DNA from: Takakia lepidozioides
Lineage: Eukaryota; Plantae; Bryophyta
Direction: 5' to 3'
Length of the DNA stretch: 64,000 nt
Assembly (NCBI GenBank): GCA_030704615.1
Contig: CM060733.1
Span: forward strand, 20,150,001 to 20,214,000
Shown: in pieces, positions 1-64,000 of the stretch
Position numbering within the stretch: position 1 is the stretch's first letter
Layout of the letters: each line of letters opens with the position of its first letter
The notes under the pieces: generated by a model
Seen by the model: only the letters and a program-made list of their open reading frames with translations
Told to the model about the DNA's origin: nothing
The model's database searches: none
Position numbers and translations under genes: made by a program

Positions 1-49
1 TCTTTCAGTTGGTAACATCTGTTGCCTTTTTCTATCTTCACATCCCTAA

Positions 50-3225
<3,176 letters not shown>

Positions 3226-5059
3226 TCGGAATACCTTGTTTTTGCAGCAATGCTCACAACTCTAAAGCTCGATTGTGGTGATGAACGAAGGTGCGGTTTC
3301 GCCCAATTGCTAAAACTCACGACAAAGGCAGAGACTCAAAGAGGGATTTCTGAAGCATTGCTGGGTACTCTCTTGGTAGTAGTTTTGAAGCCTGGGTGTG
3401 CACCATCAACCCTCAGCACTCCCTTTTTGTGCTTTTTGATGTGTGGGTTGCTAGGTTGCTTGTTGTTACTCAGGAACTCCCCTCCTTGGAGGCTGTTTAT
3501 TCTCAACCCTAATTCTGTGGGAATAATAGAGGTGGGCTTCCAAAGTCTGGCGCATGGTTGGTTTGCTGCCTTGTGAATGGCATAGTTTCGAAAGCTGCCA
3601 TTTGAACTGGAGGTATTGGCTGATTTGATGGAAGGATGGGTACTTAGCTGCTTTTGAATCTGGAAAGATGTGGTTGTTTGGTAACTAGTGTGAGTTTGTG
3701 TAGTGCACTTTTGACCCATTGTGTTTGAGTCCATTTTTGGAAACTTGCACCTTCAATTACTTCATATCCACATCCAAATTCCATTGACTATGCTGTTAGA
3801 ACCAGAGGTCAAGATTCAATGAATCTGGGTCCAGGCGGGACCACGTATTCACAGGCATTAATGCTCACAGACTGACTCTCTCTAGGCAAAATTACTTCCC
3901 ACGACAGGTTATAGCTGCAGTTCCCAACTCACAACACAGTAGTAGGAGCTGATGTAGCACTGCTTGTATATACTTAGATACACAGCTTTGCCCAAAAAGT
4001 GCCACAAGTTGGCATCCATTGAGCCAAAACACAACACACACCACTGATCATACCAATTTCTCCTTTGCAATCAAGGTATGCTCAGTAATCCACAAAGCCA
4101 TCTCCTAACCCTCTCCGCTCTAAAGTTGGACCCTGGAAGTACACCCTCTGAGTGTTTAAACTTACCTACTGCCACCCCTGCTACTAGCTCTTCCCAACTT
4201 GAATCAGCATCATGTTGTGGCAGCTTCCATTCTGGACACAGATTTGCTAAACCAAGGAGCTTCCACCCTTGAGAAACGACATGCGCCGTGTGTCGGGTTT
4301 GTCAGAAAACTTAAAACTACCTAGTTCAGTAGCGATTTCACCCGCAATGGTGAATTGTGATACACCCAACTCAGCCTCTCGCCTCTCAACCACCTCTCCT
4401 TAGCCTCACACAAAGACAACTTCCTCGCAATCTCCGAGGACTTTATTCAACACTCCATCTCCACCAATAATCCTGTTCCTACAGTAGATACGACTCCTCT
4501 GCAGGTATTGGAACGTATGTGGGGGTAGCTCATAGAATTAGTGCTTAGCCAGCAGTACGGAATCTATCGCCTGAGGCCCAGGATCTGCCCTCACAATAAC
4601 ACTCTCAGTCAAAACGTTCATCCATAATCCCTTTGCTATCGTCACAAGGACTCCGAACACCAAGGTACACATTAAAGTACATCATTTCCCCACTACCCAC
4701 GATATGCAACAACTACTTCGCAGTCCATACAGATGCAAATGTCCGTGCACTTTTACTTGCCACTATCATAACTTGTAAGACCCTCATTCATTTTTGCACA
4801 GTTAAGACAATAATCAAAGCTACTCTTGCCAGTTTGTTCATTACTTGCGGAGTTAGAAGACCACTCATATTAGGTCGCACCACTTCGTAATGTGGAGTTT
4901 CCATGCTCCTCATATAAATCCAAGATACCTGTATAGACAGAGTTGAAGTACTTCGAAAATAGTCTACTGCAAGCTTGCATGGGTCTCCTCTCTGTAGTTT
5001 AGGCAAAAGTGAAAATCCGCTTTAACAAAAAAAAAGAATAACACACACACACACACACC

Positions 5060-6093
5060 TACACCTGCATAAAATGATGGTTGATGGCACAAACTGCGGG
5101 AGAGATCTAACTACAAAACTCTGAACCACACTACAAAACCTACCTGCACAGCCTCACCAATACTTAGCCCCCCCACACTACCTATCTGACCTGCACGCAT
5201 CACTCCACCTCCTACAATCCAAGCCCGGGGAAGTCCACAAAATACTCGGTGAACAGCTAGCAAGCCCCATCTTAGACTTTGACACTATCATCAGCAAATT
5301 CCCCTTCCTATCCAAAGGCATCCTTAACGCCACTATCCAAGCTAGCTCCACTATTACCGATTATCAACCCCCACCTGCACCACCCCCACCCGTGCTCACA
5401 CCTATCCATAGCAGGGACCCAACACCCGCTGCATCTAATCACTCCCAACCCACTCCTTCTCAACACACAAACTCATTTAACATCACTACATGGAATATTG
5501 GTTCGTTGGCCACCAACATCCAAAGCCTCATATATCTTCTCACAGATTCCACGCCCCCGCATATCATTCTCTTACAAGAAACCAAACTCAATACAAATAA
5601 CCCCAGCAGCTTCTATATCATCCCGCCTACCACCTACTATATGGGAACCCATTCTTTGCTACACAATGCTTCACACGGCGATCAGCCCCATACCACCCTA
5701 CCCGCGGGGGAGTCGCACTAGGCATCCTTTGCACACATCACTCCCCAAGCACTACAACCAAGCTATCTATTCCTATCCCTCTTCGCTCCCATCTCCAGAT
5801 CATACAACTGTATCCACCTACACTCCACCCCATCACCCTCATACACTTATATATGCCCTCACATGCTGATGACCTTACGCTGATCCCTGACATCCTACAC
5901 ACAATCTCAGTCACCGTTACCCAACCTATTAACCAGCATCACCACTTCATATTAGCAGGTGACTTCAATAGAGATATCGCCCTACTTGGCCATACTTACA
6001 ATGGCACGCACAAATCCCCATCCCCACTGGACCATGAATGGGCCAAATTTACTCAATTACATAAATTCCGATATATACCCGCTGACCACCACT
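5060..6093 (+). mobile_element. LINE (non-LTR retrotransposon) remnant, APE endonuclease region, broken by stops/frameshifts and cut by a CACTA end at 6094
   Basis: ORF pieces FNITTWNIGSL...HIILLQETKL (5392-5721) and HFILAGDFN (5853 onward) match APE/EEP motifs of LINE ORF2. Strong A/C-rich strand bias. (AC)n at about 5040-5058 upstream. Confidence 0.8.
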
Positions 6094-7229
6094 CACTACA
6101 ACAGATCCCGACTTTTACCTCTGCTATTTTCCAGTCGTATCAACCTTAAATTATGACTGCATGATTGCGCAGTTAGATAAACCCAGTCAGTTGTGACAAA
6201 TGAGTCGTAAGCGCCATAGAGTCGTATATGCCAATCGTGGAGCTCACTGTTGATGTGGCAACGGGGACACCTAATCATAGTCATTGATAGGACCATAGTA
6301 AATGACTGCGAATCCTGTCAGATTCACGTGGAACGGAAGGGATATGCCACGTGTCACATCAAAGAGAAGGCGACAGGGTCTTCACGACTGGCATATACGA
6401 CTTCCATGGATTAACCCCAGGACAGCACGTGGAGAATACCAGGAACGACACGTGGTATAACAGGGTGACTTCCGCAGATTAACCCCAGGACAACACGTGG
6501 ATTAGACTGGACATGACACGTAGCATGACAATATGGAGCGGGAAGGTCTTTCGTGACTGGCATATATTACTTCGGACGTTTAATCCCAGGTCCACATGTG
6601 GAGTCAAATTATGCAGGATGGGGGTGGGGTGGTCGTTATGACTGGAACATATGACTTCCATGGCGCACTCTGGATACAGCACGTGGCACGAGTATAGGTG
6701 AACAGAAGGGGGTGAAAGTGGCACGTGGCGGAGGCTCTGTGGATGGGAGGTAGTCGTGTACATGACCGTAGCATTGAAACACGAAAGCACATTGAAAGCA
6801 TACGAAAACACCATTGAAACATAAAAACACATTTGAAATTGGAACATCGATTCAAATACAACGTGACTTAATGTTCAGAGATCCGTTCCATAATCTAATC
6901 CTCTGCTACAAAAATGCACAAAACTGCAAAGTCTTAATAGACTTCCAAATGCCTGCGCAGAAGATGTATACACTGGCTTGGCCGGACTTGGTCACCCACC
7001 TTCAACTGCCATCCAGCCCGAAAACAGCAGAAGATACATGAGCAAGCTTTCAGGCAATATAGCAACAACAACATTGACATATGTGAAACAAACTAACATC
7101 GCTAAGAATGTCTAAGCACCATTACACAAACTTGATGTGTGCAAAATGGAAAATTACAGGTAGGGAACCCTTACCCCATTCTGGTAGTCAAGGACTGGAG
7201 GTTTGGGAGTTGTCTTGTGACAGGTAGCG

Positions 7230-7332
7230 CAGTGGCTGCAAGCATTGCACTCCACGACACCACATCTCATTCAGCCATAGTGTTGAACACTCATTTACAT
7301 CCTCGATGCACCCACATTTGGCATACAACACG
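7230..7332 (-). pseudogene. Isolated PLS-type PPR motif fragment
   Basis: Minus strand reads YAKCGCIEDV / VFNTMAE*DVVSWSAMLA, closely similar to the PPR copies at about 36120-36200 and 57100-57190. Confidence 0.75.
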
Positions 7333-7408
7333 GTAAGGTAAATTGATAACATGAAGGCAAGAAGGAATACAAATAGGAAGCACAACCATGATTCACTAGC
7401 TGCAGGTC

Positions 7409-8315
7409 ATGACTGATTGTTCTGAGCTGGCTGAGTGCTTAGAGATATCCAACTCTTCTATCTTGGAGTTTCCACCTTGGATAGCGAAGGGATGGGTGAG
7501 TAAAAGCCGCTCGACATTTGGCGACCATACTGGGGAATTGGGTCATGAACAACCAGATGTGACGGGCATTTGGTGGGATCATGGTGGTTGGAGAATTAAA
7601 GAATTTGATGTGAATCAAATTCCCTGTGAAACTGAGAAGGAAAGATTGTCCAAACAATTCTTTCAAAGGTTCTTGGAATTGCCAGACGGTTGTAAAGAAA
7701 ACATTCTTAAGAGAGTGCATGATGCTGACCCTGAGTGGGGTCTGGAGAAAGGAGTGATAAAGATTTATCAGGTGGCCTGTAGAGGAAGAGTACGTTGGTT
7801 ACCAACACTGGTTTATGTGATAGCATTGCTATCCTTAAGCGAGTAGAGTTTGAAGGCTGGGAGGAAAGGAAGGTGAATGTTTATACTCATGTGCATGAGG
7901 AGCTTGTACTGGTAAAGAATTGGATTCCAAAGGATATTCTGTGGATCAAACTCACACCAAGAACAGCTTTCCAGACTTGTTTGCCATATGGTTATATGGT
8001 AACGGAGACTTCTAGTATAGCCAAGGGTGCATTGAAGCTTGAAAGAAACCCAGGCATATACGAGAGGTACTACAGAAGAGAGTTTTGGTTATTGCCACAT
8101 TAAAGAAATGAAAGACATGGGACATGAGTGATGAAAGAGAAGCTAGACTCCAGAAATATTCAGCAAAAAGAGAAAGTTATCTGAAAGCTAATTATCCATA
8201 TCTTTGGGAGAGAGGAATAGACATAGGGGAATCATCTGGCCCTCTCACACCATTAAGATCAGAGAGTACATCACCCATACCGGAAGAACTAGAGTTGGAT
8301 GCCACTCCTTCTTGA
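7409..8315 (+). pseudogene. Intronless, frameshifted coding-like sequence of unknown family (about 290 aa in three pieces)
   Basis: Three consecutive + ORFs (7409-7846, 7795-8103, 8124-8315) with protein-like composition and no recognisable motif. Confidence 0.4.
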
Positions 8316-8369
8316 GCTCGGGCCACGTTCTGGGGACGTAGAGACGTAGAGACACTTAGGGCTACAGCC

Positions 8370-8583
8370 CACGGGTGGAACCGGAACCCTAAACCCCAAA
8401 CCCGGTTCCCACACATGTGGTCGTAGCTGGAACCGCCGGTTCCGGTTCCCACACAATCCCCAATTTCCGGTTCCGGTTCCGGTTCCGGTTCTGCACAGGC
8501 GGGTCCGGTTCCGGTCCGGTTCCACATAACCGGAATGGAACCGGCGGTTACCCGGGGCCCAGGCGGGTAACCGCCCAACACTG
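8370..8583. mobile_element. Truncated hAT-type MITE end with (CCGGTT)n subterminal repeats
   Basis: Ends in CCGCCCAACACTG, the same terminus as the element at 9280-10087. Similar to about 9890-10087. Confidence 0.65.
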
Positions 8584-9279
8584 GTGTCCACCTTTCAGCT
8601 GGAAGGCAGTAGCCCTTGTGGTGAAGAGACACCATAAGGTAGGCTCCCTTTGGGAGGCATCATACATTTTATTATTATTATTATTATTATTTTTTGGGAA
8701 ATTCCAATCTAATACCAGCCGGTTATCAACCCGGGTATAAATAATAAAAACTAAAAATAAAAATAACCACTAATTCGTTAATATGTATTGAGTTTAGAAA
8801 ATTTCAGTTGATTTCACAAAGAAATTAATTATTATGTTGCGAAATTCAGTCTTTGCAATATATAATAACAACGTTGCAGATTTTAGTATCCCAAGCTTAG
8901 TTAAAAGAAGACTGATTGCAACCACATAAGACACCCTATATGTGCTAAAAAAAATAAAGAAAGGGGCGAGCCCACCCTACATGTGGTAAGAAATGAAGCA
9001 TAGTGGTGGGCCCTTGGGGCTCGACATGCCCTCCATGATATGTGCACCCTATTACCCTGAACCCTGACATATTGTGCACCCAGCCAATTTCCTATTCATA
9101 CCATGGTATAGTCCTTGTTTTTGCCCATAATACGGGTATGCACCCGGGTATTGCCTTGGCAAAACCAGCCGGTCCGGTTATGAACAGTATTGGAATTGCC
9201 AAACCAGCCGGGTCGGTTATTCAATACCGTGGTTGATACCAGGCCAGACCCTATATACCAGCCCAACACTGGTTCTAAC

Positions 9280-10087
9280 CAGTGTTGGGCGGTTCTTGCA
9301 TTTGTGAAGGAACCTTCGGTTCCGGTTCCACAATTATTTCAAGAGACGGTTCCGGATCCGGTTCCGGTTTTTTTTGTTTTGAGCCGGTTCCGGTCCGGTT
9401 CCGGATCTAACTTTTAAACATGGGGGTGGTTCCGGTTACCGGTTAGATGCTGATAAAAACCATCGGTTCCGGTTCTATTTTTAAAAAAAAATTGTTTAAT
9501 TTAATTATATTTAAAATATTTTATCAGTCCGGTAGATTAAATAGCAGTGTATTCACATATTTGAACTAAAATCCAACGATTTTGTTAGTTTTCACTAACA
9601 CAAAATAACAAAAAAAAATACTCTAAATAAACTGGTAGAAGAAAATGGGTAAAATTTTATGGGTTGAAAGTACTATTCAGCTACCTAGCAAGTATTGGCA
9701 TCTTCAAACATTTTATTAATGAACTTAGCCAGGATATCATGGAGCTGGAGATTGAACCCAAGATCTCATGGCGCTGAAGCATTGAACATAGAATCTCATG
9801 GCCTTCAAGCATTGAACCCAGGATCTCAGGAGCTTGAGAGCATTAAATAAGTTTTGCCCTGGGCCCACTAGCCCCACCAAGGGGTCAAGAACCCGAACCT
9901 GTTTTTACCCCTGTGCCCGGTTCTCCGGTTCTCACACCCAGCAGGAACCGCCGGTTCGGTTCTGCGCCGATCCCCAATGGCAAGTTCCGGTTTCGGGTCA
10001 GGTTCTGTAGGAATGGGCCCGGTTCCGGTTAACCTGAACCTGAACCGGCGGTTAACCAGGGTCCCGGCCGGTAACCGCCCAACATTG
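9280..10087. mobile_element. Non-autonomous hAT element (MITE), nested in a related older repeat (about 8700-10175)
   Basis: TIRs CAGTGTTGGGCGG / CCGCCCAACATTG. Perfect 8-bp TSD GTTCTAAC at 9272-9279 and 10088-10095. CCGGTT arrays at both ends. Confidence 0.9.
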
Positions 10088-10302
10088 GTTCTAACTCAAG
10101 CCGGGTCCACCAAAAGTTTTGGGTGGCGGGTCTCAATAGTATGATACCCTAATTATTATCGGCCGCCCAACAGTGGTTTGTGACCATTACCACCGGGCTA
10201 CAGCTTGGTTGTCAACCTTACCCGCACATACCCGCATGGTATACATGCTCAACACCGGTTAGCTTTACAAATCTCCGATCATATTTCTTATCTTTTAGGG
10301 AA

Positions 10303-11900
10303 ACTAGGGTAGCCTGTGCCGTTGGCCCAAGTGTCCAATGTCATCTAGGTCCAAATGCAATCCCCTATGTATCAAAGTGCATCTCCTATGTCGAGGCCCA
10401 AATGCAACCTTTAGGGTAGCCTTTGTCGTTGCCCAAGTGTCCAATGTCATCTAAGTAAGTTTTTTTTCCACAGAGCCTACGACCAGATTTGAACCGGAGA
10501 CCTTTCCCTTGATATCTCTCCCATCGAGGCTCCAACCGTTGTCCCAGGAATGCCCACTTTGTCATTTTTGCTATTTTTTGAGAATTTCCAGCGACCAAAA
10601 GTACTTGGAATTCCACAGCTCCCACACCGCAGGTCCAAAAATCATGAGACCAAGCCCGTGCACCCCTCTTCGTCGAGGGCTTTCCAACGGGACCAAGCAC
10701 GAGCGCTGGCCCCGATTTAGGACATCTCAACGCTACAAAACAAAACAAAACAAACAAACTAGCTTCCTTCATATATTGACTAGGGTAGACTGTGCCCTTG
10801 GCCCTAGGTGTCCAATGTCATCTAAGCCCAAGTGCAATCTCCTATGCATCCAACTTTGGCGTCTCTCATGTGCGTCTCCTATGTCGAGGCCCAATGTGCA
10901 ATCCCCTATGTATCAAAGTGCGTCTCCTATGTCGAGGGCCCAAATGCAACCTCTAGGGTAGCCTTTGGGTAGCCTTTGCCGTTGGCCCAAGTGTCCAATG
11001 AAGTTTTTTTTGTGTGCAATCCCCTATGTATCTAGAGACCCTCCTGTTTGGGAGATCTAGGCCTAGGGTAGCCTACGCCATTGGCCCATGTGTGAAGAAT
11101 TGAAATCTAAGCCCAAGTGCAATTTCTTATGTACCCAAGTGGGTCTCTTATGTCGAGGCCCAAGTGCGACCTCTAGTGTAGCCTATGTCGTTGGCCCATG
11201 TTCGAAGAATTGAAATCTAAGCCCAAGTGCAATCTTCTATTCATGTATCCAAGTGCATCTAAGTCCAAGTGTAATCCCAAATCTAATCAGTTTTTTTGTT
11301 TTTTTTAGAGAGCCTACGACCAGATTTGAACCGGAACCTTTCTCTTTATATCTCTCTCGTCGAGGCTCCAACCATTGTCCCAAGAATGCCCACTTTGCCA
11401 TTTTTGCTAATTTTTGTCAATTTCCAGCGACCAAAAGTACTAGGAATTCCACATCTCCCACACTGCAAGTGTTTTTTTTTCAAATTTGGAAAAGAACAGG
11501 ACTGGCTACTGAGTTTTGCAGGAAATAGCCATATTTTTTGCTCATCCACTGAAATTTGGACAGAATCATCCTCCTCTGTACTTTCATCCATGTATATCAT
11601 CCATATTAGGCGAATTCATCCAAGATTTATATTTTGTTTTGAGAATTTTGGCGATTTCATCCATGAGAAAATAGGGAATTTACGACAGAATATTCGATTT
11701 TGATTTTTGAGGTCGAAAAAGTGCGAAATTTCGCCAGAAATAAAAACACTGCACACTGCATGTCCAAAAATCATGAGACCAAGCCAGTGCACCCGGTGCA
11801 CCGCCTCCTCGTCGAGGGCTTTCCAACAGTACCAAGCACCGGCACTGCGGGCCTTGCGGTTGGGGACATCTCAATGTAACAAAACAAAACAAACAAATCG
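10303..11900. repeat. Degenerate tandem array of about 110-bp units plus an internal duplication, probably TE-derived
   Basis: Recurring CTAGGGTAGCC...TTGGCCCAAGTGTCCAATG...CCTATGTCGAGGCCCAA at about 10303-11270. Block 10460-10760 recurs at about 11300-11470 and 11760-11900. Confidence 0.75.
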
Positions 11901-12278
11901 GCTTAATTCATATACTGATTATCTCATCTCGATTAGCCTCGGAGCCAAGTATATCAGTCCCATATCAGTCGTGCTGAAATATTCCCGGTACCTACACCGT
12001 GGAAGTTCGCAATCTTGGTTTTCGAGTCCTACGATCGGGCTACTCCCCTCACACCGCGGCACGCCCTCTAGAGAGTCGAGGTGCTTCGCATCTGAGAAAT
12101 TTTCGTGTACACGTTGCTCGAATGGCGGGGTCTGCGTATAAATGTGAGGAGGCAGAAGGATATTGAGGTCGGAGTGGAAGGTAGCTAAGCCCCCGGGAAG
12201 GGTGTTCTCACTTTCTGGATCGGCATAACGCAGTTCAAGGGCATAGAGCCAGCATCTGCAAGCAAACTTGGATCTCCG

Positions 12279-14269
12279 ATGAACTTGAGTGGGGTGGTAG
12301 AAAATATGAAAACACCAGGCCTGCTGCAAGAAATCGCTCGGTGGGCTCAGGAACAACGTGGGCTACCTCTATCGACAGGCGTCCTTGTCACCATTGCAGT
12401 GTACGGTTACCTCTTCTTAAGAAAACCTACTCGCTTGCCTCCGGGGCCACGCCCATGGCCTGTCGTGGGCAACCTACCCATGTTGGGTGAACTTCCGCAT
12501 CAGGCATTGGCACGCCTGGCCGAGAAATATGGACCTCTGATGTACCTGCGCCTTGGATCTTGTGATATTGTTGTAGCGTCGAACTCAGAGATGGCGAAAC
12601 GGTTTCTCCGCACCCATGATCAAGCGTTTGCCTATCGTCCAAAGTCTTTGGCTTCGGATATTTTTTCCTTAAATCAAAAAAGCATTGGGCAATCTTCAGG
12701 TCCTTATTGGCGTCATTTACGCAAGATCTGCCTGGTGGAGCTCATCAGTCCGAAACGCCTGGAATCGCTAAGATCTGCGAGGACAGAGGAGGTAAATGTC
12801 ATATTGAAGGCCATCCTCGAGGAGTCACAGAGGGAAAAGGTGGTAGACCTCAACCTCAAGTTGTCGTCGCTGGCTACTAACGTCACGACTCGCATGCTGA
12901 TCAACAAAAGGTGATGTATGAGCTAAGCCGAAAGGAGACTATCACAACATATAAAGTTCTTTGTTGTACATGTTCTGACATCCATGTAAACCAGGGTATA
13001 AGCTATCGTTTGCAACTTTAGGCAACTTGAATAAGACCATATCCTTCAGGACTGTCCTCGACACTTCGAATTTAATTGCCATCTTCGCCTATCTCAGCTA
13101 CTGCGGAGTTGATGCGGAAAGTCAGTCTACAGAAGCGCAACAGTTTAAAGAACTTATCGACAAAGTGTTTGACTTTTTTGGCATGTTCAATGTTGGTGAC
13201 TTACGTCCCGTATTTATCGTGGGTGTCGAAGCTGCAAGGTATCGAGGCGCGTATGAGGGAGACGCAGGTCGCACTGTTCACTATTCTTCGGCAGTGGATT
13301 GACGAGCACAGAAAGGCTGCATCAGGTGCAAAAAGGGAATAGGGATACACCAAAAGACTTTGTTGATGTGTTGCTCAACATGCCTACAGAAGATGGATCT
13401 GGTCAGCTCTCCGATGAAACCATAGAAGCTGTGATCCTGGTAAGTTTTCATACTAAACTGCTAACATTTGGTCACTTGAGCTACCATAATCGACAGCTCG
13501 GAATAAGTTGTATATAGTAGTAAAGTTCTATGTTAAATGCAAGATTCCTAAACGTCTGGCTTCAGGTATCAAGCTGGATTTGAAGTCAAAATTCTTGTGT
13601 TCACGTGATGCAGGGCATGTTGGCTGCTGGAACAGATACATCGTCGGTCACAGCAGAATGGGCAATGGCCGAGCTCTTACACAACCCTCATATTGTGAAA
13701 CGCGTACAAGCTGAACTAGATGCTGTCGTTGGAACCACTCGGCTTGTCCAGGAATCAGACCTCCCAAATCTCAAGTACCTACAAGCTGTAATAAAAGAGA
13801 ACTTCCGCCTTCCCCCCGCGACTCCATTACTGCTTCCCCACGAGTCCCGTGAGACATGCGAAGTTGCTGGTTACATTCTGCCAGCCAAAATCCGTCTGAT
13901 CATCAATCAATGGGCAATAGGCCGGGATCCTTCTTCCTGGGAAAGACCTCTTGAGTTTGATCCAGAAAGATTCATGGAGCATCCTGAGATTGATGTTAAA
14001 GGCCAGCACTTCGAGCTTTTGCCTTTGGAACCGGTAGAAGGGGATGCCCGGGAGCACCGCTGGCACTTATCATGGTTCCGTTAATGCTTGCTCGCCTTCT
14101 TCAGAGCTTTGACTGGTCTCTTCCAAATGGGCAGGACCCCACCACTTTGGACATGTCAGAGCACTTCGGACTGGCACTTCCCAGAGCAGAACCATTGCGG
14201 GATCTTGTGGCACACCAAAGGTTGCCTGCCCATTTGGGCTCAGAATTTTGTGTGGCCTCGTCGTTATGA
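12279..14269 (+). pseudogene. Cytochrome P450, CYP71 clan (A-type). Exons about 12279-12910, 13098-13439, 13614-14269, with three single-base frameshifts.
   Basis: LPPGPRPWPVVGNL hinge, AGTDTS I-helix, ENFR, PERF and heme motif (F)GTGRRGCPG. Frameshifts at about 13201, 13330 and 14025, the last just at the heme motif. Confidence 0.9.
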
Positions 14270-14305
14270 GGCGGGTCAGAGAACCGTCAGGCCGTCTCAT
14301 TAATA

Positions 14306-14480
14306 TAGGAGCAAACTACCTTCATGCCTCAAGGACTTAGAATTATTTTGGGATATGAATTTTACAACTACCTCCATGCAGGTAGTTTTAGGATTTTCTA
14401 CATGAAGGTAGTTGCAAAACCAAGCTGAACTACCTGCATGCGAGTAGTTGCATACCACCTCCGTGGTAGGTAGTTACAGT
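14306..14480. repeat. Cluster of direct and inverted AACTACCT(G/T/C)CATG repeats, probably a DNA-transposon end
   Basis: Motif and its reverse complement at about 14314, 14366, 14375, 14401 and 14428. Confidence 0.45.
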
Positions 14481-17400
14481 AAGCGCCAACCACCGGAACT
14501 ACGTCCAGGGAATGGAACCCAAGACCTGCATCGCCACATCGCCATCGACCTACCACCAGACCAGACCCCAACCTCCGCCGTGCCAACAGTTTGACGTTTT
14601 TTCGATATATAAGAGAAACAGGGGAAAAGGGATCCTTTTAATGTAGCGGGGCCGCTGTCAGGTCCTGTCCCCTCTGCACCCTGCGGCCTCATTACGACGA
14701 GGCCACACAAAATTCTGAGGCGCCCATTTGTATGAGTGAAGTCTTGTTGTTGCCAGCGAAACCTGCAGGATGACTTGCAGTTAGTTCAATTATACTCACC
14801 CATATGATTGTGGTTGAACTTCTGCAGCAGTTTGTTTACAGACACACGTTGTGTTTAACAGAGTCTGAGAATATCGTGTGATTGCTGAAACAAAGAAGAT
14901 CTCTGCCGACGGATCAATCATTTTCATTGAGGACCATTATACGACGCTTGCAACGGGAAATTCTCATCCGTGGTAATGGGAGGGCCAACTCACCGATTCT
15001 GGCAATTGAAATGGTAAGAAAGAGGGGACCGGATCCTGTTCAGCATCCATTCTTCAACTGCGTGCTCAATCTCTCTTTTGAAGTTCCAGAATACTAATCG
15101 TAGAAACATGTGGAAGCCAAATTCTGACTTTTGACTGCGAACTGAGCTACAAGGCTGCATTATCAGTGACTCAATATTTATTGCAAATAGAGAAGACGCA
15201 GTGGCTGATTTAGGGTTGTCAATGTGCAATAAAAAGGAAGCAAGAAAGGGATTCAACTCAATTGATTCATCATGGACAAGTATAAGGCAAAGAGGACACA
15301 CTTGAGCAGAAATCTAACATGATGGACCAATCATGGCAGTGACGAATTAATCTTCAGTAATTCAAATTCTTATCATTAGTTATAACTCAAAAGCATCACG
15401 ATAGAATAGCATGAATGTATTAGGGGTTGGTGGTCAACATTACATGAAACAAAAGAGAAACGAACTCACTTTAATTTAAGAAAGCTCTGACGAAACTGCA
15501 GCTCAACAAATAACAATGTGTCAAAGTGAGAAATGAATCTTGATGAGGCAGAGCATGGAAATTAACGTCACAGACGGCACAAGACTGGTAGCCAGGGTGA
15601 TCCAGGGGGGCGAAGAGGCAAGTGAGGGCCTCCATAACTAGCCTGCTATAACGATCAGGTAGGTTATCCTGATTAAGTTTTTGTTGGAAGGCCCCTGTGA
15701 GGGAGCCGGCCCAAAAACTTGTGTATGCTACTCTCTGCATCCCGCGCACGGTACTATTCAGTAAAAGACGAAAGATTACCTTACATTGTGCTGAGCACAT
15801 GGCTGTTGAGGAAGAGAATAGAAGGCACGATTATATATAGGACTCATCCATCGAGATGTCTGCAAACGATATGGGATAAATATCTGGGTATAATTTTCCA
15901 ACATAGAATGCAAAACCCTACCTTTGCAGGCAACTGCAAAATGCCGTAGCTGTTATGGGCTGCGTCGGCCTCGCAACCAAATGTTGAAGTGATGACAGCA
16001 AACACAGGAGTCTGGCGCTCTGAGGCCGGGACCGCAGCCATGGGGGTGTTGGGACTAGTGCTTGTTTCCTCTTGCAAGCTTTGCTTGCTTGTCGCTGTGC
16101 TTGGTGTAGGTTAGCAGCAATGGGGAGTGGGAGCATGCCAAAGGCCTACATTCTCCTCCAATTATCCCTCGATTCTCGTCGTCGTCTGTGTTTTGAAGTC
16201 CATGCTGTCTGTCTCTGCGTGTTATGAGTGTGGATTCATTTGGGAGGTGGCAGACACAAGAATCACTCCTTTGGAACCAAAATTTAGAATTGTTTGCCCC
16301 ATAGCCTTGTGGTAATAGACCCTTATACTTTAGAGAGCTGTTGGGATGAGGGCAATCAGCGGCCCAATTACACTGAGGATATCATGTCGTCTAATCATTT
16401 GCAGGAATACATGAGGTCAGACATGGTCAAGTATCTCCACTCCTCATACGCAAAAGAAACAGTGATTGAGTGTCCTCTAAGTATACAGCCTAGGCTTTGC
16501 ACCATGAACACCTTGGGAAGATACATAGTGCAAGCTTCTTAGGTGCCCTTAAGGGAAAGATTGGACTAGAACGAATAATGCAATTAGTGTACACGGGTAA
16601 TAGTAATCCGTGGATCCGTGTAATCTGTAATTAGTATATGTAAACCTGGCGGATAATCACGAGATAACACTGAACTAGAATAAGTTCGTACAGGGTTAGT
16701 TTGGATGCAGTTGTGAGGATAGCACAAAATTAAATATGAACATAGTTCAATTTTGATCTCATCTCTCTTGATTTGGTTGTGTGTAAGCTATAACATCCAA
16801 GAGATTGCAAATGATTAGGGCATAAGGCCTTGCATGTCCACCTTGGTACTTAATCGACCAAGGCTTCATGGATGATGTGATTTCAGTATGTGCTCACAAC
16901 TAGCTAAGTTTTGGATAGACTAAATAATATATAACTCCTGCCTCTTGAATAAGATGCCGCACTACCTGGTGCCATTGCAGTAGTAAAGGCAGTAAGTATA
17001 CAAACTGAGTCCACACAAATCCTGAAAGAAAGATGTCTACAGTGCACCACTGCATCACCTGCAACACCTTATCTATACGAAAGCCTTCAATTGTCAAAAG
17101 TTGATGACACCACCAGAACAGACAAGAACAATCTCCAATCCTCCAAGTAGGAGGAATTAGATCCACTGGAATCCTAATCCTCTGTTTAAAACTAGAAAAT
17201 GGAATGAACTTTGACCAAAAGGAGGAACTGATGCAGACAATCATCATCCTCCCATACGAAAAGATCAGAGCGCAGCCTGAAAAGAAACTGTTCAGAAACA
17301 TCATAGAACTTGTGCCCAAATGCTGATCCACATGCTGGAAAGCTAACAAAGGAATTCCACACATATCCAATCCTTCAAGAAGTTAATTGGTTTTCCTTTA

Positions 17401-17583
17401 GCCCATATCAATGGAGCAATATGATGTAGCAGTCACATTTCCAAGACTGCAAGTCAGACCTACCTACAAGACACTTTACAGCCTACAAAGACTAGACACT
17501 TACCTATTATGCACACCAAACTGCCTGGATAACAGTGCAACCTCCCTCTCTACATCTTCAAATCAAACCTTCATGCCTGGTTA

Positions 17584-19110
17584 TCAGCAATGAAAGCCGG
17601 AAATTACTCTGCTCCTACACGTTGGAGTTGATGTTGAGTTTTTCAGCTCTGATAAACGCAAACACTCACGCTGCAGGTCCCCACACATCTCCCGAATGAT
17701 CCTCTCTGAGACTCCCCTCACATATTTGTTCAGAGGCCATGGAGGAATCAATGCAGGCTCAAGAACCTGGTGGAAATTAACCCATGAACCTCCCAGAGGC
17801 TCTGCCCCCACCTTTCCTTCATTACCATGTATTGTACTTAATGATACTTTTGAGTTGCATGCAGGCATGCGCATGGGCTCCAGCTTCCACGAACCAGTGA
17901 ACTTCCGCATCATCCCTTGCTTTGCAAGATCAAATAGCATCTGCAATGGATCACTCATAGTATTCACAAAAACAACCCTTTCAATTTCCGCATTGTTATG
18001 TTGAAAACTGAAGCAAAACTAGCATGTGCAGTTTACAAGCATCCCAGCAATTCACATAAACTTAGCCTTCAGGGTCCCTGCAATTGAACAAAGCATTGAT
18101 CTCAGACATCATTCAGCATTTATATTTATATATATAGATAGATGGACACCAGACCAATCAAACCATCATTTGGTCTACTCTGTTGCTAGGCGCAATGCAT
18201 GTAGGTGCCCAATAAAATAGAGAGGACACTCGTACCAGGTACTGCTGTCGGTTTTGCTCGACAAGCACACGCGACACAAAGGTCCCAGAGAGCATCAAAA
18301 ACTGCCAACGGCCCAGCTGCTCAACTTCTACCAGCTGCCGGTTGCCATCATCCTCCAAAACCTTGCGATATGTCACCTCCTGGCAAGCCCCACCTCTCTT
18401 ACAAAGAGAACACGGAACACTGTGTCTGGACCCACTGCAGCTCCAATATCTTAGCTGAAGATAAGATGGAGTATGATGGCCTCATAAGCCTCAGAAGGAT
18501 AGTACCAGGAGTAGGAACCCCCATTATTGAAGCCTTTCCTACCATTCCGAAATTTATCAAACACCACATGATGACCGCACACTACCATGACCAAGTAGCC
18601 CGGAATTTTACTGTGTGTGGTGAGTGGCCAGAGACTTTAGAAACTGAAGATAAGCAGTCTCATCATCTAGAGGAGTACCCTCGTTAAGGCAAGAGGGCTA
18701 CCTTGTTGATGCTCAATCAACGTTAGGCTTTCTGATGTGTTTTTAAATCAACACCCAGTCCCTTATAACCTGACAGAGCATGGGTAAACTCGTAATTTGG
18801 GCTGAGTTTGGGCTGAGTTTGATACTTGACAGTCCAGAATACCCACCTTGATATTCTTGAATATTCGACGATTGTTGGGGTCTGTGATGATGTTGTAGAC
18901 TCCATCTGGATCCAGTGCAACTGAAAATCTTGCGTCAATCTGACAAAGGGTTCCCTTAGGCTGAGTGACCTTCAGCATAGGAGGCTCATGCACGAAGTCA
19001 CCTGGAACCCATGCTTCATCTTCCAGAACTGCCCTGCCACCTTGTTCCACGCCATCTAAAACCTTCACCTCCAAGCTGCCTTTGCTCTCCAATGGTTCCT
19101 TGGCAGGCAT
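17584..19110 (-). CDS. SRPBCC/START-like polyketide cyclase/dehydrase and lipid transport protein (about 254 aa). Exons 19110-18847, 18379-18236, 17940-17584.
   Basis: In-frame GT-AG splicing gives PDGVYNIITDPNNRRIFKNIK|EVTYRKVLEDDGNRQLVEVEQ...|MLFDLAKQGMMRKFTGSWKLEP...PPWPLNKYVRG, typical of this plant family. The start codon is uncertain; a probable upstream UTR exon ends at about 19538. Confidence 0.85.
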
Positions 19111-21211
19111 ACTGCATCCAAAGAAAGAGACAAGTCCTGCTGGAAAATAAGGGCCACTGAACATTACCATCAGAGAAGACCTTTCTTTCTCTCCGAGAAA
19201 AGTGGACCATTCATTTTGTGACAGGGCCTACGACAGAGAAAAGGTCCACATTTTGATCCACCAACTGGACAAGAACAGCCAGATCAGAGAGGACTCAGAA
19301 AGGTACATGTATGGTGATGGGGCTGGCTAATCTGAATTTCCAGTTCTACAAAAACATAATCATGCCTTCCTACCTGTCCCACTAAGTTCTGCACACTGTT
19401 CTGCACACTCCTCGCAAAGACTTCAGACAAACTTCCACACATTGAAACAGAAGGATAATGTAACGTACCTCATGAGGATAGGATTTGTATGGGGTGTAAC
19501 ATGTGAGAAATTGAGATAGTTTTAGAGGTTGCTCACCATTGTGCAGAATCTTCAGCTATGAGGAACCAAATTGCTCAGCAGCTTATTTGGCACTCGGCCG
19601 CCGAGCAACTGTTGGGGTTTGCAATGCTCTTCTGGTTTTACTGTGGTTGGAGAAAATAAGCGTCTCTCTTAGTTGGTGGTTGTGGTGACTGGCTGTTGGG
19701 GCCTCATTTTGCTATTTCCTTTTCTCCTTTTTCCTTTGTCCCATAACCTCTTGGAGCGTCCCATGGCCGTTATGAAATTCCTTTCTTCATCTTTTTCTCG
19801 TGAAGTTCCTTCTTTCATTCCCCCTCACACACAGCGAAGTGAAAAACTAAAAAGTACATTCGTCCACAAGAGAACCAGGAGGGTCTCCGGGGCATAAAAA
19901 AGTGAAACCCTTCCAACAAATGCTTGTTTCACGAGGGCATGACAAAGCCCTGTTCTACATAAAGTTGGGTGTATGTGTGGGAGAGAAAACAATGGACGAA
20001 TCTAACTCGCTTGCCACGGCCTTCTGGTCCTCCACTTGTCTCGATCAAGAGGGGAAGGAGGCCGCGGAGAGAAGACAGGAATCGGCACCATGCCAAAGTT
20101 ACGATGGGACTTACCTGCAAGACTGAACTTGACTCTGGCCTCCCAGTTTTCCCAAAGATGCTCGGCACAGCTCAAGACAATGACGAAAGTTGTGACCTCG
20201 TTAGAATCTGAATTTGTGAGCAAGATCCCACACTGATGCTCTCCTCAACTGAGCGGAAAGGGGTCGTTTATCTTGACGAAAGGCCCAGAGAGGTGAACAG
20301 CCAACCATTTCATAATCCTCACAGAAAAGTAATGCCTCTGCCTGCGATGAGCAGTATCTGCAGGGTGGCACAAATATTGGTCTTGCCCAGCAGCCACAGG
20401 AACAGCGCGTTTGATTCACAACACATGGAGCTCACCTCCATATGTTGCACATGCCACAGACAGACCGGCAGGTTTGAAGCGCTTCAAGGATCTGGAGTTA
20501 ATAAGTCGAGTTCTTGCACTAGTGAGAGTTTCGTCAAAGCAAAAAGCATTGCTGGTAACGCTTTTGTTATCTCTATAACATGGTGGCGAGGATGATGGTA
20601 AGCTTGAAGATCGTCATGGATTACTCCAGGCCAATGTTGGAAGGCTTGAATACTTCTCTATATGGACATGTTGCACGAGTCTTCTTCCTTTAAAGATTGC
20701 TTAGACCTTTTCTCTAGGGCACACAGAATCTCATTTCGGAGAAACCCTCTCCATCCTCAAGGTTGGTGAACTGAGAGGCGCTTTGGCCCGCTTCTGGCTT
20801 TGTACTTCGTCTACATCTCAGTGAAGTATTCTGATCTTGTTCATATCACCAAACAGTCTTACTCTTCACCATTCAAAATGCAACAACGTGTAGGAGGAGC
20901 ATGGCCTTTGAATTCCTGGAGCTTTGTGCTGTAGCATCTTGGCACAATTAGTACGACATGGAAATTGGACTTAGAATGCAAGACCTGAGTTGTGTGAGTA
21001 GAATTTGGCTGCCAAAAATGTGCACTGGATAAACTCATCAAGTGAAGAAAGGTAGGACCAGGTTTCTGCACCCAAAGGATGCAATCTTCCAGCTACAGAG
21101 CTCCTTGACAAGCTGCCAGTGACCACTGCAGCCGCTCAGTTACGGAACGTCAGGCAGGGTGAATGCCTTCTGAAATTGTTACTAGAACCATTGATTGTCC
21201 AGAGTGGGCCT

Positions 21212-26976
<5,765 letters not shown>

Positions 26977-28814
26977 TTTGTACTTCCTGATGGCACGTGT
27001 CAATCCAACATTTGAGATAAATAAACTGTAATAACGTGGCAAGGCAGATGGTCTCTCCCATTTGGGATACACATTTTCTCAGTAAAATTTCAACACCTAT
27101 ATCCTACCCTGAATCTCAAAACTCGGTAAGTTTGGGATGAATAGAAAATACAATTATGAAAAATGCCTAAAAAGGCAAGAGATGGAATGTCCGAGTTACT
27201 CACTGTGGGGAGGGAAGAGGGAACGACGCAGACACAAAGACAGCTCATGCTACAAAATTCATTGAATTGTAAGCATAGGCCCTGTCGATCCCACTTGGTT
27301 GGGTGTTTGACATAGAAGGACAGACACCCCACCAAGAATGGCGCAATGGACCACATCATGGATCGAACAATGCCCTACTGATTAACGACGATCTGCTTGC
27401 ACACGTTTCATTGCCACTGACAGTGTGGTGAACCGGACATAACAGGGATAGATTGATCGGATACAAAGATCCTGCCTCACTGACGTCATACTCCCACATG
27501 CATTCCTTTTTGCTAACAGCACACCAGATGTCAAGGGACACAGGCAATTTTCTGCTCACCAGTCAGTTCAGAGGCAAAGGGAACTTCTCGGATTCAATTC
27601 CAAACACTCGAAACACAGTGTCTAAAATATCCAAGGATCAATACATCCATGGGAAGATAAAATGCAAACATAAGACTGACAGGGACAGAGCTATTGAACG
27701 GGGAACCCGCTACATCTCGCCACAAATCCTAAATTGAGGAGCATGCAGGGATTAGATAGCAGGTCCCAATAGATGCGTATGAGAAGCTTACCAAGGATGC
27801 AATCACAGAGCGATGGCAGAGAGGCGCTGCGGAGCTCACGAACTAGGCAGCGCGATCGCACCACTGTTGTTTCTCTTCTCGTGCGTCCTCTTCCACACTA
27901 GACTACTGCCATCTGCCGGTCGAGAGGGATAAACAACTGGCATCTACCGGTGGTCGAAGCAAGGAATCGATACTATGCGATAAAAGAATATTCGATACGG
28001 GGCCATATACTCCCCACAAAATATAAAGTGCTAAAGTTACTCACCCTTGCCCCATCAGTGTCCAGGCTTCCCAATATAACCTAACCCACATTTTTATCCT
28101 TTTGTTTCATTTGTTGGCTCCTCTTTATTGGCTCTGTCCCTTCAGGGCAGAGACTTTGCATCATGTTGAAGTCATTGGAGAAAATGTGGTCAACGGCCTT
28201 ACACCTTGTCAAGAGTATGATTGGTCTAAAAAAGCTTTTAAGTATAAACCCACTGGTAGCTTGTCAAAATTTTGCTTCAATGGACAGAGCCTCTTACGGT
28301 TTGCGGCTTGTTCTAATTCTAAAGAGGAGACTTACGCAGTGTCAAAACTCACTAAGCCCGTAACTTATTGTGCTTTCTCAGACGTTCTCCTCTCCATGGC
28401 TGAAAACTACTTCCAGATATTCTTTTAAAGGCAGTGTTACCTCCCTCAGATAACATCTTCTTATTGAACAATTTATGAAAAATAAATGGATGAATTTTCA
28501 GGTTTATTATGGATGAAAGTAGATTTCACTATTCGCAAAAATATGCCATACCCGTCTTGTTTTCATTTGTGTTCATTTTTAAACCACATTTTACCAGAGG
28601 GGAGAAAATATTTTTGATGATAAAGAAAACAAGCGACTCCGCCACAAGAGGCTATGTCCTTTGGTGATTTTGGGGTTGTTGTTTTATACTTTTTTTCCCA
28701 GGGCTTCATGAATCATGCCCATCAACCCCGTTCTCCCCCAAGGCAACATGTCTCCACCATGCCTCTATCCTTTGCGGATCCCATCAACCCTCCATAGACT
28801 AGGCTTAATGGTGG

Positions 28815-29595
28815 CGTGCGCATACACAACTACATCGTTGTCCAAAACCACACAACACATGTGCACACCAAACACTAGTCTATCACTAGTCTACCACTAG
28901 TGCACCATTAGGCTGCCATTAGACAACCACTAGTCACCACTAGTGCAGCCACTAGTCCACCACTAGGTTGCCACTAGCCACCACTAGTGCAACCACTAGT
29001 CCAACCACTAGGCTGCCACTAGCCATTACTAGTGCAGCCACTAGTCCATCACAATAGATAAAGAAATGAAGATACAAGCACACAAGCTCTCTCAAACTCA
29101 CATACTTGCACATGAAAACATCACTCATATATTAAGTCAAGCCAAGTGCACCCTACGTCATGGGGAATCCACACTACGGCGCCAAAGCTCAACTCGAGAA
29201 ATGTGAGCCCACCGCGATCTGCCGTGAAAATAACAACGTCAGGTGACTAAACATATTTTGGTCCCTGGATTGACACTTGGGTCAATCTCAAATATCAATA
29301 TATAAAAGCTAACTATTTTCTAGTTAACTTCACACTAGTGGTAAAATAACTTGACAGTTGTCGTGCGCATACATATCGCTACACAACTACATCGCTGTCC
29401 AAAACCACACAACACATGTGCAGACCAAACACCCTATAGGGTAACATGTTTATCGTGTATAGGTGTTACTTGTTTCTTAAGTGCTGCTGCGAGGGCCTAG
29501 CCACTAGTCCACCACTAGGCTGCCACTAGCCACCACTAGTGCAGCCACTAGTGCAGCCACTAGTCCAACCATTAAGCTACCACTAGCCACCACTC
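28815..29595. repeat. CCACTAG-based minisatellite and a duplicated block on both sides of the left LTR
   Basis: CCACTAG(TGCAG/GCTG/TCCA) arrays at about 28870-29050 and 29497-29595. CGTGCGCATACA...CCAAAACCACACAACACATGTGCA occurs at about 28816 and 29363. Confidence 0.75.
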
Positions 29596-29597
29596 AA

Positions 29598-29934
29598 TAC
29601 GACCTTGGATGTCACAACAAGACATGCGATTATAAGGGTCAGGGAGGTGTTGCCTTCAGGAGTGTTGATTCTGGAGGGTCGAGATAGCATGGTATGGAAG
29701 GACCATGTACGCAATTGTGCGCCATGTCACCTTCCACATGTGGATGGGAGGATAGAGCCCAACCTTACACTGGTACCTGCAGGGTTGCATTGCATGCTAT
29801 GTGGGCATGTTCGTGGTGCCGCCACTATGCTAGTGTGTAATCGATGCTCAAGAGGTTGGCACATGGGATGATTGACACCATCTCTTGAGAGGGTTCCTGA
29901 TGGAGATTGGTTATGTCCACACTGCTTGGGATAG
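29598..29934 (+). pseudogene. Integrase C-terminal extension with a PHD finger (inverted segment of the DNMT retrotransposon)
   Basis: TTLDVT...LRVREVLPSG-like sequence, then CMLC...MLVCNRCSRGWHMG*LTPSLERVPDGDWLCPHC, a C4HC3 PHD finger with one Cys changed to TGA (29869-29871). Confidence 0.9.
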
Positions 29935-30183
29935 TGGCAGTGGATATGACTAGTGGCAGCTAACAAGACATGGGAGGCCAAGCTCATAGGAGTCAATACC
30001 TGAGATCTCAGGCTCAAGTTCACAGGTTGCAAGATGGCGACTAACGATGGGGCAACTTTTGTACCCAGCCTCTTGATCTATCGAGTTTGAGTGTAGTAGG
30101 GACAGTGGTGGAAGACTCAGTGAGGCTATGGCCACTATCACATCTTGTGGATACCTGGACTTAGAGGGACCTAAGCGCCAGCT

Positions 30184-32431
30184 AAGGGGGCGTTGTCTGC
30201 TGCAGATACACATAGTCCCCAGGGTGGAAACGCCGAACACTTGGCCGATATCCCCCTCCACGTATAGTGACATACCTCAATGTGTCTCGGTGTTGGGCAA
30301 TAGCAAGATTCTCAAAAGCCATAGGCATGACTCTCTTGAACAACTCTACCCGCTGGGCACATGCTTGTGTCCACACATCCGGATCATCAAGGTTGAGGAC
30401 TACCGCAGCCTCCCTGCGAATAGATGTAGGCAAATCCGGCTCTCGGCCAAAGAGAATAAATATGGTGAGAAAGAGGCAAGTGATGTTTGCTTGCTAAACC
30501 TATAGCCCATGACTAACCAAGGTACCTGAAGATCCCAATCTCCTATGTGTCCATTTTGCAAACCATACTTACACAAACCCCTCTTCACTGTCTAAACCAC
30601 TTTCTCTGTCAAGCCATCGGCCTCAGGATGGTCCCGAGAAGTGGTATGGTGGTCTATCAAGGCTTTATCACACAAAGCCTGAAACTCGTGTGCATACCAC
30701 GCCACCAATACTGCCCCTGCAGTAAACTATGAGTGCGTCGCACTCCGAAATGCCCCAACTCCTCATGGGCATGCCGCACTAACCGTGCACGTTGTGTTGG
30801 GTGAGGCACGATCCTCACCCGACCATCCTCCCACGCTCGAAGCAGGTGTATCCCCTCCCACTTGAATCTCTTGGCTCGTTGCAGGATCCGATCCATCTCC
30901 TTGGCAGTCACACTAGCTGTCGTGTCTCCAGTGCAGAGGTAGTCCAACACAACCCAATCCTCATGTATATCTCTGGTACCACCTGACTCATCACTAGCCT
31001 CAGGGTCCTCAGACACTCCGTGTCGCGGCCCTTTGCCTTGAGGGCGGGGAGGGGTCGGGACACATGAGGGGTTGCCCCTGTGGTGGGGGCAGCGGCAGCG
31101 GCAGCAATAGGTATGGGGGGCTGAAGCACCCTTGAGTGCCCAAGGCACCCAAGGAGGCGGAGGCGCTCACTAGGTGGAGCCCCGCACACCGGGTTGCGGT
31201 GGGGGTGGCTCCACAAGGGGTGGTGGTAGCTTAGCGGGACTTAGTGGGGGTGGCTTAGGACTCACCATGGGGGCGGAGACCTCGTGGTGGGAGTCGTGGG
31301 AAGTCTTGGGACTCATCACGGTCCATAGGGGCCGTGGTGAGTGGGCCAAGACTCACCGCGACTCATCACCGGGAGTCGAGGGTTTTCGTGGTGGTTCGCC
31401 ATAAAATGGCATGGCTGGTTGTGAAACCCCCGCAGACTGCTACAGAAGTATATATAGGGAGTAGTAACCCCGAGAACGGTGCAAGCCCGTTAGTGACCAA
31501 AAACTAGTGAGTAAGCGAGCGAGCCGGAAAGCGACCAAAGAGTGGGGAGCTGTTCCGGACTGCCAACTACCAAAGGGAATTCCCGCTGGTTCCAAATCGG
31601 TGGAGGGTTCTTTGGGAGAACAAAGGGGGACCGTTATGCCCCGGTGAGCAGCCGAAGCTCCAAGTTGGCCCAGCAGCCAGATTGGGAGTCAGGCGCGCGC
31701 ATCAAAGCGAGTAACTATGACTTGAGGGGGAGCTTACCGAAGTGAGGTGCGCGACACTCCGTCTACAGTCATCCTTGTTGTAGGTCCAACCTGACCTCCC
31801 GATGCCAAGATATACAAAAAGGCAGATGCATGTCATCCCGACACCATCTCCTCGTCCGTCTCACCATGCCACCGAGCTCCAGTGTCATCATGATGGCTCG
31901 TGCATGGATTGCGACTCAATCCATCCGCATCCCTATTGACCAATCCGGTCAATGCACAACCTGAAAGTCATACTCTTGGAGTATAAGTGCCCACCTTGAA
32001 AGCTTCCCCGTAAGCTTGTCTGATTCCATCAACTACTTGAACCCCATGAAAGCTCAAACTCGGCTCACATCTGTGGGGCATGGAATCTATGCGAATACGT
32101 CTCTCTATCCAATTGCCATAGACATCCTTCTTGGCTGGCATCACCGTGGCTGAAGCATATTCTCCACCAGAGAGCTCAACTAAACCAGCCTCCCAGAGAT
32201 CTTGAGTCCTCATCTGAATCAAAGACCTCTCCATGTCACTATATCTATACGGTCTCCAAAAGATTGGCGTGTCCGTGGCCAACTCAATACGAATCTCCTG
32301 ACCCTTCAGTGCTCCCAAAATCCTTCAAACTGAAGGCAAAACAATTCCTGTAAGCCCTCAAGAACCGCCATATACGTCATCTCTCTCCTCCAGCGACAAT
32401 GGGTCCAATGTCAGGCTCCCAATTGTCCTCC
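30184..32431 (-). pseudogene. RT N-terminus, RNase H end and integrase of the DNMT retrotransposon, with deletions
   Basis: PIFWRPYRYS...YASATVMPAKKD (RT start; the YxDD region is deleted), LSRWALILQEYDF...DADGLSR, HEELGHFGVRRTHSLLQGQYWW (integrase Zn domain), HPEADGL and RFHPGDYVYL. Confidence 0.88.
31021..31756 (+). mobile_element. Solo LTR of the chromovirus family at 36621-43204
   Basis: TGTCGCG...CGCGACA termini, 5-bp TSD CTCCG (31016-31020 and 31757-31761), and near-identity to the reverse complement of 42478-43204. Confidence 0.96.
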
Positions 32432-33199
32432 CACTAGAAGCATTCGTGTCATTTACCACTGGGGTAACCACTCATTTTGAGTCATAAAAGTCAAAAAACC
32501 GGGATTGACTGGAAGTTACAAACGACTAGTTACAACAGATGTGGAAGTTGGGTCGGACATCCAATGATTGGAGTGGTGAAGGACGCAGACGCGTGAACAA
32601 TTATTGCGATTAATGCTAAAGAACCACGTGGCGTAACCAGGCGGGCTGCCTGTGTCTGACCTTTTGGGTTGACTTTGACTTTTCCCTCCGGATGAGTGGA
32701 CTGACTCACTAGAGCACGGTGACACATGGACGCGGATGTGGACGTCGATGTGGCGGCGCCGCGACGACCACCACTGCTGCCACGTAGCCACAGGCCCGGG
32801 CGCCACGTGGTAGTCGACCACATAACTTGTAGTGCTACATGCCCAGTGGCAACTGCGACTACGGAAGTCGACGCAACCACTGCTTTACTACTTTAAATGA
32901 AGTGCTCGAAATTACTTGAACAATCACTCATAGTGGTTCATGCTTTGAAGTTTTGGTGTTTGTAGTGAGCACGCATGTAATGCCATACAAGAGAATTAAT
33001 CATGTCATTAGATTCGCGAAAATAATGAAAGACATGTCATGAAACAAAATGAAATGAAAAAGAAATGAAATGAAACAAAATGGTACTTTATTACATCTGC
33101 AGAAAGCTCAAAGAGCTTATGGTACAAAATGAAAAACCAAAGTAAAAAAGCAGCCCAAAGCTACTACTGCTCTGGGGATTGCCTAAGGGTCAAGGCCTC

Positions 33200-34245
33200 G
33201 TGCAGGTAAGCTGCCAAGCAATTGTGATCCTCATAATGCAAGACTCAGTGACAGATTGAGTCCCACGGAATAGACCTGCCCATGCAGGTTTCTTGTAGCT
33301 ATTGATCCACAGGGAATCATAGGTAATCTTGTGCTTGAGATCTGGCCCTCTTGGATGAATATGGACCCACACTCTCTTTGCTCCTTTAGCTACCCATGCC
33401 TCTGCACAAATTATGCATTCATCCTTGCCTTGTTGCTAGTAGCTGACAATGATAGCCTATATTTATTCTAGGAAACACCCAACTTAACTTCTCACACTAG
33501 TTCCTATGCTGAATGTGTCTGCTACTCTATGGAATGTAACAGACATTCACCTTTTTGCCTCGGTTGTCCCATCATTGACTGGGCCAGAAAAGTATTCATT
33601 CCACAGCTTCTCCTCATCTCTGTTACTTGTTTTTTGATACTTTCATGTTGTCACATTGGCAGTATCATGTCAAAGTCACTCCAAACTAGATTCACTCAAC
33701 CAGCTAACTTGCAGAATTCAACATGGAAATTGAGGGCCGATTCTGATAAGAAGGAAATACAAGGTGAAATGTGTTGAAGAATTAGCAATGTCTGATTTTA
33801 TAAATTGTGCCGCTGCTGCCAGTTGACCATCTACCCATGCAGGTTTCTTGTAGCTACAGAGTCAATCTGGAGCTTGAAGCCCGGCCCTCTTGGGTGAATT
33901 TGCACCCACACTCTATCCCTGCTCCTTCAACTATCCATGCCTCCTATGCTGAATTGCGTCTACTACTCTCTGTCATCTAATAGGCATTCAACTTTTTGCC
34001 TCGGTTGTCCCACCATTCACTGGGGTCAACAAAGTATTCATTCCACACCTTCTCCTCATCTCTGTTATCTGTTTTGGATACTTTCCTGCTGCCACATCGG
34101 TAGTTACTTGTCATAGTCATTCCAAACCACCACAGATCCACCCAACAAGCTAACTTACAGAATTCAATATGCATCTCAGGGCCGAGTCTGATGAGAGGGC
34201 AAAACAGGCTGAAATAGGTCGAAGAAGAAGGTGCCCTCACCACAT
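33200..34245 (-). pseudogene. Two tandem degenerate copies of a two-exon PDF (OSB-type) motif
   Basis: EEKVWNEYFVDPSEWWDNRGKK (about 33990-34070) and HPRGPDLKHKITYDSLWINSYKKPAW (about 33280-33360). Further partial copies at about 33550-33620 and 33820-33900. Confidence 0.8.
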
Positions 34246-35351
34246 TGTCCTTGACAATTCAATATGCATCTCAGGGCCGAGTCTGATGAGAGGGAAAAAC
34301 AGGCTGAAATAGGTCAAAGAAGAAGGTACCCTCACCATATTCTCCAAGGCCTCTATACCATGCCCCTGCTGTGCACACCCTACAAGCATCATGTTCCACG
34401 TGATGAAAGATCGTTTTGGGGTTTAGAGCAACATAGTATCTTCTTACCATTATATCAATACCGTGGTTGGTAGAAACTAGAAACCCACCAAATGGCTCAT
34501 GGATTGTCATGAAGTACCTCACACCCAAAACACAACGTTTGGACAAGAGTACAGCTCTCTCTGCCCTTATGATCCCCTCAGTGTGGCTGGCAATTATTGC
34601 TCTTCACTCTTCCAGACGGGACCGCGTGCTTGATAAGCACCCTTCCACATTGAGGAGTATATTCTAAATGTTTGCACATGCAAGATCTCTGTTAAAACGT
34701 CACTCAGACAGCGCAATAAACTGAAAGAAAATAGACACACCAGGTATGTCAGAAACTTAAGCAGACAAGCAAGCTAATGGAAGGAGGAGAAGGGTGTCGA
34801 TTAAAATTTTGCATGAACATACATAGAACTTCTTGGACCACGATTTTCTGCTGGGATGGGTCAAGGACAATCTCAAGCCTGAAATGCTCCAATTCAAACA
34901 ACCCGGAAGAGCACAAATAGAGATGGACATTACCTTGCTTCGGTATCCCTTGAGGCCACCATCATAGCCATCAGTCAGAATGATTTGGGGCCCCGCATGG
35001 CCAAGCCGGGTACCCATTTCAGCTCCACAGACAAGCGCGTTAATCTGCTGAAGGATGTGAAGCTTCCCGCCCCCTCCCTGCAGGAAGAAGACATGGCATA
35101 GTCTTTCCGGCGAGCTCAGAGAACAGCACAGCTCGCTCCCATCCCCGGGACAGAGGGACCCTCCATCTAAAACCTCACGTGATGTGTTTCAAAGAAGAAG
35201 ACAATTGCCCTAGGCATTCAAAAACACCAAAAGTTTCTGCCAGAAGAGGCATTGTGGACTCCCTCTCTTGATCCTCTTCCAGAAGCTGCGGTCATGGTTG
35301 AGGTGCCTGATTTTATCAACTGTGCCACTGCAACTGCTGCCTTTGGCAATG

Positions 35352-35865
35352 CAACCATGCACCTCTTTGCATCTGGTAATCTGACAGGCATTCACCTTGG
35401 TACAATTCCAGCTCTAAAGATGTCGCCATGGACCTCTTTCCCATTTTCTAGAGCTGCCAGGGTAGTGTTCATAATAATATTTGGTACAACTCCAGCTTTG
35501 ATGATACCCCATGCACCTCTTTGCCCTTGTCCAGGGCTTGATGCACCCACATTTTGCATACATGTCCACCAGGGTATGGTTTAAATGACATTTGGTACAA
35601 TTCCAGCTCAACCATGCACCTCTTTGCATCTGGTAATCTGACAGGCATTCACCTTGGTACAATTCCAGCTCTGAAAATGTCGCCATGGACCTCTTTCCCA
35701 TTTTCCAGAGCTGCCAGGGCAGTGTTCATAATAACATTTGGTACAACTCCAGCTTTGATGATACCCCATGCACCTCTTTGCCCTTGTCCAGGGCTTGATG
35801 CACCCACATTTTGCATACATGTCCACCAGGGTATGGTTCAGATGACATTTGGTACAATTCCAGCT
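35352..35865. repeat. Near-perfect 257-bp tandem duplication in PPR coding sequence
   Basis: CAACCATGCACCTCTTTGCATCTGG starts at both 35352 and 35609. Confidence 0.9.
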
Positions 35866-37841
35866 CTGAAGATGTCGCCATGGACCTCTTTCCCCTTTTC
35901 CAGAGCTGCCAGGGCAGTGTTCAAAATGACAAATTTTGGTACAATTCCAGCTTTGATGACATGCACCTCTTTGCCTTTGTCCAGGGCTGCCAGGCTTGCA
36001 CAAGCATTGCAAATGCACACAAACTTGATGTGGCCGGGCTTCACCCCTTCCCCCATCATTTGATCATAGGTCTCCAAAGCATCAGTCCCACGTCCCTGTT
36101 GTGCATACCCTGCAAGCATCGCACTCCACGACACCACATCTCGTTTAGCCATAGTGTCGAAAACTCCCTATGCATCCTCAATGCATCCCCATTTGGCATA
36201 CATGTCCAGGTTAGGATAGTGTATCTGGTGCAATTCCAGCTTTGACCGATGTCACCATGGACCTCTTAATTCCCCTTTTCTAAGCTTGCACACGCATTGC
36301 AAACACATACAAACGTGAAATCATCCATGATGCTCCCCTTACCATACATGTTGACAAGGTTGTTGAGTAGAAAAACGTTCGGCGTGAATCCACTTTGGAC
36401 AATGTGAGTGTGCATCTGCTTTCCAACTTCCAGGCCTTTCATCTTGATGCACTTATGCAAGAGACATACATACGTATCTACATCTGCTAGTATGCCTCCT
36501 TGGTTTAAAGTCTGTAGAGCCTCTTTCAGTCTGCCTGCCTCATAAAGCATCTTCACATGCCCATAAGTGCCAGAAGAGGCATTGTGGACTCCCTCTCTTG
36601 ATCCTCTTCCAGAAGCTGTGTGTCGCGCACCTCACTTCGGTAAGCTCCCCCCCTCAAGTCATAGTTACTCGCTTTGATGCGCGCGCCTGACTCCCAACCT
36701 GACCGCCGGGCCAACTTGGAGCTTCGGCTGCTCACCGGGGCATAACGGTCCCCCTTTGTTCTCCCAAAGAACCCTCCACCTATTTGGAACCAGCGGGAAT
36801 TCCCTTTGGTAGTTGGCAGTCCGGAACAGCTCCCCACCGGGCTCCACCTAGTGAGCGCCTCCGCCTCCTTGAGTGCCTTGGGCACTCAAGGGTGCTTCAG
36901 CCCCCCATACCTATCGCTGCCGCTGCCCCCACCACAGGGGCAGCCCCTCATGTGTCCCGACCCCCTGCCCTCAAGGCAAAGGGCCGCGACACACACACCT
37001 AAACACAGGGAGTCGATGTCCTCATCGACTTGTCCATTTTGTAGAAACGAACATCCAAGTTGTGGCGTCCCACATCAAGGAGTTTGTTTCCGTACCATGG
37101 CGTCCCATGGCAAAGAACCAAACCCCACACTTGACTCTACTCTCCACTAGCTAGTTCGGCCGACTTCCTCCAAGTCCCGGCCAAGGGTGGAGCCTCTCCA
37201 GCTCCTCCCAGTGCACTCTTCTTGGCCTACTTCAAGGCCAAGGAACGATCCTCCCCAAGGATCGAATCGCCTTACTGCAACAACATTGCTTGCGATCGCT
37301 CATGATGCCGCTTTTGGCATCACCTTGAGCAAGGGTTCACCTGGAACCCTCTTTGACTAGGACGATAACCTTGAACCAACCGTGCGCCCCAATCACTGCA
37401 ATTGGGTCCGCCTTGGAATGCTGGCCTAAGGTACGGGAACACGCCGAAGCCGCACTACGACTTCGTCCCGAGGCTACACGATTATAGTACGTGAACGGAA
37501 GCACGTAGCTTCCGCGTTAGCCCGCACTACAAGGCAACCCCCTCGGTAGCGCAGTTATAGTACGCGCACGCGCCAGGTGCGCACTAGCACGTGAACTCCC
37601 AAAGAAGGCGCAAGTTTCCTTGCCCCTTGGATGGGGGTCACCCGATTTTGGCACTACGCAAACACACGATTAACCCAATCTACCTCTCCCACTTTTATAA
37701 GCTAGCATGCATTCTACACACTAGCCAACCATACCATGCATCAACATTCCAAACAAAATAGGATGTACAACATTTGGAAGCCATTTCATTTATAGCACGT
37801 TTTGTACAATACAAGTTTTTGCAATCGGATTACTAAGCTAG

Positions 37842-40800
37842 CTAAGCCGGGCTAAGCATGCATTTCCTCCCCCACGCTCCAAGGTTGATGTCCCCATCAA
37901 CGCTTCTTCCGCTTTTGAGGTCGCCCTTTGAAAACTGCAACCACCTCGGATGCGTTTCCCATTTCTGAGGCACGCACCCAAGATGCCTCCACATGACGAG
38001 ATACTCCGTTTCTCGGTTCTTGAACCTCCTCGACTTAAGTACTGCCTCCACCTCGTACTCAGGTTCATTTTCATGATCCAACAGCACAGGTGGCGGACGC
38101 AACACTTGATGCCGATTCGGGCGCGCTTCATCTTTGATGTAAGGCTTCAAAAGGGAGACATGGAATACTGGGTGCACTTTGCTGTTTGCCGGCAGCTCCA
38201 ATTCATACATATCCTCATTCATAACCTTCCGAATGCGAAAGGGTCCCGCATACGGAGGCACGAACTTCGGGCTCACTTCCGGAGGTAGTCAAAAATTCTT
38301 GATGTTCAACCAGACCTCCGTGCCTGCCTCAAACTTCACTTCCCTCCGCTTCCGATTTGCCTGCCTTTCATACCGTTTCCTAGCTTTGGCAATGTTGTAC
38401 TTTGCGAGCTTCAACAAACGCTCGCGTTCTTCCAGTACCGCCACTACTGCCGGTTCCTCAACATCCTGGGCGACCCAACTTGGCACCAGAGGTGCTTTTC
38501 CATAGACCAATACGAAAGGGGAAACTCCTGTTGCGGAGTGTTCTGTGTTATTATAACAGAACTCTGCCGCGTCTAAGTGTTCCACCCAGTCTGTTTGGTC
38601 TGCCGACACGTAATTCCGCAAGATCTGCTTCACTACGGAATTCACTCTTTCTGTTTGGCCGTCGGTCGTAGGTCGGAAGGCGGTGCTCATCTTTAGCCTC
38701 GTCCCCATCTTCTTCCAAAGTGCCCTCCAAAATTTACTCGTAAACTTTGGATCGCGATCCGAGACAATATCCTTCGGGACTCCATGATGCTTTAAGACGT
38801 GGGCAAAATAAAGTCATCCTGTCTCCTGCGCTATTGCCGTCTCCTTGGTGGGGATGAAATGGCCCATTTTACTAAACCTATCCACCACCACCATGATTGC
38901 ATCGAATCCTTTTGACAGCGGCATAACAGTCATGAAATCCATCGAGACGTTTCCCAAGTCCCCTCCGGAATCGGCAAAGGTTGTAACAGCCCTGCTTGCT
39001 TTCTGTACTCGCTCCGGTTTTGTTGGCATGTGGTGCATGTCTTGACATACTCCTCTGCCTCCTCCCTCAGTTTGGGCCAGAAATACTCTTTCTTCAAGAG
39101 TGCCGCAGTGCGCTTGGCTCCGCCGTGGCCCGCAAGCGGGCTATCATGGCATTCTCTCAAGAGGCTATCTCTGATCCCTCCCTTCGGTACGTAGAGACGC
39201 TTTTGCTTATACCGGAGCAGTCCATTTTGCAAGTGGAACTGCGATTTAACCCCCATCCTCAAGTCCTGCATCACGGACTTCGCCAGCTCATCCTTCCGGC
39301 AAGCCTTCCGGATCTTCCTTTGGAGCGCCGTCTCGCCTTTGTACACCAACAAGAGCTGCTGCTTTCTACTTAAAGCATCGGCCACCACGTTGTCTCGCCC
39401 CGGTTTGTACTGGATATCCACGTCGAACACCGCCAAAGTATCTTGCCACCTAAGTTGTTTTGGGGACAACTTGGGCTGCGTGGCAAAATACTTCACCGTG
39501 ACATTGTCCATGAACACCTTCACTGGGTTGGAACCAACATAGTGGCGCCAAAGCTCAAGGCAATACACCACCGCCTTCATCTCTTTTTCATGCGTCGGCC
39601 ACCGTTGCTCCACTTCATTCAGTTTCTTACTTTCGTAAGTCACTGGACGTCCATCTTGCATAAGTACACCCCCAACCGCGAAGTCCGACGCATCTGTATG
39701 AATCTCAAATGGACGATCGAACTCCGGGATTTTCAAGACTGTAGCTTCCGCCATCCGCTGCTTCAATTCAGCAAAAGCTTGGGCACAAAATGTGTTCCAT
39801 ACCCAGACTTTGGATTTACACAGAAGGTCCGACAACGGCCCCGCGATCTTGGCGAAATTTCTCACATACTTCCGGTAATAGGAGGCGAGTCCTAGGAAGG
39901 AACGCACTCCCAGGACCGAAGTTGGAGGCTCCCAGTCCAAGATCGCCCTCACATTTCTGTCATCCATTTTGATCCCATCCTGTGTAATCACATGCCCCAA
40001 GAACTCCACTTTCGTGACCCCGAATTCGCACTTTGAAGCTTTGGCATACAGCTTTCCTTCTTGCAATTTTTGGAACACCCTTTTGAGGTGCTCCAGGTGC
40101 TCTTCCTTTGTTTTCGAGTACACCAAGATGTCGTCGATGTACACGATCACAAAGTCATCCAACCACTCCTGAAAAAGGCTGTTCATCAGCGTGCTAAATG
40201 TCGCTGGTGCATTGGTGAGCCCAAAAGGCATCACCAAGAACTTATATGAACCATACCTTGTCCTGCACGTGGTCTTCTCCTCATCTCCTTCCGCCACCCG
40301 AATTTGATGATAGCCGGAGCGCAAGTCGATCCGGCTGAAATACTTCGCTCCTGCCAACCGATCAAAGAGGTCGTCGATCCTTGGCAAATGGTATCGGATA
40401 GTCACCTTATTCAGAGCCCTGTAATCGACACACATCCGCAGCGTCCCATCCTTCTTGTCTGCGAATAGCACCGGGGCTCCGTAAGGTGACTTACTCGGCC
40501 GGATGTACCCCTTTGACATTAGATCCTTGAGCTGAGTCTTCAGCTCGACCAACTCCCTGTGGCTCAACCGGTAGGGTGCCTTGGCAGGCGGTTCCGTTCC
40601 CGGTATCACCTCAATCTTGTGGTCAACTCCTCTTCGTGGTGGCAAGCCGCTTGGTAAATCCTCCGGCATCACATCCTGGTATTTCTCCAAAATCCCCTTG
40701 ATCCAATCTGGGCTCGACTCCCCATCGCCTTCTCCCTTCACTTCTCTAATGTAAAGCAAAAACTGGGGTTCGTGTGTCTCCTCCACGGCCCACTCCCTTG

Positions 40801-42422
40801 CTGACAGAAGGTTTATTCGCCCTCCCACGGATTTGGGCGTTTCCGACACTCGTAAGACCTCGCCACCATGGCAGCGTGACTACTCTCTTGCGGCCATCTA
40901 TGACCGCTCCGGATTTGCTCAAAAAGGTCATCCCCAAAATGAGATCTACTCCATCGATCTCGCAGATGGTGAAGTTCTCACGTCCCTCCCAACTCCCCAG
41001 TTGAAGAGGAACATCAAACGCCAACCTTGTCGCCAACTGTGGTTCTCCTTTGGCAGAACGCACCTCAATAGAGGCCCCCACGTCACTTGTCGGGAGTCCC
41101 AGCTTTTGTGCCGTTGCCGGTGTCATGAAGGAGTGCGACGCTCCTGTGTCCACCAACAACGACACATTAGTTCCGGATATTATCCCATCCACGAACAATA
41201 ACTGACTCCCTTTTCGTAAGGCGCCAGTTTCCTGATACAACTCACAAGAAAATTTGCCTACCTTGCAAGTCCTGGCGACCACCGCTTCCACCAAGCAACT
41301 GATGGTATCTTCCGATAGCTCCGTGGTCGCCCGAGTCATGTTCAATTGCCGGGGCTTCGTGCACTTCTTGGCCATGTGCCCGGGCTCCCCGCAATTGAAA
41401 CACACTCCATCAAAGGTCGCCTTTTGTCCGCCATAAGCCGCTCCACCCGCTTTTCCTTTCGAAGCACCGGGTGCCGCCTTGACGTGTGAAGGCCCTCCCT
41501 TCGATTTCCATGTGCCATTGTCGCCACGTGGCCTATCCCACTTCTTTTCCGGTCGGAAGGAGTCACCTTCCCGCCGGGTCTTCTTGTGGTTCAGCTCCGT
41601 ACGGCCTTGTCTCTCACCCCTAGGGACATCCGAGAAACATTCAGCCCTCTCAATTGCCTCGTTCAAAGTCTTGGGTGGCTTCTCCTCCAACTTCCGCCTG
41701 GCCCATGGGGCCAGTCCCGCCACAAAGTTGAAGACCATTTCTGGTTCTGCCATGTCCGCGACTTCGAGCAACAGCACATTGAAAGCCTGGACATACCCTC
41801 GAATGTCATCTGTTTGCTTCAAATTCCTCATCTTGTCCCGTGCAAGCCAGGACGCGTTGAGGGGCACAAACTGTCTCTTCATCAATTCCTTGAACCCACT
41901 CCAATTCAAGGTTTCCGGGCTTGGACCTCGGTCGTGAAGGCGTTTCTGCCACCATTGTTGAGCATAGCCCCTCAAATAGGTGGGAGCCACTTCCACCCGA
42001 TCCTCGTCACTCAACTTGGCCGCCCGGAAGTACTGCTCTAGCTCCAGGAGCCAGGTGTTGAATGCCTTCCGATTTCGGACGCCCTCGAAGGTGCCGGGTT
42101 CCTTAGGCTTCACCTTAAACTTTGCCTTAATGGAAGTGGCATTAGCCGCCTTCAACACGTCTTTCAACGTCCCGCCAAACTGCACCAACAACCCTTCCCA
42201 AAAGGCTGCCGGCATGGGAGGCATCTCTTGGTTTGTCGGAGCTCTCAAGGATTCCTCGGGCTCCGACTCCTCGGATTCCTCCCGCTCTTGAGCGGCCTCG
42301 TTTTCGGAAACATTCATCGCTTCCTCAAACGGCCGCCTCGGTGACACGTCGCCCCCATCGGGCTCACCGGGATCATCATCTTTTGGGCCGTTCCGCTTTC
42401 GCTTCGGCTTGCCCGACCCCAT
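37842..42422 (-). pseudogene. Chromovirus gag-pol (Gag, Zn knuckle, protease, RT, RNase H, integrase, partial chromodomain)
   Basis: [47 protein letters not shown]...CTTC, TDGQTERVN, GPFRI and YEVEAVLKSR...EYLVMWR. Several frameshifts. Confidence 0.95.
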
Positions 42423-42463
42423 GATGAGGCCAATCCCAAGGACGATCGCGTACTGAACTCTAA

Positions 42464-42475
42464 GCTCTGATACCA
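42464..42475 (-). promoter_or_regulatory. Primer binding site for tRNA-iMet
   Basis: TGGTATCAGAGC two bases inside the 5' LTR. Confidence 0.95.
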
Positions 42476-44479
42476 AGTGTCGCGCACCTCACTTCGGTAA
42501 GCTCCCCCCTCAAGTCATAGTTACTCGCTTTGATGCGCGCGCCTGACTCCCAACCTGACCGCCGGGCCAACTTGGAGCTTCGGCTGCTCACCGGGGCATA
42601 ACGGTCCCCCTTTGTTCTCCCAAAGAACCCTCCACCTATTTGGAACCAGCGGGAATTCCCTTTGGTAGTTGGCAGTCCGGAACAGCTCCCCACTCTTTGG
42701 TCGCTTTCCGGCTCGCTCGCTTACTCACTAGTTTTTGGTCACCAACGGGCTTGCACCGTTCTCGGGGTTACTACTCCCTATATATACTTCTGTAGCTGTC
42801 CACGGGGGTTTCATAACCAGCCATGCCATTTTATGGCGAACCACCACGAAAACCCTCGACTCCCGGTGATGAGTCGCGGTGAGTCTTGGCCCGCTCACCA
42901 CGGCCCCTAAGGACCGTGATGAGTCCCAAGACTCCCCACGACTCCCACCACGAGGTCTCCGCCCCCATGGTGAGTCCTATGCCACCCCCACTAAGTCCCG
43001 CTAAGCTACCACCACCCCTTGTGGAGCCACCCCCACTGCAACCCGGTGTGCGGGGCTCCACCTAGTGAGCGCCTCCGCCTCCTTGAGTGCCTTGGGCACT
43101 CAAGGGTGCTTCAGCCCCCCTACCTATCGCTACCGCTGCCCCCACCACAGGGGCAGCCCCTCATGTGTCCCGACCCCCTGCCCTCAAGGCAAAGGGCCGC
43201 GACACTGTGGTCATGGTTGAGGTGCCTGATTTTATCAACTGTGCCGCTACAACTGCCGCTTCCAGCTGACCATCTACCCATGGAGGTTTCTTGTAGCTAT
43301 CCTTCACAAGGAACCATAGGTAATCTGGAGCTTGAAATCTGACCCTCTTGGATGAATATGGACCCAAACTCTATCCTGCTCCTTCAGCTATCATTGCCTC
43401 TGCACGCATCATGCCCCCGTGTTGCCCCCTTTTACCAGGCAACAGGTTCCCAACCAGGGCCTCATGAGAAACGCAATATTTCTGTTTTATGTTTATGGTG
43501 GTAATGACAACCATCCTTGCCTTGATGCCAATGCGATCATCACACTCCACCACTCCACATCTCGCCACAGTCGAACACTACCTTTGCATCTTCAATGCTC
43601 CCGCATTCGGCATACATGTCCACCAGGGCGGTGTTCAGAATGGCAAACCCTACAATTCCAGCTTTCACGATGTCACCATGGACCTTCCATGTCACTTCCA
43701 GGTGGAGGCAGTACATATTAAAATATCTATTCCCCCAAGGCCTGTTCTTGTGAAACACACGTCAGTAAATGTGCCCCCGAATCACGGGTGCAATCAATGC
43801 GCAGTGGTTCATGGAGTCGTTGAGTCGACTACATATTCAATTTAATGAATAAAATATCTTTATTCCATTAATCGAATTAAGAATGAATATTTCTAGTCGC
43901 ATGTGCAGTAATTAGAACCACTTGTAGTTTTCGTTTTTTCAAATTTATGTATTTACGCAATTAATTAAATAGTCTGGATTTTTGCTACGACTCCGGAGTC
44001 GTTGACCGCACTTCTGTCCGCCGTCTGAAATGCCCCTATGGGCCCACATTGTCCGTTTCGACTTTCCAGTAGTCCCACTTACTGCCAAGTGGTTCCCGGA
44101 GTGGTTGGCGGACACCCAGTCGATTCGGAAAAGACACGAATGCTTCTAGTGTCCGTAACTGCAACCTTAAGTCCAGCAAACTTAGAGGTATGAGATGCGT
44201 CTCGTGGTTGCTATGCCGCAACCTCATGAGCAATACTCCCTGCCTGCTCAGTCAATGACAAGGCCTCATCCTGCCCCATCATCTCATCCTTGAGGACCTC
44301 CTCAACCCGAGAAGAATCCCCAACCTCCTCCATCACAGCCGCCTTGGCTGCCAACTCCCTCTGAACCTTGAGCACCTCCTACGTGTGCCATGGATGTCTA
44401 CACCCCGTGGTCCTCACCGGCTCGCCCCCACTCAATGCATGTACCGTCTCGGTAGGCAGAGAGACCGTCGAGGGAAGTG

Positions 44480-45470
44480 TACTCCGCACTCTACGTTGCT
44501 CAGCCATAGCCAAGCTGATAATCCAGGTCAAGCAATTGAGATCCATCGCTTGCCCCAACACCTGACGGCGTGATGCGTCAGAAAGAAAAGGCACCGCCAT
44601 GGTCCCAGTGGAAAGACCCATAGCCCGCTCTCGCTCGTCGGCATTAGGCTCCACTAACTGCTGCAGCTGAGCATCCCACAGGAGGCCAGGTCCACTATCC
44701 CGGAAAGCATGCGATCCTGGGAAGCTGAGCAGTGTAGGTAGTGTTGCTCGTGGTTGACCCACCTTGTTGACAACTGCCAAAGGCGGACGGTCATCGTGTC
44801 TCACACCCTGAGACTGTCTCCTCGTGTCCAAGATGCTATCCACTATGAGATATGCTAGCCACTGCACCCCATCAAATGCACGCTTGAGCAGTGCGGGTGG
44901 CATCAAGTTAGTCCACCATAGCCGTGAACGATGAGCCCGTGACCCCACTGCAGCTGCATCCAGCAACACTACTGACCCAAGCCACGACCGGACTTGATGC
45001 ACACTGGCCATCACCTTGGCCCGAGAATCGCCCATCAGTGGCACATTCTCCAAGATGTATGCTGGAGATACAACTTGATGAAGCTGTAAGAGGCGCAAAA
45101 CCCGCACCATCTCCCAAACAGACCCGACTTCGAGTCTCGCAATCCATTGTCATGCCCGGCTGATGAATGTCCTTGGCAGGGCCAACCTGCCACTACCAGA
45201 TTAATGGAGCCAACCCGCTCCAAATCTTGCGCCCCCAACAACGGAATGTCTGCTGGCAAGGCCTGCTGATATCCACGAATTGCAGACACCGACAACAACT
45301 CAGGGTACTGCTGCACCAACTGAGCAACATGATGGAGTGAGATGTGTCGTGTAGTCTCATCCCTCTCCATATACAAGTAATGCCGTACCCATACATCTGC
45401 CTGTAGCATAGCAGCCAATCCGGTGCTGATCCCACCAAACAAGTCCAGAAGGCAAATGCCTTCATCCGGA
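44480..45470 (-). pseudogene. C5-cytosine DNA methyltransferase domain (DNMT3-like, non-permuted) within the retrotransposon pol; one frameshift at about 45118
   Basis: Motif I LLDLFGGISTG, II YMERDE, IV LVVAGWPCQG, V GLRDSKSGLF, VI ILENV, VIII RAHRSRLWWTN, IX ERERAMG and X RRQVLGQAMD. Confidence 0.93.
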
Positions 45471-45879
45471 CACTGCCACACGATCGGTGTGGTGTCCAAT
45501 GGTGACAACTGAGGTGGTCCTGGTGCAATCCCCGCACTGTCCTCCTCTCCTGATGGTACAAAAGCCTCTACCCAGGTTTGTTGCACACGATAATCAGCAA
45601 CTCACTGCAAATCCTTGCTCGAGCCCCAGAATGGAGTGTGAGCAACCATGGTAGGCAACTCCGCCATACCATACATGTCATCCTGCTCTCCCGGAGATGA
45701 CACATCCTCTGAATGAGCATTGCCCTCCAGCAAACTCTCCAGACCAACTCACTGCAGCTGTGAATGCTGCCAGTGTCGGCATCTTGCCTCGCTGGGCAAC
45801 TGCAACTCCTCCGATGAACGTCACAGGGAGCTGCACACGCCGGCCCTCCCCTGACTGCCATCCAATGCCTATAGGAAGC

Positions 45880-48478
45880 TGACTCCTCCCAAAAATCCAG
45901 GGTGAAGCCCATGGGGTACAACACTGCCCCACCAACAAGGACATCGTACGAGACCGCGTCTGTCACAATGGCCTTGGCTCTCATCATTGAGCCATCTATA
46001 GGATGATCCGGCTGTAGTCTGATCGCCAACTCACGTCGTGTCATGCCCCGAGCCTGCTCTGATCCTCCCTGAGATGTCTGCATCTAGAATGGACAAGGCT
46101 CCATATCCGCCTCCGTAAGGCCCAAACCTGCAATAGCACCTCTGCCCAACATCAGTGGCTGAGCTCCCGAGTCCAACAAGACCCGCAGTGGCCGGTACCT
46201 CTTGCCTGCCGGTCCACTCAAATAAAAAATATTATCCTGATTGTCTAACATGACAACTCCAGGTGTCACCATGGCGCGCTCAATGGCTGGCCTAGCTGGC
46301 AGCTCCGCCAACCTGGCAACTACAGCTTGTCATGGCGCCGCCGTGGCAGTATTGACCCTCAAATCCGAGGATCCCTCCGGCACTACACCTCCCACTATCT
46401 CCGTAGAAGATGAAGTAACCTCCCCACTCTCACAGAGTGTAGCTGCCAGCCTGAACACCTCAGCTGGTCTTACCCCCAGCGTTGCAATCATGGTAGCCGA
46501 GAACAATGAAGCCTGACACATAGATGCGGCCGCCCCCAGCAGCATACTAGCTGCCGTAGCCTTGGCAACACTAGGTAGTGGTGCTGCCCGTATAGCTCTC
46601 CCAATGACATAGTAACCTCCACCTCGGTAACAGTCGGGCGAGAACTAGGTGCCATGGATGGCGGCGACACTGTCTCCGCCAATGTAAATGACTGAGGAAG
46701 CCTGGCCTGACTGCTTGCCTCCCTACACTGTGGATCCAACTCCACCTCTGCACCTCGTGGCTCAGGAACTAGTGGTGCTCCTTGAGTCACTACCGCAGCC
46801 GACTCCACTTGCACTAGTGGTAGACTTGCACTAGTGGTAGTGCTGCCCCGCACATAGTGGTAGTGGTAGTGGTGGTCCGCACATAGTGGTAGTGGCAATG
46901 GCACCCCTCACTAGTGGTAGTGCTGCCCCGCATATGAATCCCATGCCTCCCATGTCTCCTCCCTCAGGAGCAGGAGGTGGACCATCCGGCCTTTGAGCCA
47001 GTACCACCTTAGCTGTGGCCATGGCAGCGAGCCTCTACTCTAGCTGTTGAAGCCGGTTGGCCATGCTTTGGTCAACACCCTGACCTCCGCGTCCTTGGCC
47101 ATGTTGAGCTTGCCCTTGGCCTACACCTCGTGCTTAGCCACCTCGTCCTCTCTGGGCTGCTCCACCTTGCCCCCGCCCACCATTGTTCCCTTGGAACTGG
47201 CCTGGGCGCAACTCAGGATGCAAACCATAGCACTGGGCCTCTCCACGCCCGTACTTGCCACAATGCCCACACTGCAACTGTGCAGGATGTGTCGGTGCCA
47301 AACCATTGCCTCCCTCTGGGCAATCCTTCTTGACATGGGGTCCTCCACATGTCCAACACACCACATCTGCCCGTTGTTGGCTTGCAAATGAAGGGAGAGA
47401 CCCCTGCATCTGAGGTCCTCTCTGCCCTTCCAAGGGCTTCACCTGAGCCCTCTTTGTTGCCTTGAGCACGTTGAGGTAGTGGCTGGCTAGGAACACCACT
47501 ACCCCGTGGTGCCTCCTTAGCAAATCCCACCATGACCACTCATTCCTCCACCAATGTTGAGCTCTATCCGCTCTGCCAGCAAAAACACATTTGCTAAGGT
47601 GGGTTGGGCGGTTTGTAAGAAAGTTGCATCCCGCACCCTTATCCTCAGTTCCTTGTCCAATATCCCGTACCAGAATTGGACTGCCTGAGCTTCCGTAACC
47701 CCTTGGGTTACATTAATCAAGCGCCTTATGCGAGTGAAAGCCTCCCTCAAGCTCTTGATAGGCTTCCGTTGGAACTCTTACAAACTCATCAACTTCTCTG
47801 TCCTCACCCCTTGGTAGTTCCTTCTCAACTCTTCGAAGAACTCCACAATAGGGTTGAAGGTAGGCATGGCCGCTGGTGCTGGTGCTGCAGTAGCTTGGGT
47901 GGACGTCGTAGTTGCTGTACCACTAGTCCCACTACTGCTCGTGAAAGCTGCTGGTGCAGCTGCCGGTGTGGCTACTACCCTTGTACCTCTAGTGCCTCTA
48001 GCGCCTCTAGTGATTGAGACATAGTCGGGTGACCAGTATATCCTCCACTCCTCGATCTCAACATCATGCCCCCACCTAAACTCATGGTAATCATCCATGG
48101 GCGGCCCCTCAAGGTGCTGAAACAGCCTCTTTCATGCCATGAAATGTGTAAACAGTTGTGGATTACGCATTTGCTGCAAGTCACACCAACTATCAAACTC
48201 TTGGATAAAATCATCCAACTCAATGGTGCCCACCGCCCAGAGTACCTACGTGGCCCCTTGGTGGCTCCATACATCTCATCTATTGTGTCCCACAATAATG
48301 GCAAGGAAATAACTTGCACCACCGGTGTGAGTTCTCCTGATTCATAATCCGAATCAGAACCTTCCGTAGAAGACACAGGAGGTGAAGGTGGCCTAAACCG
48401 CACACCTCGTCTCGTGTACCCGCTAGTATCGTTAGTGCTCGTACCGACACTTTCCCCAACAACTAGTAGCACCTCCAT
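45880..48478 (-). pseudogene. Gag and aspartic protease of the DNMT retrotransposon, degenerate
   Basis: Capsid-like LREAFTRIRRL...QFWYGILDKELR, Zn knuckles CWTCGGPHVKKDC and CGHCGKYGRGEAQC, and protease VLLDSGAQ...YDVLVG. Confidence 0.85.
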
Positions 48479-51400
48479 GTTGACAAACTGACACTCAACC
48501 GGTCATGAATATGTCCCTAACCCCCTCTCCACAAGGTAACTGGGTAGAGAACCTGATGCGGCTTAATGGTTTGGAATACTAGGTTCCTAACATAGCCTGC
48601 ACCTGCACCTGCATCCACCGCAGGAACTCCTATGGTTGGCTGGTCATCACCTCCAACCTCACCACAGGAGAAATAAAGATGGTCTGACTGGTCATCAACC
48701 CAGCCTCACCATCGACAACATGCTCTAGGGTTGGATCGGCGATCAAGCCCGAGTCAACCACCTATAAAATCAAGCGCCCACACAAAACTAGCATGACGCA
48801 TAATCAAGCATGCAAGTGTGGAGGGGATCCAAACACAAGAATGAAAACAACAACTCCCCCACACCAAAAATAACTCCACAGTGTCGCTCCTGCAAGGACA
48901 CCCCAACCCAAACCCGGACTGACTCTTGCCTCCACCTACGGAAAGGTCTCGGCCTACAAAGAAGGTGGAAAGTTATGAGGAAGAGAAACTAAAGCAATGC
49001 CTATCCCCAGCACGCTCTCATCCCAACACCCTCTTTTTTTCCTCACTTCTCTCATTTGCATGACCATGAGAGCATCTTGTAGACACTCCTCAAACCGCCC
49101 TCCACGAGCTCATGAAACTTGGCCTCCAAGGCCCCATGCAAGCCTCCACAGGGTCCACCAGTGCCTCCTTACGTCCACCAGCCATTCCTCATAATGGAAC
49201 CACCACAGGAAACCACGCCATTCATTGAAGGTTCAAAAATGGAGCAAATAGAGGTACATATAGGCCCCAACAACATTCTGTCCAAAGGAATTACCTGCAG
49301 GCTGGTCTCCCCATAGTTAAGAATTGGGCTGAAAACCCGAAAAGATTACCTGAAGGGGAGTAATCCCCTTTGTTAAAACGCAACAGGGAGGCAATTCCGA
49401 CTTTTCTGCCGGATCAGCTAGCTCAAAACCGTTGTTCTTCATAGCCCAGCCTCCCCATCAAGGTCCCACGAAACGAGTGAAAAATTTATTATTATTATTT
49501 TCACTCTGACTGTTCGCGGCCTTCCGTGGTGTCCGCACCACGGCTTCCCACGGTCACGGTCAACAGTTCCCTACATTCCCAAGAACTCCACATGAGTTCC
49601 CATGTGTTCCCGATCACTCCCGGGATGTTCCCATGCGTTCCCGAGCTCTCCCCGAGCTGGGGTTTGCTCCTGCACCTGCTGCCACTGAGCTATGGCTTCT
49701 GCGGAGCCATCAGCTCCGTCGCCTTGCACTCCTGAGCTCTCACGGCCCACTAGAAGCACCCCCAACTCAACAAGCAAGCTATATGCTGCCCAACAAGCTC
49801 CATTTTCTTCATGAAGCTCACAAAAACATATCTGAAAATACACACCTTTACAACCTTGGTGTACCTGCAGTTCTATTGTACATTCATTGGCTCTAGGACG
49901 CCTATTTGCTGCCCTTCCAGCCCCACTCTTGCCACTCCAAGAGCCCTTACAATGCTAGAGTTTCAGATTGAAACTTCCAACTCAAGCACATGCTTCACAA
50001 GTGCACTGATTTGCACACAAGAGGGACCAGCCCCCTCTCTTCACTCATACCTCTTCATGAGCTTGGAGCTGAAGCTCCCAACAGGCTGTGATGCATCCCC
50101 TCGCAGCTCCACTATTCGGCTGCTCCTCATCTACCCGCAACAACTAGTTTCGGGCAGAGATACCTGGAGCTGATCATATCATCTCCAACCTGCAACATGC
50201 TAGTTTCCCATGTGCAGCCCACATTCCTGCAGCTCCTTAACTCGGCCTGCAGCTGAAGAAAATGACCACTAGTTCACCCACTCGTGGCCAGCATCTCCTC
50301 CGCTTCACACTAGAACCGCATACTCAGTTGCCATAGCGTTGAGCTATGCAACACTGACCGCCTCTCTATCCATTGCAAACCTGCAACCTGTTCGCCTTTG
50401 CACTAGGCTCATGCACGGATCCCTGCACTCTAGGCTGAACTGTCTCTCATGATCTGAAACCACAAGTGCTACAACTAACTCGAACCTGGCACTCACAGAC
50501 TCGAGCTGATCTTTCTCGAGTGATAAAGAAAGGAAGATACAAGCACACAAGCTCTCTCAAACTCACATAGTTGCACATGAAAATATCACTCATATATTAA
50601 GTCGAGCCAAGTGCACCCCACGCCATGAGGAATCCACACTACGGCGCCATAGCTAGACGCGGTGAGGCTCAACTCGAGAAAGATGAGCCCACCGCGATCT
50701 GCCGTGAAGATAACAACGTCAGGTGCCCAAACATGTATTGGCCCCTGGATTGACACTTGGGTCAATCCCAAATGTCAATATATAAAAGCTAGCTTTTCCT
50801 AGCTAACTTCACACTAGTGGTAAAATAACTTGACAATAGATAAGCCTAGTTCTCCATTCTCCGCCTAGGCAAGAAGTCTCCACAATGCCTCTATCCTTTG
50901 TAGGACAGAGCCAACAAAAGTTGGTGTCCTACTCATGTTGAGTACAATGGTTCCTCCCTTCACTGACTATGGTGTGTGTGCCTTATGGTGTAAAGAGAGG
51001 CCGGTTTAATTTTCTCCCTCCAATAATTGCAATAAAGTTCCCAGGGCCACTGTCCCATGTTTTTTTTTTGTTTTTTTTTTAAACATAAAAGTTAAAAGGA
51101 CGCGTGACATTTACCCTTTCGTAGTAGAAGCACTGATTGAAAATACAGGTGCCTTTTGCACACACATACTCTAGTGACTACCATAGAGAATGTACTCGGA
51201 AGACAGTGTTGTAGCCTCGTGTCCAGTTTTGAAAGGAAATAGATGCACCTTTGTGAGGGGCTTATCCCAATGGCGTGACTTATCTTCCTTTAATAAAGAT
51301 AGTTAGTTCGGGTTTTTAAGATATATTTTGTGGTAAAAATGTGTTGTGCACCCAGCCAACACAAATATCAATTTGATGTATATGAGTTGCCCAAGCAATT

Positions 51401-54217
51401 AGACTCCAACAAGACCAGGGCTTTAGGCTCAGCCTCAAGCCAAATTTCCACCCTCAATTTAAATTTCAGTCTAGTGTTGAGTGAGAGAGAGAAACAATTG
51501 GCCGTCCCAACCTCCCATAGGCACAGACATGCCAAAATACAACCCCACTTGAATGTGGCTTTGATAAACGCCTATATTTCACTGTAGCAGAACCAAAAGA
51601 CAGTATGGTTGAAGGTCATGAGTTGCTCAAACAATCTGAACTTACACATTTTCTAAGTGAAGTCTATCTAGACTTAAGATAGCTCCTTCAAGGGATCATG
51701 AACCCCGGATGAACGGTCCCCAATTTCCGATTATGTGCTGGCAGAGTTTATGCAGCCCACCACAGTTTGACACAGCCTGTCACAGCCCAACACAACCCAC
51801 ACGGGTTACAATTTTCAGCACTCTTTGGGAGCCTTCCAGGCTTTTTACAAACTGTACTCATTTTTCACAATGTTGATGATTGGAACTTCTTGTGGAAACA
51901 TGTCTCTATCTTGTTTCCAGGCCTGATTGGCCCAGATATCAAATATGAGGACTTCTCCGGGGGGGGGGGCATTATCACCAACGAAAAGGGGTAATTTGTA
52001 TGGGAATTTTTAAAAAAAAAGTCTTTATCGGTCACCCTAACTTACATATTTGAAAATGATAGATTTCCTGACAGTCTATGTTAATTATATTTTACTACTG
52101 CAAGCAAATTTCAGGCACGCTATAGTCATAATACAATACATATATTTTTTTCCAATAAAAAATAGTTCATTACTTGGTCAAAACAAATTCATCCAAAGCT
52201 TAGGCATTATTAGCATTGAAGCTGTAAGCATTTTGAACTTTGCCAAAAGTCATTGTAACTGATATTGAATATATTGATATTGATAGTGATCGCAACTAGA
52301 GAATAGAAGCACGGGGAAGGCCAACCCTAAACTCAAACTCCTCCCCTACGAACCAAGTGTCGTCAACAATCCAAGTCCCCAAATCCAAGTATAGCCCGCA
52401 TGATTATGAAGTACCCATTGCAAATAAACCAATAACCAGACGACATGTGTCATATGTCTTTATTGGGACCCTATTGGTAGTTGTAAAAAAGAAATAATAG
52501 TACTTTATATTCTAGACCCTATCTTCATTTAAATTCCGAAACCACGATATATTGGTACCCATATTTATTTGTAATTGTTTTATAAATTTTATCTGCCAAG
52601 AATGTATTGTACCCTATATTTTTTTGCACGTCGAGGGGGGAATATTTGGAAATGACCACTGCTCGAGGCTAGAGACACGAGATGATGTGGTACGTCTGTA
52701 ATCAACAATCTTTGCCTCCATGATCAGCAATCTAACTTCATTTTGCTTAAAGATGCATAGCTATTTGAGGTTAGATGATTACTAAGATGCATACAATTGG
52801 CTTCCAACTTCTCTAAGAACTTCCAGCTACTTTGCAAACATAGTTAGACATGATGATTTTGCTGCATGAGGCTGAGTGGAAAACATATGTTGGATCAAAT
52901 GGGCCCCAAAATTGGTATATTTCTGTTTGACTTGTTACTTATCTCCCAATCCCAATGGTGGTGCCACCAGAATACTACAAACTCTTACAAGCTACATCCC
53001 CTATAAGTTGTCCTTGTTGAAATTCCTTTGATAAAAAATGGACGTTGTACTTGCTCTACCTCTTTGAAAACTGGTGTTGCAGGTATGTGGACCACCTGTT
53101 TGAAACCCTTAATTCGGGTGCTCAATTATGATCCACTCCTTGTCTACACATTCAACGAACAATGGGGTATTACCGAACAGGTTGCAGTCTAAAAGGTTAG
53201 CCATAAACACCTTAGAAAGCTCTTTCTGGCTTTCATTTGGATTTGCAACTCCTTCCTAATTGATGTTAATTTCATTATAATTTCAAAATGATTCGACCCC
53301 ACTCTCTGTAATTACAATGCCTGATCATTTGGCCCTCCCTAAGTGACACCTATATGGCAGAGTTGACATCCATGGGCCCTATCAGTCTGGACACCTGCCC
53401 TAGAAAAGCTGCATCCAACTCTGAGACTGTATTTTTTTGTATGGAAGCAACACCACCTTAATCCCTATCAATCTAGACCTGCAGCCAACTCTGAAACTAT
53501 AATTTTTCTTATGGAAGCAACACCACCTTTATCCGTCTTTAGCAACACTTCAATGTACAACAAATAAGCATCTTCAAGATTTGATGAGCTCACAAGTAGA
53601 ACCCTAAACCAGCAAAGTGAGGGGAGAGAGAGAGAGAGAGGCCGACGGCGTGACTAAGAGCCACTTCACCTTACCCATGTATTGGGCATATCAGAATTAT
53701 AAAGTTTGTTGATTTGTGCATACTCAAACGTATCCAAAGTGGATAACATCCCCACACTTCCTACAATACAGTCTATCTAACCACTTTTGGACATCTGATG
53801 CCATAATAGATGCACGAATCAAACAAACGCTACGATTTTGATATTGGAAATACATGGTCAACCATAGGCATAACCACTTTTGGCCTACAATATACCCAAA
53901 CAAACATTGCAAATGTGTTATGTCCATCCATCCCAAGTGGACACATGGCCACATCATGGTCTCAAAAATAACTACACGTAATAAATGAGTCTGGCACCTC
54001 CAAAAACTTCTTTTGTCACACCCTACATCTAGATGGTTCAACATCAACACTAATACATTCCAAGATAGACCACTAGACCAGTTCCTACTGCGTATATATA
54101 TCATATTAAAATAAGAAAGTATGATGCCTCCCGAAGGGAGCGTAACTTATGGTGACACTTGACCCAAGGGCTACTACCTTCCAGCAGGAAGGTGGACACC
54201 TTCATGACACACCAGAC

Positions 54218-54290
54218 GGTGGTTTGAACCCACAACCACATCCAACGTGGTATGTGCCCATTACCACTGGGCTACATGCCGGTTGTCAAT
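54218..54290 (-). repeat. tRNA-derived SINE-like head
   Basis: Minus strand shows A box TAGCCCAGTGG and B box GGTTCAAACC. A related fragment lies at about 10180-10218. Confidence 0.55.
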
Positions 54291-55169
54291 ATATTATATT
54301 ATATTATAATCCCATGCTAGTGCTTGACATGACTCTGTCTTGATATACTATTTCTTTCTCTAGCATCCAACAGAGAGAAGACTCCTGTCAGTGGACCGGC
54401 TTAACTAAGAGCCACTTCACCTTCGCCTTACGGCTACCCTTTCGGGGGTGTGCCCTAGCATCCAACATATAGCATAGTGGTTATAGCACAAGACTGCCTT
54501 ACAAGTGATTCTGAGTTCAAAGCCTCATAGGTATATGTTGGATGTTACCCATTTGGCCAACCCAACCATAAAAAGGAGGTATGGACTACTGACGTTAACC
54601 GGTTATTCAATGCGTGGGTATATGGGACTTTCTTGGAGGAAGGATGGGCGACTCCTGTTATAGCCGGTAGAAGGTATCCAATATCCACCTTTCGAGATAC
54701 AGTGGCATAGTAGCCTTTGGGGGTGAAGACGTAACACCATAACTAGATACCTAGATACGCTTGCTTCCGGAAGAGGATATTTATTCTACTTATCCATGGA
54801 CTGCCAGATTTTTCGTGCAACACCATACCCATGTCCCTCTCTCACCATCCATATAATTGAAATATATATTTTGTCATGATCCCTAATCAGATCAATCCAT
54901 CTTTCATAATTGTGACAAATACTTGTTATGGCTCTTCGCCAACATGGTTGGAAGGTGTCAAAAGTGACACATATCCTTGAACAAAACCTCATACCATTCA
55001 CACCCCACCACTAAACTCCTCCATGCACTACATTTTATGGCTATCAGAGATCACTTACAACTCTCATCCTCAACACACTCAAGATTGAAAGTCGTTAGTT
55101 GGTCGTGCTAGGCCTTTCATGATAGAGTCCACCCTTGAAAAAGCAATAGGCCCAAGAGGAAGACTCTAG

Positions 55170-55410
55170 TTTTTTTAAAAATAAAATAAAAAATAAAATA
55201 AAAAATTAAAAGGGAAACACCCGGGAGTGACAGCTCACAAATCAGGCCCCTTAGTAGTGAGAGGAGAAAATAACCTCTTTCATCTATGCGCCATGAGATG
55301 AATGAGTGGGACACCGCCCAGCCATACCACACCCGTCAGTAGCAAGATTTGACCCCAGACACATCTGGGCGGCACTCAGTGCACTTAACCAACTGAGCTA
55401 CTGACTGTTG
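55170..55410 (-). repeat. tRNA-derived SINE-like element with a T-rich tail
   Basis: Minus strand shows A box TAGCTCAGTTGG and B box GGGTCAAATC, about 130 bp of body, then a T-rich run. Confidence 0.55.
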
Positions 55411-56329
55411 GTCTCTAGTTATTTACTCTAACTAGGGCTTCGCATGGGTCTCCGTATTTTATTGTTTGAGGGGTAGTTGAACCCCCTCTTTCTGTATTTT
55501 CCCCTTGTTTAACATTTGTTTCATCCAGTCCAGAAGTCCGTTCTTTACATCTTTTCCATCACTCATCATTTAGTTTCTCAACATTTAGTTTTATTGTCTT
55601 TGATAAAAAATGATCAGTCTTGATAAAAAATAATTGTCTTGACATTGATAATTGTTTTCTTCAAACTCAAGAATTGGTTTCTTCAAACTCAATTCAACTT
55701 TCAATTAGAACACATTTTGTTCAAAGATTTATCAAACTAGGGTTTTAATGTAATCGGTATTTGCGCTCAACAGAATGTGCCCAAGAAAACCCAGTGCCGC
55801 TGCATAGTACCTGCCATTGTGAATGCCCTACCTTTATTTCTTCAATTAACATACCAGCCCTGATTGAGTGTCTATGGTTGGCTAGGAGCACAATAGCTAA
55901 CTCGGCACCATTTTGACCTTATGCTTTGGACTATTTTCTAAGATTTCCACCATGCAACCAAACTGAGATGTGCTGGGGCTCAACAGTTCTCTGCAACTGT
56001 TGGCCAGGAATATCCACTTGACAGCAAAGTTCCTCCCACCCAGCACCGAAGGCAGTCATGGGAATTCCACAGACAAAGGTATGAAATTCAGCCTAGAAGT
56101 TCCAGAGCTGGCATTCAACAAGAGAGTGGTGATAGCATGCAACATGCAGCGCTATACCTGAAAGCACTAACTGTTAAAGATTTACACATCCGTCATAATT
56201 CATGACTTCTCAAACTCTGAATTAGGGGAGAAACAGTCAAGAAAGGGAAAGTATGGCACCTGGTTGTGAACCATGTAAAGGAGGAAGGGCATACAAGAGC
56301 CAGCCCCGTACTTGCATGTGGCAGATATG

Positions 56330-58440
56330 CATTGGCATGTCATTGCACTCCATAAGACCACGTCTCGCTCAGCCATATTGTTGAACACTAGAAAGGCCTC
56401 CCTTACACTCCCACATTTCGCATACATGTCTGCAACAAGGGCAGTCTCCATATTAATATATGACGGAATTCCAGCTTTGATAATGTCAGCATGGATCTCT
56501 TTGCCCTTCTCCAGGGCCACCATGCTGGCACAAGCATTGAGAACACAAATGAATATATGACCCTGTCGGGCATCACACCTTCCTGTTGGATTCTATCATA
56601 GATTTTAATGGCCTCTGTGCCACAACCCTGCTGGGCATATCCTGCTATCATGACGCTCCAGGAAACCACATCCCGTTCAGCCATTTTGTCAAATACTTTC
56701 AGTGCATCCTTCATGCTCCCACATTTGGCATACCTTTCGACAAAGGCAGTCTCCAGAAAGATATCAGTCCAAAAATCCAGCTTTGATGATGTGAGTATGG
56801 GCCTCTTTGCCCTTTTCCAGGGCCCCTAGCCTACAACACGCATTGAGCACACACGTAAACGTGACCCTGTCGGGCATCACCCCTGGTCCACGAGGGCATT
56901 GTTCAGAATGACATTGGGTACAATTCCAGCTCTGACGATGTTGCCATGGACCTCTTTGCCCTTTTCTAGAGCTGCCAGGCTTGCACATGCATTGCAAACG
57001 CACACAAACATGATGTGGTTGGGCTTCACCCCTTCCCCCATCATTTGCTCATAGGTCTCCAAAGCTTCCACCCTGCGTCCCTGCTGTGCATACCCTGCAA
57101 TCATCGCGTTCCACGACACCACATTTTGTTCAGCCATATTGTTGAAGACTGCCTTTGCATCCTTAATGCACCCACATGTGGCATACATGTCCATGAGGGC
57201 AGATTCAGAATGACATCTGGTACAATTCCAGCTTTGAAGATGTCACCATGGACCTCTTTCCCCTTTCCAGGGCTCCCAGGCTTGCACATGCATTGCAAAC
57301 ACAAACAAACGTGATGTGGTTGGAGCTTCACCCCTTCGCGCATCATTTGCTCAAGCATCCCATGCTTGGTAAATCCTGCCAACATTATATTCCACGTGAT
57401 CAAAGATGGTTGAGGCATTTTGTTGAACACTTGGTGAGCATCCATGATGCTCCCGCACTTAACATACATGTTGACAAGGGTGTTGAGTAGAAAAACGTTT
57501 GGCCAAACGCCAGCGTGAATCCACTTTGGATAATGTGAGTGTGCACCTGCTTTCCAACTTCCAGGCCTTTCATCTTGATGCACTTATGCAAGAGACAGAC
57601 AGACGTATCTGAATCTGCTGAAATGCCTCCTTGGTTTAAAGTCTGTAGAGCCTCTTTCAGTCTGCCTGCCTCACAAAGCATCTTCACATGCCCAGAAGTG
57701 CCAGAAGAGGTATTGTGGACTCCCTCTCTTCATCCTCTACTAGAAGCTGTGGTCATGGTTGAGGTGCCTGATTTTATCAGCTGTGCCGCTGCAGCTGTTG
57801 CCTTTAGTTGACCATGTACCCATGCAGGCTTCTTGTAGCTGTTGAACCACAGGGAATTATAGGTAATCTTGTGCTTGAAATCTGGACCTCTTGGATGAAT
57901 CTGGACCCACATTCTATCCCTGCTTCAGCCATCCATGCCTCTGCACAAATCATGCATTCATCCTTGCCTCACTGCTAGCAGCTGACAATGACAGCCTAGA
58001 TTTGTTCTAGGAAACACCCAGTTGACCATCTACCCATGCAGGTTTTAGATATCCGTCCACAGGGAATCATAGGTAATCTTGAGCTTGAAATCCGGCCCTC
58101 TTGGATGAATCTGGACCCAAACTCTATCCCTGCTCTGCACAAATCATGCATACATCCTTGCCTTGCCGCTAGAAGCTGACAATGACAGCCTAGATTTGTT
58201 CTAGCAAACACCGCAACCCTAATTATCACACTAGTTCCTATGCTGACTTGCAGTTCCAACAGGCATTCACCTTTTTGCCTCGATTGTTCCACCCTTGACT
58301 GCGGTCAGAAACACATTCATTCCAGAGCTTCTCCTCGCCACTGTTATCTGCTCTTCGACCCTTTCCTATTGCCACATTGGCAGTAACATGTCAAAATCAC
58401 TCCAAAACCACCATAGATCCACCAACGAGCTAACTTGCAG
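56330..58440 (-). pseudogene. PDF-PPR (PLS-class) pseudogene copy A
   Basis: EEKLWNE..WNNRGKK, then a GT intron, then IHPRGPDFKHKITYNSLWFNSYKKPAWV in frame with MLCEAGRLKEAL (one TGA between). Several degenerate P/L/S motifs follow (MYAKCG, DVVSW, GKEVH). The second PDF exon is duplicated at about 58020-58112. No E/DYW domain was seen. Confidence 0.88.
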
Positions 58441-58519
58441 AATTCAACATGAAAATTTAAGGACGACTCTGATTACAGGGAAAAACAGGCTGAAATGTGT
58501 TGGAGAAGGTGCCTTCATT

Positions 58520-58700
58520 ATACCCACATTGCCACCAATATCCTTTGAAGTGTCCAGGCCATCAATCACTTCTTGATTGTAGCCCAATGTATGCTTGAGA
58601 TCAGCATAGTAGAGAGAAAATACGTATGAAATTCCACCGCAGGCTTGCATCCACATGCCAAGACACAACCCTAACCACTTGTCGTTCAGAAATTTCTTTA
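58520..58700 (-). pseudogene. N-terminal fragment of a nodulin-like MFS transporter (NFD4-like)
   Basis: KWLGLCLGMWMQACGGISYVFSLY.ADLKHTLGYNQ...SKDIGGNVGI matches TM1-TM2 of plant nodulin-like MFS proteins and ends abruptly. Confidence 0.8.
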
Positions 58701-58959
58701 CCTCAACCCCCTCATTTCTCAAATAGGCTATCACCCACTATAGCGTGATTGTCAGGTCTCTGGCATCATCTGTAATTAGAATGCTGACCGTGCGCATACA
58801 TTTGCCTACACTTCAGCTTGTCTAGTTTGAGCAACATTTCACCTGTGGCCCAAGACAGAGAAAAAAGACACAATTTTGTTGTTGCTGCCAAGGAGAAGAT
58901 ATAATCCGGGTTAAATTGAACCAACCTGAACGGTGTCGATGTCCATAGTAAGTGGAGCA

Positions 58960-59490
58960 CTTGAAGGCATTTCCACATGGAGTGTGTCGACCAGAGAAGA
59001 GCTATAAAAACTGACTCCTCGTTCTTAAACAGAGCCTCCACATCAAACTCCTTGCTCCAGTCAGCTACAATTGCAGATTTGGCATGCTCACTGACCTCCC
59101 GCATAGGTGGCCCACTGTGTAGTACGGGATTTTTCCTGCCATCGAAACAGGAATGTCAGTTCCAAGAATCTTCTCGAAGAGTCACCAAAGTAACTGTGGA
59201 TTCTTGGCTTGCATTTGAAACGTATATAAGTGGTTTTACTGTAAAAGGAATTGTACATGTATCCCTAGTAATGCTGAAGATGTTGAGCTGGGTTACACAG
59301 GACTGAGACCTTCATTCCAGTCGTGAAGCACAATACGTGCAATTGCAACAGTGTCACCCACTCCCCCCTTTTTGAGCTTTCCACGCACCGTAAATTTTGC
59401 AAGAACTCATCAACATACGGTTGAACTTGGCAACCTTGTAAGTTGACATCAGCTTCTCCGCAGGACACAGCTGCAATATCTGCTTCACTG
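58960..59490 (-). pseudogene. C-terminal fragment of a nucleostemin-like GTPase (NSN1/GNL3), two exons, frameshifted
   Basis: KQILQLCPAEKLMSTYKV / VDEFL / GKLKKGG..ARIVLHDWNEG, an intron, then KIPYYT..PP...WSKEFDV. Confidence 0.8.
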
Positions 59491-61932
59491 TCAAAAAAAA
59501 TAAAACCAACTTGTGGTCAAATTAGAGTTGATGGATGTGTTTTCATCCCCCATTGCTGGAAATCCTAATATTGGTGACCATTTCTATCTCTGCCTCTTGT
59601 GTGTGTTGCTTGTGTTTGTAGTCAGGTGATGTCGGATTGGTCTGTGAGAACCACCACGGTGTAGCTGAGCAGGCAGAGATGGAAACACGGCCTGCTAAGA
59701 CCAAGCTGACTCTCCCAAGAACCTTGTAAACATTAGGAAGAATACCAAATCATGGTACTAACAGGAGCCAAGAGCCCACATTTGCATCTGCGATCGGTGT
59801 GTGAAACAAATCCCTCCGCACTCCACAAATCATGCATACACCCTCGCCTTGCCTCGATTGTTCCACAAATCCCTCCGCACTCCAAAAATCACGCATCCTC
59901 GCCTTGCCTTGATGCTTCTCCTCGTCTCTGTTATCTGTGAAAAACCCGAGATCCGTGTGTGAAACCCGTCAGCGCTCAAGCCATCATCGTCACTTCCCCG
60001 CGCTTCCCCGCGCCGCCGGTTATTTTTGGGCATTTCGGGCAGGTTTCAAAGAAATTGACGACGACGATGACCTGGCTACGATGACGTGAGTACGATGAAG
60101 TGGCGACAAAACGTGGCACTATGGCACCCTATTCCTGCTCTACGCTAAACTAACTTCCGACCTTTGGTCGGAAGCTAGAACTTCAGTTGGCGTCATATAT
60201 ATATATGTATACCTATACATCTCTTTAAAAATATTATATTAAACGGAACTTGGGAAACTTCGACGGATGCTTCCTCCCCTTTGATTTAAAAAAGAAAAAA
60301 AAAACTGTCAATACGTTGGGAGACTGACGGACCTGCCAGCCCCGTCACCCACATACCAGACTTTTCATCCATTTCTTACAATGAAAATGATATAATTTCT
60401 AACAACCCGTTGATTTTTAATTATGTATATAGAGATAATAGGGCCCACCCGGCTCTGAAAAGGTACTTAAAAAAAAACAAAAAAAAAAGGTACAATAGCC
60501 GAACGGTGAAATGGCTTTTTGGGCAGGTTTGGGCATTCAAGGCTCTACATAAACGTATTTTCTTTATTTACATAAATACAAATATATAAACACAACTTAT
60601 CATGAAATGCACACTTCCCGCATGACAGGCCTTTTCACTCACAGCGATGATGTCTTACGCGTGTGAGGGTAGGCTAACCTCCAAAACCCAAAATGAATGA
60701 CCTGCTCCATGATCAAGGGAACGTAAAGGGAACGGTACCCGGCGCTCTCGAACGCTCTAATTACCTGAGGGCACGCGATCTTGTGAATGCGGAACGGCCG
60801 GGTCCCGGGGTTTTTCCCCGGCCGGCGACGACCAACAGTGTCCGAGCAGAGAGACGAGGGATATTGCAAGGAGGAGAAAAAGGGTTATGGAATTGAGGGT
60901 GAGAGATTGGAGTCGTGGAATTTGTAGTAGATTGAGCTTCACATAATTTTGAGATCGTTTGTCTCCGTGGTCCTTAAAGTTCTCTCCCCTGTTCTCTGCC
61001 ATTTTCCCCCGTTGAACTTGTCTTTGATTCTCTGAGGTTTATGGATTTTGGTTCTGGATAACGGGACCGCCTTTAATGGACTCGGTCTTTTAGCTGCCCT
61101 TGCAGTATTTGAGATTGGGCTTGGTTTGTTGTGTTTTCCAACGGTTTCAGAAAATCTGAAGGATCTGCAGATTTTGAGGGAATTCCAAGTCGAGATGCTT
61201 TGCCAGTTTGTTTGGGTGGCAACATAGACGTTATGAGCCGGCGACCAAGTTTTCTTATAGAAGAAAAAAACTTCTGCAGATCAGTTCACGAGGTATTTGC
61301 CAATTGTACAGCTGCTTACACTGCTCACTTTCTTCTTCTCTGTGCACCACCCCACTGTTTTATTTCACACATGTAGATGTTAAACTGCGAACTGATTTAT
61401 TTTGTTGTTTGAAAACTCAATTTATGATGTTGACGAATGCAGGCAAGCAGATATTCTATGATATCGTCACTGGAACTCACACTGAAAGTCTCTACTGCAG
61501 ATTAGGTACCGATTCAACATTTTATTCTTTCTCGAGGGACGAATTGTTGAGTCTGTAGTCCAAATCCCGAGGCAGCTGAATTTAGAAACAGTATCAGTTC
61601 TCTAACATGAGTTTGCCACCTAGCTGAGGAAGACGTCCCTTTACTCTTTCTCCTCCTCTCTGTGTAGGTTTAGCTCTGGCTTCAGCATTGACATTGGTTG
61701 AAATGCCCGTGCACCAGATTCTGTTACCTAGTTTGTAAGAAATCCAATTGGACTACACTCACACGACCTCTACAAAGTTTCTCTCACATGAACCGGGAAG
61801 CTTACCCTATCCTATTTTGGCTTTTCTCAGTATCCGGTAAGCAATTTTAGCATCTTTGGTTACCAAAGTATTTTCCTGTCAAATTCTGCTGGAGCTCAAG
61901 CAGTACTTCATTTTGATACTACAGCTCCCACC

Positions 61933-63456
61933 ATGAGTATTAGAAAGTTGCATGCACCAGCAGCACTGGTAGTGTCAAGCTCTCGAGGCCTGGCTATGGA
62001 TGCTGGCAATCCCCACCTGCACCTTCCTGTTCCTCTCCACATGAGCCCCCTACCAGAGAGTTTGCTCTCTCCTGTTGACCCGGGTTTCTTAGAAGGTGCA
62101 TCATCTTTGGCTCGATTTGGCCTCGACATAGGAGGCACCCTTTGCAAAGTTGTGTTCTTCGAGCCAATAACACCAGTCGACGGTAATAATCTGTCCAAAA
62201 GGATGCTCAAGAGTAAACTTTCTCAAGTGAGCGCAGTTGGAGCAAATAGAGATGGAGGAGAAGTCAAGGGTCCTGGCAGGTTCTCTTCAGTGGAGTGCAA
62301 CTGTGGTGTACGAGGGAAGGCTTGCAGTGGAGACTGCAGTGGGAGAGAAGCATTTCCACGCTTTGAATCAGACATCCCTTCAAGAAATAATCATAGAATG
62401 GTCAATGAAACACAGGCAGATTCTCACAGGGGCTCAGCAATTTTCGGAGAGACATCCAAGAAACAAGAGGAAAACCTTCAATTCGGGAAGGCTGTAGTCG
62501 ACCCTCCTCATTGCAATGGGGAAACCAAAGTTTCAGGACATGAAGATATCTTTTCTGTAGGGAGGAAACCTGATAGCCCACCCCAGCTGCAAAAGGGGAT
62601 ACAAAGTGACAGTGAGAAGGGGAACCATGTGAGAAGTGGTGTGGCGGACTTGGTCGCATGCGAATGCAGCCGATCTTCCCCAAAGGCAAGGGATTTTATT
62701 ATGCTTCCTGCTAATCACAAAAAAGATGGGATCACAGGAGAGGGTGGCGGAGGAGAGGAAGTTCGTAGCAAGAAAGAGAGCTCTCAACGGCAGGCACAGA
62801 AGATATGGGTTTCAAGCCATGACCCAGTCTGCCTTCCCGGTCGTGGCACACTCTACTTCAAATGTTTTGGTTTGTCCAAACCTGCCATTGATATTACCTA
62901 TCCTTCCATCCTAGAAGACACCTTCGGGGACAATCTAAAAATCTCAGATGGAGGATAGAATTGCACAAGTGAGTTTTTTTGCTACACTACATGTCCGTTC
63001 TGTCTCTCCTGTAGTTTTAGTTTAGCTTCTAGCAACCTGGAGAAGAAGATGAAGAAGACTCCGACCCGAAGCCGGCGTAATTAAGAGCCACTTCGCCTGG
63101 CGGCTACTGTCACCTTTAGGGGTGGGTGAGCTCTATAAAGTGAATTTGACTACACCTAATTGGTTGGTTGGCTATTTGCTATCTTGTAGTTGTTGGTAAT
63201 AATTGCTTGTGAGGGAGCGGGTGGCTGTGTAGTTTGAAGTTGTTGGGTGAGGAGTCAACCAACCTGAACACGTAAGTGACCATGTTACTTAGTTCTACAT
63301 TGCACTTGCCACTGTTGCTGCCTAGATCTGTGTAGTCATCATTTTCTGATCTGGTAGTTGGTGGGCTGGTTTAGAAACTTGGAGGATGGAGGAGTTTCTC
63401 TCTTTAACGAAGGAGCATTCCCTGGTCACGAAAGGCAGAGCCCTTGGAGCCACTGG
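61933..63456 (+). CDS. Type II pantothenate kinase, 5' part. Exons 61933-62869 and 63375-63456; continues beyond the window.
   Basis: FGLDIGGTLCKVVFFEP (ASKHA phosphate-1 motif), GTLYFKCF|ETWRMEEFL...ALGATG. GT-AG junctions keep frame. Confidence 0.82.
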
Positions 63457-64000
63457 GTAAGTTTTGGTCTTATCCTTAGAGGTGCATCGCTCATGGTCCT
63501 CTGAAAGTTGGAAGCCAGTGGATCACACTCCTCAAAATTCAAGCTTGGCCCCACTTTTTTATCTTACACTATCACCCATGGATTTGAATAGTCTTGGCGC
63601 CTGCTCATCTCACCTCAAGAAGGAGGCTGGGGGATGATTGCATGGAGGCTGGCAGGGGTGGAGCTCGGAAGTTTGGAGATCAGTTCGTCCAGATTGCCGG
63701 CCTGCAGCTTCAACATGCTGATGAACTAAAAAGGTAGTCACTTCTCATGCAATAGCCTCCCTTTGTGGAAATTTCAGGGTGTCAGTCTCTTCATATTTCG
63801 CATGTAGCATTCAACCGCCAGCTTGGATATGGTGGTATATGGGGCGAGTAAGTGGAATTTGGGACAGGGACGATAGTCCTCGTTGAGAAGTTTTCGTTTG
63901 GCACTGAGCCTGTGATGGCTCCTCTTTTGTTGGAATGTGAAGTTTGGTGCGAGGCATTGATTTTCTTGCTAGGCATGCCTATCAAGAGAGCTTTGAATAC

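Follow-up and report, generated by a model that had tools for sequence, protein, structure and literature searches.

A short reading frame in this stretch of DNA from the moss Takakia lepidozioides encodes a PHD finger that lies beside the integrase of a decayed retrotransposon, and a DNMT3-like cytosine methyltransferase is found further along. The stretch analysed, 64,000 nucleotides in all and referred to here as the window, raises the question of whether the finger belongs to the integrase, and if so whether the element couples the reading of histone marks to de novo DNA methylation within one polyprotein, as an earlier note on the sequence had proposed. The positions of the features are collected in Table 1.

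Identification of the finger relies on the curated profile PF00628, on which the domain scores 30.9 bits (E=2.8e-7, cut-off 24) when its single in-frame stop, which falls on a ligand position, is taken as X. The C4HC3 ligand pattern is present, the motif GDWLCPHC forms the end of the finger as the earlier note had stated, and the frame ends at 29934; in the intact relative L022 the same domain reaches 40.6 bits. The peptide upstream of the finger (TTLDVT.., from 29599) had been taken for the natural continuation of the integrase end ..GDYVYLQQTTP, and a tblastn search with the relative P0001 bears this out to the residue: residues 14-107 fall at 30472-30191 on the reverse strand and residues 108-219 at 29596-29931 on the forward strand. 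In this copy a block running from the tail of the integrase through the polypurine tract, at about 29599-30190, is inverted relative to the integrase. The INT-PHD fusion is the state of the family, being contiguous in both named and unnamed relatives, and does not hold for the window copy as it stands, where one half is read from each strand and no contiguous frame joins them.

Contigs from the host species bear on the inversion directly. A 113-base contig (X1 record 1; also X3 record 17) spans the left junction at 29545-29657 with zero differences, which argues against mis-assembly. In 14 further contigs over four runs, derived from other copies in the same sample, position 30189 is joined to 29598 on opposite strands, so those copies carry the un-inverted INT-PHD fusion. 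The four runs come from one host sample that is possibly the source of the assembly, and the support they lend is independent of the assembly only, not of the individual. Near the inversion ends, one of which coincides with the polypurine tract, inverted microhomology does not exceed 5 bases.

Table 1. Features of the retrotransposon and of the insertions nested within it, by position in the window
Feature	Position	Strand	Basis
Terminal repeat A1 (TG...CA), 5' end, preceded by target-site copy CTAT	50521..50835	-	match to A2
Predicted self-priming site, 12 bases directly after A1	50509..50520	-	complementary to 50673-50684 inside A1
Gag region, frameshifted	47011..48283	-	tblastn with Marchantia P0028 residues 1-415, 37-81% identity
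Aspartic protease region	45868..46569	-	tblastn with P0028 residues 508-740; protease Pfam matches in P0045, P0047, P0049
DNMT3-like cytosine methyltransferase domain	44500..45463	-	PF00145, E=6e-5; one frameshift near 45119
Conserved in-frame stop, TAG CAA CCA, readthrough-type context, end of ORF1	44205..44213	-	in phase with DNMT and RT start
Nested CACTA-type insertion with PPR-like gene fragments, splitting ORF1 from ORF2	32432..44151		19-base TIRs, 3-base TSD GGA
Unrelated chromovirus inside the CACTA insertion: Gag-PR, RT-RH-INT, SH3, chromodomain	36621..43204	-	TSD CACAG
Remnants of RT start and RNase H end	31782..32427	-	L022 ORF2 residues 138-455 without match
Chromovirus-family solo LTR, lying between RNase H and integrase	31021..31756	+	TSD CGGAG
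Integrase: H2C2 zinc finger, partial core, C-terminal part up to ..GDYVYLQQTTP	30188..31019	-	PF17921, tblastn
Polypurine tract (30180-30190) and the 3' untranslated stretch before it, right end of inverted block	29935..30190	+	L011 and L012: like position and sequence type after PHD
PHD finger (C4HC3)	29791..29925	+	PF00628, PDB matches; one in-frame stop at 29869-29871
Rest of integrase C-terminal region, TTLDVT...NCAPCHLP..., within inverted block	29599..29790	+	tblastn of relatives
Repeat B1, ending CACGACA, then 2 bases, then A2	29359..29596	-	repeat comparison
Repeat A2	29056..29356	-	repeat comparison
Repeat B2, element 3' end, then CCAT	28812..29053	-	repeat comparison

All of these pieces, apart from the nested insertions, form one element, as the target-site duplications and the host-species contigs establish, and the insertions extend it to ~22 kb. 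The order in the family is Gag-PR-DNMT3 in the first frame and RT-RH-INT-PHD in the second. In the window the DNMT3 domain lies 15 kb from the PHD, across the nested CACTA and chromovirus insertions; the CACTA-type insertion accounts for 11.7 kb, and the loose ends of host contigs at 44152-44154 skip it and lead from the linker directly to the RT side. Most of the RT-RH region is gone, together with the part of the integrase core that corresponds to residues 650-761 of the L022 ORF2. Inverted, partly deleted and interrupted by three nested insertions, the window copy is dead, and no function of its own is to be expected from it.

The insertions have histories of their own. The chromovirus at 36621-43204 is young: its frames are long and open, its primer site is of the tRNA-iMet type, and its 3' LTR has an internal deletion. 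The solo LTR at 31021-31756 belongs to the same family (19 substitutions in 726 bases). The CACTA insertion is a Pack-type element that captured nearby host sequence: it holds scrambled PPR and OSB-like fragments, 72-94% like a cluster at 56200-58300, these gene labels being given by the look of the translations. Elsewhere in the window, a decayed LINE-type endonuclease with weak Exo_endo_phos matches is found at 5125-6146 on the forward strand, and the intron-bearing host genes at 877-2771, 12189-14081, 22199-22441 and 61792-62955 look, from their translations, like ATP synthase beta, a cytochrome P450, phosphoglucomutase and pantothenate kinase.

The element has the Ty3/Gypsy order Gag-PR-RT-RH-INT with a DDE integrase (rve and H2C2 domains in the L022 ORF2), TG...CA termini, 4-base target-site duplications, a self-complementary primer site and a polypurine tract. 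Two identical terminal LTRs are not present; the ends differ, and the layout A...PPT-B-nn-A-nn-B is shared by the window copy and the two related loci L011 and L012. In the window, A1 and A2 match at 88% (22 substitutions in 299 aligned bases), and the 4-base duplication reads CTAT at one end and CCAT at the other, with one mismatch, while those of L011 (CATA) and L012 (AAGG) are perfect. No tRNA-type primer-binding site follows A1 of the window element; the self-priming arrangement recurs with 9 bases in L011 and with 16 in L012. The identity of a DIRS or Ngaro element, a type with a tyrosine recombinase and no protease, was considered and rejected: an rve integrase and an aspartic protease are present. 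The target site sits in the centre of a 10-base inverted repeat, and the flanks at 50840-50900 and 28728-28811 share a 47-base repeat of 87% identity.

The junction between B and A, CACGACA-nn-TGTCA (29357-29358 in the window), is conserved across subfamilies and is equal to the two ends of the element. Since the junction reproduces both termini, it suggests, as a point peripheral to the argument, that the integrase may open a circle inside the LTR. By eye, ~24 of the 80 metagenome loci pass from B to A and ~19 of the 80 end at B with unrelated DNA next to it, counts that fit either circles that were opened within the LTR and then integrated, or recombination between B1 and B2.

Relatives of the element occur in liverworts, Sphagnum, Klebsormidium, Closterium and chlorophytes. 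A query with the PHD region retrieved 26 proteins, several of which hold rve and PHD in one chain, including gene models of Marchantia and Calypogeia; the DNMT queries retrieved 32 and 73. Two layouts are distinguished. In the first, seen in 23 full and 15 partial rows, Gag-PR-DNMT ends shortly past the DNMT; in the second, RT-RH-DNMT-INT-PHD occupies one ORF (16 full and 4 partial rows), and the named members are chlorophytes. Of the proteins found by DNMT queries alone, 23 extend as far as the C-terminal region of the integrase, and the PHD is present in 20 of these; among the other three, two break off at that point and Closterium P0108 ends without one. The 80 metagenome loci follow the order Gag-PR-DNMT-RT-RH-INT-PHD. 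The PHD is on the integrase in all 73 of the loci with room for it (69 by tblastn, 4 by reading), a count biased by the choice of these loci with a PHD-containing query, and the DNMT lies between PR and RT in all 21 loci holding both, a set that includes the same insertion in different assemblies.

Within the 35 loci that have 4.5 kb of upstream sequence, 11 give no DNMT match; nine of these also lack Gag and protease, and two keep only Gag. A lineage devoid of DNMT was rejected as the explanation, and the 11 loci are read as truncated or deleted copies. The Klebsormidium gene model P0106 and the proteins P0100/P0094 join DNMT and RT in one ORF, and with the 16 chlorophyte-type proteins they indicate that the two-frame layout is not universal. 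P0026 carries INT-PHD without a cytosine DNMT. In three algal-type polyproteins (P0055, P0076 and P0026) the PHD is followed by an additional tail that resembles a DAM adenine methyltransferase, and P0055 runs RT-RH-DNMT3-INT-PHD-DAM-like in one ORF. Gene models that fall within the DNMT3-Gypsy clade are P0085 (Chromochloris), P0104 (Haematococcus) and P0108 (Closterium).

The two frames of the window's branch are separated by a stop codon. Rare readthrough of a stop is usual at gag-pol junctions, and the TAG of the window, the phase of which (44213) was counted with the RT start across the CACTA target-site duplication, lies in a region that is constant among the host-species contigs: positions 44203-44216 show zero variants at 5% or more, while 31 other places nearby vary. 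The intact locus L022 has an ORF1 of 1369 aa, TAG CAG TTA and an ORF2 of 1047 aa in one frame, and the junction of a second locus, L026, reads TAG CAA TCA. In all, 28 loci have an RT start and room upstream, and in 22 of them a stop followed by CARYY lies within 121 bases of the RT start, compared with 175 of 5000 random windows. The full CARYYA motif, described as important for readthrough (PMC3441728; here and below, citations refer to the accessible portion of each source), is found in seven of the 28 and in four subfamilies, that of the window included. The six loci without stop and CARYY comprise one with another RT, three that lack the motif and two with TAG TAA CCC. The linker varies in length and sequence between subfamilies; the stop motif stays, and at all intact junctions the stop and both frames are in phase.

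The idea of one polyprotein is therefore only partly upheld: a shared chain would exist only in the predicted minor readthrough product, which the protease would probably cleave, and the conserved TAG separates ORF1 (Gag-PR-DNMT3) from ORF2 (RT-RH-INT-PHD). In the window's branch this stop keeps the DNMT out of the ORF of RT and RNase H. Judged by the conserved stop, DNMT3 and INT-PHD are likely to be separate proteins in the land-plant branch. If readthrough is rare, DNMT3 would be made at the level of Gag and INT-PHD at a fraction of it, and Gag-like abundance favours a bulk job for the enzyme inside the particle, such as methylation of the cDNA.

The class of histone reader to which the PHD belongs can be approached through its nearest structures and its binding residues. 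The best PDB matches are CHD4, ATXR5, the first PHD of KDM5A/B, PHF21A, BAZ2A/B, DPF, AIRE and UHRF1. CHD4, ATXR5, KDM5A PHD1 and BAZ2 are readers of the unmodified H3 tail. Specificity for unmodified H3 is also described for KDM5B, BHC80, AIRE, UHRF1 and DPF3, and the H3-binding residues of KDM5B serve as the reference here (PMC4225485). Across the 37 PHDs of the family, the position of KDM5B L325 is always L or I, that of D328 is D in 33, a P is always found near P347, and G349 is kept in 33; at the R2-binding Asp position the copy in the window reads Asn. Two residues before the His ligand, at what we take to be the position of the aromatic-cage Trp, all 37 have G or A and never Trp. An A1 pocket, an R2-binding Asp and the lack of an aromatic cage, the features of readers of unmodified H3, are thus found across the family. 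The K4-binding position, D308 in KDM5B, is acidic in only 6 of the 37 and Ala in the window's branch, and with this residue mostly missing K4me0 selectivity is uncertain. With the A1/R2 pocket kept, the PHD is likely to grip the tip of H3; that it selects for K4me0 is less sure.

The parallel drawn in the earlier note with the ADD domain, which in animal DNMT3 reads the unmodified H3 state, does not carry over to the fold: the domain is a single canonical PHD, and neither the best 60 PDB matches nor the Pfam matches contain an ADD. The parallel with chromoviruses fares better, as the PHD follows the C-terminal part of the integrase at the place where the chromovirus in the window has its chromodomain. 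A profile comparison between the integrase tail and the SH3-chromo ORF of that chromovirus gave no similarity, and the fold model of the tail with the PHD is poor (pLDDT 53).

The methyltransferase domain is intronless, lies inside the element and retains in the window copy the motifs FGG, PCQ, ENV, HRxR and ERER. By sequence, the intact enzyme of L022 is closest to DNMT3A/B/C (E 6.5e-8); M.HaeIII follows at 4.7e-5 and a plant entry of the DRM type at 5e-3. Its predicted fold (pLDDT 86.7) returns only DNMT3 among the Foldseek rows listed, animal DNMT3 matching at E 1.7e-16 and a TM of ~0.65. Between L022 and L026 the dN/dS ratio is 0.055 for the PHD (49 codons), 0.051 for INT and 0.122 for DNMT, values that place PHD and DNMT under purifying selection at the level of sequence. 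Recent dead copies of one metagenome subfamily give a PHD ratio of ~1 or more on very few changes, which is expected after insertion, though it lends no support. Depletion of CpG and CHG is seen in intact and dead copies alike; for CpG the observed-to-expected ratio of 0.48-0.70, compared with 0.53 for the window overall, is no stronger, so methylation by the host and by the element are not separable on this basis.

In the DNMT tree, which is unrooted and leaves out host DNMT3 rows, the window groups with Marchantia, Calypogeia and Sphagnum-like rows (100/100), and Klebsormidium P0106 shares its side of the 99/98 split that sets off the chlorophyte-type rows. P0106 also shares the order PR-DNMT-RT-RH-INT with the window family. 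Gypsy-DNMT3 elements have been published for Klebsormidium nitens as KnitGypsy-Dnmt3 (PMC5890265), and the name Gypsy-DNMT3 is in use for streptophytes (bioRxiv 10.64898/2026.05.21.726589). KnitGypsy-Dnmt3 resembles the window family in its Gypsy domain set, its DNMT3-type enzyme, the purifying selection on that enzyme and its split repeats, called DIRS-like in the legend of Fig. 4c (PMC5890265) and laid out as A...B-A-B in the window family; it differs in lacking the stop that follows the DNMT in the land-plant branch. The same source places the DNMT inside the Pol ORF and its acquisition in the K. nitens lineage (PMC5890265); the clade described here is wider. From its chlorophyte and zygnematophyte members, capture of the DNMT looks older than the Klebsormidium lineage. 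The term PHD has no occurrence in the main text and accessible supplements of PMC5890265, figure images aside.

Chromoviruses as classified in REXdb (PMC6317226) likewise close the integrase with a chromatin-reader domain; in the window family this reader is a PHD, predicted for an unmodified tail, and not a chromodomain for methyl-lysine. The chromodomain profile PF00385 is absent from the integrase C-terminus of the L022 ORF2 and its relatives, which have the PHD there. The RT-RH region is at best 38% identical to that of the chromovirus in the window, and in a quick RT-RH tree built without REXdb references it forms a long branch separate from that chromovirus. The accessible REXdb text (PMC6317226) contains neither PHD nor methyltransferase as a term. 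A reader, the chromodomain, is combined with a methyltransferase in one LTR element in the EpiLTRs (bioRxiv 10.64898/2026.05.21.726589). These and DAM-chromovirus-like LTR elements resemble the window family in bringing a histone reader and a DNA methyltransferase together, and differ in using a chromodomain, DAM and a DNMT4-sister enzyme in place of a PHD and a DNMT3-type enzyme without DAM; chromodomain and DAM are both absent in the window's branch. P0055 is alike to an EpiLTR, with PHD for chromodomain and DNMT3 for the DNMT4-sister enzyme.

PHD fingers occur in other transposons as well, among them CR1, Rehavkus, Chlamys and Chlamydomonas retrotransposons (PMC8557442) and retrotransposons of cnidarians (bioRxiv 10.1101/2021.11.30.470311); in the accessible parts of both sources the PHD is an accessory domain, and none is placed on a Gypsy integrase together with DNMT3. 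Comparative genomics of Chlamydomonas makes no mention of a PHD. Animal DNMT3A/B with their ADD share with the window family the catalytic fold and a reader whose predicted preference is for unmodified H3. They differ from it in that the window reader is a single C-terminal PHD on another protein and in another frame, and no PWWP or ADD was found. The literature search covered accessible text, to which Repbase, most subscription papers, images of figures and supplementary files of the 2026 preprint do not belong, and returned no account of an INT-PHD or of a readthrough stop in Gypsy-DNMT3; those images and files may show the PHD. Given the conserved stop after the DNMT, the element is a variant of the published Gypsy-DNMT3 and not an ordinary member.

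The reading that we favour, with somewhat better than even confidence, is that the PHD tethers the integration complex to nucleosomes through the unmodified tip of H3, while DNMT3 methylates the cDNA in the particle independently of the PHD. Ribosomes would mostly stop at the TAG and release Gag-PR-DNMT3, with a minority reading through to RT-RH-INT-PHD; DNMT3 would then be packaged in Gag-like amounts, far above those of integrase. After cleavage by the protease, the PHD would stay on the integrase and not on the DNMT. By binding A1/R2 of H3, and probably by disfavouring K4-methylated tails, it would bias insertion away from active promoters, a job comparable to that of the chromodomain in chromoviruses and achieved via the opposite kind of mark. 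The DNMT3 would act on new cDNA within the particle, a role already proposed for the methyltransferases of retrotransposons (PMC5890265).

The foremost alternative, which we regard as unlikely, keeps the PHD for a role other than reading a mark, such as stability of the integrase C-terminus, binding of a host factor, or engagement of the internal B|A junction as an apparent attachment site. The loss of the K4-reading acidic residue from 31 of the 37 PHDs agrees with it, as do the unusual ends, whose internal junction matches the termini and would make unusual demands on the integrase; against it, the A1/R2 pocket is preserved in both land-plant and algal members, and the nearest solved structures are readers of histone tails.

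Doubtful as well is the coupling envisaged in the earlier note, by which the PHD would bring DNMT3 to H3K4-unmethylated chromatin as an ADD does, with the insertion and its flanks methylated on arrival. In the window's branch the stop and RT-RH stand between the two domains. Further, the DNMT is found at either of two positions across the clade, as would suit a free module; P0026 lacks a cytosine DNMT; and the 60 closest structures include no ADD. What keeps the coupling in play is that the PHD is of the class for unmodified H3, a state that ADD domains also read, that the two proteins could share one pre-integration complex even when cleaved, and that an uncut chain is possible in the 16 full and 4 partial chlorophyte-type proteins. 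It is for these relatives, in which the DNMT directly precedes INT-PHD, that their domain order makes a coupling of histone reading and methylation more plausible.

Production of ORF2 by re-initiation, splicing or a separate transcript in place of readthrough would leave the rest of the favoured reading standing, and is improbable. The commonest metagenome subfamily, with its CAACCC context and an in-frame ATG two codons past the stop, speaks for it; on the other side, the window, L022 and L026 have no ATG after the stop, the frames keep phase, and the full motif recurs in several subfamilies. That the PHD was captured from a host gene, or was placed beside an unrelated integrase by faulty assembly, as its opposite strand and the adjoining CACTA with host gene fragments might suggest, is scarcely credible and refuted by the residue-exact tblastn continuation across the inversion, the fusion in relatives, metagenome loci and other host copies, the absence of introns, the polypurine tract of the element that follows, and the contigs that bridge the junction. 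Neither of the two findings named in the earlier note as refuting its reading turned up.

Why retrotransposons carry an enzyme that silences them is described as an open question in the discussion of PMC5890265. Under the favoured reading, the layout predicts DNMT3 as a bulk protein of the particle, and the PHD replaces the chromodomain as the reader of the integrase. The branches offer a natural contrast, with the DNMT before a stop in one and adjoining the integrase in the other, and the Marchantia copies allow insertion sites, histone marks and methylation to be compared in one place. Many gene models labelled DNMT3 and PHD in bryophyte genomes, for example that of Marchantia, are pieces of transposons. 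A larger picture, speculative and held with little confidence, is that of an ancient Gypsy clade of green plants with an epigenetic programme of its own: readthrough would load many DNMT3 molecules, the cDNA circle would be opened at a palindrome midway along the LTR, and the PHD would deliver pre-methylated DNA with DNMT3 to H3K4-unmethylated chromatin. Such a programme may seed de novo methylation at insertions and shape how the genomes of liverworts, mosses and related plants are methylated.

What the first reader, a model, noticed from the sequence alone, without database searches (positions are those of the whole stretch)
32432..44151. Pack-CACTA element transporting PPR and other gene fragments
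Seen: perfect 19-bp CACTA TIRs and a TCC TSD enclose about 5.1 kb (excluding the nested chromovirus) with no transposase. The cargo is several PDF exons, PLS-PPR arrays and unidentified exons, with a close paralogue of the cargo about 12 kb downstream. Inference: CACTA capture could be one mechanism that amplifies and shuffles PLS-class PPR genes (the family that includes RNA-editing factors) in this lineage.
Basis: partly seen in the sequence, partly recalled or inferred. Interest (0 to 1): 0.7.

Follow-up and report, generated by a model that had tools for sequence, protein, structure and literature searches.

The report
CACTA transposon carrying broken PPR genes
This is a real cut-and-paste plant transposon without its own enzyme that carries scrambled, broken pieces of a large family of organelle RNA-binding (PPR) genes and likely copies some of those pieces around the genome, a known kind of element with no sign here that it makes working genes.

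Summary
Confirmed: perfect 19-bp CACTA inverted ends and a TCC duplication enclose 5,131 bp plus a nested 6.6-kb chromovirus, with no transposase. Public contigs show the empty site in other copies of the host retroelement, the same end at other sites, and other interiors behind it, so this is a mobile multi-copy family and the refuter 'TIR unique' fails. The cargo is a same-strand mosaic of PLS-PPR pieces, halves of a likely OSB-type PDF motif split by a predicted intron, and unidentified DNA. Every piece is frameshifted, all three splice acceptors are dead, and no E/DYW domain is present. One contig bridges the PPR-to-terminus junction at several times low-copy depth, so fragments are likely being multiplied. 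But this junction holds about 1-2% of that PPR motif's summed contig depth (a rough measure). The 'paralogue' 12 kb away is 84-94% alike and is itself a broken mosaic, not a shown donor. Verdict: a Pack-CACTA (known kind) that amplifies and shuffles PPR fragments; amplification of working editing genes is not supported. No genome was held, and the PDF identification got no database hit.

The parts
32429..32431 (.). left target-site duplication TCC
   Evidence: empty site seen
32432..32450 (+). left 19-bp CACTA terminal inverted repeat
32451..33086 (.). left sub-terminal region shared by a multi-copy family; short AACCACT-type motifs shared with the right end
33087..33275 (-). unidentified high-depth piece, absent from the paralogue; possibly a 3' end of the PDF-PPR family (inferred)
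33276..33781 (-). PDF module copy: upstream DNA, exon 1 (ends 33551, internal stop), predicted 190-bp intron with GT donor and dead CAT acceptor, exon 2 (starts 33360)
   Evidence: OSB-type label recalled
33789..34345 (-). second PDF module (exon 1 ends 33992, shortened intron with both splice sites mutated, exon 2 and linker) with a 90-bp internal duplication (94%)
34341..34419 (-). short PPR piece
34401..35237 (.). 837-bp unidentified low-copy cargo, not in the paralogue
   Evidence: no family hit
35238..36318 (-). duplicated linker (96%) and scrambled, frameshifted PLS-PPR pieces with a 257-bp tandem duplication (97%)
36322..36620 (-). linker end and first helices of the PLS-PPR array; best block against the paralogue, 282 of 299 bases
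36621..43204 (-). nested Ty3/gypsy chromovirus-type LTR retrotransposon, TSD CTGTG, LTRs 367 of 368 aligned bases identical, one LTR internally deleted
43210..43414 (-). third PDF exon 2 (dead CAT acceptor) and alanine-rich linker; continues into 36620-36322 across the retrotransposon
43415..43531 (.). 117-bp unidentified piece
43532..43685 (-). PPR piece joined to the right sub-terminal region; junction bridged by a contig at depth 12.5
43686..44132 (.). right sub-terminal region shared by a multi-copy family; other interiors join at 43686 and 43698
44133..44151 (-). right 19-bp CACTA terminal inverted repeat
44152..44154 (.). right target-site duplication TCC
56200..59970 (-). outside the element: the 'paralogue', a frameshifted mosaic of PDF pieces, a likely NUG1/GNL-type GTPase piece, a Nodulin-like piece and PDF-linker-PPR; no termini found

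Best explanation
This is a non-autonomous CACTA transposon of a multi-copy family, inserted into an older retrotransposon, whose interior is a mosaic of broken PPR and likely PDF-motif gene pieces that it likely took up as DNA and that a transposase made elsewhere would move. Shown: ends, target duplication, empty site, other insertion sites, other interiors, broken cargo, later insertion of a young chromovirus. Inferred: a piece of a high-copy PDF-PPR gene was captured with its intron. Repeated template switching during repair of excision gaps, onto sister copies and the many similar PPR genes, then duplicated and reordered the modules, all on one strand, and added two unrelated pieces. PPR DNA is likely the cargo because it is so abundant in this genome. 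The outcome is likely a few to tens of pseudogene mosaics, a minor by-product of the PPR expansion and not its engine.
For: Ends and TSD. Empty site: 3 contigs of X5 continue behind 32431 with letters matching 44155 onward (first 19 identical, 25 of 30). Other sites: 4 of 32 listed pieces (X1 r6, X2 r16, X5 r23, r24) and one X6 loose end reach the TIR tip and carry 34-237 outer letters that do not fit this flank. Other interiors: loose ends before 43686 (2 contigs) and 43698 (1 contig). Terminus contigs reach depth 37 and 61 in X5 and 724 in X2, against 2 for low-copy cargo contigs in X5 and 7-17 for the other listed X2 contigs. Predicted intron retained, GT..CAG intact in the paralogue. 41 of 41 cargo-paralogue alignments are on one strand. 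Internal duplications are 94-97% identical. No E/DYW hit.
Against: No genome was held, so no second full-length copy and no autonomous partner were seen. Contig depth is not a copy number, the tables were cut (32 of 2,665 pieces), and X5 is a metagenome. The capture route is not tested; one-strand orientation is partly trivial if most modules are duplicates of one captured piece. The intron is predicted only: no spliced joint was among the 15 of 213 listed, and RNA-guessed contigs cross the exon 1 boundary unspliced. The PDF/OSB label got no database hit.
Confidence: 0.8

Rival explanations
1. CACTA capture is a real source of new working PLS-PPR genes in this lineage: other family members carry whole or re-spliced PDF-PPR(-DYW) genes, and this copy is a decayed example.
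For: The PPR-terminus junction appears multi-copy. The cargo keeps PDF exon 2, linker and PPR start in gene order. Family interiors vary. RNA-guessed contigs of the family join linker to PPR (X8, 5 contigs before 35238).
Against: All cargo is frameshifted, 3 of 3 acceptors are non-AG, and no E/DYW is present. Behind 43685, 200 (X1), 141 (X2), 24 (X5) and 60 (X6) contigs continue as ordinary PPR repeats; the junction holds about 1-2% of summed depth. PMC13386178 (section 6) ascribes these expansions to dispersed duplication with retroposition.
Confidence: 0.1
2. The ends belong to a CACTA family, but this interior is a one-off: two neighbouring elements, or one element and a pre-existing local mosaic such as the paralogue, were joined by aberrant excision (Catoni model) and moved once.
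For: The central 837 bp is low-copy (X1 bins 132-450). A similar mosaic lies 12 kb away with no termini of its own. The model is documented (PMC6379663, section 17).
Against: The right junction is bridged at depth 12.5, matching a terminus contig identical to this copy at 12.3. The paralogue is only 84-94% alike, lacks 2,409 of 5,131 bases of the element, and at one tested 30-mer equals the family majority (30 of 30) while the cargo differs (28 of 30).
Confidence: 0.2
3. The PDF-PPR module is itself mostly mobile DNA (for example Helitron-borne or retroposed) that inserted repeatedly into an ordinary non-autonomous CACTA.
For: The module, non-coding parts included, has very high contig depth. 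Both PDF-PPR loci in the window are mosaics, and a third PPR scrap lies at 7236-7327.
Against: No TIR/TSD pair of note or Helitron end was found around the paralogue, and no Helitron 3' end inside the cargo. The predicted intron argues against retroposition. I did not scan each module for its own TSD.
Confidence: 0.08

Closest known systems
Arabidopsis Pack-CACTA1a and relatives (Catoni et al. 2019, PMC6379663: abstract, sections 15 and 17 read; Gisby and Catoni 2022, PMC8903248: passages)
   Same: CACTA-starting TIRs, 3-bp TSD, a few hundred bases of family-specific ends, no transposase, varying chromosomal cargo, some of it unidentifiable.
   Different: Cargo is dominated by repeated, reordered pieces of one large gene family (PDF-PPR). 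It holds a nested LTR element. The host is likely a seed-free land plant (inferred, not resolved). Mobility was not observed directly.
PLS-class PPR proteins and their expansion in early-diverging land plants (PMC13386178: passages and section 6; PMC9459714: passages)
   Same: P-L-S type repeats and the N-terminal helices match a Ginkgo PLS-DYW protein (36% over 113 aa).
   Different: No E/DYW domain and no open frame. A PDF-like motif precedes the array. The paper credits retroposition, and the words OSB and PDF do not occur in its main text (supplements not seen).
OSB proteins and their PDF motif (PMC6963530, PMC4166229, PMC6451138: passages; Zaegel et al. 2006 not held, recalled)
   Same: A motif with the Pro-Asp-Phe signature, about the reported size once the predicted intron is removed.
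   Different: It lies in front of PPR repeats, with no SSB/OB domain seen. Membership was not confirmed by any database hit.

Membership tests
CACTA (En/Spm) DNA transposon | short TIRs beginning CACTA | tested here: met
CACTA (En/Spm) DNA transposon | 3-bp target-site duplication made by insertion | tested here: met
   TCC/TCC; empty site. 3 bp per PMC6379663 section 15; one passage of PMC8903248 says 5 nt for rice and maize
CACTA (En/Spm) DNA transposon | sub-terminal repeats | tested here: inconclusive
   a 7-mer occurs 7 times over both ends; no shuffle control run
CACTA (En/Spm) DNA transposon | autonomous partner with TnpA/TnpD transposase | not testable with these tools
   no genome held
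Pack-CACTA | no transposase inside | tested here: met
Pack-CACTA | host gene fragments between the ends | tested here: met
   PPR hits; the same sequences continue as ordinary PPR repeats elsewhere
Pack-CACTA | ends repeated in the genome, with varying interiors | tested here: met
   contig pieces only, no second whole copy seen
Pack-CACTA | fragments from more than one locus | tested here: inconclusive
   837-bp and 117-bp pieces are not in the paralogue but are unidentified
PLS-class PPR RNA-editing factor | open P-L-S array with E/DYW domain | tested here: not met
   frameshifted pieces; no hit with the E-DYW part of P0002 at E 0.01
OSB-type PDF motif | about 50-aa motif with Pro-Asp-Phe signature, homologous to OSB proteins | tested here: inconclusive
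   signature present; no hit in Pfam, the protein searches or the Atlas at 0.9 or more; likeness to OSB is recalled

The most novel reading that the evidence does not exclude
A CACTA family in a seed-free plant captures and recombines PDF-PPR genes at the DNA level, and some members carry or rebuild intact, expressed PDF-PPR(-DYW) proteins with new repeat orders, giving a DNA-transposon route to new RNA-editing specificities beside retroposition.
Probability: 0.1. Interest if true: 0.72.

Novelty: new member of a known kind. Interest (0 to 1): 0.4.

Why it matters
PPR proteins read RNA one base per repeat, so reordering repeats could create new targets. How thousands of PLS genes arose in hornworts, lycophytes and some mosses is currently credited to retroposition (PMC13386178, section 6). 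This locus shows a DNA transposon taking up, duplicating and reordering such repeats, which makes the alternative testable with a genome. As it stands the products are dead and a small share of PPR DNA. The practical lesson is that PPR counts in such genomes may include transposon-borne fragments. I found no paper on CACTA-borne PPR cargo or on PDF-PPR fusions (open-access main texts only).

Tried and rejected
No whole genome was held, so the TIR-pair census and the fraction of PPR loci inside CACTA ends were not computed. The TIR had 0 exact matches in metagenome contigs. The cargo PPR frame gave 1 locus there (L001, 31 residues, E 2e-4), treated as chance and not read. No RNA holder is on record; X6 and X8 are RNA by guess, so their depth is not used to rank expression, and low cover over the left end is not counted as silence. 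PDF half-motifs found no OSB relative (2 Ginkgo PPR hits and none; Atlas best scores 0.81 and 0.83). The all-against-library profile search never ran. The 837-bp piece had no Pfam or PDB hit. A weak 'Transpos_assoc' Pfam hit (E 0.0026, below cut-off) on the paralogue's PPR start was rejected. The search for termini around the paralogue gave 3 weak 14-mer pairs with 2 mismatches and no Helitron end. The P450 search did not place the lineage: 45-49% to mosses and a liverwort, 48-49% to several angiosperms. 'PDF = peptide deformylase' was considered and dropped: no Pfam hit. The neighbour as direct donor was rejected on identity.

Full report
1. Observation. The element is as described. The 19-bp ends at 32432-32450 and 44133-44151 are identical inverted copies starting CACTA and are flanked by TCC on both sides. 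Only these 2 matches occur in the window at up to 3 mismatches, and 0 of 100 shuffles reached 2. A Ty3 chromovirus-type element of 6,584 bp with TSD CTGTG is nested at 36621-43204; its LTRs agree at 367 of 368 aligned bases, so it is young. Without it the element is 5,131 bp, with no stop-free stretch above 173 codons and no transposase family among the frames scanned.

2. It is a true insertion and a family. No genome was held, so I laid public contigs on both ends (runs; X1 and X2 are one sample, X5 is a plant metagenome, X6 and X8 are RNA by guess). In X5, 3 contigs run on behind 32431 with letters that match the right flank from 44155 (first 19 identical, 25 of 30). That is the empty site, with one TCC, in other copies of the host retroelement. 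At the right end, 4 of the 32 listed pieces and one listed loose end reach the TIR tip and carry 34-237 outer letters that do not fit this flank (2,633 pieces and 106 loose ends were not shown; for minus-strand records I infer which side the unaligned letters lie on). Other interiors join at 43686 (2 contigs) and 43698 (1 contig). Single terminus contigs have depth 37.2 and 61.4 in X5 and 723.5 in X2; low-copy cargo contigs have 2 in X5, and the other 7 listed X2 contigs have 7-17. The tool warns that depth is no copy number, so I read this only as multi-copy, probably tens.

3. Cargo. All recognisable pieces lie on the minus strand (41 of 41 alignments to the paralogue share orientation). From the right end: a PPR piece; 117 unidentified bases; PDF exon 2, an alanine-rich linker and the start of a PLS array, interrupted by the retrotransposon; scrambled PPR pieces with a 257-bp duplication at 97%; a second linker at 96%; 837 unidentified low-copy bases; a PPR scrap; two PDF modules; and an unidentified high-depth piece. 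The PDF motif reads PSEWWDNRGKK then IHPRGPDFKHK in the best copies, split by a predicted phase-0 intron that is GT..CAG in the paralogue; all three cargo acceptors are CAT or CAA. The Pro-Asp-Phe signature and 50-residue size are from PMC6963530 (passages). The likeness to OSB proteins is recalled and got no database hit. Splicing is not shown: no such joint was among 15 of 213 listed, and RNA-guessed contigs cross the exon boundary unspliced. The E-DYW part of a Ginkgo PLS-DYW protein finds nothing in the window.

4. How much does it amplify? X5 record 17 bridges the PPR piece into the right sub-terminal region with 1 difference at depth 12.5, and a terminus contig identical to this copy has 12.3. 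A sub-family likely shares this junction, while the middle 837 bp is low-copy (X1 bins 132-450 against 13,441-116,485 for the left end). So members share outer cargo and differ inside. Against a large role: summed depth on the PPR motif versus just past the junction is 1,119,248 against 20,781 (X1), 126,320 against 1,122 (X2) and 1,726 against 12.5 (X5), and 200, 141, 24 and 60 contigs continue behind 43685 as ordinary PPR repeats. This is rough, one gene has many such motifs, and other CACTA families were not examined.

5. The paralogue. Collinear blocks are 83.7-94.3% identical and cover 2,722 of 5,131 bases. At one 30-mer the paralogue equals the majority of 49 X1 contigs (30 of 30) while the cargo has 28 of 30, so its likeness may only reflect the family average. 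It is frameshifted and mixes PDF and PPR with a Nodulin-like piece (E 9.5e-13) and a likely NUG1/GNL-type GTPase piece (weak PDB hits, E 0.5 and 0.09). No termini were found around it. It is a second mosaic, not a shown donor.

6. Mechanism. Shown: insertion, family, broken cargo, later retrotransposon insertion. Inferred: movement by a transposase in trans; DNA-level capture, because a predicted intron and upstream DNA are kept; and serial template switching in gap repair, which fits the same-strand, reordered, 94-97% identical duplications (general knowledge, recalled). The paired-insertion and aberrant-excision route of Catoni et al. (PMC6379663, section 17) may account for the first capture. 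PPR DNA is likely taken because it is abundant; genomes of this kind hold 1,583-3,256 PPR genes (PMC13386178, section 6), though the lineage here was not resolved.

7. Comparison and novelty. The element meets the testable Pack-CACTA features (PMC6379663 sections 15 and 17; PMC8903248 passages). A 2026 review of gene capture has no mention of PPR, moss or bryophyte in its main text (PMC13317346, passages). Searches for CACTA-borne PPR cargo or PDF-PPR fusions found no paper (open-access main texts only; supplements not seen, and they could list such domain combinations). Unchecked notes of this scan report PDF-PPR-DYW families and Pack-CACTAs in peat mosses. I used them as leads; they lower the surprise of the fusion within this scan but are not support.

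8. Verdict. Observation confirmed, interpretation partly supported. New member of a known kind, interest 0.4. The bold reading, that CACTA capture makes new working editing factors, is not excluded: probability 0.1, interest 0.72 if true.

Noticed in passing
window 29057-50835 (minus strand; methyltransferase frames 45038-45601 and 44382-45149): The CACTA sits inside a decayed, high-depth Ty3/gypsy-like element with gag/protease, a C5 cytosine methyltransferase domain (Pfam PF00145 E 6e-5; DRM2 E 0.04), RT-like frame at 31971-32324 (recalled, no Pfam hit) and integrase zinc finger; direct repeats 29057-29356 and 50522-50835 are 93% alike. It resembles KnitGypsy-Dnmt3 of Klebsormidium (PMC5890265, passages) but lies in a land-plant-like genome.
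   Followed up: partly
window 57403-57924 (minus) and 43357-43210 with 36620-36322: A likely OSB-type PDF motif runs through an alanine-rich linker into a PLS-PPR array; the linker-PPR join recurs in 49 X1, 10 X5 and 5 X8 contigs, so it is a high-copy family. Possibly of more interest than the transposon; I found no paper.
   Followed up: partly
window 56200-59970: A second frameshifted mosaic (PDF, likely NUG1/GNL GTPase, Nodulin-like, PPR) with no recognisable termini; its vehicle is unexplained.
   Followed up: partly
window 31021-31756: Solo LTR (736 bp, TSD CTCCG) of the same family as the nested chromovirus, in the opposite orientation, 96% alike.
   Followed up: yes
window 36621-36991: One LTR of the nested element lacks about 357 internal bases although the rest is almost identical to its partner.
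   Followed up: no
window 7236-7327: Isolated PPR scrap, 87% alike to 36110-36202, beside a decayed LINE-like endonuclease (5125-6146).
   Followed up: no
window 502-3222 and 12189-14081: Ordinary host genes: mitochondrial-type ATP synthase beta subunit and a cytochrome P450.
   Followed up: partly
window 61792-62955: 388-codon frame with no Pfam hit; its start looks like a pantothenate kinase N-terminus (recalled, untested) followed by a long insert.
   Followed up: no
window 14239-14719 and 5484-24009: A 34-bp inverted pair 413 bp apart (MITE-like), and a CACTA-starting 11-bp inverted pair with CAT on both sides 18.5 kb apart that may be chance.
   Followed up: no
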